Shown: one piece after another, positions 1 through 64,000 of the stretch | How positions within the stretch are numbered: position 1 is the stretch's first letter | How the letters are laid out: every line of letters begins with the position of its first letter | Origin: an uncultured virus (IMG/VR IMGVR_UViG_3300029955_000017) | Lineage: Duplodnaviria; Heunggongvirae; Uroviricota; Caudoviricetes | Direction: 5' to 3' (one strand) | DNA length: 64,000 nucleotides | IMG/VR virus record: IMGVR_UViG_3300029955_000017 | Notes under the pieces: generated by a model | What the model saw: only the letters and a program-made list of their open reading frames with translations | What the model was told of the DNA's origin: nothing | Database searches by the model: none | Made by a program: the position numbers and the translations under genes

Positions 1-2
1 GA

Positions 3-3000
3 CTCAATGGAATGGGCGGGGGTATCGCAGCGCCGTTTACGCAAACAGGCCAATTCATGATGGGTCAAATGGCATACGGCGCTCAACAACAGCAGATGCT
101 GGATTCCAACCTGCGCCAGTCCTACCGCTTCCCTAATTCCTTTGGCGGCCGAGGTTTTTCTGGAACGGATACCGCTTTAATCGGTTCGAGTTTGCGACAG
201 GCATCGCATCAGCGGGGTCCGGGCGGGGAGAGCGCAAGCTTCGAAGAGCTTGGGCAGCTCGCATCCAACATGGGCCGTATGGGCATGGCCGAAGGGGTAC
301 GCTCGGTCAAAGATTTCAACGAGAAGTTCAAGACGATGCTGAGCACGGTCAAGACCATCGCGACCGAGCTGGGCACGTCCCTAGAGGAAGCGCAGAAGGT
401 CATGGCTTCCTTGAAAGGCACCGGCATCTTCAAAGGCCAAGGGCAGTTCACCTCCTTGATGCGCCAGGGAGCGCTTGCCGGGAACATGTCGATAGCGGAG
501 ATGAGCTCGGCGGCCATGATGGGCGCGCAAATCTCCCGGTCCGTTGGTGGCCTTGGTAAATCCGGAGCTTATGCGGGCGTGCACACGCTCTCCAACATCG
601 GCGCCGCGACACAAGCCGGGGTCATGAGCGAAGAGGACATCTACAACGCTACCGGATTGACGGGCGCTGAAGGGCGGCAAGCCATGGCGCAGAACATGAT
701 GAGCACCGACGCGCACTTCTTTAGTGGGCAACTCGGGCGGCGCGCTCTGGCGGCCATGGCCGGCAAAAACGGTCAATTGGACCTTTCTGCCATGCGCACT
801 TTCATGAGTGGGGGCGTGGGCACCGGGGGAACCATGGCGATGGCCCGGCAGCACACCGGGGGTCTTGGGGGGCGCGCCAACTTCATTCGAAACGAAGGGC
901 GTCTGCGCGGCGAAGCCATGAAGGCGTTTGGGGGATTGGGCACGGCCATGGTGGCCAAGAACTGGCTCGAGTCCCAGGGCAAGGACATGGACGCGATGGA
1001 CGACCGGTCCATGCTCTTCTTCCAACGCAAGTTCGGCGTTGGGCGCGATGAAGCCGATCAGATGATCAAGATGGCCCGCAACATGGACACCATCTTGGCG
1101 CAACGGCAGAAGTCCCAAGAAAACGATCAGTACCTACGCCGGGCAGATCAAGCCGATCGCGCCAGCAAACCCGAAGAGATCGTTAAGCGTTTGGAGATGG
1201 CGCGCAACGAGATCAATGACGGTTTACGGGAAGTGGGCGCCAGCTTTTATAAGAGCATGGCGACGAGCATTGGCGAGTTCATGGGCAAGATGTCCGGCGA
1301 ATACGTTCAGCGTCGGCGCGCGGCCATGGCGGGCATTGTCAATCAAATGCTGAAGGGCGGCCCCGGTACTGACTCGATGATGGCGAAGGAGCTCGGTATT
1401 GTAAAGGGCGCCCATGGGTACGAAGCCCTCGGGGGACAGAGCGCTGGTAGTAAAGCCATAGGGGCTGACTTGTTTGGAGATAGCAAACTCTCCGGAGCGC
1501 AGTTCAATCGGTTTTTGGGCTCTAACGCGCAGCGCTTTCGTGACGCTGGGTATGACATTACGGGCGCCAAGAGCATGGGGGATGTCAACGCCATTCAGCA
1601 GCAAGCGTTTCAAGCGGCGCTGGGCTTCTCCGTGGGGGGTTCCAAGAGGGGCGGCGAAGGCTTTGATGAAAAGACCCAAGCGGCTTTCGGTGCTTTGGCG
1701 GGCAATGGCATCAAAGGCTACGGCGCGGAGTTCACCAAGAGCTTTGAGACCATATTGGGTCAGCTGGATACTTCTGGGGGGAAGATGCTGGCGCGGAAGT
1801 TCAAGGATGCGAGCGCAAAAGAACGCGGACGCATGATGAGCGACATCTTGGAGAAATCCGGTCTGAAAGATGTGTACGCGGACCGTTTGCAGGCGCCAAG
1901 TGCGTTTGGCAGCAGTGCGATGGGAAGCAAGTACGCAACGCTTGATGCAGAGAACCGTGCCGTCGGCGGTCTCATTCTGGGGGATCGCTCGCGCTACGGC
2001 GCAGAGGGGCCGGAAGGTATCGGACACCGCATTCAATCCCTTGGCGGGGACATGTCGCTTTTGATGGGCGGCGATCAATCCCGTGGGGGGCGCGGGGTTG
2101 CAAAGGCGACCAACTGGTTGTCTAAGCAATTCAGCGGCGTCGACGCTTTCATGAAGGACTACATGTCCGATACTGCAAAGGGTGCGGAGAACCGCAACCA
2201 AGTGGGTGGCGCGGTAAGCGATTCCGTCGAAGCGATGACTCTTGGAATAACCGGGGGGCGTCTTGGGGGTTGGTTCGGGGATAAGGCCAAGAGCTTGTTG
2301 GGGGGCGCCACCGATACGGAGCGACAAGGCGTCACGGAGTTTTTGAAGGGAGATTCCGCGCGCACGATGGCCGGTACGCTACTGACCGGGGACTCCAAAG
2401 CGGTAAACCAAACCCTGGGGGACATTAGTAAGCGCCGCGGTTCGTTGGCGGGTATGAAAAACCGAACGGCCATTGAGGGTGCAGAGATGGAAGGGCTTCA
2501 AGCGCTCGAAGCCATGGGGCGCATTCGGGCGGCGGGGGGACAACCCACCAAAGACCAGTTGGCTCAAATTGCGCAGCAAACTGGGTATGGGGACGTTGCT
2601 TCCATGTTGAATGCATCTGGGGGCGCAGACGCTACAGCGCGTCATGAATGGTTGCGGGATCGCGCCCAAGCGTTTGAAGGTATGGGAATGCAAGCCCAGG
2701 GGGATGCGCTCGCAAGCGCAGCTTCTAACAAAGACATCGATGCGTCCCTTGCTTCAGGCGACATCAAGGTTAGCCGAGAAGCCTTGGCGTACCGCAAAGC
2801 TGCGCAGGGAATTCGGCAGCAACAAACGGGGTACACAGGGGATACGTCAGAAGAGGGCGTACGCGCGAACTTTGCCCGTCTGAACAGTGTCACGGGGGCT
2901 CAGGATGTTCTTGCGAAGAATAGGGCAGGGATGTCCGTCGCGCAAAAGCGCAAGATGGCGGGAGAACTTTCTCAAGTGGGTGAAGGGGATGAAGCCTCCC

Positions 3001-3482
3001 GTATGGCGGCTGAGGCGAACGCCGAGGGTAGGTTGACGAAGGGGCTTCAGCGTGGATCGGGTGGGGTTCTCGAAGTTGTTGCGGGAGCCCTCGGTGCTGA
3101 GCATCAAAAAGGTGAGTTCAAGAACGTGAAGGGGGGCGCCGGCGTTCAAGCATTGATGGAACGCCTGGGTCTTGGTAAGGGGTCCAATGTACAAGGGCGT
3201 GAAGACATCGAAAAAGACTTGATGGCGGTCGTAACGGGAAAGGATGCGGGGGGTAATGCGCTGTCCCCCGGTGCCCGCGGACAACTATTGGCCAGTCTTC
3301 AGGGACGTTCCCAGCTTCAAGAAGGCCAGAAGGAAAATCAAGATAAGAAGTCTGAAGGCAATGATCCGTCCTATCGGCGTTTGGGGGACATCGAAAAAAC
3401 GTTGGGGGAAGTAAAGAATGGCATCTCCATGGTCAACACATCGCTCCAGAGCAACCTGAAGGTTGAGGTGGTACAACACTGA
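3..3482 (+). CDS. Tape-measure-like tail protein (5' partial)
   Basis: >1150 aa, G/A/M-rich and helical; frame is open to the window edge; lies upstream of hub-like genes. Confidence 0.6.
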   Translation, partial: LNGMGGGIAAPFTQTGQFMMGQMAYGAQQQQMLDSNLRQSYRFPNSFGGRGFSGTDTALIGSSLRQASHQRGPGGESASFEELGQLASNMGRMGMAEGVRSVKDFNEKFKTMLSTVKTIATELGTSLEEAQKVMASLKGTGIFKGQGQFTSLMRQGALAGNMSIAEMSSAAMMGAQISRSVGGLGKSGAYAGVHTLSNIGAATQAGVMSEEDIYNATGLTGAEGRQAMAQNMMSTDAHFFSGQLGRRALAAMAGKNGQLDLSAMRTFMSGGVGTGGTMAMARQHTGGLGGRANFIRNEGRLRGEAMKAFGGLGTAMVAKNWLESQGKDMDAMDDRSMLFFQRKFGVGRDEADQMIKMARNMDTILAQRQKSQENDQYLRRADQADRASKPEEIVKRLEMARNEINDGLREVGASFYKSMATSIGEFMGKMSGEYVQRRRAAMAGIVNQMLKGGPGTDSMMAKELGIVKGAHGYEALGGQSAGSKAIGADLFGDSKLSGAQFNRFLGSNAQRFRDAGYDITGAKSMGDVNAIQQQAFQAALGFSVGGSKRGGEGFDEKTQAAFGALAGNGIKGYGAEFTKSFETILGQLDTSGGKMLARKFKDASAKERGRMMSDILEKSGLKDVYADRLQAPSAFGSSAMGSKYATLDAENRAVGGLILGDRSRYGAEGPEGIGHRIQSLGGDMSLLMGGDQSRGGRGVAKATNWLSKQFSGVDAFMKDYMSDTAKGAENRNQVGGAVSDSVEAMTLGITGGRLGGWFGDKAKSLLGGATDTERQGVTEFLKGDSARTMAGTLLTGDSKAVNQTLGDISKRRGSLAGMKNRTAIEGAEMEGLQALEAMGRIRAAGGQPTKDQLAQIAQQTGYGDVASMLNASGGADATARHEWLRDRAQAFEGMGMQAQGDALASAASNKDIDASLASGDIKVSREALAYRKAAQGIRQQQTGYTGDTSEEGVRANFARLNSVTGAQDVLAKNRAGMSVAQKRKMAGELSQVGEGDEASRMAAEANAEGRLTKGLQRGSGGVLEVVAGALGAEHQKGEFKNVKGGAGVQALMERLGLGKGSNVQGREDIEKDLMAVVTGKDAGGNALSPGARGQLLASLQGRSQLQEGQKENQDKKSEGNDPSYRRLGDIEKTLGEVKNGISMVNTSLQSNLKVEVVQH

Positions 3483-3751
3483 TGCGCTCTTTGCTTGCCC
3501 AAGGGCTAACCCCATTTACAACACCGGCCGGGTGTACCTTCGTACCCTGCCGCACCGAAGTGACGTTTTCTTTTCGCGCCAACGGGCGTCTTTACAACTT
3601 CGTCGCGCGGGACAAAGTCATCCCTGAGGACCCCTACTTTGTTCTTGTAAAAGCCGTTGCTTTCGCCATCCGTCAAGGAGAGCCGTACAATGGGCGTACC
3701 CCTGACCGTGCCCTCAAAGACTTCCTCATCAAGAGTAACCTGGTGATCTAA
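3482..3751 (+). CDS. hypothetical protein
   Basis: Stop/start coupled (TGATG) to upstream gene. Confidence 0.7.
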   Translation: MRSLLAQGLTPFTTPAGCTFVPCRTEVTFSFRANGRLYNFVARDKVIPEDPYFVLVKAVAFAIRQGEPYNGRTPDRALKDFLIKSNLVI

Positions 3752-4053
3752 TGTCGCTTTCTATTGTGATCCAGGATGACGGCCAAGCTCTTATCAGCGT
3801 CAATGGCGTTGTTATCAGCTACGTCAAGTCAATCAACATTGTCATCGACGAGCGGGAACACCCTGTTCCTCATATCGCGATTGCCCTCCACGACCCCGAC
3901 GACATTAAAGACTCTACGCTGCGTGTTAGCCTGCGGCGTATGCTTCTGAATTACAAGATGGCGCTGGCGCTACATCCTCTGATTCGCATAGCAGGGTACC
4001 GCAATACTCTCAGGGAATTTCCCGCAGTACCCCCTTCAGAGCCGAAAGTGTAG
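3751..4053 (+). CDS. hypothetical protein
   Basis: TAATG coupling. Confidence 0.7.
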   Translation: MSLSIVIQDDGQALISVNGVVISYVKSINIVIDEREHPVPHIAIALHDPDDIKDSTLRVSLRRMLLNYKMALALHPLIRIAGYRNTLREFPAVPPSEPKV

Positions 4054-4081
4054 GTGCGTCATCGCTATCTATATTGAGCTG

Positions 4082-6316
4082 GTGACCTCGGCGTTCAACG
4101 CCAATTTCGCGCAGCAAGCGCGAGCGCTTCAAAATGGGGGTGGGGGTAGCCGCGCCAGTCGCGCAGGGAAGACGGTTGCGCGCCGCCCGGTACGCGGCAT
4201 CGAAATAAAAGACGACACCTACGCCAACCTAAAGGTCATCATGGCCGATGGGTCGGCCCTTCCCCTCCTTGACTCCAGTTCGAGCACGGGCACCAACACT
4301 GACGGCTACACCAATTTCATTCTTCAAACGGTGCAAGAGCAACGTATGGAGAAGCATCAAATTGTTGAGACCTTCGGGGACTCCTACGTCTTCTTCTTTG
4401 GTGAGAGCCCCCGCTTTCTTGATTGCCAAGCGCTCCTCATCAACACCAATGATTTCAACTGGCGCGCAGAGTGGTGGTACAATTACGAGAAATACTTGCG
4501 AGGAACCAAACTCGTAGAACTCGGCGCGCGCTGCTACATGGCGTGGGATGACATTGTTCTCGAAGGCTACATGCTCATGGCGGTGGCCGATGAGGCAGCG
4601 GATCAGCCTTATTCCGTTACTCTTCAGTTCAAGTTCTTTGTTACCAATTATCAGAACGTAAGCTTGAGCAACGTGGCGCAGTTTCCGGTGCGTTCGAGCG
4701 TGCAGCTCCCACCAGGTGTAGAGCTCACCCAATCCGATGCGTTCAGCCAACTGCAGGCGTACTACCGCGGTGCGGCGGCGAGCCAAGGGGCTTCCGACGC
4801 CCTACCTCAGGGTCAGGCGCTGCTCGGATTCGAGTTGCAGCAGGGAGGTTTGCCCGTTGGTTCCCTCGCGTCCCCGGTTCTGACGTCCACAGGCCCGACG
4901 TCCTATGCGTTTGGGGCTTCCGCCGGCGCGAGCATCAGTGCGAGCTTGGGCGCTGGGGTCGGTGGTGGGTTTGGCGCTAGCGCCGTGGCCAGCATCGGGT
5001 TCGGCGCTAGCGCGTCGGCGTCCACCGGGGCGGGAGCTTCCATGAACCTTGGTATCGGGGCAGGCGCCCAAGCCACCGCGGGGTTTGGCTCGGCTACCAC
5101 CATTTCTCAGCAAATTCGACAGCTGCCCCCCGCGGCTGTAACCGACCCGTCCATCTGGAATGCCGTCCAAGGGACCCCAGCGGCAGGTGACGCGGGACAA
5201 TACTTTACGCAACGCGGCGCTCTACGCGGGCTCATCGCGGAAAACGTAGATGAGTACCTCGGGGGTTCCGGCGACTCCGTCGCGCTGCGCCCGGGGTTGC
5301 AAGATCCCAACGACCCCACCGCGAGCGCGCTGAGCGACGTACAGATGGGTCCTCAAGAGCTTGACGCAGGGTTGCCTTTCAGTGTGATGAGTACGCTGGC
5401 GTCTTTGGGGGTAACCACGGATCAAGACACGCTCGATGCCCTTGGTCTCGGCCCCAATTTCTCCCTGGCGTATCAGATGAGCGTCTCCGCGTACGTGACG
5501 TCGTCGGGCTACGGCGCCACGGTGGGCACCAGCACATCCTTCGGGGGCGCCTCGGCGCAAAACGTCAGCTTCAGCCCGTTGAACAACGCGTCACTAGGGA
5601 CGTCACCGGCCAATACTGTTGGACTGAGTGCGCTCGCTGGGTATTACGCGAACACCGCGGACAACAGCAGCTTCATCGCGGCATCACCCTATTACAAATA
5701 CCGCGATCCCCTGGGTGCGGTGTATGGCAGTACCAGTGCCACGACGACAGGGTTTGACCCTGCGCGTTACCAATTCGTTGAGGGCGCTGGGAACCCCACG
5801 TACGGGTATGACAGTCCCTATGGGGACGTGGGATACGGCCAGGCAGGGTACGGAGACTTCGGGGGTACTGGCTTCGGATCGGGTAATTCAACGGGGGATC
5901 CGGGGTACATGAACGCGCAAGCGGTTAGTGTCACCAGCGCAGATTCTTCCGTGATGTCAGCGCTCTCTCGTCTCAAGTTTGACGGCACCGCGCTCACCCC
6001 GGGCCCCTCGTTGGGGAGCACTGCGACGTTGGGCGCGGCGTCGTCGCATGTACCGGGCGTCAGCTCCGCGTTTTCCGTGACGTCGTTTGAAGGCTCCTTC
6101 AGCGATTGGGTTTTGGCAGCTACGGCCGAGCCAGTTCCTGTGTACGGTCAAACGCCTACAGGCCCTGGCGCGGGACAAGATACGGGCCCTGACTTGGGTT
6201 ACTCTGCCTACCGACGCAGCAAAACCCCCTTGGCGCAGCCCTACGTGTCGACCGTACAACCTCCGGCCATTCCTCTTTCTCAATCCCCCGGCTTTTCGTA
6301 CTTTGGCTTTTCCTGA
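4082..6316 (+). CDS. Virion structural protein (tail-tube/baseplate-like N-domain, G/A/S low-complexity C-part)
   Basis: Beta-rich N-terminal ~200 aa; position between TMP-like and hub-like genes; TATATT-N6-GTG upstream. Confidence 0.55.
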   Translation: MTSAFNANFAQQARALQNGGGGSRASRAGKTVARRPVRGIEIKDDTYANLKVIMADGSALPLLDSSSSTGTNTDGYTNFILQTVQEQRMEKHQIVETFGDSYVFFFGESPRFLDCQALLINTNDFNWRAEWWYNYEKYLRGTKLVELGARCYMAWDDIVLEGYMLMAVADEAADQPYSVTLQFKFFVTNYQNVSLSNVAQFPVRSSVQLPPGVELTQSDAFSQLQAYYRGAAASQGASDALPQGQALLGFELQQGGLPVGSLASPVLTSTGPTSYAFGASAGASISASLGAGVGGGFGASAVASIGFGASASASTGAGASMNLGIGAGAQATAGFGSATTISQQIRQLPPAAVTDPSIWNAVQGTPAAGDAGQYFTQRGALRGLIAENVDEYLGGSGDSVALRPGLQDPNDPTASALSDVQMGPQELDAGLPFSVMSTLASLGVTTDQDTLDALGLGPNFSLAYQMSVSAYVTSSGYGATVGTSTSFGGASAQNVSFSPLNNASLGTSPANTVGLSALAGYYANTADNSSFIAASPYYKYRDPLGAVYGSTSATTTGFDPARYQFVEGAGNPTYGYDSPYGDVGYGQAGYGDFGGTGFGSGNSTGDPGYMNAQAVSVTSADSSVMSALSRLKFDGTALTPGPSLGSTATLGAASSHVPGVSSAFSVTSFEGSFSDWVLAATAEPVPVYGQTPTGPGAGQDTGPDLGYSAYRRSKTPLAQPYVSTVQPPAIPLSQSPGFSYFGFS

Positions 6317-9300
6317 TGCAAGCTGCCCACGCTCAGACCCTTCACCTTCGCTTGTTCTTGGAAGGCATTGAGGTTCCTGTCATCGGCGCCCAGGTGCAAT
6401 GCGCACCGAACAGCCCGGCGGTGGCTACCATTCAAATCGCGCCGTTGGTGGAAGCCACGCGATTGCACCCGCGCACCACGGTGCACTTGTTCTTCTTGGA
6501 CTTGTACGCCACCCCGCTCGCGATCAGCGGCAACACCCACCAAGGACAAGCCGCTACCAGTCCTACGGACGCAGAAGCCACAAGCCAAGGAACCAGCGAC
6601 GATACCCGCTGGAAGCTTCTTTTTGGTGGGGAAGTGGTGGGCTTTACCTGGACTAAAGACGCGCTCAACCGTTCCGTGATTCTGCAGTGTGAGGATTGGA
6701 GTAATTACTGGGATTACGCGCTGCAAGCAGAGAACACAGACATCTTTGGGCCGGGGATGAAGGCCATCTTCAGCGGGGCCTCCACCAATCTCTTTACGGA
6801 CTTCTTACAGAGCAACGGCGAAGTTCTGACGCAAATCGTTACCAGTGGTAAGTGCAACACGTTCCCCACGTTGAAGGGACTGGCCGCCGGTGTCATCCGT
6901 TTGATGGAAGTGGTGGGTGGAAGTTACTACGTGTTTCCTACGGGCAATAGCAGCGCGCCCCCGAAGCGCTGTGCCGGCCAGAACATTTTCTTTAGCTACA
7001 ACGAACTGCGCCTTCATCTGACACAAATGGTTGGGACACCGAGCAAGGACCCAACTAGCGAGCGCATCATGAAGTACCAGGGGTACAGCGGAATGTTCTC
7101 CCGCGCTCTGGGTGCTCAAGGGGGAGAAGTTTCAATTCGGCAGGCTATGAATGCCATTTCGAAGATCATTTTCTATGAGATGCACCCACAACCTTGTCCT
7201 CAGTACATCCCGGGGTCGTACGGGGAAGTGAGCGGCATGAAGCGCGTAAAGCTTGCGGACAATCCGGACTTTGGTCAGTTCGCAACCACTGCTAATGACG
7301 TCGTCACGGGTATCGCGGATCTCTTGACCCAACTTGGAACGGTGTCGACGGGGGATCCTGCAAGCTACACCGCTAGCGTGCACACCTTGGCCACGACATT
7401 GATTCAGCAATTGGGCAGTGCTCGACGAACGCTGCTGCGTGCGGTAGCCCAAATGCGCAATGTGCCCGAACCGGCGCCCTCTTTGATGAGCGCCTCGGCG
7501 CAGCTTTTGGGGCAAGCGTTGACATCCGCGCAAGCGCTGGGAGGCGCCAGCGTCCAGGGTAAGAGTTCTTCCAGCATGCTCAGCGCGCTGCAACAAACGT
7601 TGACCCAAGCGCAGCAGAAGCTGCAGCAGGTGGCTAGTACCGACACGTACGTGGGTGGGGGTGTTAACCGAACGCCTGCACAGCTTTACCAACAGGTGTT
7701 TCGCCCCGACGTTTGGTTTACGGCGCCGCCGCGCTGCAACGTGTTCTTTCCTGAACTCTATCAGGGTTTGAGCTACCAGCGTTCCTTCCTAAAAGAACCC
7801 ACGCGTCTGATGCTGAAGACCAATGACGAGTTCTTCGGCGAGGACACGCTCTTCGACAACTTCTACTTTGCTCCCACCGCGGGTACCGTGAAGGGCGAGC
7901 AGGCGAACTTGACGAAGATGCTTCAATCGCAGCTTCTTCTGCACGAGCGCTTTACAGGAATCTTGCCGGTCTTCGAGAAGATGGGCGAGTTCAATGTCTT
8001 CGCGTCTCAAGCGGAGCATCGTGTGGGTATTAAGAAAGTAGGCTTGGCGCAACGCACGGCCAATTTTCTCTACTTCCGTCATCGGTTCAACGCGCGGCGC
8101 ATGACGGTGTCGGGCAAGTTCAATCCGTACATTGCCGTGGGCTGCCCGGGGCTCATCCTCGATAAGTACGTCAACCGCGATGCCATCGCGCGGTACAACG
8201 CCTTGTGCGCACAACAGAATGTGCCGCAGACCGACGCGGGCGCGATCCTCGGAACCAACTTCCTCGGGAACTTCGCACAAGTTGTTCATCAAGCATCCGC
8301 CATGGGGCCCAACGGATCGACCGACATCCAAATCACGTTCGCGCGTCAGCCTGAAGAGCGCATTGACTTCTTGGGGGCCATCCCTGATGACGCTCGCGTA
8401 CGCCAACGCGTTGATGGCGCCGACGCCGTTCGGTCAACGACCGTAGCGGCTCTTGCCGCACCGGCGATCTTCTCCCTTGGGCCTAGTAACGGTGTCATCA
8501 GCAATGTGGTTGATGTGACGTCGTCTTCTACGGGACAGTCACTGCCCTTTTTCTATTCGGGGTTCAAACGCAATTCGAGCTTTCGCCCCCCAAGCGTCCC
8601 AATCGGCGTCGACGTGAGCGCCAGCGCTTTAGGTTCTGATGACCTCATGAACTTGCTCGGGGGACCTGGCGTAACGGCGTACTTCCGCGCGTACACCGTG
8701 ACCGAGAGCATCCCCCGGTACCGCAGCGAAGAAATGCTGCTTCCCGCTGAAGAATATATCCGGCCGGGTTGGTACGGGGACTGTTGGACTAATTCAAAGG
8801 TCGGCGAAGTTTGGAACGAGTTATTTGCCACGGGGGCCATCACCGACCCGCAAACCATCAGTGATCAGGGGCGCAGCTCAGCGGCATTGAGCCAGTCTCC
8901 TACCAGTGCCCAGCCCGACCCAACCAGTGGAAGCGATCCCGCTGGCGATGCACCGGGGGTGCTGTCCCTGCAAGCCAACGCGAGCATTCAACAAGCGGTA
9001 GAGTACTTGCTCTTAACCTACTCATACATTAAGCAATCGGGCGCGGACGTCGACGAGTTCATCGGTGCTTACACCTGGCGGCCCATCGCGACGCTCGTGG
9101 ACATGTTTGGTACCAGCGACTTGGCCTACGACGCCAACGGTGAAAACGTTGTGCAAGGGTATGAGGGGTTTCACTCTCGGGCGGTAGGCCCTTACAACAA
9201 TTTGTTCGGCTTGGTCACGCCTGATATTGAGACGGTGCTCAACATCAAGCGCGGGTCGACCGCCGCCCATAACATCGACATCCGCAAGGATCGCCGCGAT

Positions 9301-9354
9301 ATGGTTGAAGCCTACGTTACTGCATTGCTATACGGAAATGCTCTTCTCGGATGA
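6316..9354 (+). CDS. Baseplate hub-like tail protein
   Basis: 1012 aa; LFGGEVVGFTW...VILQCEDW and MTVSGKFNPYIAVGCPGLILD segments resemble hub (gp27/Mu gp44-like) folds; TGATG coupling. Confidence 0.55.
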   Translation: MQAAHAQTLHLRLFLEGIEVPVIGAQVQCAPNSPAVATIQIAPLVEATRLHPRTTVHLFFLDLYATPLAISGNTHQGQAATSPTDAEATSQGTSDDTRWKLLFGGEVVGFTWTKDALNRSVILQCEDWSNYWDYALQAENTDIFGPGMKAIFSGASTNLFTDFLQSNGEVLTQIVTSGKCNTFPTLKGLAAGVIRLMEVVGGSYYVFPTGNSSAPPKRCAGQNIFFSYNELRLHLTQMVGTPSKDPTSERIMKYQGYSGMFSRALGAQGGEVSIRQAMNAISKIIFYEMHPQPCPQYIPGSYGEVSGMKRVKLADNPDFGQFATTANDVVTGIADLLTQLGTVSTGDPASYTASVHTLATTLIQQLGSARRTLLRAVAQMRNVPEPAPSLMSASAQLLGQALTSAQALGGASVQGKSSSSMLSALQQTLTQAQQKLQQVASTDTYVGGGVNRTPAQLYQQVFRPDVWFTAPPRCNVFFPELYQGLSYQRSFLKEPTRLMLKTNDEFFGEDTLFDNFYFAPTAGTVKGEQANLTKMLQSQLLLHERFTGILPVFEKMGEFNVFASQAEHRVGIKKVGLAQRTANFLYFRHRFNARRMTVSGKFNPYIAVGCPGLILDKYVNRDAIARYNALCAQQNVPQTDAGAILGTNFLGNFAQVVHQASAMGPNGSTDIQITFARQPEERIDFLGAIPDDARVRQRVDGADAVRSTTVAALAAPAIFSLGPSNGVISNVVDVTSSSTGQSLPFFYSGFKRNSSFRPPSVPIGVDVSASALGSDDLMNLLGGPGVTAYFRAYTVTESIPRYRSEEMLLPAEEYIRPGWYGDCWTNSKVGEVWNELFATGAITDPQTISDQGRSSAALSQSPTSAQPDPTSGSDPAGDAPGVLSLQANASIQQAVEYLLLTYSYIKQSGADVDEFIGAYTWRPIATLVDMFGTSDLAYDANGENVVQGYEGFHSRAVGPYNNLFGLVTPDIETVLNIKRGSTAAHNIDIRKDRRDMVEAYVTALLYGNALLG

Positions 9355-9397
9355 AGCAGGCTCAGCCTTTGCACGCCCTTGGGGGTATTCTCCGGAC

Positions 9398-10303
9398 ATG
9401 CCCTCGGCCTTCTTCGACGAGCTTTGCAAGATCGCCGCCGCCAAAAGCCAGTTCAGCGTCCCCCAAACCCGTTCCGGGCGTCGGTCCATGACCGTAGAGA
9501 CGCTGCTTCGCAAAGAAAAAGACGGGTCGCTCTACAAAGAGAAGGCCAAGCTGGCCGACGCCATCTCGAGTGGATTGCAGCATATGGCCTACGGTCAAGG
9601 TCTTCTACATGGGGGATTGGCCGAGAAGGCGGGCAAGAACCCGAGAGACTTTGACCCCGTCGAATTGCATGAGGGCACAGAGGAAGAAGAGCAAGAGCAC
9701 ACCAAGGATGTGCCGACCGCGCGCCAAATCGCGATGGACCATTTGACTGAGCACCCACATTACTACAAGGCGCTCGACAAAATGGAGAAGCACCTCGATG
9801 AAGAAGAAGGTGAGAAGAAAGCGTGGGCCAAGCTCGCCGGTGTTTGGCGGAATCCGGCTTTGTACACGTACGGGGGACGACCCCGCAGCGGTTTAGACAA
9901 ACACGCCGACTCCTGGAAACCGCAGTGGCTTGAGGCATCGTTCTCGCCTGACAGCGGGTATGGCACCCAAAACGCCGTGGTGCGTGCGAAGACCAAGCCT
10001 GGGGACGGCCCCGCGGTAGATGAAGGGCTCACCGAAGGTCAAAAGCCACGGGTCGACGCCACCTATTCCCAGCCAACCAATAGTTTGGTAGCGCCCAAAG
10101 AGGCGGCGGCGTGGTCCAAAATTGCAAGGCCCGCGGTCATGGGGCAGCTCGTGAGGAGCCCGACGGACACATGCCCCGATGCGGCCAGCTTGGGTGCGCC
10201 CGGGCGTATGCGTCATGAACTCGAGCACAATCTTGTAATGGGCCCTCTATCGGATGCCCAGCCGCTTACCGGGACGTCAACCGACGCGTACCAGAGGACA
10301 TAA
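9398..10303 (+). CDS. Putative internal virion protein with DUF5661-like domain
   Basis: ELHEG..EE.EHTKD...ARQIAMDHL.EHPHYYKAL segment; N-terminal AFFDELCKIA; TATTCT-N6-ATG places the start at 9398. Confidence 0.65.
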   Translation: MPSAFFDELCKIAAAKSQFSVPQTRSGRRSMTVETLLRKEKDGSLYKEKAKLADAISSGLQHMAYGQGLLHGGLAEKAGKNPRDFDPVELHEGTEEEEQEHTKDVPTARQIAMDHLTEHPHYYKALDKMEKHLDEEEGEKKAWAKLAGVWRNPALYTYGGRPRSGLDKHADSWKPQWLEASFSPDSGYGTQNAVVRAKTKPGDGPAVDEGLTEGQKPRVDATYSQPTNSLVAPKEAAAWSKIARPAVMGQLVRSPTDTCPDAASLGAPGRMRHELEHNLVMGPLSDAQPLTGTSTDAYQRT

Positions 10304-10305
10304 AC

Positions 10306-11928
10306 ATGCTGACTACTGTTGAAGCCGGCGCATTCTGCGATGAGCTGGCAAAGATCGCGTTGGTTGAGCGCTTGGCACGCCTTGGGGCGACGGATATTCC
10401 GGGCACGCCTCGCTTATTGATGAAACACCGTGACCCCGAAGAGCTGGCCGCGCTTCAACACGGGATTACGAACACGTGGGATCGAGGGGCCGCGCCGCTT
10501 AAGGCCAAGGTCGATGCCGTCGCCGAGCATGTTCCCACCGAGCTCGGTAAGAAGGTGGTGCGCGGCCTTGGGCACACGGCCATCGATAACCCAGACGCCG
10601 CGTTGATGAGCGCCGTTCCCCTCCCGTTTGCCAGCGCTGCCTACATGGCCGGCAAAAGAGGGCTCGAAGGGCTCATTGATCGCGTTGCCCCCGTGGCTAA
10701 CCCCCAGCCACTGCTCAAAGCGGCTTTCTTGGCGTCGGGAGGTTACCTCCTTAATCAAGTGGGTAAACCTAAGGTGCGCCCTGAAAACCCTGAGCCAAAA
10801 CCCAGTCTTATTGTAAAACAGGGTATGTTTCCTACGGACACCCCGCCCGGACCGATTGATCCTTCGGTGACCAAACACCTCAAGGACAGCGCCCGTATCG
10901 CTGCACCAGGTAAGAGCCTTCCGGGCGTACCCAATTCGGCGGGCAGTGGGCACTCTATCGCGGGGGCGAAGACCGCTGCGAGCTGGACCAAGCTCGCGGT
11001 GAGCCCGGAGTGGATCAATGCTCGCGTACAGGCTGCGGCGGCGAACGGGGTGGACCCTGCCCGGGGGTACAAGTTTTTGGATCGCACGTCGAAGAAGTTC
11101 GTGTTCGGCACGAACGAAGCGGCGGCCAACAAGCACTTCTCGGCCAATTTCGCCGGATTGAAGGCCGGGCTGGGGAAGGCGCCCGAAGCAATTGCGGAAG
11201 CGGGGCGGCGCAACGCGGCCACCGCCGTCAGCGGCATTCGAAACGCAGCGCCAGCCGCGGTGGATGCGCTGGGGGCAACAGTGCCCTCTCTGCGCTCCAC
11301 CGCTATTTCAGATGCAGCGCCGGTGGCGTCAGCCGCCCGATCGATGAACCCCTACCTGTTGGGGGGTGCCGCCCTTGGGGGCGCGGCGTTGTTGGGCGGT
11401 GGTGCCTACTTAGCGCACCGGGCGCTCTCGCGGCCAGCCCAAGAGCCGCTGCCTCCCCAGGAGAAAGCGGCCTGGGCTAAGCTGGCCTTTAGCGACAGCG
11501 GCTTTGGGCCCACGGGAGGCGTCTTCCGACCCCAGTACGCGAGCTACCAAGGCACCGTGCCCATCCCGTCCCCGGTGGTCATGGACCCACGGCTGAAGCA
11601 CGGGGGCAATGCACCGCGCGATCAGAAGAAAGTGGCCTTCGACCAGAGTGGGTTTGGCATGGCCACGTCGATTGGGCCGACGCACGGGAACGGGGGCAAC
11701 CACGAGAGCTACCAGGGGCGCCTTCCCTTGCCTCCGGTCGTGACCCTCGATCCTTTTCTACGGAAGAAGACCGCGGCCATTCCCTTGACGCCCAAGGGGC
11801 GTTTAGCGAGCAGCGCGAGGGAAGGTGCGCCGAAGACCACGGGCTTTACCGGGCCCTCGGTAGCGGAAGTGTCCAAGCCGGTAGGTTTCGGGCGCAACCT
11901 GCCCGGTGCGTCGAAGGGCAGCATTTGA
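10306..11928 (+). CDS. Putative internal virion (poly)protein with repeated K-x-A motifs
   Basis: N-terminal AFCDELAKIA shared with upstream gene; repeated W-x-KLA; internal duplication near C-terminus. Confidence 0.55.
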   Translation: MLTTVEAGAFCDELAKIALVERLARLGATDIPGTPRLLMKHRDPEELAALQHGITNTWDRGAAPLKAKVDAVAEHVPTELGKKVVRGLGHTAIDNPDAALMSAVPLPFASAAYMAGKRGLEGLIDRVAPVANPQPLLKAAFLASGGYLLNQVGKPKVRPENPEPKPSLIVKQGMFPTDTPPGPIDPSVTKHLKDSARIAAPGKSLPGVPNSAGSGHSIAGAKTAASWTKLAVSPEWINARVQAAAANGVDPARGYKFLDRTSKKFVFGTNEAAANKHFSANFAGLKAGLGKAPEAIAEAGRRNAATAVSGIRNAAPAAVDALGATVPSLRSTAISDAAPVASAARSMNPYLLGGAALGGAALLGGGAYLAHRALSRPAQEPLPPQEKAAWAKLAFSDSGFGPTGGVFRPQYASYQGTVPIPSPVVMDPRLKHGGNAPRDQKKVAFDQSGFGMATSIGPTHGNGGNHESYQGRLPLPPVVTLDPFLRKKTAAIPLTPKGRLASSAREGAPKTTGFTGPSVAEVSKPVGFGRNLPGASKGSI

Positions 11929-12492
11929 CGCTGAGGGACGCACGAAGAAGCGGTATATGAGCCCCGCTACCAGCAGGTTGAAGGCGAGGACACCACCGGC
12001 GACGAGGATGATGACCAACGTTCGGTGTTCGGTTGCGGCCTCGAGTTGAGCCAAGGTACCCTGCGTTGCCGTGAGCGCGGCTTGGGCTTCCTTCAGAAGA
12101 GACGCGAGATAGTTCTCTTGTTCTGCTAAACGGGGGACGACAACCGTATCCCACGTTTCTCCGAATGTTTGACCTAGGGTACCAACCGCATGGTTAAAGC
12201 GTTGTTCGATGTCTTGCCCTGCCTTGCGCTCTGTTAATAAAGCCCGGGTCGCGAGGTGGTCACCGGCTACTTCCAGCTTGGTGAAGGACGCATCTTCAAA
12301 AGGAAGCACCGGCTGAAGTGCGCTCGTCATCAGCTTAGGGATTTCCGGCTCAACGCCTTTTGCAGCGCTTTGCATCAAGGAGGCCACATCGCTGTCGCCG
12401 TGCTTCACAAGAGTTTGTTCCGCCGACGCAAACCACGAGGCACACCCTGTAATAACGAGAGAAAAGCTCAGTACAAACCAGCGCAACATCAT
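11803..12492 (-). CDS. Lipoprotein with C-terminal TM helix (u-spanin-like architecture)
   Basis: Signal peptide with lipobox VITGC, helical middle, hydrophobic C-terminal segment. Confidence 0.55.
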   Translation of the reverse strand: MMLRWFVLSFSLVITGCASWFASAEQTLVKHGDSDVASLMQSAAKGVEPEIPKLMTSALQPVLPFEDASFTKLEVAGDHLATRALLTERKAGQDIEQRFNHAVGTLGQTFGETWDTVVVPRLAEQENYLASLLKEAQAALTATQGTLAQLEAATEHRTLVIILVAGGVLAFNLLVAGLIYRFFVRPSASNAALRRTGQVAPETYRLGHFRYRGPGKARGLRRTFPRAAR

Positions 12493-12529
12493 GATTAAAT
12501 GGAAAGCGTGTGGTCTGGTCCCGTCAACA

Positions 12530-12556
12530 CAAAAGGCAGGGGATGCGTGGCATAAG
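12530..12556 (+). promoter_or_regulatory. Phage-type promoter CAAAA-N14-GGCATAAG
   Basis: Copy of recurrent intergenic motif, 13 nt before ATG 12570. Confidence 0.65.
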
Positions 12557-12569
12557 AGGGCTGAGACCT

Positions 12570-13232
12570 ATGACCTCGCATTTACATGACGGGTGCCCCG
12601 TGGTGCTGGCCGCCGTGCGTCGGGCCACTTTTTTACCTCTGTGGTTATTCGTAAGCGATCAGGAAGCGCTTTGGGCTGACATTGAGGAGCGCGCACGCGC
12701 ATCGCGCCCCGATGATACCGCCGTACGCTTGCGCATGTTCTACAGCCTTGAGCTTTTGTACACCCAAGCGATTCCTCGGCAGGTATTTCTGTCGGCCAGC
12801 CTTGCGCCGGTGACGCAAAAACTCACGCTCTCCTCCTACTTGAAGCCGATGTATCCAAGAACCAATGCGGGCCTTGTGGCCCTTCAGCAGGATGCGGTGC
12901 GGCTTCGTTTGCGCCTCTCCGGGTTGGCGGGTTCCGCCGTTCTTCTTCAAAATCATGAAGACACAAGCCTTCAATGGGTTGCCGTTTACGATACCCTGCG
13001 AACGCTACTCGGGGCCGTAACGACAACCGTTGACGCTATTAGTGGGTGCCTACGCCGCAACGATGTTCAACAAGCGGCACACGTAGGCACCTTGTTGATG
13101 CAGTCTTTTTACGATTCACATTTAACCAAAGCAGAGATCGAGGTTGAGCTGCACGCGTTGCTCAACGTGACGTCCTTCAATGCAGGAGCCCCATGGCAAA
13201 AGAACGTAAAGAACCCGAGCTCGCCGAGTTGA
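12570..13232 (+). CDS. hypothetical protein
   Basis: ORF directly downstream of promoter motif. Confidence 0.65.
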   Translation: MTSHLHDGCPVVLAAVRRATFLPLWLFVSDQEALWADIEERARASRPDDTAVRLRMFYSLELLYTQAIPRQVFLSASLAPVTQKLTLSSYLKPMYPRTNAGLVALQQDAVRLRLRLSGLAGSAVLLQNHEDTSLQWVAVYDTLRTLLGAVTTTVDAISGCLRRNDVQQAAHVGTLLMQSFYDSHLTKAEIEVELHALLNVTSFNAGAPWQKNVKNPSSPS

Positions 13233-13570
13233 TCTTTCATGTTGAAGAACATTCATTGCTGGAATGCCCGGGAGCCCTGTTCAAGGCTACGGGACGCGTT
13301 ATTCTTACAACGGAAGTTGGCAACCTGGCGTTGTGGGATCAGGTTGTAAAGAAGTTGGACGGCCTGCCGGTTTATTCAGCGACTACACTGGCAGAGACCC
13401 TTGTGGAAGCGGTCAAGCAACGGACCACCAAAGCGTTGGAAGACGCTCGTGTGGAGATCGAGCAACTAAAAGCTTCCGTGGCCTTCGAGATCGATCGCAA
13501 CGATCGGTTGACACGAGAAGCTAAGGATAAGATCCAAGAACTTCAACAAGAAGTTGATGTCCTTCGATAG
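13193..13570 (+). CDS. hypothetical coiled-coil protein
   Basis: AGGAG RBS; E/K-rich heptad C-terminus. Confidence 0.7.
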   Translation: MAKERKEPELAELIFHVEEHSLLECPGALFKATGRVILTTEVGNLALWDQVVKKLDGLPVYSATTLAETLVEAVKQRTTKALEDARVEIEQLKASVAFEIDRNDRLTREAKDKIQELQQEVDVLR

Positions 13571-13600
13571 TTTATAGACGCGGGATGCTACGCTTAAGGC

Positions 13601-14077
13601 ATGCCCCGCACGATGAGCGTTTGTGAGTCACAAATTACAACGGAAGAGAGCGCTGACCGGCTGTACGCTTTCCTCAAGACCGGCGCGGATACAACGCAGC
13701 CTGAAGTCAATGCATCGGCGGTGACGGGCTTGAACCCGGATCCGTACGCAGCGCCGCCTCTGCGCAAAGACCTCGAAGGCACGGACAGCGCCCTGTGGGG
13801 ACAAGAGCCGGAAAGCGATGGCAAGGCCACCGCTCAGGTGCACTCGAACGCGGTGTGGGATGGCTTTCGTGCTGGGCGGGAGCGGTTCCTTGAACGTAAC
13901 TTCGATTCCTTTAAGCCGAGTCAAGAGCAGACGCAGGCACTGTTGAGCGGTCAGCTCGAGCACTTCAAAAGTGGGGATCACGAAAGCTCGACGCCCTTCA
14001 CGCGAGACCACAGCAAGCGCCGCCCTGTAGAGGTCGAAACCGTGTTCGACAAAACCAAGCGGCTCTTGGGTACGTGA
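13601..14077 (+). CDS. hypothetical protein (possibly virion)
   Basis: TGcTACGCT-N6-ATG leaderless start. Confidence 0.7.
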   Translation: MPRTMSVCESQITTEESADRLYAFLKTGADTTQPEVNASAVTGLNPDPYAAPPLRKDLEGTDSALWGQEPESDGKATAQVHSNAVWDGFRAGRERFLERNFDSFKPSQEQTQALLSGQLEHFKSGDHESSTPFTRDHSKRRPVEVETVFDKTKRLLGT

Positions 14078-14103
14078 AAGCAGCAAGCATCCGAGGGCAT
14101 AAC
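14076..14103 (+). promoter_or_regulatory. Phage-type promoter GAAAG-N15-GGCATAAC upstream of sigma gene
   Basis: Motif copy followed by GGAG RBS and ATG 14122. Confidence 0.65.
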
Positions 14104-14121
14104 ATCCTCGGAGAACACCAC

Positions 14122-14934
14122 ATGCCGACGATCGATCCTCTCAACAGCTATCTTCGGAAGAAGACGGCCGCCCAACAAAAATGTGAAGAAGACGATCACG
14201 CCTTGGTTACCCAGTGGCAGCAGGCGCATCAAGGCGACGCTGTAAACCCCGCGCTGACGCATCAAGTACTTCAGCGCTTTCAGCCTACGATTCAAACGGC
14301 GCTGAAGAAGTACAAATCGCCGCTCACGGGACCGGGCATCAACGCCGCTGCAAAAACCTATGCGGTTGAAGCCCTCAGAACGTACGACCCCTCCCGCGGC
14401 GCTTCTTTTAACACGCATTTGACCAATACGTTGCGGCGGCTGCATCGAGAGAACAATCAAGCGCAAGCCTCCTACGTTCCGGAAGACCATGTGACGTACT
14501 TCGGGCCCGCTCAGCGCGCGCACGATGAATTCGTCGATGAGTTTGGGCGGACACCGACGCCGGAAGAGCATGAGCAACGGCTGAATGAAATGCTACCGGA
14601 ACGCCGCCGTTTGGCCCCCGGGGCCTTGGCACCCATCCTGGCGCTCAAGCGCAACACCGTGGTCTCCAGCAACTTCGCTTCGTCTCCCAACACGTTTGCG
14701 CAGGATCTAGAGCAGCAAAATGTGGCGCTTGGGCGCCATGACCTCGCTGAGCCGGATCGCAAAGTCTACGACTTGATCTACGGCAACAACGTGACGAGTA
14801 CCGGGGACATCGCTAAGCGCTTAGGTATGAGCGACCCCGCGGTTTCTCGTGCAAAGACCCGCATCGAAAAGACCCTCTCCCAACCGGTGGGCGCTTCCAA
14901 GCGCAAGAAGCCGGGCGCTCTTTCTTCCCCGTAA
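14122..14934 (+). CDS. RNA polymerase sigma-70 family factor (group 3, FliA/SigF-like)
   Basis: Region 2 AVEALRTYDPSRGASFNTH; region 3 FGRTPTPEE; region 4 HTH STGDIAKRLGMSDPAVSR. Confidence 0.85.
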   Translation: MPTIDPLNSYLRKKTAAQQKCEEDDHALVTQWQQAHQGDAVNPALTHQVLQRFQPTIQTALKKYKSPLTGPGINAAAKTYAVEALRTYDPSRGASFNTHLTNTLRRLHRENNQAQASYVPEDHVTYFGPAQRAHDEFVDEFGRTPTPEEHEQRLNEMLPERRRLAPGALAPILALKRNTVVSSNFASSPNTFAQDLEQQNVALGRHDLAEPDRKVYDLIYGNNVTSTGDIAKRLGMSDPAVSRAKTRIEKTLSQPVGASKRKKPGALSSP

Positions 14935-15002
14935 TTCATTCTCCTGTCTATTTCCTCGCGGCGTCGGCTTACCCCGGCGCCGCTTTTTATTTGGAGTTTT
15001 TC

Positions 15003-16217
15003 ATGAATCAGACCTCGTTCCCGGATTATCAAGCGGCCGCTTCCTCCGCAGTCGTACAACGAGCGGACAGGCGTCTCAAAGAGTACACGCAAGCGGGCAA
15101 GCTGGCGGGGATGGCCCTCTTCAATACGCTGCGCGAGAACATCATCACGCCCTATCGCATTTACACGACCGACATGACCTTCGAGGGCGCTGCAAAAATG
15201 GGGGAAGCACCGATCTATCGTGCGCAAGTGGGTGACACCCGCAAGCTGTTTCAGTTGCACCGTCATGCGCTCGGGCAGATGGCCAGCGAAGTAAAAATCC
15301 CGACCACGTTCGTAAACACCCTGACCGAAGGGGAAGATTGGGAACGCGTGGAGCTGGCACAACTGCTCGAAGAGCGCTTTCACAAGCTCAATTTTAACCA
15401 GCGAGGGGGTGGTGCTCCCCGCTTCATCAACTTGGTGGTGGGGAACCAAGTACGGGGTTTCGTATCCCGCTCCTTCAAGCGCTACTTGAAAAGCGGTCCT
15501 ATCTTCGAAGCCTTCGTTACAGCCTGTGCGCAGTTCGGTGCCATGCCTGTGGAAGCGCTGACGAGCGACCTCGCATTTACGCTGCGCTGCGTACTGCCCT
15601 ACGTATTCGAGCTCAAGCGCAACAACCACATTGCGGTGGGCGTCAGCTGCAGCAACAGCGACTTTGGCGCGGGTACGTTCCGAATAAGTGCCACCGTTAT
15701 GAACTTGCAAACGGGGGTGATCTCCGTCGTGCGCCACGCCAAAGAAGAAAAGCACGTGGGAGCCGCGGAGAAGGACACAGGCAATAGCGAAGTCCTGTCC
15801 GACGAAACCATTGAAAAGAAGCTCTTGGCGACACAGTCGGAGGTACGGGATGTTGTGACTAGCGTGCTTCACCCAGATCACGTGAATGAGCTCTTGCAGC
15901 AGATTCGGGCGAGCATGGACAAGGAGATTTCCTGGTCCAGGTTTACGCATTACATGCAGGGTAAGCTGACAAGCGAAGAGCTGCGGGAGCTGAGTGTGAC
16001 GCTCGAGAATGCGCAGAAGAGCTGCGCCATCGCGGACATTACCTACGACGTCGACCAGCAGGCCATCATCAATCTTTGGTGGGCCGCAAGCGCCACGGCG
16101 GAAGTAGCGAAGCGCCACATCGGCGAAAAGCGCGATGAGCTTCAGTGCGCCGCAGGGCATCTTCTTTCCAGTGCCTTCTCTGCAGGAACCTTTACACCTC
16201 CCCGCACCACGCTGTAA
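15003..16217 (+). CDS. DUF932-like phage/plasmid protein
   Basis: HALGQMA..VKIP, VRGFVSRSFK and SNSDFGAG motifs; GGAG RBS. Confidence 0.6.
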   Translation: MNQTSFPDYQAAASSAVVQRADRRLKEYTQAGKLAGMALFNTLRENIITPYRIYTTDMTFEGAAKMGEAPIYRAQVGDTRKLFQLHRHALGQMASEVKIPTTFVNTLTEGEDWERVELAQLLEERFHKLNFNQRGGGAPRFINLVVGNQVRGFVSRSFKRYLKSGPIFEAFVTACAQFGAMPVEALTSDLAFTLRCVLPYVFELKRNNHIAVGVSCSNSDFGAGTFRISATVMNLQTGVISVVRHAKEEKHVGAAEKDTGNSEVLSDETIEKKLLATQSEVRDVVTSVLHPDHVNELLQQIRASMDKEISWSRFTHYMQGKLTSEELRELSVTLENAQKSCAIADITYDVDQQAIINLWWAASATAEVAKRHIGEKRDELQCAAGHLLSSAFSAGTFTPPRTTL

Positions 16218-16227
16218 AAGCAGACCC

Positions 16228-16962
16228 ATGGCTAGACGACCAGTACCGACAGCAGCGCAAACGCGCGTGATGTCCCATGCTTGGTCTCGCCCTGGCCGCC
16301 ATGTAATAGGAATTGACGAAGTAGGTCGAGGGGCCTGTGCAGGCCCCTTGGTCGTCGTCGGTGTTCTGGCGGAACGGGAGTGGGATCATGCGCTCGCCCG
16401 TGATTCGAAGAAGCTTTCCCACAAGCGCCACATGGAAGGCTACGACGCTTTTATTAGTCAGGGAAAAGCGGGTGATGGAATCGTGGCCGTTCTCTTGGCG
16501 GCGTATGAACCCGAAGAAGTGGATGTTCTAGGGCTTGACGCCGCGAACCGCGACTTGACCCTGCGCATAGCCCAGGCACTGTACGCGCTTCAACCCTCCC
16601 CGATCATGCTCGATGGCGACCTGCTGCCTTTCATTGAGGGCATTCCGCCCGAAGACCTTTTCAACATGCCGTCTTCAGACGCGTTGGTCGCAAGCTCTGG
16701 AGCGGCCAGCGTTATTGCGAAAGCACACAGGGATACTGAGATGATGGAAAACCTGCACCCTGTCTTTCCTCAGTACGGTTGGTACTTCAACAAGGGGTAC
16801 TTGACCATGGGGCATGCGCAGGCCATCCAGCAGTACGGCGTGTGCCCCGTGCACCGCTATTCGTATCAACGCATCAAAGAATCCCTGGTAGACTCTTCCC
16901 TATGGCTATCCCGTCAGAAGCGGACCGTGACGCGCGCTTGGATGCGTTATCTTCGGCGTTGA
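16228..16962 (+). CDS. rnhB: Ribonuclease HII
   Basis: GIDEVGRGACAGP, DSKKL, AASVIAK..RD and YGW..NKGY motifs. Confidence 0.92.
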   Translation: MARRPVPTAAQTRVMSHAWSRPGRHVIGIDEVGRGACAGPLVVVGVLAEREWDHALARDSKKLSHKRHMEGYDAFISQGKAGDGIVAVLLAAYEPEEVDVLGLDAANRDLTLRIAQALYALQPSPIMLDGDLLPFIEGIPPEDLFNMPSSDALVASSGAASVIAKAHRDTEMMENLHPVFPQYGWYFNKGYLTMGHAQAIQQYGVCPVHRYSYQRIKESLVDSSLWLSRQKRTVTRAWMRYLRR

Positions 16963-17126
16963 GCGCGTGGTCTATACAGCGCACGACGTACCTGAATAAC
17001 CAAGTCGCTTTTTGCAAGCGCGTGCTTAAAGGGCGAACGGGCGCTGAGCGCCTGAACGCCGTCACGTCGACGCAAGCCAACGCATTGACGGTGGATTCCC
17101 TCACTCAGTTTTTGACGGGTGCGTAG
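16902..17126 (+). CDS. hypothetical protein
   Basis: TGgTAGACT-N7-ATG inside the 3' end of rnhB. Confidence 0.6.
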   Translation: MAIPSEADRDARLDALSSALSAWSIQRTTYLNNQVAFCKRVLKGRTGAERLNAVTSTQANALTVDSLTQFLTGA

Positions 17127-17138
17127 TAAGCTAGTCGC

Positions 17139-18176
17139 ATGAGCATCATCGTCGGTACCCCTGTCCTCCCCCAGGTTGAGAACACCGTCGAGATTGTTCA
17201 ACTTCAAGTTATTACACGTACCGAGGAATGGGAAAATCTCTTCGATCGCATTGAGATATGGCGCTCGAGGGTGTCGCCCCTTGGTCCGTTCGAAGCGCTC
17301 ACGGCCTTGAGCTGGTCGCCGGCTATTCTCCCTCGAAACGCCGGGGGTATTCCCCCACTCCCGGTAACCGGACGCCAAGTGCTCCTGCAGGGAACACAGC
17401 TACTTTTGAAGGTCGATGGCGTCGATGACCTCGTCGTAACCTTCAGTACTCCTGGCGCTGTTTCGTACGCAGCAGCAGCAGGAACAATCACTACTCAGGG
17501 CGCTGGGCGCTTCAGCGCCTATGTTGATGGTGACGGCAAAGTCATCCTCTTGGGAACACGTCCGGGAACTGGGGCGGTTCTTGAGGTTACGGGGGGAGAC
17601 GCTGCTCCTCTGCTGGGGTTGCCCCTGCATGGCCCGGAAAACATCGCGTATGGTAGGGATGCGCATATCGGGTTGATTCCAGGGCAGCAACAGTACCTTT
17701 TCACGGACTTACGTGGGAGCAAGCGCTACTACTACCGAACGCGCTTTTTCAACGCGCAGACGCTGGCCACCAGTGAGTTCAGCACCGCGTTCAGCGTCAA
17801 CCAATCCTTGGGGATTAGCCCGGCCAACGTCGTTTTTGGGTTCGTGGCTTTGGTCGGAACCGATGGGCGCCCGTTGGTGAACCAGCTGGTACAGGTTTAC
17901 GCGCCGACGCAGTCGCAATTGATTGAAGGCAAACTCGTCACCGGCCCCCGGCAAGCGCGGTTCACCGACGTCAACGGCTACGTTGCTTTCACGCTCGTAC
18001 GGGGGGTGCAGTACGTTGTCAGCGTTACGGGAACGGATCTTGTGCGCAACATTCAAGCGCCAACTGACCCAACGATCACGATGTTCAGCTTGTTCGAAAA
18101 AAGTATCGGGCTTCAAGACGACCTGTTCACCGTCGACCGCCCCCCTTTGGTCTACGCCGAAGCGAGGACGTTATAG
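17139..18176 (+). CDS. Virion structural protein
   Basis: Beta-rich; contains a module shared with 51128 and 58856 proteins; TAAGCT-N6-ATG. Confidence 0.6.
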   Translation: MSIIVGTPVLPQVENTVEIVQLQVITRTEEWENLFDRIEIWRSRVSPLGPFEALTALSWSPAILPRNAGGIPPLPVTGRQVLLQGTQLLLKVDGVDDLVVTFSTPGAVSYAAAAGTITTQGAGRFSAYVDGDGKVILLGTRPGTGAVLEVTGGDAAPLLGLPLHGPENIAYGRDAHIGLIPGQQQYLFTDLRGSKRYYYRTRFFNAQTLATSEFSTAFSVNQSLGISPANVVFGFVALVGTDGRPLVNQLVQVYAPTQSQLIEGKLVTGPRQARFTDVNGYVAFTLVRGVQYVVSVTGTDLVRNIQAPTDPTITMFSLFEKSIGLQDDLFTVDRPPLVYAEARTL

Positions 18177-18421
18177 TGAACCTTTTCACCCTCATCTTTC
18201 CTGACCGCCAGGGAAGCGGGCGCATAGGGCGCTGTCGTTTACCCTGGGTCTCCGGTCAACCTGTGCGGAGGTACTTGCACGCGCCCGTGCTTCGGGAGCT
18301 CGGTCTTATTGGATTATCCCAACGCTGCAAGCTGTACAACAGCCAGAAAACCTTGGTGAAGCTGTACTACGTCCCTCCCCCCAACGACTTCGTAGTGTTG
18401 ATCCCCGTGAGAGCGTCATGA
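18176..18421 (+). CDS. hypothetical protein
   Basis: Coupled to both neighbours. Confidence 0.55.
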   Translation: MNLFTLIFPDRQGSGRIGRCRLPWVSGQPVRRYLHAPVLRELGLIGLSQRCKLYNSQKTLVKLYYVPPPNDFVVLIPVRAS

Positions 18422-19311
18422 GCTACCAGAACGTCGACGTCTATGTGCTCACTCGGGACACCCAGCAGCCAGTGTCCGGGGTTTTGGTGCGCGTGTTCTC
18501 CCCCGATGGTTCGGTCATTTTCACCGAGAGCGAAACCGACGAAGCCGGCCACGTCGGCTTTACGCTGTGGAGTCAAACCTACAGCCTGCGCTTCTACCGA
18601 TTTCAGGCACGCTTTCGTCAGCCCCAGGTGATCGTTGTATCCGAAGGCGTAGGGGGTACCCCGGCACAGAACCAGTTCAATGTCTATGCCGAAATGATGG
18701 CATTGCCCATCGCGAACGACCCGTACCTTTGTCGGGCTTCCGGTACCTTTCGCGACATCACAGGTGCGCCGCATCGTAATCTCACCATCATCTTCATTGG
18801 TGAGTTTGCCCCAATCTTGTTACAAGGATCGGGAGTTCTGTCAGAGCGCAGGGCTATCAGGACCGACGACAAGGGCTTCGCCTGCGTGGATCTCATCCGA
18901 TGCGCCCGATATGCAGCGACGGTGGAAGGTTACGAGGATCATGTGCGCAAGATATGCGTACCCGACGCGCCGAGCGTGAGTTTGCCCGCGCTCCTCTTCT
19001 CTATGGTGGACTCCGTTTACTTCGATCCCCCCTCGCCCTGGACCCTCTCCGTTGGCAGCACGCTCTCCCTAACGCCTACCGTTTTCACCAACAGCCAAAT
19101 TCCGACGTTGGGACCCGATGGAGCCAACGTGATCTGGAAAGCCGCAGACCCGACGGTGGTCAGCGTGACCTTGTTGAAGCGCTCGCTGGTGCTGCGCGGG
19201 CTGAAGGTGGGCAACACGCAGCTCTTGGCCTCGCGCCGCGATCTCAGCATCATACCCATCCCCTTCCAGCCCGAACTGCTGGGCTCGGGTCAGAGCGTCT
19301 TCGTCCAGTAG
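18418..19311 (+). CDS. Virion protein with carboxypeptidase-regulatory-like and Ig-like (Big_2) domains
   Basis: PVSGVLVRV...TDEAGHV motif; C-terminal VIWKAADPTVVSV...GLKVGNT. Confidence 0.6.
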   Translation: MSYQNVDVYVLTRDTQQPVSGVLVRVFSPDGSVIFTESETDEAGHVGFTLWSQTYSLRFYRFQARFRQPQVIVVSEGVGGTPAQNQFNVYAEMMALPIANDPYLCRASGTFRDITGAPHRNLTIIFIGEFAPILLQGSGVLSERRAIRTDDKGFACVDLIRCARYAATVEGYEDHVRKICVPDAPSVSLPALLFSMVDSVYFDPPSPWTLSVGSTLSLTPTVFTNSQIPTLGPDGANVIWKAADPTVVSVTLLKRSLVLRGLKVGNTQLLASRRDLSIIPIPFQPELLGSGQSVFVQ

Positions 19312-19421
19312 GCTTTCGGCGTGCGGCCCACGACGCCCAGTGGGTCTTCGCCCGCGCCGCCGTCGCCCAGGTAGCGGCCCGGGCCGAAGAGCTCTTGCGC
19401 TGGTTGGGGGATGCCCTGCCC

Positions 19422-20003
19422 GTGACCCGCCCCTTCTTGGACGCGTTCTGTTGCGGGCTGCGAGCCCTCTTTTTACCGCACAAGCCGCCCCTTGTGCCCC
19501 TGCTGGTCGAGGTACCACCCTCCGCGCCCTCGATGCCGGCGCCATCGGCGTGGGAACCCGAAGGGCTCAACCTCAGCGACGTGCAGGAAGCGCTAGCGTG
19601 CTCGCCCGAGACCATTGATGGCTCCCAGGTCCGGGCATTGATGCTCGAGGTCATTCGACGCGCTGCGCACGACTGGGTTCTGTACCGTACGTCCACACGT
19701 CTTGAACTGCGCGAGCTAGCGCACGACGCCTACATCTGGCTGTTTGAGGAAGAGCCCGAAGGTCCGCGCTGGGCACTGCGGTGCTCGGAGGGAAAACAAC
19801 TCACGTCGCTGCACGGCATCTGCGACGTTTTGGAAGTTGACGCGGAGTTCGTTCGCAACCACGTGCGGCACTTGACGGCAAAGAAAATCAAGACCGCCGG
19901 TCGCCCACCAGAACGACGGAAGCGATCCACCGACGACGTCAGCTATTACAACGAGCACGCCCTTACGACCGCGTTTGAGTTTCCGGCGGAAGAAGAAAGC
20001 TGA
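19422..20003 (+). CDS. conserved-looking hypothetical protein (start uncertain)
   Basis: LMLEVIRRA..D...A..WLF...SL..ICDVL.VD pattern; true start must be after 19311. Confidence 0.55.
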   Translation: MTRPFLDAFCCGLRALFLPHKPPLVPLLVEVPPSAPSMPAPSAWEPEGLNLSDVQEALACSPETIDGSQVRALMLEVIRRAAHDWVLYRTSTRLELRELAHDAYIWLFEEEPEGPRWALRCSEGKQLTSLHGICDVLEVDAEFVRNHVRHLTAKKIKTAGRPPERRKRSTDDVSYYNEHALTTAFEFPAEEES

Positions 20004-20046
20004 CACGCGGTATAGAGTCCTGGGCGTAGGTCACCCGGAGGTTCTC

Positions 20047-20183
20047 ATGGATACGCTTTATGTCCTGTGCTGCGCCTTGACCTTATTGCAGTAATTCAGT
20101 GGTCGCTCACCTTTTACCTTTACTGGCGTCTTAACCGTTTGCGCTCATCCGATAAGGAGCGCGAACCTCTGCATATTGCCTAG
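20047..20183 (+). pseudogene. Frameshifted small membrane protein
   Basis: GGAGG RBS; MDTLYVLCCAL continues in the -1 frame as LIAVIQWSLTFYLYWRLNRLR. Confidence 0.45.
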
Positions 20184-20195
20184 TGGGAGAAATAC

Positions 20196-20729
20196 ATGAA
20201 TAGAGAATACACGCGCTTTTCGTTTGCAGTGCATGTAACGCCGCTGCAAAAAGAATGGCTCCTTGCAGCGAACGGTATCATTCTGAAGTCTAGCAGCGCC
20301 GGCGGCAGCAATACCTTGTACGTAAAGTCTGCCGTGCTGACGTACGACGATCTGAAATGGCTCACGCTGCAGTTTCGAGAGGAAGACATCTTTAGAGACA
20401 ACGAGCAAACGCTCTATGAGGCTGCGGGTATCCGCATTACTGAGGGTCGGCATTTTGTTTATATCTATGCGGAGCAAGACGGCCAGCCTTACGTAGCTGC
20501 CATTATTTGCCAACGCTTTCTTAAGCACTTCGACCTCAACGATATTACCTGCTTTTCCTGGGCTACCTTTGGGGATGAGCCGAGCATCGCAACTTTCGGG
20601 GGTGGTGTTTGTGCTGTGCACAAGGACGAGATCATGCGGGTAGATACAAACGAGTTGTTGAGCGAGCTCGCGAGCGACATGCGTCGACGCCACCCCGATG
20701 CGAGCTTGAGTAACAGGGTCGATGGCTGA
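20196..20729 (+). CDS. hypothetical protein
   Basis: GGGAG RBS, coupled to next gene. Confidence 0.7.
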   Translation: MNREYTRFSFAVHVTPLQKEWLLAANGIILKSSSAGGSNTLYVKSAVLTYDDLKWLTLQFREEDIFRDNEQTLYEAAGIRITEGRHFVYIYAEQDGQPYVAAIICQRFLKHFDLNDITCFSWATFGDEPSIATFGGGVCAVHKDEIMRVDTNELLSELASDMRRRHPDASLSNRVDG

Positions 20730-21027
20730 CAAGGTCACCCCCTTCCCCACCGAAACGGTGGATCGCGTCTGCCGCCTCGCGGGCGCTCTAGTTCACGTGC
20801 TTCAGCTCTCCGATGTGGATCCCCCGGAGGATCACCTCGCCGCGCTGCTCCTTGTTCAAACCGCCATTCAGCAGGCGGTGGTGCGCGAAAAGGGCCCAAG
20901 AGAACTTCAGCGCGTGCTCATCGCAGCCAACGAACGACGGCGTCGCTATGAGGCCGTGTGGGGATATACCCCGCGAGAGTCTCCGGGGGCTACCGTTCAC
21001 GCGCTCAAGAAAGACGAGGAAGAGTAA
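20722..21027 (+). CDS. hypothetical protein
   Basis: Start overlaps upstream stop. Confidence 0.65.
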   Translation: MADKVTPFPTETVDRVCRLAGALVHVLQLSDVDPPEDHLAALLLVQTAIQQAVVREKGPRELQRVLIAANERRRRYEAVWGYTPRESPGATVHALKKDEEE

Positions 21028-21052
21028 AGCGACCGCTCTTCGACAACCAAGG

Positions 21053-21091
21053 GCTAAAGAAAAGCGCTGCGGGCATTACGCCCCGAAAGCG
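21053..21091 (-). terminator. Hairpin + TTTTCTTTAGC tail
   Basis: Imperfect stem between convergent genes; conserved tail motif. Confidence 0.5.
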
Positions 21092-21094
21092 ACT

Positions 21095-21727
21095 CTAGGT
21101 AGCACTGGCGCGCACGCCGTCGAGGATGACAAACACCAATTTCTTTTCGCCCTCGGTTTCCTCGTCTTCATAGTTGATAGACCCAAGGACGGCGCCGACG
21201 ATCAGACTGAAGATACCAATAACGGCTGCGCCTACGACGAACCCCATTTCGAAGTCGTCGTTATTCTGCTTGCGCAGCGCCCTACGCTCTTCCTCCGCTC
21301 TGCGCGAAACGCTCTCGGCGCGCAGGGTGCGCTCTTCCTCCGCTCTGCGCGAAACGCTCTCGGCGCGCAGGGTGCGCTCTTCCAGCTCTTCAACGTGCAC
21401 GCGTTCAGCCTCAATTCGACCCAGCGCTTTGCGGAGCTCAGACACTTGGGGGGTAACGCGCATCAAGAAACTGCTGGCGGCGTCGCTGTGCAGAAGCGTC
21501 GCTGTATCCGTGACTTGGTTGTAACCCACCACGTAATCCCCCAACGAGGGCAACAGCTCCTTAACACGCGCAGGGATAAGGGGTTCCGCTACTACTTCTC
21601 CATTGCGGCGAATCGCGTAGAAGCACGCGTTCACGCGCGAGTAGACTTCGTCCACCAAGATAGCCGCCGCCTTCTTGCTGTCCTTCGGTTCAGGTTTCGT
21701 ATCAGACGATGACGATTCTGAGGTCAT
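21095..21727 (-). CDS. hypothetical membrane protein with duplicated 15-aa segment
   Basis: C-terminal TM helix; EERTLRAESVSRRAE x2. Confidence 0.7.
   Translation of the reverse strand: MTSESSSSDTKPEPKDSKKAAAILVDEVYSRVNACFYAIRRNGEVVAEPLIPARVKELLPSLGDYVVGYNQVTDTATLLHSDAASSFLMRVTPQVSELRKALGRIEAERVHVEELEERTLRAESVSRRAEEERTLRAESVSRRAEEERRALRKQNNDDFEMGFVVGAAVIGIFSLIVGAVLGSINYEDEETEGEKKLVFVILDGVRASAT
21285..21383. repeat. Perfect 45-bp tandem duplication
   Basis: 21285-21329 identical to 21330-21374, plus a 9-bp partial third copy. Confidence 0.95.
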
Positions 21728-21768
21728 GGCATCTCTCTTTCAGAGGAGGGTGATGTCCCTTCACTCTT

Positions 21769-21795
21769 GTTATGCCTTAATCTTCGGGGTTTTTA
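21769..21795 (-). promoter_or_regulatory. Phage-type promoter TAAAA-N14-GGCATAAC
   Basis: Motif copy upstream of gene 21727. Confidence 0.65.
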
Positions 21796-21806
21796 CCTAA
21801 ATGGGG

Positions 21807-21833
21807 GCTAAAGAAAGCCCCGCGTGGGGCCTT
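21807..21833 (-). terminator. Intrinsic terminator GGCCCC-ACGC-GGGGCT + TTCTTTAGC
   Basis: GC stem with U-rich tail just after stop at 21844. Confidence 0.7.
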
Positions 21834-21843
21834 CTCTGGAACG

Positions 21844-22881
21844 TTACGCGTCGGTAGCGGGAACGGGTTTGAGCCAATCCGTAAACGAGGAGTCTTGCTC
21901 GTCCTCTCCCAATTCGAGCAAGCGTTCGGCCATGTCCCCGAGGGTCACGCGCGCAAGCAGCTGCTTCAAGGTGACCACATTACGCGCGGGGTCCATCCAA
22001 TCGAAGCCCGTGGTGCGCTCGATGGGAATGATACATACCACCGCGCGGTGCCCAGGGGCCGTAAGGCATACCTCAACCGCTTGTTCGTCCGTGAGCAACG
22101 CAAGCAGTGAGCGGGAATCTTGTCGGATATCCTCATCCTCTTCCTCTTCGGCCTCGTCGTCCTCTTCATCGTCTGCGTCACCGCCGCCGATATGGTCCTG
22201 AAGCGCTTCTTCCAAGGCAACAAACGTGCGCACATCATGCCTGAGGGGATTGGCGTCGGTGACACCCAAGGTGAAGGCCAACGCGCGGGGCAAGGAAAGC
22301 GCCGAGACCGGGCAGTGCTTGTCTTTTCCCTGGGGGGACATCAGCGCATTGGTGAACCCCTCCAAGTAATACGCGTACGGCTCTCGCGCTTCAGCCTCGG
22401 CGCATTCTTCGCAGTGGGTCGTGCGCTCTTCTTTTTTCATGTCCTCCTCTACACTCTGCATGAGGGCTTCGACGGTGTCCTTGAGCGGCTTGTTCGCTTC
22501 CACCGGCGCCGGTGGCGGTGTGGGCCAACCCTTTGGTACTTCTTCCCTGCGGGAAAGGACGGCCCCAACCTTTTGCAGCAGCTCTGCGTTGGTGAACGTA
22601 TCCAACGCGGGGGCATCCAGCTTCGACAGCATGTCGAGGTACGAAGAGGTACCATGTAAATGTGCGGCTGCGCCGATAGAGATCAGCGTCAGCTTGGTCG
22701 TTCCCGTCGCCGTGTCGAAGTAGTGATGGTGAAGCATTTCTTGTGTCATCTGCAATACCTCTGGGATATCGCGTTCCCCGCACTTCACGAGGCTCTCAGG
22801 GTGTTCCGTCTGCAAAACACGCAAGAGATCCGCAGCCACGTCGATAATCGTCTGCATGTAAGCCTTGATCATACTGGTCAT
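21844..22881 (-). CDS. hypothetical protein with acidic tract
   Basis: 345-aa ORF, AAGGA RBS. Confidence 0.75.
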   Translation of the reverse strand: MTSMIKAYMQTIIDVAADLLRVLQTEHPESLVKCGERDIPEVLQMTQEMLHHHYFDTATGTTKLTLISIGAAAHLHGTSSYLDMLSKLDAPALDTFTNAELLQKVGAVLSRREEVPKGWPTPPPAPVEANKPLKDTVEALMQSVEEDMKKEERTTHCEECAEAEAREPYAYYLEGFTNALMSPQGKDKHCPVSALSLPRALAFTLGVTDANPLRHDVRTFVALEEALQDHIGGGDADDEEDDEAEEEEDEDIRQDSRSLLALLTDEQAVEVCLTAPGHRAVVCIIPIERTTGFDWMDPARNVVTLKQLLARVTLGDMAERLLELGEDEQDSSFTDWLKPVPATDA

Positions 22882-22904
22882 CGTACTGTGCTTTCCTTTT
22901 GGGT

Positions 22905-23153
22905 TTACTGCTGCTCGTAACGGGCAGCGATGCGCTGCTCGCAGCCCGAAATGTAGGCGTCCGCTTTGGCTTCCGTGAGTTCCGCGCGAAGACGCTCAAG
23001 TTCTTCATCACGGCGGTGATTGCGCTGCGTAACGTAGGCCACGGACAAGGTGGCCACGTTGACGATCGCCATACTGATCAGCGACGCCGTGTTCATGTTG
23101 GGGCGAATCATCAGCGCGCAGGTGAAGAAAACAACGTAGACCAGAAAGTTCAT
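22905..23153 (-). CDS. small membrane protein
   Basis: Two hydrophobic segments then a coiled coil. Confidence 0.65.
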   Translation of the reverse strand: MNFLVYVVFFTCALMIRPNMNTASLISMAIVNVATLSVAYVTQRNHRRDEELERLRAELTEAKADAYISGCEQRIAARYEQQ

Positions 23154-23596
23154 TATTCAGTCCTCCGGTGCCTGTGGCCCTGAAGGGCATTGATCCCCTC
23201 GGGCCCAATGAGAATGGTGCCCGCTGCGGAGCGGCCCCGTGTGAGATTCATGGCCCGCCACGTTAGCCGAATGGCCAGCTCAGGGCGCCATCGGGCAAGG
23301 AAGGCGGCGAAGAAGAGCGCGGCGTGTCCTGGATTACCCAGCCCTTCATTGTCTTGGAGCGTCAGCGCCCCTCCATCCACCGTTATCTTCAGGGACAGCT
23401 CCTTGAAGTTGTTCGTCTCCTTTCGAAGTTTGGTGAGATGGGGGGAGAGACGGGCCACCTCTTCGTAAAGGTCGCCGCTGGTCACCCCCGTCAGCACGGT
23501 GCGCGCCCAGGCGGCTTCCACCTCGTTCACGAAAAGGGTCTTGGTGAAATAAGTCCGAATTTCCTCCGAGCTAGTCGGCTTCGCGCGTTTAGTCAT
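23153..23596 (-). CDS. hypothetical protein
   Basis: GAGG RBS; promoter motif GAATT-N15-GGCATAAC at 23616-23643. Confidence 0.7.
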   Translation of the reverse strand: MTKRAKPTSSEEIRTYFTKTLFVNEVEAAWARTVLTGVTSGDLYEEVARLSPHLTKLRKETNNFKELSLKITVDGGALTLQDNEGLGNPGHAALFFAAFLARWRPELAIRLTWRAMNLTRGRSAAGTILIGPEGINALQGHRHRRTE

Positions 23597-23649
23597 GGGG
23601 TGTACCTCTACGGTTGTTATGCCGGCGGCTACCCATGTAATTCAGCGTG

Positions 23650-23844
23650 TTAGGTAGCGATGTACCCAAGTTTTGCGAGAATCAGCGTTCGCTGCTCATC
23701 CTCCTCTTGAACCTGTACCCACGTGCGCCCTGTCTCGTCCAGCGCGATGAGGATCGTGCATGCGCCGACGACAACGGTGATTGAGGCCCCTAACTTGCTC
23801 TGGGTGACAACGGCTTTGTTCTGGGTGACAACGGCTTTGTGCAA
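23650..23844 (-). CDS. hypothetical protein (21-bp tandem duplication at N-terminus)
   Basis: GGAGG RBS, TTG start; promoter GAATT-N15-GGTATAAC at 23862-23889. Confidence 0.6.
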   Translation of the reverse strand: MHKAVVTQNKAVVTQSKLGASITVVVGACTILIALDETGRTWVQVQEEDEQRTLILAKLGYIAT

Positions 23845-23858
23845 GGTGTACCTCCACT

Positions 23859-23963
23859 CTAGTTATACCCGTAGAGGTAGGAATAATTCGGGTATCTCTT
23901 GAAAGAATTTGGTGTTACGCCAAAGCACTGGCTTAGCTCTTCAAGCGTTGGCTCTTCATGCAT
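23859..23963 (-). CDS. 34-aa hypothetical peptide
   Basis: GGAGG RBS; GGTATAAC motif at 24001-24008. Confidence 0.4.
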   Translation of the reverse strand: MHEEPTLEELSQCFGVTPNSFKRYPNYSYLYGYN

Positions 23964-24037
23964 TACCTCCAAGGAGAAGGCGGTCTTCTTCCCCGTGTTT
24001 GTTATACCCACTCCGCTTCTTGCTAGGATTCTGACCC

Positions 24038-27000
24038 ATGTCCACCACCACGCCCCCAAGCATTGATCCCGATGAAGTCGCCGCTTCGGTTGCCAAGCTT
24101 GTACCCGGGGATCTGTCGACCCCTCTAGGAGCTCTCTCGACGAGAAACCTGTCCGTGTCCTGGGATGGGTTCCAACAGGCGGTTGTCGGGATGTTTATTT
24201 CGAGCAGTCAGGCTCCTTACTACGTTGTTAAATTGGCAAGAGACCGGCTTTTGACAGATATCAGCCACCTTATTCTCGAAGTACAAGCCCTGAGCGCAGC
24301 GTGTTCGACAACGACCCGGCAGGTTCAACCGGTCACGAACATCGCGCCGTTGTCGAATGCTCAAGTTGCTCTTCAGGCTCTGAGTAAGGCCGCGGCTCAA
24401 CGCACTGGGGTCTACCAGAACATCGCATCCATCCCAGCGTTCAACCGGCTCACTCAGAACGTCACCACCTTCTTGAAGACCGAAGGGGTGAAGGCCACAC
24501 AGAGCGGACAATTGGTCAATACCCCCAGCCAGGCCAAGGGAACGCTGAGCGCTTCAGCTGTTCAACTTCGTACCGATTGGGATGCCTTACTTACCAAGCT
24601 GACCTTGTGGTCGGGCAGTATGACGACCTATGCCGGCCTCAATCTCCCTGGTCTATTGAGCCAGACCATCTTGGGGAATGCCGCCGATGTCATGGCGCAG
24701 AACGTTCAGCAACTTCAGTCCCTTTCCCCCAACGACCGGCTGGGAGTACTGCGCTCTGTGGTGGTGGATACCGTGGCCATTCAAGCGACGGTTCAGGGCT
24801 TTGGCGCGCTGACGCCGCCCACGGTGTTCGTGCCCTTTACCGGGGTGGGTAAGCCCCTGGCCGATGCTCTTCATCCGGCAGCGCCAGCCACGCTTACCGC
24901 TGATTACCCTGGGGGCTACGCTGTGTACTTGGGCAAGGATACGCTGAGCTTGCTCCTCGATGGGCAGTACACCCAGACGATCCATCCCCCGGGCTCGTTC
25001 GTAGCGCAGCAAGTTACCCCCACGGCCGGACCCTTTACGGTGCTCAGCGGTGTGACGCGCTTCAACGTTACCGTTGAGCAGAACAGCGGGCCTACAACGC
25101 TTTCGACCTCGGAGCTCGTGACACTGCCCGTGGGCAGTAACCTGCCCTTGTGGACCATCGCTGATGCCATCAATCGGGGGGTTACTCTGACCGAAGCGGG
25201 GGTCTATTTCATCGTTCAACAGACGGCCCAAGAGGTCACGGTGACGCCCACAAGCGACCCGGTGTCGTCAACCTTTACCCTCGAGAATGGGCTAACGTGG
25301 TCGGGGTTGAACGTCGACACAACCTTCTGGCTCATCCTCGCCGATACTCCCGCCGTGGGGCTGAGCCAGGTCTGGCAAATCACGGGGGTAACGGGGGCCG
25401 TGGCCATCTGTACCCTCATCCATGGCGTGGTTACCCCCTTTCCCGCTCCTGTGGTCGCGACGGTGGGTACCCAGGCCAACCTGCGGCTGTACATCCGGTT
25501 GAAGAACCCGGCGACCGCGCTGCACTACGAACAAGCGCTGCGACTGACCGACGTGGACAGCGGGGCCTTGGCCCAGCTCTCCTTCTTCAGCGGCGCCGTG
25601 GCTACAAGCGCGCGAACAAGCGCGGCAACCCTCGCCCTCCTCATCAACCAGAGCACGGCCGCAGCAAGTCTTGATGGGACACCTCGGGTAACGGCCAGTA
25701 CCGTATTTGTCCCCAACTTCTTCACCGGCCTGGGGAGAACATCGCCCACCGACCCCTTCAGCGTGACGTATTACCGGGGGCGCTCCGATGGGGTGAGCTT
25801 CGTTCCCAATAGCCCAACCACAACCGCGTTTACCGTGCCCACCCTAGCGGCCTCGGGCATCCTTCCGGGGGATGTCCTGGTCTTGCGAGCCACGAACAAC
25901 GTGAACGATACGAACACGTGGGGGACGGTGGTGTCCATCACGGCCGACGGGGTCATCACCACAACCCTTACCCCCCTCGGTACGGGCCCCGCGTTGATTG
26001 AGGTGGGCCCGAGCTTCTACCCCTTCTCGGACCAGCGCGCGGATGTTGAGCTCGCTATTGCCGAGCAACAGACCTTCGACGGCCAGTACCTGAACGCGAT
26101 TACCCCCGGAGCGACCCCCCTCGATGTCAGGGTCACCAAGGCGCTCTTGGGTAATGTTGGGCCTGGCGGACAGCCTGTCTTTCTCCAGAACCTCCAGATG
26201 GGTCAGCGCTACGTGGTGTTGAATAGCCAGGACAGCACCACCGCGGGCGCGGTGCAGATCACTGGTCAGGGGAACTTTGATGCCTTCCTCGTGAACAGTA
26301 CCCCTCGAAGCGCGGTGGCGATGGCGTCATGGGTAACGGTGCCCTCCCTTCCGAACAGTCTTCAACTGGGTGATCAATTCGAGCTCTACACGACCAAGGC
26401 GCTGACCCCGAGCTTTACGGCACTCATCACATCGGTCGATACCGCGGCCTCGGCGCTTGAGCTTAGTACCCCCTTGCCGGCGAACCAACCCCCCTTCATG
26501 ATGGACGTGACCTCAACGCTGCCCTTCGCCCGGGTGCGCAATACGGTAAATCAGTCCTTTGTGCAGGCATCACAGGTAGTGGAGGGGTGGCTCACGCTGC
26601 CTATGAACAATACAACCCAGGCGTTCCAATCCCTGGATGCGGCATTAAACCCGCTCATCGCCAACAGTAACCCGACCCAGGCGCAGGCTACGGTCGCGCT
26701 CACCATCTTCCAGAATATGTTGACGGCGCTCAGCAGCTTGATCGCCACGCTGCAAGGCTACACGGCCAACGTGGTCGAGGGTGTTGATAGCCTCATCAAG
26801 GGGTACCAGCAAAAGGGGCTAGATAAAGCCGTCGACATCTTGTTGATGGCCGACTTCGCTACCTTCTTTGGCCTGGACCAAGACGACAGTAGCTACGCCG
26901 GCAGCTTGGCCAAGGCCATGAGCACCGTTCAAGTTACCGATTTCCCCGTTCGAAGAGATAACCGGGTCAATTCTACAGATACGGCGTCCGAGCAAACCCT

Positions 27001-27112
27001 CAGCCAGTTCGACGACGTCGACTTCGACTACACCCCCGACGTCACCGACCCCAACAAGCGCATCGATACGTCTGAGGGCAACAGCCCGAATATCAACCTG
27101 CCGAACACCTAG
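24038..27112 (+). CDS. Large virion structural protein (baseplate/tail)
   Basis: 1024 aa; T/V/G-rich beta core flanked by helical ends; TGcTAGGAT-N8-ATG. Confidence 0.6.
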   Translation: MSTTTPPSIDPDEVAASVAKLVPGDLSTPLGALSTRNLSVSWDGFQQAVVGMFISSSQAPYYVVKLARDRLLTDISHLILEVQALSAACSTTTRQVQPVTNIAPLSNAQVALQALSKAAAQRTGVYQNIASIPAFNRLTQNVTTFLKTEGVKATQSGQLVNTPSQAKGTLSASAVQLRTDWDALLTKLTLWSGSMTTYAGLNLPGLLSQTILGNAADVMAQNVQQLQSLSPNDRLGVLRSVVVDTVAIQATVQGFGALTPPTVFVPFTGVGKPLADALHPAAPATLTADYPGGYAVYLGKDTLSLLLDGQYTQTIHPPGSFVAQQVTPTAGPFTVLSGVTRFNVTVEQNSGPTTLSTSELVTLPVGSNLPLWTIADAINRGVTLTEAGVYFIVQQTAQEVTVTPTSDPVSSTFTLENGLTWSGLNVDTTFWLILADTPAVGLSQVWQITGVTGAVAICTLIHGVVTPFPAPVVATVGTQANLRLYIRLKNPATALHYEQALRLTDVDSGALAQLSFFSGAVATSARTSAATLALLINQSTAAASLDGTPRVTASTVFVPNFFTGLGRTSPTDPFSVTYYRGRSDGVSFVPNSPTTTAFTVPTLAASGILPGDVLVLRATNNVNDTNTWGTVVSITADGVITTTLTPLGTGPALIEVGPSFYPFSDQRADVELAIAEQQTFDGQYLNAITPGATPLDVRVTKALLGNVGPGGQPVFLQNLQMGQRYVVLNSQDSTTAGAVQITGQGNFDAFLVNSTPRSAVAMASWVTVPSLPNSLQLGDQFELYTTKALTPSFTALITSVDTAASALELSTPLPANQPPFMMDVTSTLPFARVRNTVNQSFVQASQVVEGWLTLPMNNTTQAFQSLDAALNPLIANSNPTQAQATVALTIFQNMLTALSSLIATLQGYTANVVEGVDSLIKGYQQKGLDKAVDILLMADFATFFGLDQDDSSYAGSLAKAMSTVQVTDFPVRRDNRVNSTDTASEQTLSQFDDVDFDYTPDVTDPNKRIDTSEGNSPNINLPNT

Positions 27113-27121
27113 GAGGAAGGC

Positions 27122-27535
27122 GTGAATGATGCATTTAGTAACTACTGCCTGCTCGAGAAAGAGCTGCGTGCCGTTCAATTGAAGAATGACAACGTCGAGT
27201 CACAAGAAGAAAACGCCATCCTTGCGATTATGGACAGCGTCTTGAGTAGTGAGTGTACTGTCTACGTGCCCCCTCTTCCCGAGGAACCACCACGCAAGTG
27301 GGTGTTCCTTAGTCAAGAAGAAGCAATGACGCTGCTCGAATGCATGGTGAGAAGTCTCGAGGAGATGGCCAGCAAGAATCCAAACCGCCCTCTGGGCGAT
27401 TACTGGCTGCTCATGCGAAGGAACGCGGACTTCAACAAGGCACTGGCGGCTTTGTTGATGAACGACCAGAAAGCATTGGAAGAAGTAGCGCGCGTAGGGT
27501 TGCCTGACATCGTGGTGAAAAACGAAACGCTTTGA
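27122..27535 (+). CDS. hypothetical protein
   Basis: AGGAGG RBS. Confidence 0.65.
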   Translation: MNDAFSNYCLLEKELRAVQLKNDNVESQEENAILAIMDSVLSSECTVYVPPLPEEPPRKWVFLSQEEAMTLLECMVRSLEEMASKNPNRPLGDYWLLMRRNADFNKALAALLMNDQKALEEVARVGLPDIVVKNETL

Positions 27536-27646
27536 GCTCATTCACTGAACTCTGAAGAAGAACCAACGAGGACGCTAAGGAGCAAGTGGCCGAAAGACGT
27601 AAGTTTTGCAGCAAAATCCATCGCGGATGCTGAGGACGAGCGCGTC

Positions 27647-28009
27647 ATGAACACGATGAGGGTGTTCACAGAGTCGAACCTCGACTCGTACTCGCTGCTG
27701 ATCTGGGAGGTGCTTTCGGAAGAAGTGCAACTGTACTTGCTGCCGAACTCGTTCCTCGACAGCGAAGATATAGCTGTACTGCAAGCCGCTCAGGGCAGCT
27801 ACATCAACAGCGTAGTAACGTCACCGCCGGCGGAGGTAGCGCTCGACAAGATCAACAGTGCAGTCTGCAAGAAGGCAGAGCACGTCAACGAAACGTTTCA
27901 AGGGACGCGGTGGGCGCAGCGCTACTCGAAGTACTTGTGGGCAGAGTACGCCCACGCTCCGATCAAGCGCATCGTCACCTGCGTCTATCAAGCTGGGTTC
28001 ATGCTGTAG
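27647..28009 (+). CDS. hypothetical protein
   Basis: 120-aa ORF in + strand block. Confidence 0.65.
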   Translation: MNTMRVFTESNLDSYSLLIWEVLSEEVQLYLLPNSFLDSEDIAVLQAAQGSYINSVVTSPPAEVALDKINSAVCKKAEHVNETFQGTRWAQRYSKYLWAEYAHAPIKRIVTCVYQAGFML

Positions 28010-28072
28010 GAGAGTCCATGGGCATCAACCACCACCGAAAGAAGGGCGCATGAACACGCTTGGGAGGCATCG

Positions 28073-28324
28073 ATGATTTGCACGCGCTGTGCGGGGACCG
28101 GATTCATCAACACCCACCAGCTTCCCGACGAGGTGGACGTTGACGACCACGATGCAATGCGCGCGTGGATCGCTGACGACGCCAACGCGCCGCACGACGT
28201 TCAGGTGTGCGACTGCTGCGGCGACGGGGACGAGTGGCACGGTAAGCCGGGCGAGCACGACGAGGACCGGTTCGGACGCGAGGGGCCCTGCGGCTATAAT
28301 ATGGGTCTCCCGGAGTGCATTTAA
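28073..28324 (+). CDS. small Zn-finger protein (CxxCxGxG repeats)
   Basis: CTRCAGTG and CDCCGDG; GGAGG RBS. Confidence 0.65.
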   Translation: MICTRCAGTGFINTHQLPDEVDVDDHDAMRAWIADDANAPHDVQVCDCCGDGDEWHGKPGEHDEDRFGREGPCGYNMGLPECI

Positions 28325-28372
28325 TCCATGAACCTATCAGGGTCAGAACGAACTAATACAAACAGAGGAGAT

Positions 28373-30328
28373 ATGACGATGAACACCTATGACAACTCAT
28401 GCCGCGGACTCTACTCCTTCACGGCGGGCGCCGACCCCGACACTGGCATCGCCTATGACGCGCATCTCGAGCACCTCCCGTTGCTACAACAGTACGCCGA
28501 CGGATGGGTGGCTAACGCGCGCTCTACCGTGCCGATGACCGAGGAGGACCGAACGATCACGGAGGCGGCTGTCCGTGCCCAATACCGCAACGCGGGCCGG
28601 CCGGAGCCTAAGACGGTGGTCTTCGCGCGTGGTCCGGTGACTGGGCACGTAGCCGCTCGCATCGCGTCCGGGATTTGGTACCTGCGGCAGCACCCGGAGG
28701 TGCAAGTCAAGGTGTTTGGGCACCTGTTGTCGGATCGTGGGCTGAAGGACGCGATCCTGCCGACATGCCGTATCGCGTTCGGAGAGCCGGTGAATCGAGT
28801 GCTACCGAAGAGATCCGTTGCCGCCGATGCCGCTGCCGCTGTCGCTGCCGATGCCGCCGCTTACGCTGCCGCTTACGCTGCCGATGCCGATGCCGCTGAC
28901 GCTGACGCTGCCGATGCCGCTGTCGCTGTCGCCGCCGCCGCCGATGCCGCTGCCGCTGCCGCTGTCGCTGCCGATGCCGCCGCTTACGCTGCCGCTTACG
29001 CTGCCGCTGCCGATGTCGCTGACGCTGCCGCTGACGCTGACGCTGACGCTGCCGATGTCGCTGTCGCTGCCGCTGCCGCCGCCGATTCCGCTGTCGCTGC
29101 CGATGCCGCGGCCGATGCCGCCGCCGCCGCCTCTTACGCTTACGCTGCCGCTGCCGATGTCGCTGCCGCTGTCGCTGCCGCCGCCGCCGCCGCTGACGCT
29201 GCCGCTGCCGATGTCGCTGTCGCTGACGCTGCCGATGTCGCTGCCGCGTGGCCCCTGGTCCTGTTCCTTTTGCGCTGCTGCGGGTACTACCGATATTGGC
29301 GCCGGTGGACGGACGGCGGCAACTTGTGGGTCTGGCGGAAGGTGCGACTCGGCTTCTTCCGCGAGGTGGCCCAGCTCCCGATCGATTGGACGAAGTGGAT
29401 CCCGTACGAGGAGGCTGCGCGACACGCCGGGCCCCGATTCCACCGTGCGAACTTCGCGATCGTAAGTGACCGGTCTACCGCGTTTTGCCAGGACGATCGG
29501 AATCGACTGCACTGCGAAGATGGCCCGGCTCTCGCGTGGCGCGACGGGATCAAGCTCTACTACTGGCACGGCACCAAGGTCAGCCAGTGCCTGATCGAGG
29601 ATCCAGAGTCCTACTCTCGCGAAGAGATCATGGCGGAGCCCAATAGCGAGGTCGTTCGCGCGCTTGCGGAGCGAATGGGCTGGGACGCGTTTCTCGAGCG
29701 CGTCGGAGCAACCGTCGTGGATCGTGGCGTGGACGAGCACACGGAGCTTGCGTATGAGCTGCTGGCGCTAGACCACAAGTTCGGCGACAAGCAGCCGAAA
29801 CTACTGCGCATGCAGTCACCGGTTGAACACGACGGATCGCAGCCCCGGTACGCCGAGACCATCCCCTCCGAGATCGCGACGTGGCAGGCGGCTCGCGCCT
29901 GGAAATTCCCGCGCCCTGACGGATCGTGGCCGATTGCGGCGGAGTGCAACGCCGATCCGCGACTCGTTTTCGCCTACGAGGACGGGATCGCGGTCAGCGG
30001 CGAGACGACGCACTACGCGCGACAGGGAGACGTGTGTATCCAGGTGATCGAACCCATATCGCTCGAAGGCCGCACAGAGGTACCGCGCGCCGCGGAGGGG
30101 CTCGTACTGCGGCGTGGCACCGCCGCGGGTAACGCGCATGTAATTCGAGAAAATGGAGCTCGTCTCTACACGCCAGGAGACGTCAAGGGATCGACGCTGC
30201 TCATCGTCGACGCGGCTGTGGCTCTTGAGCACGCACAGCACTTCGACGTACCCTTCGTGCCGCAGTGGTATCGGATCATGCCGGCGCGGACTGGCACCGA
30301 CGAGGCGTGGGCAGCCGTCGAAGACTAG
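28373..30328 (+). CDS. DUF6745-like protein with Ala-rich insert and fused C-terminal RQGDV domain
   Basis: RLHCEDGPALAWRDG..LYYWHG and EPNSEVVR motifs; GAGGAG RBS. Confidence 0.7.
   Translation: MTMNTYDNSCRGLYSFTAGADPDTGIAYDAHLEHLPLLQQYADGWVANARSTVPMTEEDRTITEAAVRAQYRNAGRPEPKTVVFARGPVTGHVAARIASGIWYLRQHPEVQVKVFGHLLSDRGLKDAILPTCRIAFGEPVNRVLPKRSVAADAAAAVAADAAAYAAAYAADADAADADAADAAVAVAAAADAAAAAAVAADAAAYAAAYAAAADVADAAADADADAADVAVAAAAAADSAVAADAAADAAAAASYAYAAAADVAAAVAAAAAAADAAAADVAVADAADVAAAWPLVLFLLRCCGYYRYWRRWTDGGNLWVWRKVRLGFFREVAQLPIDWTKWIPYEEAARHAGPRFHRANFAIVSDRSTAFCQDDRNRLHCEDGPALAWRDGIKLYYWHGTKVSQCLIEDPESYSREEIMAEPNSEVVRALAERMGWDAFLERVGATVVDRGVDEHTELAYELLALDHKFGDKQPKLLRMQSPVEHDGSQPRYAETIPSEIATWQAARAWKFPRPDGSWPIAAECNADPRLVFAYEDGIAVSGETTHYARQGDVCIQVIEPISLEGRTEVPRAAEGLVLRRGTAAGNAHVIRENGARLYTPGDVKGSTLLIVDAAVALEHAQHFDVPFVPQWYRIMPARTGTDEAWAAVED
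28818..29247. repeat. Low-complexity codon repeat (GCC/GCT/GAT/GAC/TAC/GTC) encoding an A/D/V/Y tract
   Basis: Directly visible ~430-bp degenerate trinucleotide array. Confidence 0.95.
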
Positions 30329-30372
30329 CGTCCGTACGTTGGGCTTAGTGAGCGAAGGGAGGGCGAAGGACC

Positions 30373-30675
30373 TCAGCCTGCTTGAGGCGCAGCGGGCGGG
30401 TTCAGGATGGCATTGATCGAGGGCATGAGCGTCGCAACGGGGTCGACGCCGAGAGCCTTCATGTTCAGCGCCATCCAGCTCAGCGTCGTGGTGATGCTGC
30501 CTTGTGCGTCCGACGTGAACTTCGTGAGGACGGGGGCGGCAGCGTTCTGGGCTGCCGTGAGGGCAGCCTGGGCCGCATTGATGTTGTTGATGGCGGTCTG
30601 AAGCGCTACGCCGTCGGTCTGCAGAACGCCTTCGGCGGTTTCGACGTCATTGAGCGTGGGCGAATTATTGGGCAT
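30373..30675 (-). CDS. hypothetical Ala/Thr-rich helical protein
   Basis: AAGGA RBS before MPNN. Confidence 0.65.
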   Translation of the reverse strand: MPNNSPTLNDVETAEGVLQTDGVALQTAINNINAAQAALTAAQNAAAPVLTKFTSDAQGSITTTLSWMALNMKALGVDPVATLMPSINAILNPPAAPQAG

Positions 30676-30737
30676 TGGTGAATCCTTTCGCCCGTAGGCT
30701 AGCGCCTCCTTCCTTATTTTGGGAATACGTTTTCGAA

Positions 30738-30767
30738 TTGTCACCGTCTTGAAACGATTGGTAGGTT
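30738..30767 (+). promoter_or_regulatory. sigma70-type promoter TTGTCA-N18-(TGg)TAGGTT, leaderless
   Basis: 7 nt before ATG 30775; no RBS. Confidence 0.6.
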
Positions 30768-30774
30768 TCGGGTC

Positions 30775-31056
30775 ATGTCATCTGTAACGAATATACAGGC
30801 ACGAGGCATTACATCAGCGGATCTGAATGAGTTGGTGATTCAAGCAGCGCTGGCAAAAGCGGCGCGAATTAACCGGGAAGGGCTGAGTGAACAAATCTTC
30901 TTTTTGAAGTCCGAGGGCATGCTTGACAGCCAACTTCTGGCGGCGGCCGTAGCGCGGCGTGATGCGCGGGAAGAAGCCGCGGCACCGGTAGCGCAAGAAG
31001 AGCTGCGAACGCTATATCAACGCGTGGCCGGCTACGACCCCGAGGAGAGCAAATAG
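30775..31056 (+). CDS. hypothetical protein
   Basis: Promoter-adjacent start. Confidence 0.65.
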   Translation: MSSVTNIQARGITSADLNELVIQAALAKAARINREGLSEQIFFLKSEGMLDSQLLAAAVARRDAREEAAAPVAQEELRTLYQRVAGYDPEESK

Positions 31057-31117
31057 CGGACAACGTCAAGCGCATGACCCGGTTCAAGCTCGCCGTTTTG
31101 AAGGAGGTCGCGACGCT

Positions 31118-31435
31118 ATGAGCATCGTAAAGCCCACGGAGAACGAAGTGTTTGTTCTCGTGAACATCCCCCTTGCGGCGGGCTTCGATAAGTACGACGC
31201 AGCCTCGCTGCGCTTAATGACGAAGTACTATGCCGCCAAAGAAGAAGATCCGCCGCAAGAGCTTCGCAGCCAAGATACTCTAGCGGCATACCGTACCCAC
31301 GATCGCTTGAAGAGCACCGAACGAGCGGTAGCTCTACGCAGGCATCGGCCCGTCAGCTTTGCGTTAGCCACGATGGTTCATTTGGAGGATGGGACGTCGC
31401 TCATCGAACGTAAACGTCTACGAAAGAGATATTAA
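31118..31435 (+). CDS. hypothetical protein
   Basis: AAGGAGG RBS. Confidence 0.7.
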   Translation: MSIVKPTENEVFVLVNIPLAAGFDKYDAASLRLMTKYYAAKEEDPPQELRSQDTLAAYRTHDRLKSTERAVALRRHRPVSFALATMVHLEDGTSLIERKRLRKRY

Positions 31436-31960
31436 GTGAGCCAGCCTCTGTGGAAGTACAGGCAACTGAAGAACGACAACAAGCTGCTGTGCGTGGATCA
31501 TTCGCTTACGCGGCGCCACTGTCCTGAAATTCTTATAGCTGAAGAAATTAACGACACGGACCCCAGCAGGTTCGCGGTGTTCCGGGTACCTCTTGAGCGT
31601 TTGCAGTTGGGCGCGGATGGTCGCCTTGTGGATGTCATCGATGGCAAGGGGCAGCCACACACCGTTTGGTTTGAAGACGACGTACATAACTCCGCGAAGT
31701 GCGGGAACAAGCCCGGGCCATGCGCGACGTGCCACAAGTACATCAGCCATTCCTTAACAGCCGCTGCGGAAACGGCGGGGGTCTATTTCATCGGAAGCTT
31801 GCGTAAGCAGTTCTGTGCGTCAAACGTTCTTACGCGATGGCGAGCCTACGAGGTTGTTGCGGGTTATCAAGGCTGGATGCCCTTCGACCCGTACCCGAAA
31901 GAGCTGACGGAAGAGGATTTCGAACACTACTGGGCGCTATTACCAAGAGAGGGGGCGTAG
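31436..31960 (+). CDS. hypothetical protein
   Basis: Abuts upstream stop. Confidence 0.65.
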   Translation: MSQPLWKYRQLKNDNKLLCVDHSLTRRHCPEILIAEEINDTDPSRFAVFRVPLERLQLGADGRLVDVIDGKGQPHTVWFEDDVHNSAKCGNKPGPCATCHKYISHSLTAAAETAGVYFIGSLRKQFCASNVLTRWRAYEVVAGYQGWMPFDPYPKELTEEDFEHYWALLPREGA

Positions 31961-31965
31961 ACAAC

Positions 31966-32880
31966 ATGAGTGACGATGAAACGCAGCAGTCGGCGAAGAT
32001 CGTCATCGGGAGGAAAGAAATGACGCTGAATAGAGTCTTGATCTTGGATACCGAGACAACGGGCTTGGAAGAAGATGCGGTGTGCATCGAGGTCGCCGTG
32101 GCGCTCTACAGCGTGAAGCACGGAGCGGTCATCGAAACGTACTCATCACTGATTCGTCATAACGCCAACCCCGCCGAAGCCATCAACGGAATCCCCGTTG
32201 ATATTCTCCTAACTGCTCCGGAGTGCGATTGGGTATGGAAGAAGGTGCGTGCGCTGGTGTACGAAGTCGATGCGATTGTGGCGCACAACGCGGCTTTCGA
32301 TAGGCGCTTCGTACCCATGACAGTAACCTGTTATACCCCCTGGATCTGCTCGTGCGACGACCTCATTTGGCCGAAGGCCCCGAAGCCGGGCATGAACCTC
32401 GTGGGCTTGGCCCTAGCGCACGGGCTCGGCGTGGCCCACGCCCACCGAGCAGCCGCGGACGTTGAGCTCCTCTGCCGGCTCCTTACGCGCGTGCGGGAGA
32501 CGGTGGGCAGCTTGGAGCCCTTTCTTCGCTATGGCCTGCGCCCCAAGGCGCTCTTCCAGGCGCTCGTTCCCAAACCTGGGGCCGAAGCCAAGGCCGCGGG
32601 CTTTCGCTTCGATTGGGACACCCGGCAATGGCTGCGCACCATGGCGGTAGAGGACGCGGCTAAGCTGCCGTTCAAAACCCAGGAGGTCACCCGTGAAGGC
32701 GTTAAACGTGCGCTGTGTAAGAAGCACGAACACTCGGCCACGGTGACCGTACGTTGTCCTGTGTGCAAGGCCAGTAGGAACATCAAGCCGTACGAATTCG
32801 CCGCCGATGACTTTCCGCTGTGTGAAAAGGATGGCAGTCCCATGCTGCCCGTGAAAGCAGCGTCGGCACCCAACGCATAA
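31966..32880 (+). CDS. DEDDh 3'-5' exonuclease (DnaQ/epsilon-like) with C-terminal Zn ribbon
   Basis: LDTETTG, VAHNAAFD and HRAAADV motifs; CPVC...CEKDG. Confidence 0.9.
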   Translation: MSDDETQQSAKIVIGRKEMTLNRVLILDTETTGLEEDAVCIEVAVALYSVKHGAVIETYSSLIRHNANPAEAINGIPVDILLTAPECDWVWKKVRALVYEVDAIVAHNAAFDRRFVPMTVTCYTPWICSCDDLIWPKAPKPGMNLVGLALAHGLGVAHAHRAAADVELLCRLLTRVRETVGSLEPFLRYGLRPKALFQALVPKPGAEAKAAGFRFDWDTRQWLRTMAVEDAAKLPFKTQEVTREGVKRALCKKHEHSATVTVRCPVCKASRNIKPYEFAADDFPLCEKDGSPMLPVKAASAPNA

Positions 32881-32910
32881 ATAGCGGTGTGCGCGGGTAT
32901 AACCGTCAGG

Positions 32911-33252
32911 ATGAAGGCGCCTCCCGCTAAAAGAACCGCGCGTCGACGCTGGTTCATTTCGAAAGACAAGAGCCCGACCCATTGGGTCGGGCCTTTCTTT
33001 GACAAAAACGAAGCCACCCAATTCGGTGTACAGCTCTTCTGCAGCCAAGCCTACAGCCCTCATTTCTTTTATGTCCGTTGCTTTCGTGAGAGTACGGACA
33101 ATCTATGGGCTTTTGCTCTTGAAGAACCAAAGCGTGGGCGTAAGCCCAAGAACTCGCCGAAGTACAAGATACTCACGCGCGCCTACGCAGGCGTTTGGAT
33201 CCCGTTATACAAAGCAACCAAGATCCTCATTCAGGAATACGCGGGAGGGTAA
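32911..33252 (+). CDS. hypothetical protein
   Basis: Follows GGTATAAC motif at 32896-32903. Confidence 0.6.
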   Translation: MKAPPAKRTARRRWFISKDKSPTHWVGPFFDKNEATQFGVQLFCSQAYSPHFFYVRCFRESTDNLWAFALEEPKRGRKPKNSPKYKILTRAYAGVWIPLYKATKILIQEYAGG

Positions 33253-33254
33253 AC

Positions 33255-33434
33255 ATGACGCCGGTTGTAACGAAAGAGCCGGGACAAGTGGCTTACGAAA
33301 AGCACAAGCAGCTATTGGACGCGGGGGATGAAAAGCGGTCGGTGCTGGGAGAGTGGCATGCTTTGACGCCTCCCGTTCAGCGTCATTAGGTGCTCGTAGA
33401 GAAAGCAGTGCACGACACCTATGGCGCGCCTTAG
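33255..33434 (+). pseudogene. Small gene interrupted by in-frame TAG at 33387
   Basis: GGAGG RBS; PGQVAYE...W..L...RH*VLVEKA; read-through frame overlaps the next start. Confidence 0.45.
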
Positions 33435-33711
33435 CCTTACGTGGGAAGCCGACGAGACGCCACCTTACGCTTTCTGTGAGCTCGTCTTTGCGACGAGCCT
33501 CAGGCCCTGGTGTATTCGTAAGCTTGGAAAAGCGGGGCTCAAGCTGGGCGGCGGCATTGACACGCCGTCGCTCTGCGGACGGGTCCAGCCATCGTGTACA
33601 AGCGGCGGCAAAGGTTCTGGGGGTTGGGACAACAGCGTGCGTATTATGCCGCAGCATCTAACGCATTGTTGCGCAACGTGTCGAGCGATCTATAAAAGGG
33701 AAACGGTATGA
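33421..33711 (+). CDS. small Cys-rich hypothetical protein
   Basis: SLCGR...CCATC; ATGA coupling. Confidence 0.6.
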   Translation: MARLSLTWEADETPPYAFCELVFATSLRPWCIRKLGKAGLKLGGGIDTPSLCGRVQPSCTSGGKGSGGWDNSVRIMPQHLTHCCATCRAIYKRETV

Positions 33712-34243
33712 GTGAAGCAAGCGTAGAAGAAGACCTCGCCTTTCTTACTGAGGCAGAGAACGTGCTCCAAAGCAGCAGGCCGATTCTGTGGGACGAGGAA
33801 TGCGTCCGTGTTCATGCCTTGGCGGCAGAGCCCTACCCATTCCTCGTGAGCCGGACGGACTTGCGTCGCCTGATTGCTCGAGCGCGTGTGCGCGTGTGCG
33901 CGTTCTTGCGCGCGTGCAGTGGCCTGCTACCCCTGCTGTGGCACCCGTAGCAATCGGCGACTTGTACATCTGGAAGGCTTTTCGATACACGCGTTTTTGG
34001 GGTCAGCTCTGTAAAGTCGTTTCTGTGCACGCTTGGCTGCCGAACAACGACGCTTACTTTCTACAAATTGTAGGAGATGCACCCGAGCCGTTCTTTGTTA
34101 CCACTACGCTACTACATGACACACGCTTTTGGCTTCCATGGCCGCAGCCATGGCCGCAGCCATGGCCTAAACCACGTCCTGCCCTCCATGAATTGATTAG
34201 AGAGGCAATGGCAGGCCGACGAAAGAGGCGTTTGTATGAGTAG
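33708..34243 (+). pseudogene. Gene split by an 8-bp tandem duplication
   Basis: GCGCGTGT x2.75 at 33882-33903; removing one unit joins ORFs 33708 and 33788. Confidence 0.6.
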
Positions 34244-34643
34244 CCGCGCGAAGTGGGTTACGAACATTGTTATGCAGGCACTTCGTGCTGGGGGCCTTAG
34301 TCTTAACGAAAGCCAAGCGTGCGACATCGACACGATGTTTCATAAAGACGCCCCGAAGTACAGGGAACAACTTGTAAAAGTGTCGGAGCTCGTTACCGCG
34401 GCTATCGCAGAGTGTGACGAGCAGCAAGGGTCTACGCGTACGCCCACCGTCGTTCATTATTGTGACTATGCTTCTCAGTCTGACATTCGTATTTGCTGTA
34501 CGCAGCGACTGACGCTCCCGCTCTGGAACATGAAGGAAACGGGCCCCGTATGGAGTGCTTCGCATGGTATGCTGTACGCCTTCGAGAAAGCTTTTGTAAC
34601 CTGCCGCTTGTGCCAAGTAACCCTGCGGCGAAAGGAGGAGTAG
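34236..34643 (+). CDS. hypothetical protein
   Basis: Coupled; C-terminal VTCRLC. Confidence 0.65.
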   Translation: MSSRAKWVTNIVMQALRAGGLSLNESQACDIDTMFHKDAPKYREQLVKVSELVTAAIAECDEQQGSTRTPTVVHYCDYASQSDIRICCTQRLTLPLWNMKETGPVWSASHGMLYAFEKAFVTCRLCQVTLRRKEE

Positions 34644-34644
34644 C

Positions 34645-35119
34645 ATGCCGGGTAAAGCCTGGACCGACGCTGAGTTTCTGACCTACGTCGAGCATCATTC
34701 ACAAACGGAGCGCGCGATCTTTTGCCGGGAGCACCTCCTGCGCTTGTTCGAGCTGGCGGGGTCGACGCAAAAGATTCCTGAGGAAGCCGCCTTCCTAGAG
34801 CTGCACTACGACAACGCACGTGTGTGTGTGTGTTGATATAGCGCGTGCGCGTCTTGGGGATGGCGTGTCTGATACGGCTTTCTTGCGCAATCTCGAAATC
34901 AATGCCAAAGCGGGCATGAACACCTACAACTACTACCATCTGCTGCGCCTCTTTGCGCTTTCGGGCGATATCTTTCCGTGTCAACGGCCGACACTGGATG
35001 TGGTCATGCCCCCGAACAACGTGTTGACCATGGTCAAAACAGCGCGGGAGCGGGGGCGCCCGAAGCTCGTATTGGTCCACAGCACCTCGAAAGCGTCCGA
35101 GGGAAATACCCGTGGGTAA
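34645..35119 (+). pseudogene. Two-repeat protein gene frameshifted at a (GT)7 tract
   Basis: AGGAGG RBS; (GT)7 at 34820-34833; the two halves are paralogous. Confidence 0.65.
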
Positions 35120-35377
35120 ACGCGTGCGCCTGCGTCGGAAGCGCATTAAGAGGGCGCTGCACCTGGAAGTATCCGAGGATCGGCCGGAATCCCTTGCCGT
35201 CTTGCACAAGCAGGTTAAGTCCGGTCAGTGCATTAGCGACCGAGATCCTGCAGACGCTGAACAAGGCCGCCATCGACGACATCTATACGTAGGACGATGC
35301 TAACTTCTTGGCGCTCATCAGTTACGCCGTTCGGTTCCTGTAGGTGCCACAGTGACCCTTAGCGAGGACAGGTAATC

Positions 35378-35768
35378 ATGGCTAACGAAGTACTGACCCT
35401 TGAGCTTCATGGCGATACGTGGGAGCTGCCTGATATCAGTGAAAAGCGCGTTCGCAATTCTTATGAGGAGAACGTACGGCGAGCGCGCGCGGGTTTATGG
35501 AACGCCGTATCCGCCTGATGCGTTTCGAGGCGCTGCCGTCGATACCCTGCGCCTCGATGACGCCGCGAAGTGGACGGAGGGCCCTTGCGCAGGAGCGCCC
35601 CCGGCGCCCGTTCCGGGGGATTATTTGAAGCGCGCGGGCGTTGACAGGGGCATTGGCCCCGACGAAACGGTTGTTCAAGCCTTCGTACGTCTTGCACGCC
35701 AACGCGGGGCAACGAACACTTACGAGGGTCTCTTGGGCGCGCTTATGCGCGCGGGGGTACGTCGGTGA
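35378..35768 (+). pseudogene. Possibly frameshifted hypothetical gene
   Basis: RBS-led MANEVL frame stops near 35519; +1 frame continues after a (GC)4GGG run at 35483. Confidence 0.35.
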
Positions 35769-36052
35769 CCAACGACAGAGCGAACGAGATTCTGGCCCGC
35801 ATGGCCGCTATGTTTCGTAAACAGGGGTATGCTCCGAAGCAGTTTCGCAGAGCTGATCTCCACCCGAGCCCTGCGGAAGCACGCGAGCACGCGCATTGGA
35901 TGGCGCTTGAAGCGTTGACTATACCCGCGGATAAGATCGGTACGAAGTTTACGTGGATCGGTTGGATTCAGTGCACGCTGTGGCAGATGGGTGGTTTCTC
36001 CATCGACGAGATGCGGGCGATGAACATGCCTGTATTGTCAACCACGGGCTAA
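35765..36052 (+). CDS. hypothetical phage protein
   Basis: HAHWM...WIGWIQC.L...SIDEMRAMN pattern; GTGA coupling. Confidence 0.7.
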   Translation: MTNDRANEILARMAAMFRKQGYAPKQFRRADLHPSPAEAREHAHWMALEALTIPADKIGTKFTWIGWIQCTLWQMGGFSIDEMRAMNMPVLSTTG

Positions 36053-36093
36053 AAGAACGAAGTCCAACAGCGACTTCATTCCCCCCTACTGCT

Positions 36094-36288
36094 CTAAGCC
36101 ACGTGGCGTGGCTTGCGCTGAACGACAATACGGTAGTTGCTGCTCACGTCGCACTTGCGCGCTTGGGCATTGAATAGCTCAAACATGCGTGGCCGTTGCC
36201 ATGGACGCGCCGGGTGCTCCACAATCTCCAAGATGTGGGGCACCCGATTGTGATACATGCGCTTCAGCTTCGTGATATTCACGCTCAC
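36094..36288 (-). CDS. hypothetical protein
   Basis: GGAGG RBS; promoter TAAAA-N14-GGCATAAC at 36302-36328; hairpin + TTCTTTTAGC downstream. Confidence 0.65.
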   Translation of the reverse strand: MSVNITKLKRMYHNRVPHILEIVEHPARPWQRPRMFELFNAQARKCDVSSNYRIVVQRKPRHVA

Positions 36289-36327
36289 CTACCTCCCTAC
36301 TGTTATGCCTGACCGCCGGGTATTTTT

Positions 36328-36582
36328 ATGAATGTGGCGCAGAACAACCGCAAGCGTCCGAAGGGCCTCTCTTTTTTCATAGCTAGCGAACAGGTCAAGA
36401 ACTACCTCGATGAAGTGGTCGAGCGGCGGGATGACTGTACGAACTACGAGACGTGCCTGTTCAACTTCGAGGGGCGCACGCGCGCGTACTGCCCGAAGGA
36501 GTGCGAGCATTACAAGGAGTGGAAGCCCCGCATTGAAAGCTATATGAGCTCGAACCGCTCGAACTGGGACACGGTGGAATAG
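36328..36582 (+). CDS. small Cys-containing protein
   Basis: C..Y..C...CPKEC. Confidence 0.6.
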   Translation: MNVAQNNRKRPKGLSFFIASEQVKNYLDEVVERRDDCTNYETCLFNFEGRTRAYCPKECEHYKEWKPRIESYMSSNRSNWDTVE

Positions 36583-36996
36583 ATGAAGACAAGGGAAGAG
36601 ATGACCCACGGGCTAGCGGCAGCTGCCATCGCGTGCAAGGCGTTAACAGAGCAAGAGCCGACCACGTTCAACGAGGATGGCGTTTCGAAAGAGGTTACGG
36701 ACCTTTACGCAGCGGCGGCCCCTCAGAACCTCAACGCGTTGATGCGCCGTATTTCGCGGGAGAACTACGCCGCGGGCTGGCGTTATGATCTCGAAGTACT
36801 CTTGTGGGGTATACTTCAACGCGATTTGCCGAACACCGCGTATGTTGATCCAGTAGACTTAGAGCACCTGCGCCGCCTTGCATCTGCTTCTGGGGGTTGG
36901 TTCAGCATGAACAAGCCATTTGCATTTGAGGCTTATTTTGTTCCAATGGATGAGTGGCAGCGGGAGTACGCTCTGCGTAAAAAATCGTTGTTCTGA
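36583..36996 (+). CDS. hypothetical protein
   Basis: ISRENYAAGW..LE..LW...LA..SGGW pattern. Confidence 0.7.
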   Translation: MKTREEMTHGLAAAAIACKALTEQEPTTFNEDGVSKEVTDLYAAAAPQNLNALMRRISRENYAAGWRYDLEVLLWGILQRDLPNTAYVDPVDLEHLRRLASASGGWFSMNKPFAFEAYFVPMDEWQREYALRKKSLF

Positions 36997-37328
36997 AAAG
37001 CTCTGGAGTGGGCACCGGCCTCCACCGGTGTAAGGCGCTAGATACCCGCTCGTGCCGTTGTACCCGTAGGTCATCGCGGGATACGTGAGTGTTGGGGCCC
37101 AGCGCCTCCCCGCATCGATCGTTTTCCATGTTGGATCGATGCGGGGCCTCCGAGGGAGCCGCCTCAACTTCGTGCACGAGTAACGCGATCGCGCTGACGA
37201 GAACGGTCAGCTCGGTCATAACGATGAGATGGTTCACACGACCGGGCATGCTCGCGTTCGATGCTCGAGCGCGTGCAAGCATCGCGGAAGAACCTTCTTC
37301 TTTTAGGCATAAGAAGCTTGGAGAAATC

Positions 37329-37565
37329 ATGTCCGAGAAGAAGGATTCCGAGAATGTTGTATAGTACAAGACTACGTCGGCGCGTTGGAGCGAAGCGACG
37401 GGCGTGACGCCGCGCACGATCGCGGGAGCAGTGGTCCCCGATCCGATCGTCCCCGAGGGGGAGGGTTGGGTTCTGTGCGGTAACGCGGTGCTACCCGCAC
37501 GCATCTTTTGGTTTTGGGCGCGGTGCCTTCCTGTAAAGAGTGAGGAGTCTTCTGCCGTACGCTAG
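37329..37565 (+). pseudogene. DUF4177-like small gene with in-frame TAG at 37362
   Basis: Promoter GGCATAAG at 37306 and GGAG RBS; VV*YK...GEGWVL...WFWAR. Confidence 0.5.
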
Positions 37566-37568
37566 GGC

Positions 37569-37823
37569 ATGGACCTCAAGATTCCCTTCGGTGAGATCGA
37601 CGGCCTCGACGCTTCGTTCACGTTCAAGCAAAAAACCGATGGTATTCCAGGGCGGGATCTGGAGGAAGGCATGGCGCAAGACCGCGCTGCGGCGCTGGAC
37701 GCGGCGGTGTTCGAGGGAGCACCGGCCGTTATCGAGGACGACGACGTGACCGCGAGCACGTTGGATATGGGTAAGAAGTTGATGACAGCACTCCAGAAAG
37801 GGCGCAGGGACAAGGGTCTATGA
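37569..37823 (+). CDS. hypothetical protein
   Basis: TACGCT-N5-ATG. Confidence 0.6.
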   Translation: MDLKIPFGEIDGLDASFTFKQKTDGIPGRDLEEGMAQDRAAALDAAVFEGAPAVIEDDDVTASTLDMGKKLMTALQKGRRDKGL

Positions 37824-37962
37824 TGAACAGCGAGCTGGCCGACGAGATCATCGCGAGGCGGGGGACTTGGGCGCAGGTGCCCGCACCGCCATCAAATTCA
37901 TCGCGAACATCAGCGTTTCTAGGTGGCTGACCGAAAAACTGAGGCGACTGCGGTAATCGCGC

Positions 37963-38015
37963 GCTAAAGAAAACGCCGTGGAGCAACCCCGGGCGGGGGG
38001 AGCATCCACGGCGTC
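37963..38015 (-). terminator. Long hairpin ACGCCGTGGA/TCCACGGCGT + TTTCTTTAGC tail
   Basis: 10-bp stem between convergent genes. Confidence 0.65.
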
Positions 38016-38029
38016 ACCTTCTTCTACGC

Positions 38030-38314
38030 CTAACGCGGAAGCCCCGCCAGCTTCTTAGCGCTCCAGCGTACATCGGCGAGCCAGGCGCCTTGGGCGCGCC
38101 CATCGCTCTGCTGGGGCTCGACCCGGCGGGCCGCCGCGCGGTCGATGACATGCAGGGATGCGCCCCAGGCGACCAAGAGCAAGCGCTCGGGCTGAAGCTT
38201 GAGAACTTCTTCTAAAGAGTGGACCCAACCACGCTCGGCCGGCGTGAGGGGTTCCACGTCGGTCAGCAGGTCGTCTTTGGTGGCTTCCGTGCGACCGTTG
38301 ATGAAGCGCGGCAT
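38030..38314 (-). CDS. hypothetical protein
   Basis: TGgTAGCCT-N7-ATG. Confidence 0.65.
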   Translation of the reverse strand: MPRFINGRTEATKDDLLTDVEPLTPAERGWVHSLEEVLKLQPERLLLVAWGASLHVIDRAAARRVEPQQSDGRAQGAWLADVRWSAKKLAGLPR

Positions 38315-38341
38315 GCGCCCAAGGCTACCACGCTCTTTTTG

Positions 38342-38647
38342 TTAGCCCTCGGTTACGGCCGCATCGCCGTGGCTGTGCTTCACATCGGAAAATGTACTGG
38401 CGTTAACGCGTCGATGGTGTCCAACAAGTAATAGAACGAAGGGCTCCAAGCTTGCCGGCGACGAAGCCCTTCGTTCGGGAGTGTCCATGAGGAATTTAGC
38501 CCCTTCTCCGCGCGCAGGCAACGGGAACGTTGAGCCTTCGCTGTAGACGCCGCCGTTCAGCTTATCCCAGCGTGCTCGGTTCATTTCTTCTTTTCGCAGC
38601 GTCTGAATGACGCCTTCATCCGTTGCACAGCTTTTGTTCTCGCACAT
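38342..38647 (-). CDS. hypothetical protein
   Basis: 101-aa ORF in minus block. Confidence 0.5.
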   Translation of the reverse strand: MCENKSCATDEGVIQTLRKEEMNRARWDKLNGGVYSEGSTFPLPARGEGAKFLMDTPERRASSPASLEPFVLLLVGHHRRVNASTFSDVKHSHGDAAVTEG

Positions 38648-38682
38648 GGGAATGTCTTTTCGTATCGAAGGTACAAATGAAT

Positions 38683-38706
38683 GAAGCGGGCCCCTCGGCC
38701 CGCTTC
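38683..38706 (-). terminator. Hairpin GAAGCGGGCC-N4-GGCCCGCTTC
   Basis: Perfect 10-bp stem after stop at 38728. Confidence 0.65.
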
Positions 38707-38727
38707 CTGTAGTGTCAATGGGTTGGG

Positions 38728-39519
38728 TTACGCTTTCTGAGAACGCGCTTCCTCGTACACTGTGATGGCCTGGTACATCCAGCGTTCGCGCCCGATCATG
38801 GCCTTGACACCGGGCAGTGGCTTGGACAACCCACCGCGCAGGTGTTCATATATAAACAGCAGCCGAAAGATTTGAAGGTACTCTTGGTACGTCGATTGCG
38901 TGGCATTGTCCGACAAGGATGCCAACGCCACCTTGCGCGCGCGGGCGAAGGGTTCGGTATCGGCCTTCGTCAATTGGTCAACAGCATACCGAACTTGTTG
39001 TTGTTCTTTCCGGCGCTGGGCCTCGCACTCATCAAGGGACGGCATAGGCCGCGCCTCCATACTCTCGCAATCGAAACTCTCGCAATCGAACTGCCGCAGC
39101 CCAAATAAAACCCGGGCTCGATCTTCAGCGATGTTCATCGTGCTCTCCTTATCACCCTTCATCATCGTATCTGTGGTTTCCATCCGCTCGATACGGCACT
39201 CCGCGGGGCCACGTCTCCGACGTCTGCCGCCGGACGTCTGCCGCCGGACGTCTGCGAGCGCGCCACCGAAGTCGATCTCGGCGGCCGGCGGGTACGTCGG
39301 ATCGCACTGCACGATGCAGCAATCTTCCGTCGCGTCGGAGCACCAGCCCGGCTCACTCGGCTGGGGCCACACTTCGTCCCCGATCCCTGGGAACAGCTTT
39401 TCCCGAAGTTGTTTCCGCTCGCGGATCTGGCCGGCCTCTCGCGTGTCCCGGTTTACAAGGTTTCGAACGTATGCCCGCGCCAGCCGTGACGGGTTTAAAA
39501 ATCCGCGTGTCATCAGCAT
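38728..39519 (-). CDS. Two hypothetical genes (39519-39152 and 39138-38728) fused by a 14-bp duplication
   Basis: Internal AAGGAG RBS + ATG 39138; alternative-frame stop at 39152. Confidence 0.55.
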   Translation of the reverse strand: MLMTRGFLNPSRLARAYVRNLVNRDTREAGQIRERKQLREKLFPGIGDEVWPQPSEPGWCSDATEDCCIVQCDPTYPPAAEIDFGGALADVRRQTSGGRRRRRGPAECRIERMETTDTMMKGDKESTMNIAEDRARVLFGLRQFDCESFDCESMEARPMPSLDECEAQRRKEQQQVRYAVDQLTKADTEPFARARKVALASLSDNATQSTYQEYLQIFRLLFIYEHLRGGLSKPLPGVKAMIGRERWMYQAITVYEEARSQKA

Positions 39520-39535
39520 GATGCTACGATTGTAT

Positions 39536-40132
39536 ATGCAAACGTCGACTTGCGCGCCGCTAAACGCGAAAGCCGATTTTGCGGCGCCAGCCGCAGGAGA
39601 ACACGAGGAAGTTCCCGTGAAAAACGATCGCCTTGCCAACACCGTGCTGTACATGCTTCGCGCGTGTCCAGACGCCGGCCTCACCAAGCTTCTCAAACTG
39701 CTCTACTTTGCCGACTACGAGCACTACCGTGAGCACCTGACCACCATCACTGGTGCCACCTATGTGGCGCTTGCGCGCGGTCCTGTCCTCGACAACTATG
39801 AGGAACACTTCGGGTCGCTTGAGAGTCGTGGGATCATGGCCTCCAGGGAGCCCAACATGGAGGCATTCAGCGACGCTGAACTTGAGACGCTCAGCGCCGT
39901 GGTCCTAAAGTATGGCGGACTGACTGGACGAGCGCTCAGTAACATGACCCACGAAGAAGCTCTTCCATGGTCCTACGCGTGGGATCCGGAGGCTCCGGGG
40001 AATGTGATCCCACCGTCCTTGTTTCGTTGGCTTGAAAACATGCCCAATGAACAAGACGTCGCTACTGCTAGGGCGCGCACTCAAGCAGCATTTACTCGAC
40101 CCGACCCAGGCGCGCCGCCACCTGAGTCCTAA
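39536..40132 (+). CDS. Panacea (DUF4065/SocA/GepA) antitoxin-like protein
   Basis: TKLLKLLYFADY...ITG..Y.A..RGPV...LS.MTHE..PW motifs; start 39536 or GTG 39617. Confidence 0.85.
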   Translation: MQTSTCAPLNAKADFAAPAAGEHEEVPVKNDRLANTVLYMLRACPDAGLTKLLKLLYFADYEHYREHLTTITGATYVALARGPVLDNYEEHFGSLESRGIMASREPNMEAFSDAELETLSAVVLKYGGLTGRALSNMTHEEALPWSYAWDPEAPGNVIPPSLFRWLENMPNEQDVATARARTQAAFTRPDPGAPPPES

Positions 40133-40247
40133 AACTCTGCGACGTATTGGCTCGCACCTCGGCTCTCAGTAGCAGCCATCAATAAGAACCTCAGCAGCCA
40201 GGTGAGGTACGCCTTGCCGTCGTCGCTGGGGGGCATGCGGGGCGGCG

Positions 40248-40874
40248 TCACTGCCTCCTCGTGACGAGCCCGTTGCGCAGCATGGCAGCGTCGGCCGCGA
40301 GCTTGGCGTCGGAGAGGCGGCGAAGCTCGGGGGTGCTCATCCCGCGAGCGTCGTAGCGGGCGTCACCGGCGGCCTTGCCGAACAGGCGGCGAAGCTCGGC
40401 GGAGTAGGCGTCGTCGGCAGCGTAAGCGGCGGCGGAGTTCGTTGCGCTGGTGTTCGTGGTCGGCGTCGACAACGCCTCGCTCGGTGTGGCCTCCGTAGCG
40501 GCTCCCGCGAGCTGCAACAGTAGCTCGCCTGCGTCGCGAGCCTGGGCCGCGCTGAGGTAGGTCGAGATTCCACTCCCCTGGTCGTCCTTGCAGGTGACCA
40601 TCGCCACCCACTCATCTCCGTCCGTCGGCTCGATCACGAACGAACACCAGTCTTCGTCCTCGTATTTTGCGATTAGACTCCGTTTTCGGTGCCGTGCGAC
40701 AGGCGCCACAGGCGCCGGCAGCGAATCCTCGTGCGCCTGTTCAAGGATGGCGTCGACGAGGGCGAGGAGCACAGAGAGGCCGCGCTCGTCGAACCTCGCT
40801 TCGAGCGCAAACCGACTACTGAGGAAGCTCAAACACGCCTTAGCAGCGCCTTCGATATTAGATCTAGACATCAT
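40248..40874 (-). CDS. hypothetical protein
   Basis: GGAGG RBS. Confidence 0.65.
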   Translation of the reverse strand: MMSRSNIEGAAKACLSFLSSRFALEARFDERGLSVLLALVDAILEQAHEDSLPAPVAPVARHRKRSLIAKYEDEDWCSFVIEPTDGDEWVAMVTCKDDQGSGISTYLSAAQARDAGELLLQLAGAATEATPSEALSTPTTNTSATNSAAAYAADDAYSAELRRLFGKAAGDARYDARGMSTPELRRLSDAKLAADAAMLRNGLVTRRQ

Positions 40875-40986
40875 GCCTCCAAGCGTCACCAAGACGCGGC
40901 AAGGTACCCTACCCCCACCTCTGAACGATCCACCACCGCAGCAACAGGATGCGCGACGCGCACGTCGAGCACGGTATCATCGGTCA

Positions 40987-41988
40987 CTACGTACCTCCTG
41001 AGCCGACGCATCGCGAGCGCCCTTCTTTGTCGGCCCATCGGCCGGGGAGCGCGGCGTCGGTAGTGTACTTAACCGCGCCGCGCAGGTCCGCGCCGCTCAT
41101 GTCCGCTCCGCTCAGGTCCGCGTGGCTCAGGTCCGCCTCGTACATGTTCGCGCGGCTCAGGTCCGCCTCGTACATGTCCGCGCCGCTCAGGTCCGCGCCG
41201 CTCATGTCCGCTCCGCGCATGTCCGCTCCGCTCAGGTCCGCGTAGCGCATGTGCGCGCCGCTCAGGTTCGCGTAGCGCATGTTCGCGTCGCACATGTCCG
41301 CGTAGCGCATGTTCGCGTCGCTCATGTCCGCTCCGCTCAGGTCCGCGTGGCACAGATCCGCTCCGCGCAGGTCCGCGTAGCGCATGTTCGCGCCGCGCAG
41401 GTTCGCGCCGCTCAGGTCCGCGTGGCTCAGGTCCGCGCGGCTCAGTTTCGCTCCGCTCAGGTTCGCGCCGCTCAGGTCCGCGTAGCGCATGTGCGTGCCG
41501 CGCAGGTCCGCGTAGCGCATGTGCGCGCCGCGCAGGTTCGCGTGGCTCAGGTCCGCGTGGCTCATGTCCGCGCGGCTCAGTTTCGCTCCGCTCAGGTCCG
41601 CGCCGCTCATGTCCGCTCCGCGCATGTCCGCGCGGCTCAGGTCCGCGCCGCTCATGTCCGCTCCGCGCATGTTCGCGTGGCACAGATCCGCTCCGCTCAT
41701 GTCCGCTCCGCGCATGTTCGCGTGGCACAGGTCCGCGCCGCTCAGGTCCGCGCCGCTCAGGTCCGCGCGGCTCAGGTCCGCGCGGCTCAGGTCCGCGCGG
41801 GGGATTAGCCCCGCGCCCACCAGCCACGCCGCAAACGAGCCCTGCCACGCAGCCAACCAGATCGAGTGTAGTGGCGTCCATGCGACCGAGAGCGACCCCG
41901 ACGGGGCCCACTGGTCAAACAGCGCCAGACCGGCGCTGCAGGCGCGAGCACGCACGAGATCGGCGCGGCTCAGCGTTACCGAGATCAC
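40987..41988 (-). CDS. Pentapeptide repeat protein
   Basis: About 48 A(D/N/H/K)(L/M)xx repeats after an N-terminal RACSAGL domain. Confidence 0.95.
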   Translation of the reverse strand: MISVTLSRADLVRARACSAGLALFDQWAPSGSLSVAWTPLHSIWLAAWQGSFAAWLVGAGLIPRADLSRADLSRADLSGADLSGADLCHANMRGADMSGADLCHANMRGADMSGADLSRADMRGADMSGADLSGAKLSRADMSHADLSHANLRGAHMRYADLRGTHMRYADLSGANLSGAKLSRADLSHADLSGANLRGANMRYADLRGADLCHADLSGADMSDANMRYADMCDANMRYANLSGAHMRYADLSGADMRGADMSGADLSGADMYEADLSRANMYEADLSHADLSGADMSGADLRGAVKYTTDAALPGRWADKEGRSRCVGSGGT

Positions 41989-42173
41989 GCCCGCACCTCC
42001 CCCGCCGACCTGGCGCGCTCGCCGGCGCGGAGCAGTCGGCGCAGGGCGATTGCCTGCCTGCGCGCTCGGGTGCGATCCCGTAGCGCCTCGATCTCCGCGG
42101 CCTGCACCTCGAGTCGGCGCAGGGTCTGTTCTCGGTAGAGCGCATCAAGCTCTGCGGCGAGCGTGGGGCTCAT
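41985..42173 (-). CDS. hypothetical protein
   Basis: GTGA coupling. Confidence 0.55.
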   Translation of the reverse strand: MSPTLAAELDALYREQTLRRLEVQAAEIEALRDRTRARRQAIALRRLLRAGERARSAGEVRA

Positions 42174-42246
42174 GTCGACCCCCGCAGGCTCGACAGGTTT
42201 GCGTTGACTTTTAGGCTGTTCATCGTCGTTCTCCTTTGGTCAGCTC

Positions 42247-42531
42247 TTACTGACCCTTGTACGTGACCCGGCGCACCACCGTGAAGGTCGGTCCCGTGCG
42301 ATGCGCCGAGGCGCGCCCGACGACCACGTATTCCGTGGCGGGGTAAGGCCACGTCGCGAGGGGGCCCGAGGGATCCGCGTTCGGCGTACCGGCGATCTCG
42401 ACGTCTGGCCCGAAGCGCTTACGGGCCGCGTCGAGGATGTCGGGTAGAAGGTGCGTGGCGTAAGCGATTCGAAGCAAGGTGGCGGGCGTGTTGCTGGGCT
42501 TCGAGGTCGTGCAGGTGCTATTCGTGTTCAT
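42247..42531 (-). CDS. hypothetical protein
   Basis: GGAG RBS. Confidence 0.6.
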   Translation of the reverse strand: MNTNSTCTTSKPSNTPATLLRIAYATHLLPDILDAARKRFGPDVEIAGTPNADPSGPLATWPYPATEYVVVGRASAHRTGPTFTVVRRVTYKGQ

Positions 42532-42750
42532 GGGTGGACTCCGGTTGATCGGTGTGCGCCAAGAGCCTTGGCGGCGACTGCAATCGCTACCAGGGCTCGA
42601 CTTTGTTGTGAGCGTAATTACGCCTTGCGAGGCGTCTTGGTTCCTTTCTTTGCCTTCGGAGCAGGCGCCTCGGAGGCGTCGCCGCGTCGGAGCGCGAGGC
42701 GCAGATAGCGCGTCGTCGCGCGTTCGGAGAGGCTGCGGCGCGGCATGCGC

Positions 42751-43218
42751 TCAGCCCTCCCGCACGACGCGACCGCTACGCCCGTCGTTGGAGAGCTGCA
42801 CATGGTGTCCGCGCGTGCAGACGCGGTAGCCGGGCACGTAGCCGGCCTCGTACCAGACGAGCGCGCGACCGCAGCGCGGCGCGGGGCACCGGCACCACGC
42901 GCCACGCTCGTACCAGGCGATCGCAGCACCTTCGGGCCACTCGCCGGGGTATTCCGGCTCGATGGCCAGGCGAAGCCCGAGCTGTTGCGTGGCCCCCCGT
43001 CCGATGCGCACGATCGCGAGCCCGCGCGGCACGGTGCCCTGGAGAGTGACCGTCCAGATCGGGCCGTCGGGGGTATGGGTCGGCGCGGCGACGTTGCCCG
43101 CGCCCTCCAGCGCCTCTCGGACGGGGACCGTGAGGCGCATCTGCTCGTAGACGGGAGGCATGATGCGGAGGCCCTCGGCGCGGCGGATTCGCGGGCTCAC
43201 GACGGTGCGCAGCTTCAT
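42751..43218 (-). CDS. hypothetical Cys-containing protein
   Basis: ATGA coupling with lipoprotein stop; CP..RCGRALVWYEAGYVPGYRVC. Confidence 0.6.
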   Translation of the reverse strand: MKLRTVVSPRIRRAEGLRIMPPVYEQMRLTVPVREALEGAGNVAAPTHTPDGPIWTVTLQGTVPRGLAIVRIGRGATQQLGLRLAIEPEYPGEWPEGAAIAWYERGAWCRCPAPRCGRALVWYEAGYVPGYRVCTRGHHVQLSNDGRSGRVVREG

Positions 43219-43985
43219 GGCGTAACTCCCGTCAACACGGCGCAGAGATGGCTGGTTCCCTGCCATGCGCTGATGAGGCAGACCGAACCCATCGGGCAAT
43301 CGCTGCTGGTGGTGCACGCGGCGTTGCTGAGGGGCGTCGCGCCCGAAGCGCAGACCGAGACGTAGACCTGCTGCGCGCAGCCGGCGCCGGTGTTGAGGTC
43401 CGCATAGAGATAGCACCAGGGGCTCAGCGCATTGGGGCACTCGCCCGTTTGGTTTTGATTCAGGGGGTTACAGGCCGTGAACTGCTCGATGTAACCGCCG
43501 TCGACGCAGGGGCTGATCCCGGCATCTCCCGCATCGGCGGGCGGGTCCGTTGGCCCGGCATCGCTGGGGGTTGCGCCCGAGCTACTGGAAGAGCTGCTGA
43601 CCATCGTTGTGGTTACCTCTGAGGATGAAGAGCTCGAGGACGATGGCACGCTAGCGCCCGAAGATGAGCTCGAAGCGTTCGCGGCAGAGCTCGATGATGA
43701 ACTCGAAGGATCTGCGCCGTTGAGGCAGACCGCGTTGAGCACGCAGTGCAGCAAGGGATTGCAGGTGTTGTCGCTGAAGCAGGGACAGCCTGCCGTTCCG
43801 GGCGAACAGAGAACCACGCTGTGAGTACTCGAAGAGGTGGTGGGCGCGTGGGTCGACGTGGGCGTGTCCACGCCGCCACCGCTTCCCGTGATCACGCCCC
43901 CGCCACAGGCGGTAAGCGCCAAAACGAGCAGAGCTGTAATGGCCACGAGGCCGGCAAGGGGAAGGGAGAGCATCATGTTTTTCAT
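43215..43985 (-). CDS. Myxobacterial-type Cys-rich, Ser-rich lipoprotein
   Basis: Lipobox LTAC-GGG; poly-Ser linkers; DAG/DGG motifs; CSPGTAGCPC and CTTSSDCP..SVC repeats; GGAGG RBS. Confidence 0.8.
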   Translation of the reverse strand: MKNMMLSLPLAGLVAITALLVLALTACGGGVITGSGGGVDTPTSTHAPTTSSSTHSVVLCSPGTAGCPCFSDNTCNPLLHCVLNAVCLNGADPSSSSSSSAANASSSSSGASVPSSSSSSSSEVTTTMVSSSSSSSGATPSDAGPTDPPADAGDAGISPCVDGGYIEQFTACNPLNQNQTGECPNALSPWCYLYADLNTGAGCAQQVYVSVCASGATPLSNAACTTSSDCPMGSVCLISAWQGTSHLCAVLTGVTP

Positions 43986-44149
43986 TGGGTGTTCCTCCGT
44001 GTTCGTTGTGCCTGGAAAGCCCCGGGAATTATGGGAATCGCTAAAGTGGAACGGGTTATCGACGGACAAGACGTTCATAAAGCATACGCGTCCGCAGCGC
44101 GCAGACGCGTATGCTTCACCGCTTGCTGGCCTACCGACAGGGTGCGCTT

Positions 44150-44733
44150 TTACTTTGTAGCGTCATCCCATGAAAGGAAGGAGTGCGGACGGTGGCCCGT
44201 GGCAAGGGCAGCGTCTACTTGAACGCGTTGAACGATCTCGTGGGCTTGCTCCATAACGCGGTCGACCTTGCGCCGACACCGTTGCCTTTCTTCATCGTCG
44301 TAATCCCGCCGCTTGCGCTTCGCCGTAAGCATTTCCCAGGGCGTGACCTCAAACGACACCGGCGGAGCGCGAAATGGTCCTTCTTCGGCCTCTACGGCCG
44401 CGCGAATGTCCGCTTCCATTAGAGTGAGTTCGCGCAGCCCGTACAGCGTTCTTTCGGTATCCCAGCGGGTCTTGAACTCTTCTTTTCGTCGCGCTTGGTA
44501 CACGCAGTACGTGCCACCGCGCAGCTCATTCAAGCAGGTACGGCAGCAAGGAGCTTGCCCAAGCACCAGGCTCTGGTGAGATGCCCCGTGGTGCGAATCG
44601 CTGTTCGGCCACAGGAGCAACGGCACAGCCAACGGCGGCTTCCAGTGACCTCATCACGCTCTGACAACAGCATTTCTACCGTTAAATCGCCGTACGTTCG
44701 ACCACGTAGATCCGCCGTGTTGCTTATTCTCAT
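44150..44733 (-). pseudogene. Frameshifted protein with DLxGxxxGxLTV/WLCRCxCG domain (as in HNH/AP2-associated phage proteins)
   Basis: First frame stops at 44530; the expected CxxC (CCRTC) is in the -1 frame. Confidence 0.55.
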
Positions 44734-44805
44734 TCCTCGGTCTCCAAAAAGAAACGCCGCCAAGGGCGAACTCCCGACGGCGTTGGATTGAAACGTGTTG
44801 GTTGA

Positions 44806-45309
44806 CTACTTCGTGTGGCCGACGTGCTTCATAACGGTGAGCGCGCTGTTCATCTCGGCAAAGCCCGAGTACGCCACCGTCTTCTGCAAGTTCCCCGCGG
44901 CGAGCTGCTGAGTCTTGAAGCTGTTGACCAGGGTGACGAGATCGGTCGCCGCATTGCTGACGGCCTGAACCAGCGCGGCGAAGGTGGGAAGGGGGTTTTG
45001 GGCATCGATGGCGATCTGTACCCCGTCGGCGAGCAGGGCCAAGGTATCATTGACCTTGGCGACTGCAGCCGTGTACGCCGCCGTGATCTGCACTTGGGTG
45101 GCGACGGGCAGGGATCCCTCGATAGACTGAAAGGCCACTTCGGCGTCGAGTAGAACAACCTGGACGATCTGGTCAAACGCCTGAACTCCCGCGACCGGGT
45201 TCGACTGGAAATTCTGCCACCAGGTCGCGGGCGAGGGGCAGCCCGTGCAGCACACCGCGCAGATTCCGACCATCATGGACAACAGCGTCACCGAAATACG
45301 TTTCTTCAT
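44806..45309 (-). CDS. putative lipoprotein / exported protein
   Basis: MKK + hydrophobic stretch + CTGC; GGAG RBS; hairpin downstream. Confidence 0.65.
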   Translation of the reverse strand: MKKRISVTLLSMMVGICAVCCTGCPSPATWWQNFQSNPVAGVQAFDQIVQVVLLDAEVAFQSIEGSLPVATQVQITAAYTAAVAKVNDTLALLADGVQIAIDAQNPLPTFAALVQAVSNAATDLVTLVNSFKTQQLAAGNLQKTVAYSGFAEMNSALTVMKHVGHTK

Positions 45310-45363
45310 CAGTTTCTCCTTTGGGATGAGCGCTTCGTACATACGCCGGATCACTTCCAGACG

Positions 45364-45567
45364 TCAAACGGGTAGCGGAGGCGCTTCCCGCGTCTTCTCG
45401 GGAGTGATCCTAAAGGCGTGGATAGGGCACTCACTTTTGATGACGTCGTGACACGTGCAGCGGCGGGAGGCGACCATGTTGCATTTGATGCAGCGGCCTT
45501 GTTGCCGACCCCCGACCATACCGAACTCAAGGACGTCGCTATGGCAGAGAAAGCAATGCCATTTCAT
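45364..45567 (-). CDS. small Zn-binding protein (paralog A)
   Basis: WHCFLC...GRCIKC...CTCHDV...ECPIH. Confidence 0.7.
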   Translation of the reverse strand: MKWHCFLCHSDVLEFGMVGGRQQGRCIKCNMVASRRCTCHDVIKSECPIHAFRITPEKTREAPPLPV

Positions 45568-45758
45568 CAGACCATCTCCTGGGTTTCTTCACCATCTTCG
45601 GCTTGCCCATGGATAGGGCACTCGTTTTGAGAAACGTCGTGGCAGGCACAGCCGCGGGAGCATGTCATGCCGCAACGTGTACAACGCCCGTGTTGGCGCT
45701 GACCAAGAATCCTGCGGGACTCCACGCGCCCTTCACACAAAAGGCAGAACCAGTGCAT
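45567..45758 (-). CDS. small Zn-binding protein (paralog B)
   Basis: WFCLLC...GRCTRC...CACHDV...ECPIH. Confidence 0.7.
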   Translation of the reverse strand: MHWFCLLCEGRVESRRILGQRQHGRCTRCGMTCSRGCACHDVSQNECPIHGQAEDGEETQEMV

Positions 45759-45759
45759 G

Positions 45760-46071
45760 CTAGGGGACCTTCTTTCCTTGAACGATGAACCCCGCGTCTT
45801 CGGGAACAGTGAGCTGATGCGTTGTTCCCTGAAACGTGAGGGTGACGTTGGCGCTACCGGCCATCGCTCTAATGTCGATAGTGGGCGTTTTGATGGCAAT
45901 GTATCTGGCGGAATGCCTGAAAACAATCAAGGTGCCATGGTCGTTGAAGCGTACGCCGGCGAAGTAGGCGGTCGCCATCAACAACGAGAAAGTGTTGGCA
46001 CCAAGAAGGGGGGCGAAGCGGCGACGGTAAAGCGCTACACGCCGCATATGGTCGCATTGACGGCAGGCCAT
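45760..46071 (-). CDS. hypothetical protein (start uncertain)
   Basis: Fills gap in minus operon. Confidence 0.45.
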   Translation of the reverse strand: MACRQCDHMRRVALYRRRFAPLLGANTFSLLMATAYFAGVRFNDHGTLIVFRHSARYIAIKTPTIDIRAMAGSANVTLTFQGTTHQLTVPEDAGFIVQGKKVP

Positions 46072-46080
46072 TGAAGAAGC

Positions 46081-47064
46081 CTACGAGGACTTCTTGGGCT
46101 GTGGGGTAACGTAGCCGCCGTGGATTGAGTTCGTGGGGATGTCAGGAAGCGGCTTCATGCGGCGGTGAAGCAGTGCTTGCAAACCCTCTCGCGCCGCTTC
46201 TTTGAGCTCGGGGTAATCCTCGGCGCGTTCCGCTGCCGTGCCCTCGACTTTGATGATGACACTCTCCCCTGACAACGTGATTGTAGCCGAGCGCGTGTGC
46301 ACATCGGCATACTCACGCTTTTCACAGGCGGACAGGCGCTCCATAATGCTCGTGGGTAGATCGTGTCGGTGTGCCATGACATGCGTCTCAAGTCGCTGAA
46401 GGCGTGCTTCCAGATCGCTAGACGGTACCTCGTGTGTTGCTGCCGGAGCGCTGGCGGGCGCCGGTTGCGCCTTTTCCAGCGCCGTACGGGGTGCAGACAG
46501 CTCTTCTGCAACTTCTTGAAAGATGGCCGGGGGTACATCGTTAGCGGAACGGTCCGCGTCGTCGTAGGCGTAGGTCCTATTCACATTCTTTTTGGTGATG
46601 AGCTCCGCTTGGAGCAGGCACTTGTCGAGCTCCATGTGCAGAAAGCGTCGATGATGGCGTACGCGCGTGATCCAGGGTTCTCCCAGTGCACTGACGACTT
46701 GGGTGAGGCGCCGCCGGGCGCCTTGCACCGTAGTGGACCCATCTTTTCCGATGCACGCGAAGACGTCGATGATTGCCGCGGGCCATGCGCGGGGCCAGCT
46801 ATACTTCGAAGGATAGCGGGCCGTGGGCCTACTACGCTTTTGAACTTCGTAGTAGTCCCGCAACCATGCCTTGAGCACGCTGATGTTCTCAACAATGAGA
46901 TGCAGGTCGTCGAGCGCTTTATCTGCTTCTTGCAGCGTGGCCCACTTCTCGCTGCGTACCATGTCTTGCCACGTCCTCGCTTTGTTGAGTTCCGTTGCAG
47001 ACCACTCTTCTGCGTTTACGCCACTGGCGTTCGTTTTATTGTCCTTCGTGTGCTTGTCGCTCAT
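46081..47064 (-). CDS. hypothetical protein
   Basis: AAGGA RBS; 327 aa. Confidence 0.7.
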   Translation of the reverse strand: MSDKHTKDNKTNASGVNAEEWSATELNKARTWQDMVRSEKWATLQEADKALDDLHLIVENISVLKAWLRDYYEVQKRSRPTARYPSKYSWPRAWPAAIIDVFACIGKDGSTTVQGARRRLTQVVSALGEPWITRVRHHRRFLHMELDKCLLQAELITKKNVNRTYAYDDADRSANDVPPAIFQEVAEELSAPRTALEKAQPAPASAPAATHEVPSSDLEARLQRLETHVMAHRHDLPTSIMERLSACEKREYADVHTRSATITLSGESVIIKVEGTAAERAEDYPELKEAAREGLQALLHRRMKPLPDIPTNSIHGGYVTPQPKKSS

Positions 47065-47126
47065 GGTATTCCTTTAACAAGTGATCCCCGTATTTGTTGT
47101 GCCATGCACTGTGGTAATTTTGTGGG

Positions 47127-47936
47127 ATGACCTACGTAGACTCGTTGACGTTCGCGGCACCGACGTTGGGTTGTTCTGCACTTCTTCCTACGCTGCCGAA
47201 TGAGATCGGCCCGGCGCGGGAGGACCGCTTGTTCGAGCTGTACATGGCGGGGCAGTGCCCCCTGTGGTTGCGCCAATGGAAGGAGATTGTTGTAGAGGCC
47301 GAAGGGCTCAAGGGGTCCTTCTTCGTTCTTCCAGATTTCCTCTGCCTCGGCACGGACACCGACTACCTCTATACGCCGATGGGCGCGCTCAATGCAGAGC
47401 GCATTCTGGAACAGCGGTTCAACGCTGTGCTACCGACCGAACGCATGGTCGACTTGATCTACGCCGCGTCGAAACGGCAAGCGGCGCAGCCCTGGGGACC
47501 GCCTTACGACGATTCCATGATGAACACCAGCCGCTGGCCGGCGCAGAGCGCCAAGGTCATTGGGATGCAGCGTGCCCGCGGGGTGACGACAGGACAATTG
47601 GTAGAAGGCCATTGCAAGAACGTCATCGTGAGCGATAAAGCCATGGCGAAGCACGGCGTTCACCTGGGCTTCTACGGTTGGTTCTTAAACAACGGGGAGC
47701 CGATCCAGCAAGACAGCCTGGAGCATGGGGCTCTCTATTGCGATTACTCGCACGGCGTTCGTGGCGTGCTCAGTACAGTCGTCGTGGAAGACCAGACTAT
47801 GAAGCTAGCGGACGCACTGAAGGACGAGCGGGCGCACGTGCTATTTTCGAGTACGCGCTTCGACCCGGGGTCGTACACGGCGGCGCGCGCCGCTTACTTC
47901 CAGATGCGTGGCGTCGAGGCGCCCTTGATTTACTAA
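47127..47936 (+). CDS. conserved hypothetical protein, possibly a cell-wall enzyme
   Basis: VLPDFLCLG.D.D...PM, LPT..MVD.IY, GH.K, YGW, PIQ and H...Y.DYSHGVR motifs; TGgTAATTT-N6-ATG. Confidence 0.65.
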   Translation: MTYVDSLTFAAPTLGCSALLPTLPNEIGPAREDRLFELYMAGQCPLWLRQWKEIVVEAEGLKGSFFVLPDFLCLGTDTDYLYTPMGALNAERILEQRFNAVLPTERMVDLIYAASKRQAAQPWGPPYDDSMMNTSRWPAQSAKVIGMQRARGVTTGQLVEGHCKNVIVSDKAMAKHGVHLGFYGWFLNNGEPIQQDSLEHGALYCDYSHGVRGVLSTVVVEDQTMKLADALKDERAHVLFSSTRFDPGSYTAARAAYFQMRGVEAPLIY

Positions 47937-47996
47937 GAGCGGAAAGTTCAGCGTGCGCACGGTATAAGCATCCTGGGAAGGATGCCGCGCTAGAAC

Positions 47997-48503
47997 ATGC
48001 CGTTTGATAATACCCTTCGACCACTCTCCACGGCGTCAGCGACGGAATACGTCAATCGACTGCTCAAAAAAGGGTACTACCCCATCAATAAGCTCCCAAG
48101 AGATTCCCTGTTGCGCATTCCTTGGGAGAATGGTCCTGTTGTGTCCCATGGGTTAACCACAGGGCTACCTAAGGTACAACGGGGGACAGTGGATAGGTAC
48201 GACCTACCGGCGATCACGCACAACGGTGCGATGTGCGCTTGGGGACCTGTGGTCTACCCACTTCTTTGGAAGCAGCTCCGCGAACACGCGAACGAAAAAG
48301 AGCCCTCGACGGAACTTCTGAAACGATTCGTGTTGGACATCGCGCGTATTGCGAACAGTGCGGCGCTACAGCGCACCCTTTTACAGTCCTACATTATCGC
48401 GCATCTTCAAGAGAACAAGGATCGCGCCTTCTTGCGCGTAGCTATTGACAGCGCGCTCTGTTTGTTGTCGAAAGAAGAAAGTAGTGCTGCCCCACATCGA
48501 TAA
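47997..48503 (+). CDS. hypothetical protein
   Basis: Promoter GAAAG-N14-GGTATAAG at 47942-47968. Confidence 0.65.
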   Translation: MPFDNTLRPLSTASATEYVNRLLKKGYYPINKLPRDSLLRIPWENGPVVSHGLTTGLPKVQRGTVDRYDLPAITHNGAMCAWGPVVYPLLWKQLREHANEKEPSTELLKRFVLDIARIANSAALQRTLLQSYIIAHLQENKDRAFLRVAIDSALCLLSKEESSAAPHR

Positions 48504-48581
48504 ACAACTGTTGATCGGCCTGTTCATCATTTTGATGATCAGCATGCTCCGCACCTTGTCGTGCTGAGCTTTAGGAGCCCC

Positions 48582-49160
48582 ATGCCCGAAGAACCCACTG
48601 CAACGCCTTTCCTTGACAGTCTCACGGACCGTCGCGTCTTTCGCGTTTTCATCCCGGCGATCACCAAAGACCAGCTGAAAGAAAATCAGCCCTACGTCAT
48701 CCGCATCGTTATCCCCAAGGGCGCCCAGTTCCTTGAAGTGATGCAGATCGAACCGGTGTCCGCGGGGCTGGGAGCTTTTTCAGGGAGCTCGACGACGGCG
48801 TACGCTTTTCTGTGCGACCACGATGTTAAGGAAACGGAGACGTTCTACACAACCAGTTGGTTCAGCGACCGACCGATGCCCTGGGCGTCCGGGCAATCAG
48901 CAAAGTACGTCGATGCAACGCCTTTTCCAAAGATTTGTTGCTCGCCTCTGAACACGACGTCGCACAGTGGTATTCCGCTGCTGCACCTGCGCGTATGCGT
49001 GGTCCCAACAGATTACAAAGCCTTCGAAGCTGAGTTGGTTACTGTGGGGTACGTCATCATCAACACGAAGCCCTACGACTCGGAATCGTTGCTCGCTTAC
49101 TATCAAGCGCGAGCGAAGAGCGCGCCTTCTTCGCCAACTTCACCCCCTGCTGTAGGCTAA
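48582..49160 (+). CDS. hypothetical protein
   Basis: AGGAG RBS. Confidence 0.7.
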   Translation: MPEEPTATPFLDSLTDRRVFRVFIPAITKDQLKENQPYVIRIVIPKGAQFLEVMQIEPVSAGLGAFSGSSTTAYAFLCDHDVKETETFYTTSWFSDRPMPWASGQSAKYVDATPFPKICCSPLNTTSHSGIPLLHLRVCVVPTDYKAFEAELVTVGYVIINTKPYDSESLLAYYQARAKSAPSSPTSPPAVG

Positions 49161-49199
49161 TCGAACGCGCTTGAGCACCGCGTAATCGAGGAGCAATAC

Positions 49200-49478
49200 A
49201 TGAACGTGGCGAAGCCACCGATGCCTGCTGTGGCGTCGGACATGGACTCTTTTGTCTCTAGCGTCGACTTTGCTTACTTTCGCACGACGCTGCTGCGTAT
49301 GAAGGGGCGCTACCCGGCGATTTACGGGCACGTGGCCTACGTGGACCCGTATATCGACTATGTGCGCGTGGAAGCAGCAGTACCCATTAGGACTACGGCG
49401 ATGCTGGTAGCCTGGTCAGGGACGCAGGCAGCGTGCTACGAGAAGTGGGAAGGCTTTCTTCCGAAGGGAGATGCGTGA
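49200..49478 (+). CDS. hypothetical protein
   Basis: GAGGAG RBS. Confidence 0.7.
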   Translation: MNVAKPPMPAVASDMDSFVSSVDFAYFRTTLLRMKGRYPAIYGHVAYVDPYIDYVRVEAAVPIRTTAMLVAWSGTQAACYEKWEGFLPKGDA

Positions 49479-49699
49479 TGCCGCGGGTACTTTCGTTTCA
49501 AGCGTTGAGCGATTCTACAAAGGAGGAGGCTGGCTATCTCCTCGATAACCTGGTCGATGATATCGCGGCGCTTGCAGAAGACGTCGCCGAAAGAACGGCG
49601 ATCCACAGGTACATGGTGGACAAGCTTCGGGAGCCCATTGAAGCCGACGACGATGAGGAAGCAGAGGCTAACGAGGAAGAGGACGAAGTTTTGGCGTAG
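49478..49699 (+). CDS. small acidic protein
   Basis: TGATG coupling; D/E-rich tail. Confidence 0.65.
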   Translation: MPRVLSFQALSDSTKEEAGYLLDNLVDDIAALAEDVAERTAIHRYMVDKLREPIEADDDEEAEANEEEDEVLA

Positions 49700-49952
49700 C
49701 GGCCTTCCCGCTGTACGCCGTTTGTACCCGGTGCCCTCGGGCTTAAACGAGCAGATGCTCAGGCCGGGTAACTTTTAGCTGTCGCCCTTGCTCCGGCTAC
49801 GCGGGCAAGGGCGATGACCGCCTCAGGTTTGTTTTGTCACCGAAGCGCAACATCTTGGTGATGCCGCCCGTACTTGCTCTAGCCCTTCTTTTTTATTACG
49901 AGAAACTCCGGTCGGTGTACATTGTGCACCGAGCACACCCTCCAGGAGCTTC

Positions 49953-51065
49953 ATGAGCGAACAACACTTGCTGCATCCGGATGTTCATCGCCCGGCGTCT
50001 CAATGGAGTGAAGATCAGACGCTTCACTTGGCCGCTTGCTACAGCAATCCTTTTCGCTGGCGTGTACGCCGCGAGTTGGCCAATGACTTCCGTCGGCATA
50101 TTGCGCAGATGCCCAACGTTCGTCTGCACTTTATTGAACTGGCGTACGGGGATCGCCCGTTCGAAGTAACAAATCCAGCGCTCTACCCGGATGACATCCA
50201 GGTACGTACGCCCCATGAGCTGTGGCATAAAGAGAACATGCTCAATGTCGCCATCCAGCACTTCCCCCCAGATTGGAAGTATGGCGGCTACCTCGATGCC
50301 GACGTGCAATGCACCCGTTACGACTTTGCGCTGGAGGCCATTCATCAGCTGCAGCACTACGAGTGGGCGCAACTTTTCTCGAGCTACACAAATCTCTCGG
50401 GTAAAACGATTCCAGGGCGGGGGCATCAGCGCATTGGGGAAACCTATGGCTTTGCCTACTTGTACTCAGAGTCCATCGACTTGATGCTGCATTCTTCTAA
50501 AAAGACGCAGCTTGAAAGTGGTTTCGCCGCTCAGCCTGGTGTTCACATGCGTGGCCGACGTATGGGGGGTAACCCGGGTTTGGGTTGGGCCTTTCGCCGA
50601 AGTGCCTTCGATGCTGTAGGCGGTCTTCTCGACCGTTGCATTCTAGGTAGTGGCGACGGTTTCATGGCTTTTGGCCTTGCGGGAACTTACGACGAGTTGA
50701 AGAAGTATGGCGTGCCCCTCAACATGCGGCATTGGAGCGAAGTTCGCAACATTACGTTGTACACCGAGGCGTACCGTAGTGCGATCTATGCGTGGCAGGA
50801 GCGTGCGGCGCGCTTAACCCGTAACATTGGGTACGTTGATCAGCACGTGATCCACCACTATCACGGACCCAAGGATCGCCGCGGATACACCACGCGCGAT
50901 GCAATCCTCATCGAGGAGAAATACGATCCGATGCGCGACGTATACCCTGATTATCAGGGTATTCTTCAGCTATCTCCGGACAAGCCCCGTTTGCGAGATC
51001 GCATTCGTGCGTACTTCCTCTCTCGTGTTGAAGATCTGCCACACATCCCTTCCGACCTCGTCTGA
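49953..51065 (+). CDS. Glycosyltransferase-like protein (GT-A fold)
   Basis: LWHKENMLN, YLDADV (DxD), GLGWAFRRSAFDAVGGL, GSGD and HHYHG motifs. Confidence 0.65.
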   Translation: MSEQHLLHPDVHRPASQWSEDQTLHLAACYSNPFRWRVRRELANDFRRHIAQMPNVRLHFIELAYGDRPFEVTNPALYPDDIQVRTPHELWHKENMLNVAIQHFPPDWKYGGYLDADVQCTRYDFALEAIHQLQHYEWAQLFSSYTNLSGKTIPGRGHQRIGETYGFAYLYSESIDLMLHSSKKTQLESGFAAQPGVHMRGRRMGGNPGLGWAFRRSAFDAVGGLLDRCILGSGDGFMAFGLAGTYDELKKYGVPLNMRHWSEVRNITLYTEAYRSAIYAWQERAARLTRNIGYVDQHVIHHYHGPKDRRGYTTRDAILIEEKYDPMRDVYPDYQGILQLSPDKPRLRDRIRAYFLSRVEDLPHIPSDLV

Positions 51066-51127
51066 TTCTTTTAGCCCGCGATTTCGCGGTAGACTTCCCG
51101 CACAACGTTTTGTGTCGAGGAGGTCTT

Positions 51128-52159
51128 ATGGCCGCAGGTTCTGGTGTCTTCAGTACAGCACGACCGAAAAACGCGAATTTGGTGTACGCCGGTAAAGGAG
51201 GGATCGGCGGTGAGGTCGGCGAGCTTCGCCAGGACGTGGACAATGCCCTGTCCCCGCTGGCCGCGATCACGGTGGAAGAGTTCATCAATCCGGTGGCGCC
51301 GTCGCCCACCGCCCTGATGGCCGCGACGGCGTCATCGACCACGGCGCTGTCCTTCACCAAGTTGGCGGGGAGCTTCACCCTGGCGACCTTGGCGAGCATG
51401 GCCACGGCTCCGCGGCAGGTGCAGCTCACGACGGGGGGAACGACGCCTGCCAATCAGCCGGCGACGTTGGTGTTGAAGGGGCTCGATGAGCGGGGTAAGC
51501 CGCAGAGCGAAACGATCAATCTCCTGCAGACCGCGGGCAACGTGCTGAGCAAGTACTTCTACACCGAGCTCGATGCTGCTCTCCCGGCGGCAGGGCTCGG
51601 TGCGGGGGCTACCCTGGCCCTTGGCGTTGGTAGCAAGTTGGGCCTCTCGCGCAAGGTCAAGACGCGCGCGGGGCGCGTCGCGGTGCTGCAAGAGGTTGCG
51701 CTTGGCGCAGTCGTGACTTCGGGCGTGGTGGTGGCGGAATCCACCGGCGCGGCGGCCACCGAGACCGGGCTGGGTGACCTGACCAACGCAGCCACCATCG
51801 CCGCATTGAACGGGCAGACGCTGATCTTCAGCTTGGACAAGCAAGAGTTCAAGGCCGTGCAGTTCAATGAGCCTGCGAACGAAGCCGCGGTGGTTACGCA
51901 GATCAACGCGGTGTTTGGGGTGACCGTGGCGGCGGTGGGCGGCGTGGGCAACAAGTTCCTCGTACTGACCAGTACCACGCAGGGCATTGATAGTCAGATC
52001 GACATTTCAGCTGAGAGCACGGCGTTGGTACTCCTTGGCTTTGTACCCGGCCTCATCACGGGATCGGGCAATGGTACCTACGGGTCGTACACTCCTTCGG
52101 CGGCACTCAACGGCGCCAATGACTACGCCGTGACGTACGAGTTCGATCCCACCGTCTAA
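51128..52159 (+). CDS. Virion structural protein (decoration/sheath-associated)
   Basis: A/T/G-rich beta protein with the shared IN module; strong GAGGAGG RBS; hairpin downstream. Confidence 0.6.
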   Translation: MAAGSGVFSTARPKNANLVYAGKGGIGGEVGELRQDVDNALSPLAAITVEEFINPVAPSPTALMAATASSTTALSFTKLAGSFTLATLASMATAPRQVQLTTGGTTPANQPATLVLKGLDERGKPQSETINLLQTAGNVLSKYFYTELDAALPAAGLGAGATLALGVGSKLGLSRKVKTRAGRVAVLQEVALGAVVTSGVVVAESTGAAATETGLGDLTNAATIAALNGQTLIFSLDKQEFKAVQFNEPANEAAVVTQINAVFGVTVAAVGGVGNKFLVLTSTTQGIDSQIDISAESTALVLLGFVPGLITGSGNGTYGSYTPSAALNGANDYAVTYEFDPTV

Positions 52160-52215
52160 TCCCGCACTAAGCGAAGAAGGGACATGCCCCTCCCACGAAG
52201 GAGAGGGGCTGCCTT

Positions 52216-52809
52216 TCAGGTCATGGCGGTTCCCGCCCAAATGCCGACGTCAACCCAGTTCGTCGTGCATTCCGTAACGGCGCGCAGTTCGTCGTTGCTG
52301 AGATTGGGTGCGTCTTGCCAAAGCAGGGCCACGCAATCCAGTGACGTGTGATGCCTCTTCCAGCGTGCGACGGGCTCGAAACGGTCATCTACGAACACGT
52401 GGCCGAAGACCAGGTGCTTGTCGGCGGTAAAGTGCACGCGGGAGGCGGCATCGCGTCCGAAGAGCTCGCGCAGCCACTCCCGCCGGTCGTAATCCCAGGT
52501 GGGGGATGTATACGGCGACGACGTGATGAAGTGAACCTCGTTGCCGCGCAAAAGCTTTTGTACCCCTTCGATGGCACCCGGCAGCGGCTTCATGGATGCG
52601 GCGCGTCCAGGCTCGTTGATCAACGTCCATGTAGCGCGCATCTGTTCGTCCGTAAGCTTCAGCGCACTTTTGTAGTCGTAAGAGCTGACCAGCCCGAGAT
52701 CGTTTCGCGTGAAAGTTGTACCGTTGGCTTGGTTGCAGCAATCCACGTACAGCTGCCGAAAGTCGGCGATGACGCCGTCTACATCCAGAAGAATAATTGG
52801 TTGGCTCAT
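52216..52809 (-). CDS. HAD-family 5'(3')-deoxyribonucleotidase (NT5C-like)
   Basis: LLDVDGVIAD, PLPGAIEG, ITS and DK...VFVDDR motifs. Confidence 0.88.
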   Translation of the reverse strand: MSQPIILLDVDGVIADFRQLYVDCCNQANGTTFTRNDLGLVSSYDYKSALKLTDEQMRATWTLINEPGRAASMKPLPGAIEGVQKLLRGNEVHFITSSPYTSPTWDYDRREWLRELFGRDAASRVHFTADKHLVFGHVFVDDRFEPVARWKRHHTSLDCVALLWQDAPNLSNDELRAVTECTTNWVDVGIWAGTAMT

Positions 52810-53045
52810 TTAAGTTCCGTGGCCAGGTTGCTCAGCGTGTCGACGCTGAAGCGCCGCCCGTTGATTGTAACGGTAAGAACCCAAACCGATTCTTTGAAGT
52901 ATTCCTTCTGCACATGCTTCGCGTAGGTCAACGCGCGCTGCTCGATGCTTGCATTTTTGCTGTGTACGACATCGAAAGGAAAGGCGTTGATGACCCATTC
53001 GGCGACAACAACCTCGTCCTGCTCTTCGCTATTCTGTGTTGACAT
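52806..53045 (-). CDS. hypothetical protein
   Basis: ATGA coupling. Confidence 0.6.
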   Translation of the reverse strand: MSTQNSEEQDEVVVAEWVINAFPFDVVHSKNASIEQRALTYAKHVQKEYFKESVWVLTVTINGRRFSVDTLSNLATELK

Positions 53046-53052
53046 AGGGCTC

Positions 53053-53370
53053 TTAACGGTAGAAGCGAACCTTGGGGAACAGCTTTCGGATCTTTTCTTT
53101 GGCGTCTTCCCGCGTAAACGCGCGCAAGTTATCGTCGATGGTTCCTTCGTCGTTGGCGTACCAGTACAAGGGGGCGCCCAGCCCCCAGTAGGTTCCGCGC
53201 TTGTCGTAGCCGCCACTGTTGAGGTAGACGCGCTGCAAGACGAGCTTGCCCGCGTAATCCTTGGGTTCCGCTCGAAGGCCCGTGCGGCCGTACGCAGCGC
53301 CGCGTTGTGGGTCGCCGCCCCAACCACGTGGGTCACGTGTTGAGTAGCTTGGGGCCACGCTTCTTTCCAC
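53053..53370 (-). CDS. conserved-looking hypothetical protein
   Basis: RVYLNSGGYD..G.YWG.G.PLY...RA.TREDAK motif. Confidence 0.65.
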   Translation of the reverse strand: MERSVAPSYSTRDPRGWGGDPQRGAAYGRTGLRAEPKDYAGKLVLQRVYLNSGGYDKRGTYWGLGAPLYWYANDEGTIDDNLRAFTREDAKEKIRKLFPKVRFYR

Positions 53371-53680
53371 AGCGCTGTTGCGCGCGTATGTTGTTCTGCA
53401 CGTCTGCTTCCATTTGCTTCGCCGCCTTCGGCCCGCGTTGTGTTGCGCGTTGGATGTATTGATCGTTGCTTTCTGTCAACGCCCGGAGAGGATCTTCCTC
53501 TTCTTCATGAAGCCGACGAAGAAGGCAGCGCAATACGTCCAAATGCAGTTCGAGCCCATGGCGCGCCGGCCCCTTGACGTCTGCTGTGCGCCTCGTGTCG
53601 ATAAGGATGCCAACACTTGTGGTGACGCCGGCGGCACAGCAGCGCAAAACGTCTGATTCCTTTGGCGTGGGATTTCGCAT
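53333..53680 (-). CDS. hypothetical protein (paralog of upstream gene)
   Basis: MRNPT..E...ELHLDVL...RL.EEEE. Confidence 0.6.
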   Translation of the reverse strand: MRNPTPKESDVLRCCAAGVTTSVGILIDTRRTADVKGPARHGLELHLDVLRCLLRRLHEEEEDPLRALTESNDQYIQRATQRGPKAAKQMEADVQNNIRAQQRCGKKRGPKLLNT

Positions 53681-53865
53681 GTTTCTTCCTGTTCTGTCTT
53701 CAAACGGTCAATAACCTGGTGCAGAACACGCAGATTTAATTCGAAGGCATCGATGGTGTGACATCGCAATGCAGGGTTTTCGTGGAACAGCGTTGGTGTC
53801 TTTCGCAGTAAAGCGCGTAGGGAAAGAACAAGAAGCCATACTTCGTCGTTTGTAGGTTTTCGCAT
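53476..53865 (-). CDS. hypothetical protein (3' end overlaps paralog)
   Basis: GGAGG RBS; MRKPT..E...ELNLRVL...RL..EQEE. Confidence 0.5.
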   Translation of the reverse strand: MRKPTNDEVWLLVLSLRALLRKTPTLFHENPALRCHTIDAFELNLRVLHQVIDRLKTEQEETCEIPRQRNQTFCAAVPPASPQVLASLSTRGAQQTSRGRRAMGSNCIWTYCAAFFVGFMKKRKILSGR

Positions 53866-53924
53866 GACGCGCCTCCGGCGCATGCATCTGGGTGAACCTC
53901 GAAAGGCGTGCTACAAAGCGCGCA

Positions 53925-54476
53925 ATGGCAATGACAGCGAAAGCAATTCTCGCTCTTCTCTTGGCGCTACCACGCTACAGCGCCGATACCGAGACCGCCG
54001 AGCAGCGCACCAAGCGCCTCGAAACCGTGGCGACGTCCATCAACGTGGTCAGCGAAAGCGCCACGTGTTCCGGGCGCTACGAGGGAAAGGAAGGGTGCAA
54101 GCGCTTCTGGCCCTTGAGTGCCAAGGCGCTTCAGCGCTTGCTCATCACGGAGGGTTTTTTCGAAACGGGGTTTGCTCAGCGCGTGCACGAGGGGCATTGC
54201 TTGAAGCATGAGTGCGACGGGGGGCGCGCTCGAGGCCCTTGGCAGCTCCAGCGCAACGGCCTCATGCCCATCGAAGCCTGGGAGAAGATGACGGATGCCG
54301 GCGAAGAGAGTACGCGCGTGGGCGCCTTCTACGCCGCACGTAAGCTCGCTCAGGATTTCAACGCGTGCCAAAGCATGGAAGGTGCCATCGCGCGGTACGC
54401 TACAGGGAGCTCCTGTACTTGGTCAGGCGCCCCCGCACGCGTGCGCTTTTTTGAGCGCTTGATGGCTAAGGACTAG
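53925..54476 (+). CDS. Lysozyme-like/SLT-type lytic transglycosylase
   Basis: Signal-like N-terminus; ETGF catalytic-like motif; DGGRARGPWQL; AIARYATG. Confidence 0.6.
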   Translation: MAMTAKAILALLLALPRYSADTETAEQRTKRLETVATSINVVSESATCSGRYEGKEGCKRFWPLSAKALQRLLITEGFFETGFAQRVHEGHCLKHECDGGRARGPWQLQRNGLMPIEAWEKMTDAGEESTRVGAFYAARKLAQDFNACQSMEGAIARYATGSSCTWSGAPARVRFFERLMAKD

Positions 54477-54481
54477 CCTGA

Positions 54482-54835
54482 TTACTCCGTGGAACGCAAG
54501 CGTTCATCCCAACAGCAAGCGTCTCCAACCCAGGCTTTTTGATGCCGGTGAGCAGTTTCTTTCGGAACGAGCGCGCGGCAGAATCGGCAGCGTACGCGCT
54601 TGTGTACCGTAGGCGCATGACCGCACTGCGCATGCAATTCCCGTAAGCGAGTGCGAATGTTGCCTTCTTCTCGTTGCAGCGCCACGCCATCATCAGCATC
54701 TTTTGCTTGTACATAGCGGTCGATGTCTCCCGCTAGGTAGATGAGCGTGGTGAGCAGGTCCTGAAGATCGCGATCCGCTCTGTTCTTGTAATTGAAGAGC
54801 GCATCTGGCAGACGCGCGTCAATGGACGAAGTCAT
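54482..54835 (-). CDS. hypothetical Zn-finger protein
   Basis: CRFC...AHRHQ..WVG..CCWDERL. Confidence 0.6.
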   Translation of the reverse strand: MTSSIDARLPDALFNYKNRADRDLQDLLTTLIYLAGDIDRYVQAKDADDGVALQREEGNIRTRLRELHAQCGHAPTVHKRVRCRFCRALVPKETAHRHQKAWVGDACCWDERLRSTE

Positions 54836-55341
54836 GTGGGTACTCGGCGGCGCCCCGGAGGTATGGGCATCGTGGGGTTGGTTTCGCTGGGCGCGTGGGT
54901 CGCGCACAAATCACGGTTCGGGCCCGCCGGGCGGGCACAGCGTAAACACATGGGCCGGTCACAGGTTGTACCGGGGGTTTTACCCGGCCCATCGCAGAGC
55001 TTGGTGCTAGAGGCTTGGCAGCGGTAGCAGGGCGCCTTCTTGCGGCCACAGATGAAGGTCGCAAGGGGTTCCGCCGTGGGGGGTCCTGCGGGCGGTGGAG
55101 CAGGATATTCGGACGTGCCCAGCAAAAAGTCGAGGGACGCCCCAAGGGCTTTGGCGAGACGGCGCGCGAAGTGAAACGAGGGCTCCACCTGACCCTTCTC
55201 AACCTTTTCGAGGTAAGTGGCGGTAATGGGCGTGATGCCCGTATTACGCATATTTTGGGCAAGGAGGGTCTGTGTCCATCCTTTTTCCTCGCGGATCGCT
55301 TTGACGCGAAGCCCGAAAGAGGGCTGCATCGCTTTGACCAT
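54832..55341 (-). CDS. XRE-family HTH regulator with C-terminal Cys-rich domain
   Basis: RVKAIREEKGWTQ..LA...YLEKVEKG..EPS...LAKALGASLDFLLG; CYRC, CDG, CDRPMC..C, LCATH. Confidence 0.85.
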   Translation of the reverse strand: MVKAMQPSFGLRVKAIREEKGWTQTLLAQNMRNTGITPITATYLEKVEKGQVEPSFHFARRLAKALGASLDFLLGTSEYPAPPPAGPPTAEPLATFICGRKKAPCYRCQASSTKLCDGPGKTPGTTCDRPMCLRCARPAGPNRDLCATHAPSETNPTMPIPPGRRRVPT

Positions 55342-55390
55342 TATGCTTCTCCAGCGTTAAAAGGCGACCCGTGAAGGCCGCCTGTAAAGG

Positions 55391-55858
55391 TCACGCTTTA
55401 GGCGGACCGTCGTCGGGTACGCGCGTGTTGACCCCGTATAGGGCCTCTTGCGCCCGTGCTTCCAGCCCAGGAATGGCAATCAGCCGGGCATCATACAAGG
55501 CCGCCGCAAGGCGAAGAAAGACCAACATGCGTGGGTCGGGGGCGTCGTCGCAGGAGCGCACGGTGTTGATCAGTTGGATCGCCGCATCCACATAGCTGTC
55601 CGCGAAAAGACGGGGCAGGGTGTGAAGAAGGATGCCGTGCAGCTCGGCTTTGTCGTCCTCCGAAATTTCGTCCTCGAAGTCATCCACAGCATGGATGATT
55701 TCGTTGAGGTGCTGCGCGGTGGTCTCCCGCAGTTGGTGGAACAGGTCCATCTGCGCCTTGTTCAAACACGCCAGATGAAAAGCCATCAAGACTTTCAGGT
55801 CGTGGTCTTTCAAGTCTTTGAGCAACTTCTGCTTCAGATCGTCTTCACTGATGGTCAT
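55391..55858 (-). CDS. hypothetical protein
   Basis: MTISEDD start downstream of ligase. Confidence 0.65.
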   Translation of the reverse strand: MTISEDDLKQKLLKDLKDHDLKVLMAFHLACLNKAQMDLFHQLRETTAQHLNEIIHAVDDFEDEISEDDKAELHGILLHTLPRLFADSYVDAAIQLINTVRSCDDAPDPRMLVFLRLAAALYDARLIAIPGLEARAQEALYGVNTRVPDDGPPKA

Positions 55859-55904
55859 GGTTTCTCTTTGAGTAAGCGGCGCGCTGAAGCGCGCCGTGCA
55901 GGTT

Positions 55905-57011
55905 TCAGGTTCCGGGTTCACGAATGTCGCCGCCGGTAGCGCAGCAGGGTTTTCCGTCTTCTGTCCAGCCGGTATACCGAACAGTGAGCTGTTTTCCGAT
56001 GAGTGCGGGTGCTTCGATGAGCATCCGCCGACGTTTATCCGCGGTCCCTCGTGGAACCACTTCGAAGGGCGCTCCGTTCTTGGTCTTACAGGTGAAGACC
56101 GGCATATCGAGAAACTTGCCCTTGCCGACCGTGTAGCCAACGATCGGAAACTCTGCATCCTCGAAGGCTTTGAACTTGAGCAGATCCGGGCTTCGAAAAC
56201 CGTACCGGTAGGTGCCCTCATTCAAGCGCACGATGCCACCTTCGTAGCCCTCGGCCACAAGCCGATCATGGTGGGCCTGGACGTCGTTCGGTGAATGGAC
56301 AGTCCATGTCGGAACACATTTGATGGGGCCGTCCGTATGGGTTTCGAGAAAGGCCGAGAGCCAGACGCAGCGCGTTGACCACGGCACACTGCTATCGGGG
56401 GGCCACGTGGCATCGTAGGCATGGTACTCAATCAGTACCGACTCCGGTTGGGGCTTGCGCACCAACGAGTTAATGCGCTCGAGGCTCATGCCGTGCGTGT
56501 ACAGCTCGCCGTCAAGCGTCGTGTGCACAGGTAAAAACGTGCTTAGGGCGTTTGCAATGTGGACCACGCTGTAGGGATCGCCGCCTCTGGATTGAAGGCG
56601 TACGCTGCCGTTGCTCCAATAAGAAAGGCAGCGCAACCCGTTGTACTTGGGCTGCATCGTCGCCGGCCATACGATCCTCTTAACGCGATCCTTGAAGTTC
56701 AGCGCCAACATAGGCTTGAGCAGGAAGCTCAGCTCCCGCGTCTGGTTGTACTTCTTTTTGCACTGCTTCTTCCACTTCGCGATGGCTTCAAACCGTGCTT
56801 GTTCCTCCGCCGTCGTGGCGTTGACGCGTCCCACATTCTTGGGAACGCAGCGAAAGCGCGCTTCTTGCTGTTGCCCCTCCTCTAAACCCCAGCGTACGCA
56901 GACATCCGGACCTTCGACCCAGCACAGCCACGTGTTGGTCGTTCCCGTCGCCGTCTTTGCGTAAAGGAGGGGAAGGGGGCTGTTCCCCTTCCAATTATCA
57001 ATGTCGTCCAT
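55905..57011 (-). CDS. lig: ATP-dependent DNA ligase with N-terminal WGR-like domain
   Basis: PMLA, QPKYNGLR (motif I), LDGELY, EGGIVR, LLKFK and OB-fold LTVRY; promoter GAAAC-N14-GGCATAAC at 57029-57055. Confidence 0.92.
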   Translation of the reverse strand: MDDIDNWKGNSPLPLLYAKTATGTTNTWLCWVEGPDVCVRWGLEEGQQQEARFRCVPKNVGRVNATTAEEQARFEAIAKWKKQCKKKYNQTRELSFLLKPMLALNFKDRVKRIVWPATMQPKYNGLRCLSYWSNGSVRLQSRGGDPYSVVHIANALSTFLPVHTTLDGELYTHGMSLERINSLVRKPQPESVLIEYHAYDATWPPDSSVPWSTRCVWLSAFLETHTDGPIKCVPTWTVHSPNDVQAHHDRLVAEGYEGGIVRLNEGTYRYGFRSPDLLKFKAFEDAEFPIVGYTVGKGKFLDMPVFTCKTKNGAPFEVVPRGTADKRRRMLIEAPALIGKQLTVRYTGWTEDGKPCCATGGDIREPGT

Positions 57012-57119
57012 CGTAAGTCTCCGTAATAGTTATGCCAAAAAGTATCTGATGTTTCACGTGTTAGACGGCGCTCAGTACCGTTGTGCCCTAAATCCGTGCG
57101 ATGTTGCTAGACTGAAGCC

Positions 57120-57461
57120 GTGGCCTCCGACAAGGACAAAAGCGAAGAACGCGCGCAGCAAACAGCGCAGATGAAAATGCGCTCGGCGATCAACGATGCC
57201 TACGCCGCGCTTCAAGGAGATGCGGCCACACAATCCTTCGTGGCATTTACTTTTGAAGAAGCCGTGGACAGCCAGATCGAACGCATTTCGGGAACCAGTA
57301 CGCGCTTGCGGCCCAATGAGCTGGATCGCGTGACCGCGATTCAGAACAATTTAACCCAAGCCATTCAAGTCATTAAGCAGTCGCCCCCGTCGGCCTTCAT
57401 GGCCCCCGATCCGACGCGGGACGTCAATACACCCGTTACCCCTACAGGGAGTGGATCATGA
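57120..57461 (+). CDS. hypothetical (possibly virion) protein
   Basis: TGcTAGACT-N6-GTG. Confidence 0.65.
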   Translation: MASDKDKSEERAQQTAQMKMRSAINDAYAALQGDAATQSFVAFTFEEAVDSQIERISGTSTRLRPNELDRVTAIQNNLTQAIQVIKQSPPSAFMAPDPTRDVNTPVTPTGSGS

Positions 57462-58057
57462 GAGCAGTGACGGCAGCAGTAGGTTCTCGTGGAATTGATG
57501 CGTTGACCCTTGTGAACACACCCGCCGTGGCCGCTGGGTTGAAGAAAAGCGGTGTTGATTTTGTTGGGCAGTACCTTGGCCGGGTTACGCCGGCGAGCGT
57601 CGCTTGCCTCTTGGAAGCCGGCTTGGCCTTTACACCGATTACTTACGCCGACATCTTCGATCCCAATGACGGGCTTGAGGTACTGAAGCTCCTCGGTGCT
57701 CCTTCAGGATGCACGGTTTGGCTCGACGTGGAATCGGTAACGACGCTGACGGTCGCTGAATTGCAACAGAAGATCAATGCCTGGGCGAGTGCCTTGGCAG
57801 GCGCGGGGTATCAACCCGGCGTGTACGTGGGCTGCTTGAGCTTGTTGACGAGCGCGGAGCTCTACGCACTCAAGGTGGTGCGCTACTGGAAGTCGCAGAG
57901 CTGCGTACGGGATCGCTTTAACAATCTGGTCGAGCCTACATGCGGTTGGTGCATGTACCAGCTTTACCCCAGCGTTAGCTGGGCAGGGGTCTGGTCGGAC
58001 GTCAACTTCGTGCAGCAAGACCATAAGGGGCGCTTGCCTGTCTTGGTGCAGGCGTAG
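57458..58057 (+). CDS. DUF1906/GH25-like muramidase (endolysin or tail lysin)
   Basis: GIDA, G.DFVGQYL, VWLDVE, GYQPGVYVG, YW and SDVN motifs. Confidence 0.8.
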   Translation: MRAVTAAVGSRGIDALTLVNTPAVAAGLKKSGVDFVGQYLGRVTPASVACLLEAGLAFTPITYADIFDPNDGLEVLKLLGAPSGCTVWLDVESVTTLTVAELQQKINAWASALAGAGYQPGVYVGCLSLLTSAELYALKVVRYWKSQSCVRDRFNNLVEPTCGWCMYQLYPSVSWAGVWSDVNFVQQDHKGRLPVLVQA

Positions 58058-58063
58058 CTTTTC

Positions 58064-58092
58064 TTGACAAGGGATCGAACTTGTTTTAGCCT
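58064..58092 (+). promoter_or_regulatory. sigma70 promoter TTGACA-N17-TAGCCT
   Basis: Consensus -35 with optimal spacing, intergenic. Confidence 0.6.
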
Positions 58093-58096
58093 TCCC

Positions 58097-58178
58097 ACTC
58101 CTTCGTTGGTTCGGGTGATTCGTCGCGTGTGTGCTCTTCGAAGACCCGCTGGTTAGCTCCGGCGGGTCTTCGTCTTTG
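58097..58178 (+). ncRNA. Candidate ~80-nt small RNA
   Basis: Bounded by the sigma70 promoter and a 13-bp hairpin; no ORF. Confidence 0.4.
58140..58178 (+). terminator. Hairpin GAAGACCCGCTGG-TTAGCT-CCGGCGGGTCTTC + GTCTTT
   Basis: 13-bp stem with one G-U pair. Confidence 0.75.
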
Positions 58179-58195
58179 TGGTGTAGAATCACGCG

Positions 58196-58855
58196 GTGGC
58201 TCTCGACCTACAGATCATCCAACCGCAAAACGCGATTCCCGTTAGTCGCACCACGCTGGTGACCATCGGAGGGCTGCGCGCGCTGGATGTTTTGGGTTCG
58301 GACTTTCGCAGTGTTGATACGGTGTACATCAACGACGTGGAGAGCCCCGATGTCATCGTGGTCAGCGCAACGCGTCTCCTCGCGCAGTTGCCAAGCAGCT
58401 TGCAGAGCTTCCCCGACGTTCAAAGCGTTCAGGTACTGAGCCGCCAGCTGACCCTGTCGAAAAGCAGCGTCCTACGCTTTATCATCGGAGATACCCCCGG
58501 TACGGTGTTTGGTATTCTTCGGTTGCTTCAGCTCTTCGTGAAAGTGCTTCTGAGTGAACCCGGCAGCGACATATTCAACAAGACGTTGGGGGGTGCGCTC
58601 CTTCGTTCTGTAGGCACTACCTTTGGCAGCGAAGAGGGCGACAACATTCGAACCAATGCGCTGATCGCGGTAGACCGAACCTCGCGACAGATCATTTCAA
58701 TTCAAAGCCGCAATGGTACGCTGCCCCGCGACGAGCGCTTGCTCAGTGCAAAGCTGATGGGCGCCACGTTTTCTCGAGCAAGCACGTCCATGTTTCTCAG
58801 CATTGAAGTCATGTCCCAGACCGGTGTACCGGCACGAATGAACATGGAGCTATGA
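58196..58855 (+). CDS. Baseplate wedge gp25-like protein with N-terminal IPT/TIG-like domain
   Basis: G.DF...TVYIN...VVSATRLLA; LLQLFVKVLLSEPGSDIF...GG; immediately precedes J-like gene. Confidence 0.7.
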   Translation: MALDLQIIQPQNAIPVSRTTLVTIGGLRALDVLGSDFRSVDTVYINDVESPDVIVVSATRLLAQLPSSLQSFPDVQSVQVLSRQLTLSKSSVLRFIIGDTPGTVFGILRLLQLFVKVLLSEPGSDIFNKTLGGALLRSVGTTFGSEEGDNIRTNALIAVDRTSRQIISIQSRNGTLPRDERLLSAKLMGATFSRASTSMFLSIEVMSQTGVPARMNMEL

Positions 58856-61800
58856 ATGGCCCTGCGCGATTATGAGGCGTTTATCCGGCAGTGTGTTGCG
58901 GCGTTCGACCCGAACCTCGACACGACTCCCGGCTCGCCGTTCGACAACAAGGTCATTCAGCCCCTCGAGCGCCGTTTAGGCCCCGATCCCTTTTCGGTGG
59001 ACTTGATGACCTTTGTCATCGAGCGCTTGCGTCAAGCGTACCCGCAAATGGCCACGGGGGAAGCGGACACTCTGACGGATCTCTTGGTCAAACCCGTGAC
59101 CCTGCTCTGGGATCCACTGGTCCGCGAGAACACGCGCGTGCGTCGCAATTTATCGTTTGCGGATCCCAGCACGCTAACTGCTGAAGAGGCCGATAGCTTG
59201 GGCGGCAACTTTTTTGTGCCGCGGCAGCTCGGCAAGTTCTCTCAGGGGACAGGGCGCGTTTACTTCGCAACCCCACAGCAGATTACGGTGACCCAAAACA
59301 ATTTCGTCACGGCACTGGGAGGGCTCATTTTTGTGCCCACGTCGGTGCAGAGCATTCGCAGCGAAGAGATGCTCCTAAACATCGATACGAACGGTCTTTA
59401 CTACATCGACATTTCCTTGATCGCGAGCGCCCCGGGAAGCGCGTACGACATCACTCCCAACACGCTGTCGTCCATCGCCAACATCCCGTCGGCGGTGCAG
59501 ATCACCAACCTGGCGCGCTTTCAAGGAGGGGATGACGAAGAGTCCCCCGTGGATTATGCCGGGCGGCTTCAGCAGGGGTTGGGGGAAAAGAGCTTGGTTA
59601 CCCTGCGCGGCGCCGCGGCCAAGCTGCTGGAAGCCTTCCCCGCGATCAACCGGTTGAACTTGGTGGGGGCGGGGGACCCGGAGATGCAGCGCGACGTGCT
59701 CACCGGTGGCGGGCTAGGGCCCATCGTGGCTTCGGGGACCGGGGGCGTGGCCATCAGCGATGGGGGCGATGGGGCATTTACGCGACGCTTCTTCACCAAC
59801 GAAGTGAACTTCGACGACGTCGTCGGGTCCGAGACCGATTTTGTGCTGACCGTCTTCGGGGCTGTGTCCGGGGTGGCCGCCGCTGTCGACATTGCAGTGC
59901 AGCGCGTCGTCGATCAAAACAGCGTCGATCTCGTAAGTCCTCTTTTGGTGCTGACGACGTCGGGCATCGCATGGATGCTGCGTCAGACGCAATTGACGCT
60001 AAGCACCATCCCCGGGGGAATTCTCTTTCCCAACACGCCCAACGGGGAACTGGTGGTCCCGAGCGGAACCATTCACATAGGGGGCGCTTTTGACTCTTAC
60101 GTGCGCGGCAATGACTTTGATACAGCCACGTTGGCCCTCGCCAATGTGGCGGCAGACACCCCGTTGATTTCGGGTGTGCACGCGCTCGTTACGGACAACA
60201 CGGGGGGCGGCGTAACGAACACGTCCTTGGTTACGCTGGCGGATTTGCTGCTTGGAGGGAACTACCAAGCGGGAGACAGCACGGACACCGTGCTCGCCAC
60301 CGCCGAGTACGAGGGGTACGCCTTTCAGCTCGAGAACGGACCCAACACGGGAACGTATCGCATTCTTGAGTACTTTCCGGCCAGTGCCCCGGGGGGAAAT
60401 CCAGCCCTTCGTGTAGCGGGTGCTTTGGCGGTCAGCACCCTTGTACCGGCGCGCTGGCGGCTTTTCAGTGACATCGACGTCAACTTGATTGAACCGAAGC
60501 AAACCCATGTGAGCGGGCAGGATTTGGTGGCGACGCAAGGCAGCGCGCTTGTTACTACCGAAGGGGACATCAGCTTTACAGATTTTGGCGTCAGTAAAGG
60601 CGATACGCTTCGAATCCTTGATGGCCCCAATGCGGGGGATTACACCATCATCGCTAACCCCCTGGTGCCGGATTACGATTACATCCAGGTGGACCGGGCG
60701 CTTGCTTTCTCGAGTACGGATACAAGTTACACGGTATTCACGCCGAATAGCGGAAGCCTGACGCTGCCACTGGTGCGCATTACGAGCGTTGAATTGTTGG
60801 ACTCCAGCGCGCAGCCGCTTGGTAGCTTTATTCCCTACGCAAAGCCTATCGACATTCAAAGCCGGTCCTTTCAAAATGCTGGGCAGGGCGTTAAGCACGA
60901 TCTACGCAACGTTCGTGTAGGGCTCGTCAGCCTTCAGGCGGATCCCACATCGCTGAGCTTTGTCATTGGCGTGGGCGCTACCACGTTGACATTTTACTTC
61001 CCCACGTTGGCGTACCCTGCGGTTACGGTGACCTTAACCCCGGGCGCGGTTCTTTTAACTGATCTCATCGACCAGCTCAACGAACTGCTTTTGGTAGGAA
61101 CTGGGGGTATTTATGCTGAAGTCATCGTTCAGGTAAACACACGTCAGTTTGGCGTGCGCCCGGTGGGTGACGGCTTCGTAGCCCTCATCGGGGGTACTGC
61201 GCGCACCACCTTATTTGGCTACGCCGATTTGCGCACAACCGCGGATATCCGTACCGACGAAGGCGACACCGTCGACAATTGGTGGGGTACTCTAAACCCC
61301 GCCATCGACCCCATTACAGGGCTGGACGTGGTGCAGATCATCGATGGGCGCAATAGCGGGTTCTACGCGGGTCCTTTCCTTTTGCAGGCGCAGGACACGA
61401 CCGACTTTCCCCAGGCCGCAGCCTCCCGTGCTCTGCTCATTGGAAGCTCCCTCGACGCGTTGAGTAATGGGGGCGTCTGCTTTGCTCCTGATGCCCAGCG
61501 CCATGTCATTCTGGGTTCGCGGTCCCTTGGCAGCGCGCGCGTTTACTTCTTGGAACCCACGACGTTCGAGGTCAACGCCAACACCGTCTTTACCTACGAC
61601 GCGGGCGCGACAGGTTTCATTCAGTTCATCCCGGACCCCACGCTGAACCAACAGCAGATTCCGCCTCTACCAAACGGTGTAACGCCCACCGATGGGGTGG
61701 CTACTGCGGCGGGTACTTCGTTCAGTTCCGCGAGCCAGGACTTTCTTCTTTCGGGCATTAACATTGGGGATCAGCTCTTCATCGACAACATTCCCCTGGC

Positions 61801-62983
61801 TGGTACGGTTGCACTGACCAATCCCGTTGTAGGGGCTGCTGGAACAACGCTGATTTACAGCATTCAAGACAGCCCGGATCGCCAGCTCGTGTTGGTGCGT
61901 GATGACCCAACGATTCCCGCCAATGCCGTTACAATGACGGGCATCATCAACCAGATCAACGCATCCATCGGATTGACAGTGGCGTCGTACAACGCCAGCA
62001 ATCAGCTGACGTTCAGCACAAGTCTTCCCTTTGTTATTCGAGCGCAGGGAACAGCAAACCCCATTCTGCTAGGGGATATTCTGGGGTATGCGGGGCCTCG
62101 TGCGTTCAGCGATGAAGACACCAGTAATGCGTCGCCGTACAGTTTGGAGGATGGGTACACCGTCACGGATGTGGGCACGACAACGTTAGGGGTAATGCCA
62201 GTCTTCACGTCCAGCGACCCCAACTGGCCCGCTACAATGACGAATCAAACCTTTCGCGTACTGCGCAAAGGGGTGCAGCGGGTATCCACCACGCAAATGG
62301 CTGTGCAGATAGCGGAGGCGGGGCTTTACTACGTGGATGTGCAGCTCGTTAGCATGGGCGCCGGAGACTTCTGGAACATCACCGACAGTAACCAGATGAC
62401 GGCCATGGGGTACAAATCCGACGGGTATTACTTAACGACCGCCGATTCCAATTTGACGTTCAGCCTTGTCGAGCGGCCTACCTTGATCGTGTCCCGAACC
62501 ATCCTCGAGCAGGGGGTGGATGATGATCCGCGAAACGCGACACAGGTTTCTGGGCAGAACCTTCAGATTGCGTACGATCGCTCAGACCTCGTGGGATCCG
62601 TTCAAGCGTTTGAGATGAGTGAAACGGAGCGGGTTGTTTGTGCGAGCCCCCTAAGCCGCCACCTGATCCCTCATTTCGTGCGCTTCGACATGACGTACTA
62701 CGGGGGTAGCGACGAAAGCGTCGTTCTGGCGGATGTGCAGACGTACATCAAGAACATTTACCCAACGGATGGGCTGGACGCGTCCGAAGTTCAACAGTTG
62801 GCGGGTAATCGGGGAGCGACCAAGGTCACGAACCCACTGACCCTCCTCGCAGTGGTTCACTACGAAGACCGCTCCGTTTACATTCAGCGGTCCCAGGATT
62901 CTCTGGGTGTCAGCCGTCTAAATGCGTTCTTCCCTGATGTGCTCAACATCACGCGCAGTCTTTCGAGCACGAGTAACCTATAA
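58856..62983 (+). CDS. Baseplate J-like (T4 gp6-like) wedge protein
   Basis: LIASAPGSAYDI...ITN..FQGGDDEES...RL motif; 1375 aa with inserted beta domains. Confidence 0.8.
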   Translation: MALRDYEAFIRQCVAAFDPNLDTTPGSPFDNKVIQPLERRLGPDPFSVDLMTFVIERLRQAYPQMATGEADTLTDLLVKPVTLLWDPLVRENTRVRRNLSFADPSTLTAEEADSLGGNFFVPRQLGKFSQGTGRVYFATPQQITVTQNNFVTALGGLIFVPTSVQSIRSEEMLLNIDTNGLYYIDISLIASAPGSAYDITPNTLSSIANIPSAVQITNLARFQGGDDEESPVDYAGRLQQGLGEKSLVTLRGAAAKLLEAFPAINRLNLVGAGDPEMQRDVLTGGGLGPIVASGTGGVAISDGGDGAFTRRFFTNEVNFDDVVGSETDFVLTVFGAVSGVAAAVDIAVQRVVDQNSVDLVSPLLVLTTSGIAWMLRQTQLTLSTIPGGILFPNTPNGELVVPSGTIHIGGAFDSYVRGNDFDTATLALANVAADTPLISGVHALVTDNTGGGVTNTSLVTLADLLLGGNYQAGDSTDTVLATAEYEGYAFQLENGPNTGTYRILEYFPASAPGGNPALRVAGALAVSTLVPARWRLFSDIDVNLIEPKQTHVSGQDLVATQGSALVTTEGDISFTDFGVSKGDTLRILDGPNAGDYTIIANPLVPDYDYIQVDRALAFSSTDTSYTVFTPNSGSLTLPLVRITSVELLDSSAQPLGSFIPYAKPIDIQSRSFQNAGQGVKHDLRNVRVGLVSLQADPTSLSFVIGVGATTLTFYFPTLAYPAVTVTLTPGAVLLTDLIDQLNELLLVGTGGIYAEVIVQVNTRQFGVRPVGDGFVALIGGTARTTLFGYADLRTTADIRTDEGDTVDNWWGTLNPAIDPITGLDVVQIIDGRNSGFYAGPFLLQAQDTTDFPQAAASRALLIGSSLDALSNGGVCFAPDAQRHVILGSRSLGSARVYFLEPTTFEVNANTVFTYDAGATGFIQFIPDPTLNQQQIPPLPNGVTPTDGVATAAGTSFSSASQDFLLSGINIGDQLFIDNIPLAGTVALTNPVVGAAGTTLIYSIQDSPDRQLVLVRDDPTIPANAVTMTGIINQINASIGLTVASYNASNQLTFSTSLPFVIRAQGTANPILLGDILGYAGPRAFSDEDTSNASPYSLEDGYTVTDVGTTTLGVMPVFTSSDPNWPATMTNQTFRVLRKGVQRVSTTQMAVQIAEAGLYYVDVQLVSMGAGDFWNITDSNQMTAMGYKSDGYYLTTADSNLTFSLVERPTLIVSRTILEQGVDDDPRNATQVSGQNLQIAYDRSDLVGSVQAFEMSETERVVCASPLSRHLIPHFVRFDMTYYGGSDESVVLADVQTYIKNIYPTDGLDASEVQQLAGNRGATKVTNPLTLLAVVHYEDRSVYIQRSQDSLGVSRLNAFFPDVLNITRSLSSTSNL

Positions 62984-62985
62984 TG

Positions 62986-63354
62986 TCAACGGTGTACTCC
63001 GCTGACATCATCATCCAGGGGGATGGTGGGTACGAAGTGGCCTTCGTCGACGATCAATCCACTGCGTGGGTTCATCAAGAGCTTGCACGAAAGGCAGCGC
63101 AGAAGCGCTTGCGCCGTTGCGCAGTCTGGAAGCCATGTGGTGCCGGCACCCCGTGCACCACCGATAAATTCACGGATCATGTCGCTGCGGCAGCTCGGGC
63201 ACACGAATTGGTTGTAGAAGGCGGCGTCTGCCTTGGCAGCCGGCGCAATTGCATCCGTGTATCCTTGAATGGCCTTGCGCGCGACGTCCGGGTTCAGCGT
63301 TTGAACCGCGCCGCGGGCTTGCGCAAAGTCAGCCAGCGTTATGGTCTTCGACAT
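62986..63354 (-). CDS. Zn-ribbon protein
   Basis: CPSC...CLSC; TGcTACCCT-N6-ATG. Confidence 0.65.
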   Translation of the reverse strand: MSKTITLADFAQARGAVQTLNPDVARKAIQGYTDAIAPAAKADAAFYNQFVCPSCRSDMIREFIGGARGAGTTWLPDCATAQALLRCLSCKLLMNPRSGLIVDEGHFVPTIPLDDDVSGVHR

Positions 63355-63371
63355 CGAATGAGGGTAGCAGA

Positions 63372-64000
63372 ATGCCGAGTGCTGTAGCGCTTTTGACGTT
63401 TTCTCAAGGGTTGCGTGTAGGCAGTCCGGGTCAGGCACTGATCGTGGTCGACGGCGCTCCCGTCACCATCACCAATGCGGGGAACTCGGGCGTTCAATCC
63501 TTTTTGATCGAGCTTCTGTACGCGCCCCCAAGTAGCAGTCAGCAAATCACCCCGGGTACGCAGCCTCCGACGGTGTTGGCACAGGGTAACGGTGTACCGA
63601 CGGCCAGTTTGATGCCCGACGAGGGCGTTCACGGGTGTTACCGTCTTCGTTTGACGGTGTGGGCGGGGACGAATTACACGGGGCAATCGGACGTCGACAT
63701 CCGCAACGTCGCGGTGGTGACACCGATCTTGAAGTCGGTGAAGCCCCCCTACCAAAAGTTTCCGGATCCGTTGCCTCTGGAGGCCACAGGGGTTTCCGGT
63801 GCCAAGCCTGATGAGCTGAATTTCGAAGGGCAGCCGTGGGGATGGTCCGGTTCGGATTCCTATGAACGCACGGAGTACCACCTCTTAGACTCGTTTATGG
63901 AGCGCGTGGACGGCTTGGCCAGCGAGGGCATCGCCGGCCCCACAGGTCCCGCGGGCGCTACTGGTGCGGCGGGAGCCACGGGAATCCCGGGGCTTGCGGG
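63372..64000 (+). CDS. Tail fibre-like protein with collagen (G-X-Y) repeats, 3' partial
   Basis: Manually translated: MPSAVALLTFSQG...ELNFEGQPWGW...GIAGPTGPAGATGAAGATGIPGLA; runs off the window. Confidence 0.75.
   Translation, partial: MPSAVALLTFSQGLRVGSPGQALIVVDGAPVTITNAGNSGVQSFLIELLYAPPSSSQQITPGTQPPTVLAQGNGVPTASLMPDEGVHGCYRLRLTVWAGTNYTGQSDVDIRNVAVVTPILKSVKPPYQKFPDPLPLEATGVSGAKPDELNFEGQPWGWSGSDSYERTEYHLLDSFMERVDGLASEGIAGPTGPAGATGAAGATGIPGLA

Follow-up and report, generated by a model that had tools for sequence, protein, structure and literature searches.

The locus examined here raises the question of which RNA polymerase is served by a sigma factor encoded beside putative head genes of a large tailed phage, and whether that factor travels in the virion. 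It occupies positions 9,398 to 14,934 of the window, a stretch of 64,000 nucleotides from an uncultured member of the Caudoviricetes (IMG/VR record IMGVR_UViG_3300029955_000017). The first-pass annotation had proposed that the sigma is made late, packaged via an N-terminal K-x-A signal, cleaved, and injected to redirect the host core RNA polymerase. What it had observed mostly holds, apart from an overstated link between TAnnnT motifs and structural genes.

Table 1 Features of the sigma locus and related sites (window positions unless a genome is named; G001 is the full genome of this phage).
Feature	Position	Strand	Remarks
Predicted leaderless structural-type promoter, TAnnnT (TATTCT)	9386..9391	+	6 nt 5' of ATG 9398
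K-x-A-rich 301-aa protein	9398..10303	+	7 sites; DUF5661; N-terminal leader FFDELCKIAA
540-aa protein	10306..11928	+	8 K-x-A sites, several kept in L100 homolog
TLDPFLRKKTAA, match to sigma N-terminus	11743..11778	+	aa 480-491 of the 10306-11928 product
Phage-type promoter core GGCATAAG	12549..12556	+	heads genes at 12570 (220 aa) and 13193 (125 aa); top PWM score 23.5; kept in L100
TG-extended TAnnnT (TACGCT)	13589..13594	+	6 nt 5' of ATG 13601; kept in G002 and L100
Conserved 158-aa gene directly 5' of sigma	13601..14077	+	FLKTG here, FLKQA/FLKTA in homologs
Bipartite phage promoter	14077..14110	+	AAA (about -32), GGCATAAC 14096-14103, predicted +1 G 14110, then GGAGA ribosome site
Sigma70-family (group-3-like) factor, 270 aa	14122..14934	+	regions 2-3-4; profile searches
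16-residue leader, predicted prohead-protease site	14122..14169	+	C-terminal K-T-A (14161-14169)
Intrinsic-terminator-like hairpin and T run	14958..14993	+	10 bp, 9 G-C; closes sigma unit
Further GGCATAAC copies	21776, 23623, 36309	all -
GGCATAAC 5' of ATP-dependent DNA ligase (55905-57011)	57029..57036	-
Prohead protease, T4-gp21-like	G001:123607-125199

On the evidence of profile searches, the 14122-14934 product is a sigma70-family factor, predicted to bind a core polymerase and to direct promoter-specific initiation. Its profile matched S. aureus SigB best in the PDB (8x6g_H, E 7e-13, positions 20-253), a comparison with PHROG 351 gave E 2.8e-5, and among 72 family members Sigma70_r3 was matched in 63, r4 in 31 and r2 in 10 at E<=1, the single sequence being under the Pfam cut-offs. 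Foldseek matches were mostly sigma factors, at a TM of only about 0.3.

The protein begins with MPTIDPLNSYLRKKTAA, which holds its sole K-x-A, at residue 14. The annotated resemblance of this start to TLDPFLRKKTAA is the best local match in the proteome (score 46, next protein 44; reached by none of 100 shuffles, maximum 41), but TLDPFLRKKTAA is internal, one of the eight K-x-A sites of its protein, and the L100 homolog retains K-x-A and part of the context only (TEDPHLTRKIAA); we therefore discarded the exact 12-residue match as a special signal. As far as sequence can tell, the N-terminal K-x-A of the sigma is similar to the K-x-A sites in which head-module proteins are enriched, their observed/expected ratio being 2.6 versus 1.04 in non-virion proteins; six control motifs showed no such rise. 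When a matrix was trained on nothing but sigma leaders, the protein it ranked highest in this genome belonged to the head module (MNPLDLYLLSKHAD), and across five genomes head genes took 6, 5, 6, 7 and 5 of the fifteen best places. Conversely, sigma leader flanks fitted a head-protein matrix (+2.42 versus -2.69 for non-virion sites), whose training set was chosen once the K-x-A counts had been seen; the site of this particular sigma scores 0.7, below the non-virion 90th percentile (1.03). Conservation of the motif, on which the annotation had staked its proposal, was found: 62 of the 74 clade sigma rows have a K-x-A that starts 8-28 aa upstream of the first conserved Trp, versus a mean of 18.8 and a maximum of 32 in 2000 shuffles, the rows being related rather than independent sequences and the homolog search profile having included the leader. 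The sigma body is depleted in K-x-A (54 observed versus 109 expected). The distance from leader to sigma domain varies widely among homologs, and the sigmas of Salmonella phage Arash (Gp10), Vibrio phage D69, G014, L020 and L022 are naturally leaderless. In the window, the 9398-10303 product, with the third-best leader score in the genome, is a probable internal head protein, the 10306-11928 product is probably a processed head polyprotein, and the FLKTG segment of the 13601-14077 product (FLKQA or FLKTA in homologs) is a possible leader.

An enzyme that could act on such sites is encoded in the head module, consistent with the proteolytic maturation of head proteins that the annotation had invoked. 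In a structure search the prohead protease aligned with T4 gp21 (Z 8.7, rmsd 2.9, 131 aligned) and with a herpesvirus protease (Z 7.5), and its nearest Pfam families in the atlas are S77/S80. It has 1333 homologs at E<=1e-10, and K-x-A occurs at residues 20-40 in 115/118 homologs. We infer that K-x-A is the prohead-protease motif of this lineage, in which case the leader would offer a way to predict head cargo throughout it.

The head module of the full 167-kb genome also contains, outside the window, a gene for a fused beta-beta' RNA polymerase (Pfam Rpb2_6, 1.6e-56; Rpb1_2, 1.1e-20; ADFDGD motif), which can be aligned to the bacterial enzyme over its beta' clamp and beta flap. It has 634 homologs, a fused beta-beta' polymerase is present in 13 of 14 relatives carrying the sigma, and an alpha-CTD gene was found in none of five genomes. 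A K-x-A leader on the polymerase itself (KEA at residue 7) was considered and rejected: only 38/120 homologs have the Lys, with K-x-A in the first 12 aa likewise in 38/120 and an observed/expected count of 1623/1782.

Two promoter classes were seen in the genome. The annotated phage motif forms part of a bipartite promoter, AAA...GG(C/T)ATAA(C/G), for which a +1 G is predicted, and the sigma gene does have its own copy. GG[CT]ATAAC was intergenic at 9 of 12 genome sites versus an intergenic fraction of 8.5% (p 3e-8), the gene calls being those of a simple caller, with some starts and intergenic labels wrong; the +1 G was present at 15/16 intergenic versus 6/20 genic sites. A matrix built from four other genomes found 19 sites in this genome versus 5 in one shuffle, none of them 5' of any gene labelled as head, tail or polymerase. 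The phage promoter stands before non-structural units as well as before sigma, in line with its annotation before accessory and replication genes, of which the ligase has one site. In the closest relatives it recurs 5' of sigma, and its core occurs in Arash, including 5' of gp9-gp10; it was not found 5' of sigma in L011, L012, L021, L022, L023, L106/107, L108 and L110, the +1 G was not seen in G012 (5/20 sites), and the intergenic sites of G003 number only 4. Read-through from the 12549 promoter could also reach the sigma gene.

The second class is the TAnnnT structural-type promoter, and the sigma gene lies downstream of a leaderless example, as annotated. TAnnnT stands exactly 6 nt 5' of the start in 11/133 structural-strand genes, where 0.93 would be expected at each position, and 5-13 nt 5' in 27/133 (about 8 expected), an enrichment that falls short of the "most structural genes" of the annotation; G005 and G009 have no 6-nt peak. 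No canonical TTGACA/TATAAT promoter was found within 9300-15100, and TTG-anchored pairs precede 2/133 structural-strand genes. The polymerase gene has TACGCT, which G002 and G003 retain as GGTACGCT; no phage promoter precedes it in the sense direction.

Evidence on packaging comes from Arash (OQ632216), which stands with Vibrio phages D69/D148/D181 as the closest known system to our phage and shares with it an orthologous, syntenic sigma, homologs of its polymerase, capsid, portal and protease, K-x-A-rich head proteins and a GGTATAA(G/C) core. Searched against Arash with phmmer, proteins of our phage gave E-values of 4e-32 (capsid), 2e-78 (portal), 4e-32 (terminase), 2e-25 (protease), 1e-209 (polymerase) and 3e-11 (sigma), the last identifying Gp10 as the syntenic ortholog. 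Whereas our phage is uncultured, Arash particles are reported with sigma and polymerase (PMC10585845). In that study, particles from a sucrose gradient yielded 116 proteins, including primase and ligase at 2 peptides each, and its authors allow for co-purification; the top-detected protein was the polymerase, with counts of 128 peptides/3516 spectra for Gp206, 40/1210 for Gp216 and 24/467 for the sigma Gp10. Gp10 had 24 unique peptides versus 2-3 for primase, ligase and uracil-DNA glycosylase, and its 100% coverage indicates no trimming. The proposal that the sigma is packaged thus gains support from an ortholog listed in a published, if permissive, virion preparation. Packaging via the K-x-A signal does not: Gp10 is leaderless in a phage whose head proteins are rich in K-x-A, which means that a protein can be present in particles with no leader. 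Arash further differs from our phage in having a polymerase split in two and a second sigma (gp196, not among the virion proteins listed), and the parts of the paper covered name no processing motif or promoter (PMC10585845). Our literature search, with subscription journals mostly outside its coverage, found neither the K-x-A leader nor the phage promoter described in any paper.

We consider it probable that a virion-packaged phage holoenzyme, sigma plus fused beta-beta', transcribes the early genes, the sigma leader likely being trimmed in the particle. Support at the level of sequence comes from the sigma fold, the conserved leader, the head-module polymerase gene, the gp21-like protease, the two promoter classes and the phage promoter before sigma. 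A K-x-A-tagged sigma in a phage with its own bacterial-type polymerase suggests that both are packed, so that early genes would be turned on without the host enzyme. The sigma would be packed, cleaved at K-x-A, injected together with the phage polymerase and bound to it; the pair would then transcribe, presumably early, from AAA...GG(C/T)ATAA(C/G) promoters, that at 14096 allowing early self-amplification of the sigma. Late sigma and polymerase would be made from TAnnnT promoters by the host holoenzyme, this genome having no second sigma. More tentatively, a widespread lineage of large phages may deliver such a two-protein holoenzyme, an alpha-less single-chain beta-beta' with a protease-matured sigma70, using the portable K-x-A leader as a capsid-targeting tag and returning the late programme to the host polymerase. 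If true, a packaged sigma70 and a packaged near-bacterial polymerase would bring these two strategies together; the outcome would be a minimal holoenzyme that lacks alpha, has a defined promoter and starts at a predicted site, and the model is directly testable in cultured Arash.

Rather unlikely is an unpackaged sigma, made early by the host polymerase from 13589, with the N-terminal helix a remnant of region 1.2 and K-x-A vestigial or structural. The leader has an Asp-Pro...Tyr-Leu pattern that we take to resemble region 1.2, the K-x-A site falls within a predicted helix (residues 6-35), and a host-type promoter feeds the gene; on the other hand, the short region 1.2 model PF00140 matched in none of five genomes at E<=1 and is absent from the 25 families listed for the 72 members, unrelated head proteins carry the same leader, and variable leader spacing and leaderless sigmas also speak against a remnant. 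The Arash proteome may include contaminants, but the excess of Gp10 peptides over those of replication enzymes does not fit this explanation well (PMC10585845).

That an injected sigma redirects the host core, with the phage polymerase serving otherwise, for example in late transcription, is improbable. Conservation of the leader on the sigma and not on the polymerase would fit, as would a genome with neither second sigma nor alpha-CTD, a sigma that aligns to ordinary bacterial sigmas, and G014, which has promoter and sigma with no polymerase match. G014 was nevertheless rejected as a case of sigma without polymerase; its record is linear and the portal, a neighbour of the polymerase, is likewise undetected, which makes it uninformative. 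A structural-type promoter with no sense phage promoter is odd for a late-mRNA enzyme, the promoter core is identical in a Salmonella phage and distant uncultured phages, and no virion protein of Arash was detected more than the polymerase (PMC10585845). With a polymerase of the phage's own in nearly all sigma-bearing relatives, the host core is probably not the partner of the sigma, contrary to the annotation. Quite improbable, finally, is that both proteins are packaged and the phage polymerase also reads the late TAnnnT promoters, aided by a host sigma or by a phage factor that escaped recognition, leaving the host core unused. The TAnnnT sites here have no TTGACA-type -35, yet hosts ordinarily have extended -10 and leaderless promoters too. 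A second sigma is encoded by Arash, where it is unlisted in virions (PMC10585845), G012 and G014; none was found in G001, G002, G003, G005 and G009 with a profile of that family, nor in the first four of these by Pfam regions 2 and 4.

The packaged phage holoenzyme has partial parallels in known systems. In N4 (PMC13434306) and P23-45 (PMC10770324) a virion RNA polymerase transcribes the first genes and host RNA polymerase the late genes, so the reversed early/late order put forward in the annotation is not unprecedented; those polymerases are single and highly diverged, whereas ours is a near-bacterial beta-beta' fusion with a recognisable sigma70-family factor. An alpha-less multisubunit head polymerase, a conserved early promoter motif and protease-matured head proteins, all as predicted for our phage, would be shared with phiKZ/AR9 (PMC7598289, PMC13282480). 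These differ in that they encode two polymerases with split subunits, have no sigma recognisable by sequence and cleave after Glu; as of 2020, purification of a virion polymerase had not been achieved for any jumbo phage (PMC7598289). According to reviews, phage sigma factors recruit host core, and phage multisubunit polymerases lack sequence-recognisable sigmas. T4 internal proteins likewise start with a short propeptide that closes with a protease motif of three residues, and T4 has a gp21-fold protease, but their motif is L/I-x-E (PMC9026906) rather than K-x-A, and the cargo here, with targeting and cleavage predicted, would be a transcription factor. Like the tailed mReC phages, our phage encodes bacterial-like beta and beta' amid structural genes, here with a DxDGD motif and with the subunits fused; "sigma factor" does not occur in the mReC paper (PMC7481178).

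Compared with the mReC families for capsid (PF07068) and terminase (PF03237), the capsid here matches PHROG 2522 and PF07068 was found in none of five genomes, in a search with no positive control match; PF03237 was found in two of five, G001 not among them. Scattered pieces across 5000-24000, mostly at >=99% identity and set aside as evidence, occur in four peat metatranscriptome assemblies, as contigs that are possibly DNA-derived.

The open reading frame at 14122 encodes 270 amino acids, with the N-terminus MPTIDPLNSYLRKKTAA and a single K-x-A (Lys-x-Ala) tag. A 15-sequence profile matched SigB over positions 20-253 (E = 7e-13), the predicted structure (mean pLDDT 78) retrieved sigma factors in a structure search, and by sequence and model the product is a sigma70-family protein; the sigma feature is real. 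The first-pass annotation had matched its N-terminal segment ending in K-x-A (the leader) to the putative head polyprotein encoded at 10306-11928. No other protein in the proteome matches the sigma N-terminus as well (score 46, reached by 0 of 100 shuffles), but the match is internal in the polyprotein and conserved only partly in a related locus (L100). The expected conservation of the tag among sigma homologs was borne out: within the sigma clade (75 sequences, SH-aLRT 99; 74 counted after removal of one fragment), 62 of 74 carry K-x-A a short way ahead of the first conserved Trp, against a mean of 18.8 and a maximum of 32 in 2000 shuffles, the search profile having contained the leader itself and the sequences being related, not independent.

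The leader flanks score as head-like (+2.42 vs -2.69 for non-virion sites), and K-x-A is depleted in the sigma body (54 vs 109 expected). When a matrix was trained on 59 sigma leaders only, its best hit in this genome was a small head-module protein (MNPLDLYLLSKHAD), followed by the sigma and then by the probable head protein at 9398; in four of five genomes the 15 best hits were enriched in head genes (p 0.009-0.03; p 0.17 in G009). The window sigma's own site scores just 0.7 with the head-site matrix and falls within a predicted helix, and the orthologs of Arash, D69, G014, L020 and L022 have no leader. The leader is reminiscent of sigma region 1.2, a resemblance to which Pfam lent no support. 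The top-ranked head-module gene, directly upstream of the protease gene, may be the tag's donor or a second user of it. Dispersed genes starting MNALEKYA or similar in two related records suggest a mobile leader marking lineage-specific cargo.

K-x-A was raised 2.6-fold over expectation in 40 head-module proteins, a set picked after the counts were known, compared with ratios of 1.04 for 69 non-virion proteins and 0.88 for nine polymerases; six control motifs were not raised in the head-module comparison. The tag recurs near residues 23-29 in capsid proteins of seven genomes and, judged from sequence, is a head motif across the lineage. The predicted fold of the G001:123607 product resembles T4 gp21 (Z 8.7, rmsd 2.9, 131 aligned), followed by a herpesvirus protease. 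Among protease homologs (two long sequences dropped), 115 of 118 carry K-x-A at residues 20-40, and the tag is dense in the tail (626 vs 231 expected) and not in the core (147 vs 173). By analogy with the three-residue cleavage motifs of T4 and phiKZ, described in the available part of PMC9026906, K-x-A is likely a cleavage motif.

Between the portal and protease-capsid genes, outside the window, lies a gene for a fused beta-beta' polymerase of 2515 aa, which contains ADFDGD and an intein-like insert. The polymerase was found in 13 of 14 related virus records carrying this sigma; the remaining record also has no detectable portal. In bacteria, the beta' clamp and beta flap bind sigma, and these regions of the phage enzyme align with bacterial enzymes. 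Searches of this genome for an alpha-CTD and for a second sigma were negative, and the polymerase shows no conserved leader. TACGCT lies 8 nt ahead of the polymerase ATG and is retained by G002 and G003 as GGTACGCT; the phage promoter closest to the gene points away from it.

The presence of both sigma and polymerase in Arash particles is already published. In the available sections of that report, polymerase Gp206 is the most detected protein (128 unique peptides, 3516 spectra), the figures being 40 and 1210 for Gp216 and 24 and 467 for sigma Gp10; the second sigma, gp196, is absent from the particle table (PMC10585845). The sucrose-gradient preparation contained 116 proteins, with two peptides each for primase and ligase, and its authors accept that carry-over may have occurred. 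By synteny and sequence (E = 3e-11), Gp10 is the ortholog of the window sigma. K-x-A abounds in Arash head proteins (10 in gp220, 3.0 expected) and, since Gp10 without a leader is listed in these particles, the leader cannot be the sole way in.

Both promoter motifs previously placed ahead of the sigma gene, TACGCT at 13589 and GGCATAAC at 14096, lie at those positions. Host-like TAnnnT is above expectation upstream of structural genes, but the claim that it precedes most of them was too strong (27/133 within 5-13 nt of the start). It lies exactly 6 nt upstream of 11/133 structural-strand genes (0.93 expected per position), a peak that recurs in G002 (7/144), G003 (7/177), G012 (4/150) and G014 (7/90; background 2.3) and was not seen in G005 or G009. 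TTGACA is the top enriched 6-mer in G014 structural-strand upstream regions (7 regions), a hint that late genes there may be read from canonical host promoters; a paired -35/-10 test there gave 17/90 vs 14/123, the strands not clearly separated.

Of the 12 sites with the phage promoter core GG[CT]ATAAC, 9 are intergenic. For GG[CTG]ATAA, an A-run about 18 nt upstream accompanies 15/16 intergenic vs 4/20 genic sites, and a G 14 nt past the first G 15/16 vs 6/20; this spacing is, as read from the sites, the geometry of -35, -10 and +1, a layout we take to resemble sigma-28-type promoters. A matrix from G002, G005, G009 and G012 found 19 sites in this genome (5 in one shuffle). They precede the sigma, the ligase gene, small accessory genes and the start of the replication operon, and genes labelled as head, tail or polymerase have none ahead of them. 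In Arash the core is mostly ahead of minus-strand genes and once ahead of gp9-gp10. The +1 G is absent in G012, and G003 has few GG.ATAA sites, its best matrix matches (GAGATAAG or GG(T/G)ACAAG) making promoter-sigma co-variation possible. Among loci with upstream DNA inspected, the promoter before sigma is kept in L100/101, L102, L103, L104, L105 and L020 and missing in L011, L012, L021-L023, L106/107, L108 and L110; given this patchy retention, the proposed autoregulation is plausible only for the promoter-keeping subgroup.

On balance, and with some reserve, we favour packaging of the sigma together with the phage polymerase and their injection for early genes, the host holoenzyme acting late; we infer timing, cleavage, binding and the late enzyme. 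The structural units and the polymerase gene would be read late in infection by the host holoenzyme, as would the sigma gene via 13589. Sigma and polymerase would enter the prohead, where the protease may trim the leader off the sigma, and once injected they would use the phage promoter to express the early units, yielding more sigma via 12549 and 14096. That the sigma is not packaged could draw on the allowed carry-over and on the tag's place in a predicted helix; set beside the Gp10 peptides and the leader shared with head proteins, it appears unlikely. Partnership with host core, as the first-pass annotation had it and as phage sigmas are described in the available parts of reviews, is quite unlikely given a polymerase that is the most detected protein of Arash particles and whose gene has a structural-type promoter. 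Least probable, in our estimate, is a phage polymerase that also acts late: one could point to the gp196 family, a candidate late sigma of Arash, G012 and G014, and the lack of a profile match to that family in G001, G002, G003, G005 or G009 speaks against it.

The order proposed here is that of N4 (PMC13434306) and P23-45 (PMC10770324), in which, according to the accessible text, a virion polymerase acts early and the host polymerase late. The multisubunit polymerases packaged by phiKZ and AR9 are described in the available passages as lacking recognisable sigmas (PMC7598289, PMC13282480), whereas the window phage encodes a sigma70-family factor as well as a polymerase of its own. The available part of the mReC paper treats phylogeny (PMC7481178). 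A literature search, with subscription journals mostly not covered, found no paper on the K-x-A leader or phage promoter.

The window is the leading 64 kb of a 72.7-kb record that differs from the fuller record of the same phage (G001, 167,481 bp; G001 position + 6783 = window position) at 10 of 65,948 shared bases. G001 has a terminal overlap and so represents a closed genome, about 167.25 kb long. It is recognisable as that of a large tailed phage by its genes for baseplate, ligase, endolysin, DNA polymerase A, primase, helicase, RecA and a major head protein. Among cultured phages, its relatives are Arash, which infects Salmonella, and the Vibrio phages D69, D148 and D181.

Coordinates of the polymerase gene and of further features in the phage and related records
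Feature	Location	Remark
Fused polymerase	G001:106086-113633	insert at about aa 778-1134
Portal, intein-like insert	G001:97686	
Relatives' protease, intein-like inserts	G002:62821; G003:122904	in G002 exactly at SMG motif
Top-ranked head-module gene	G001:123091 (L008:3091-3597)	homologs G002:66489, G003:125766, Arash gp221
MNALEKYA-type starts	G005: 104642, 179136; G009: 8757, 9136, 122816, 124284, 123733	
Second sigma family	L115:5656-6693; G012:158196; G014:111434	L115 gene is Arash gp196
SocA/Panacea-domain gene	window 38900-40132 (+)	
MoxR-like ATPase + vWA/metallopeptidase pair	G001:101459-103968	
GNAT-pyrophosphatase ORF	G001:69210	
HU-like protein	G001:82719	
Pentapeptide-repeat protein	window 40987-41988 (-)	Pfam 2e-99
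Lipoprotein-like ORF	window 11803-12492 (-)	signal peptide, LVITGC, coiled coil, C-terminal hydrophobic stretch

The pentapeptide-repeat gene is probably the source of over-represented words such as GCGGACCT. The lipoprotein-like ORF, spanin-like by inspection, overlaps the end of the head polyprotein gene on the opposite strand.
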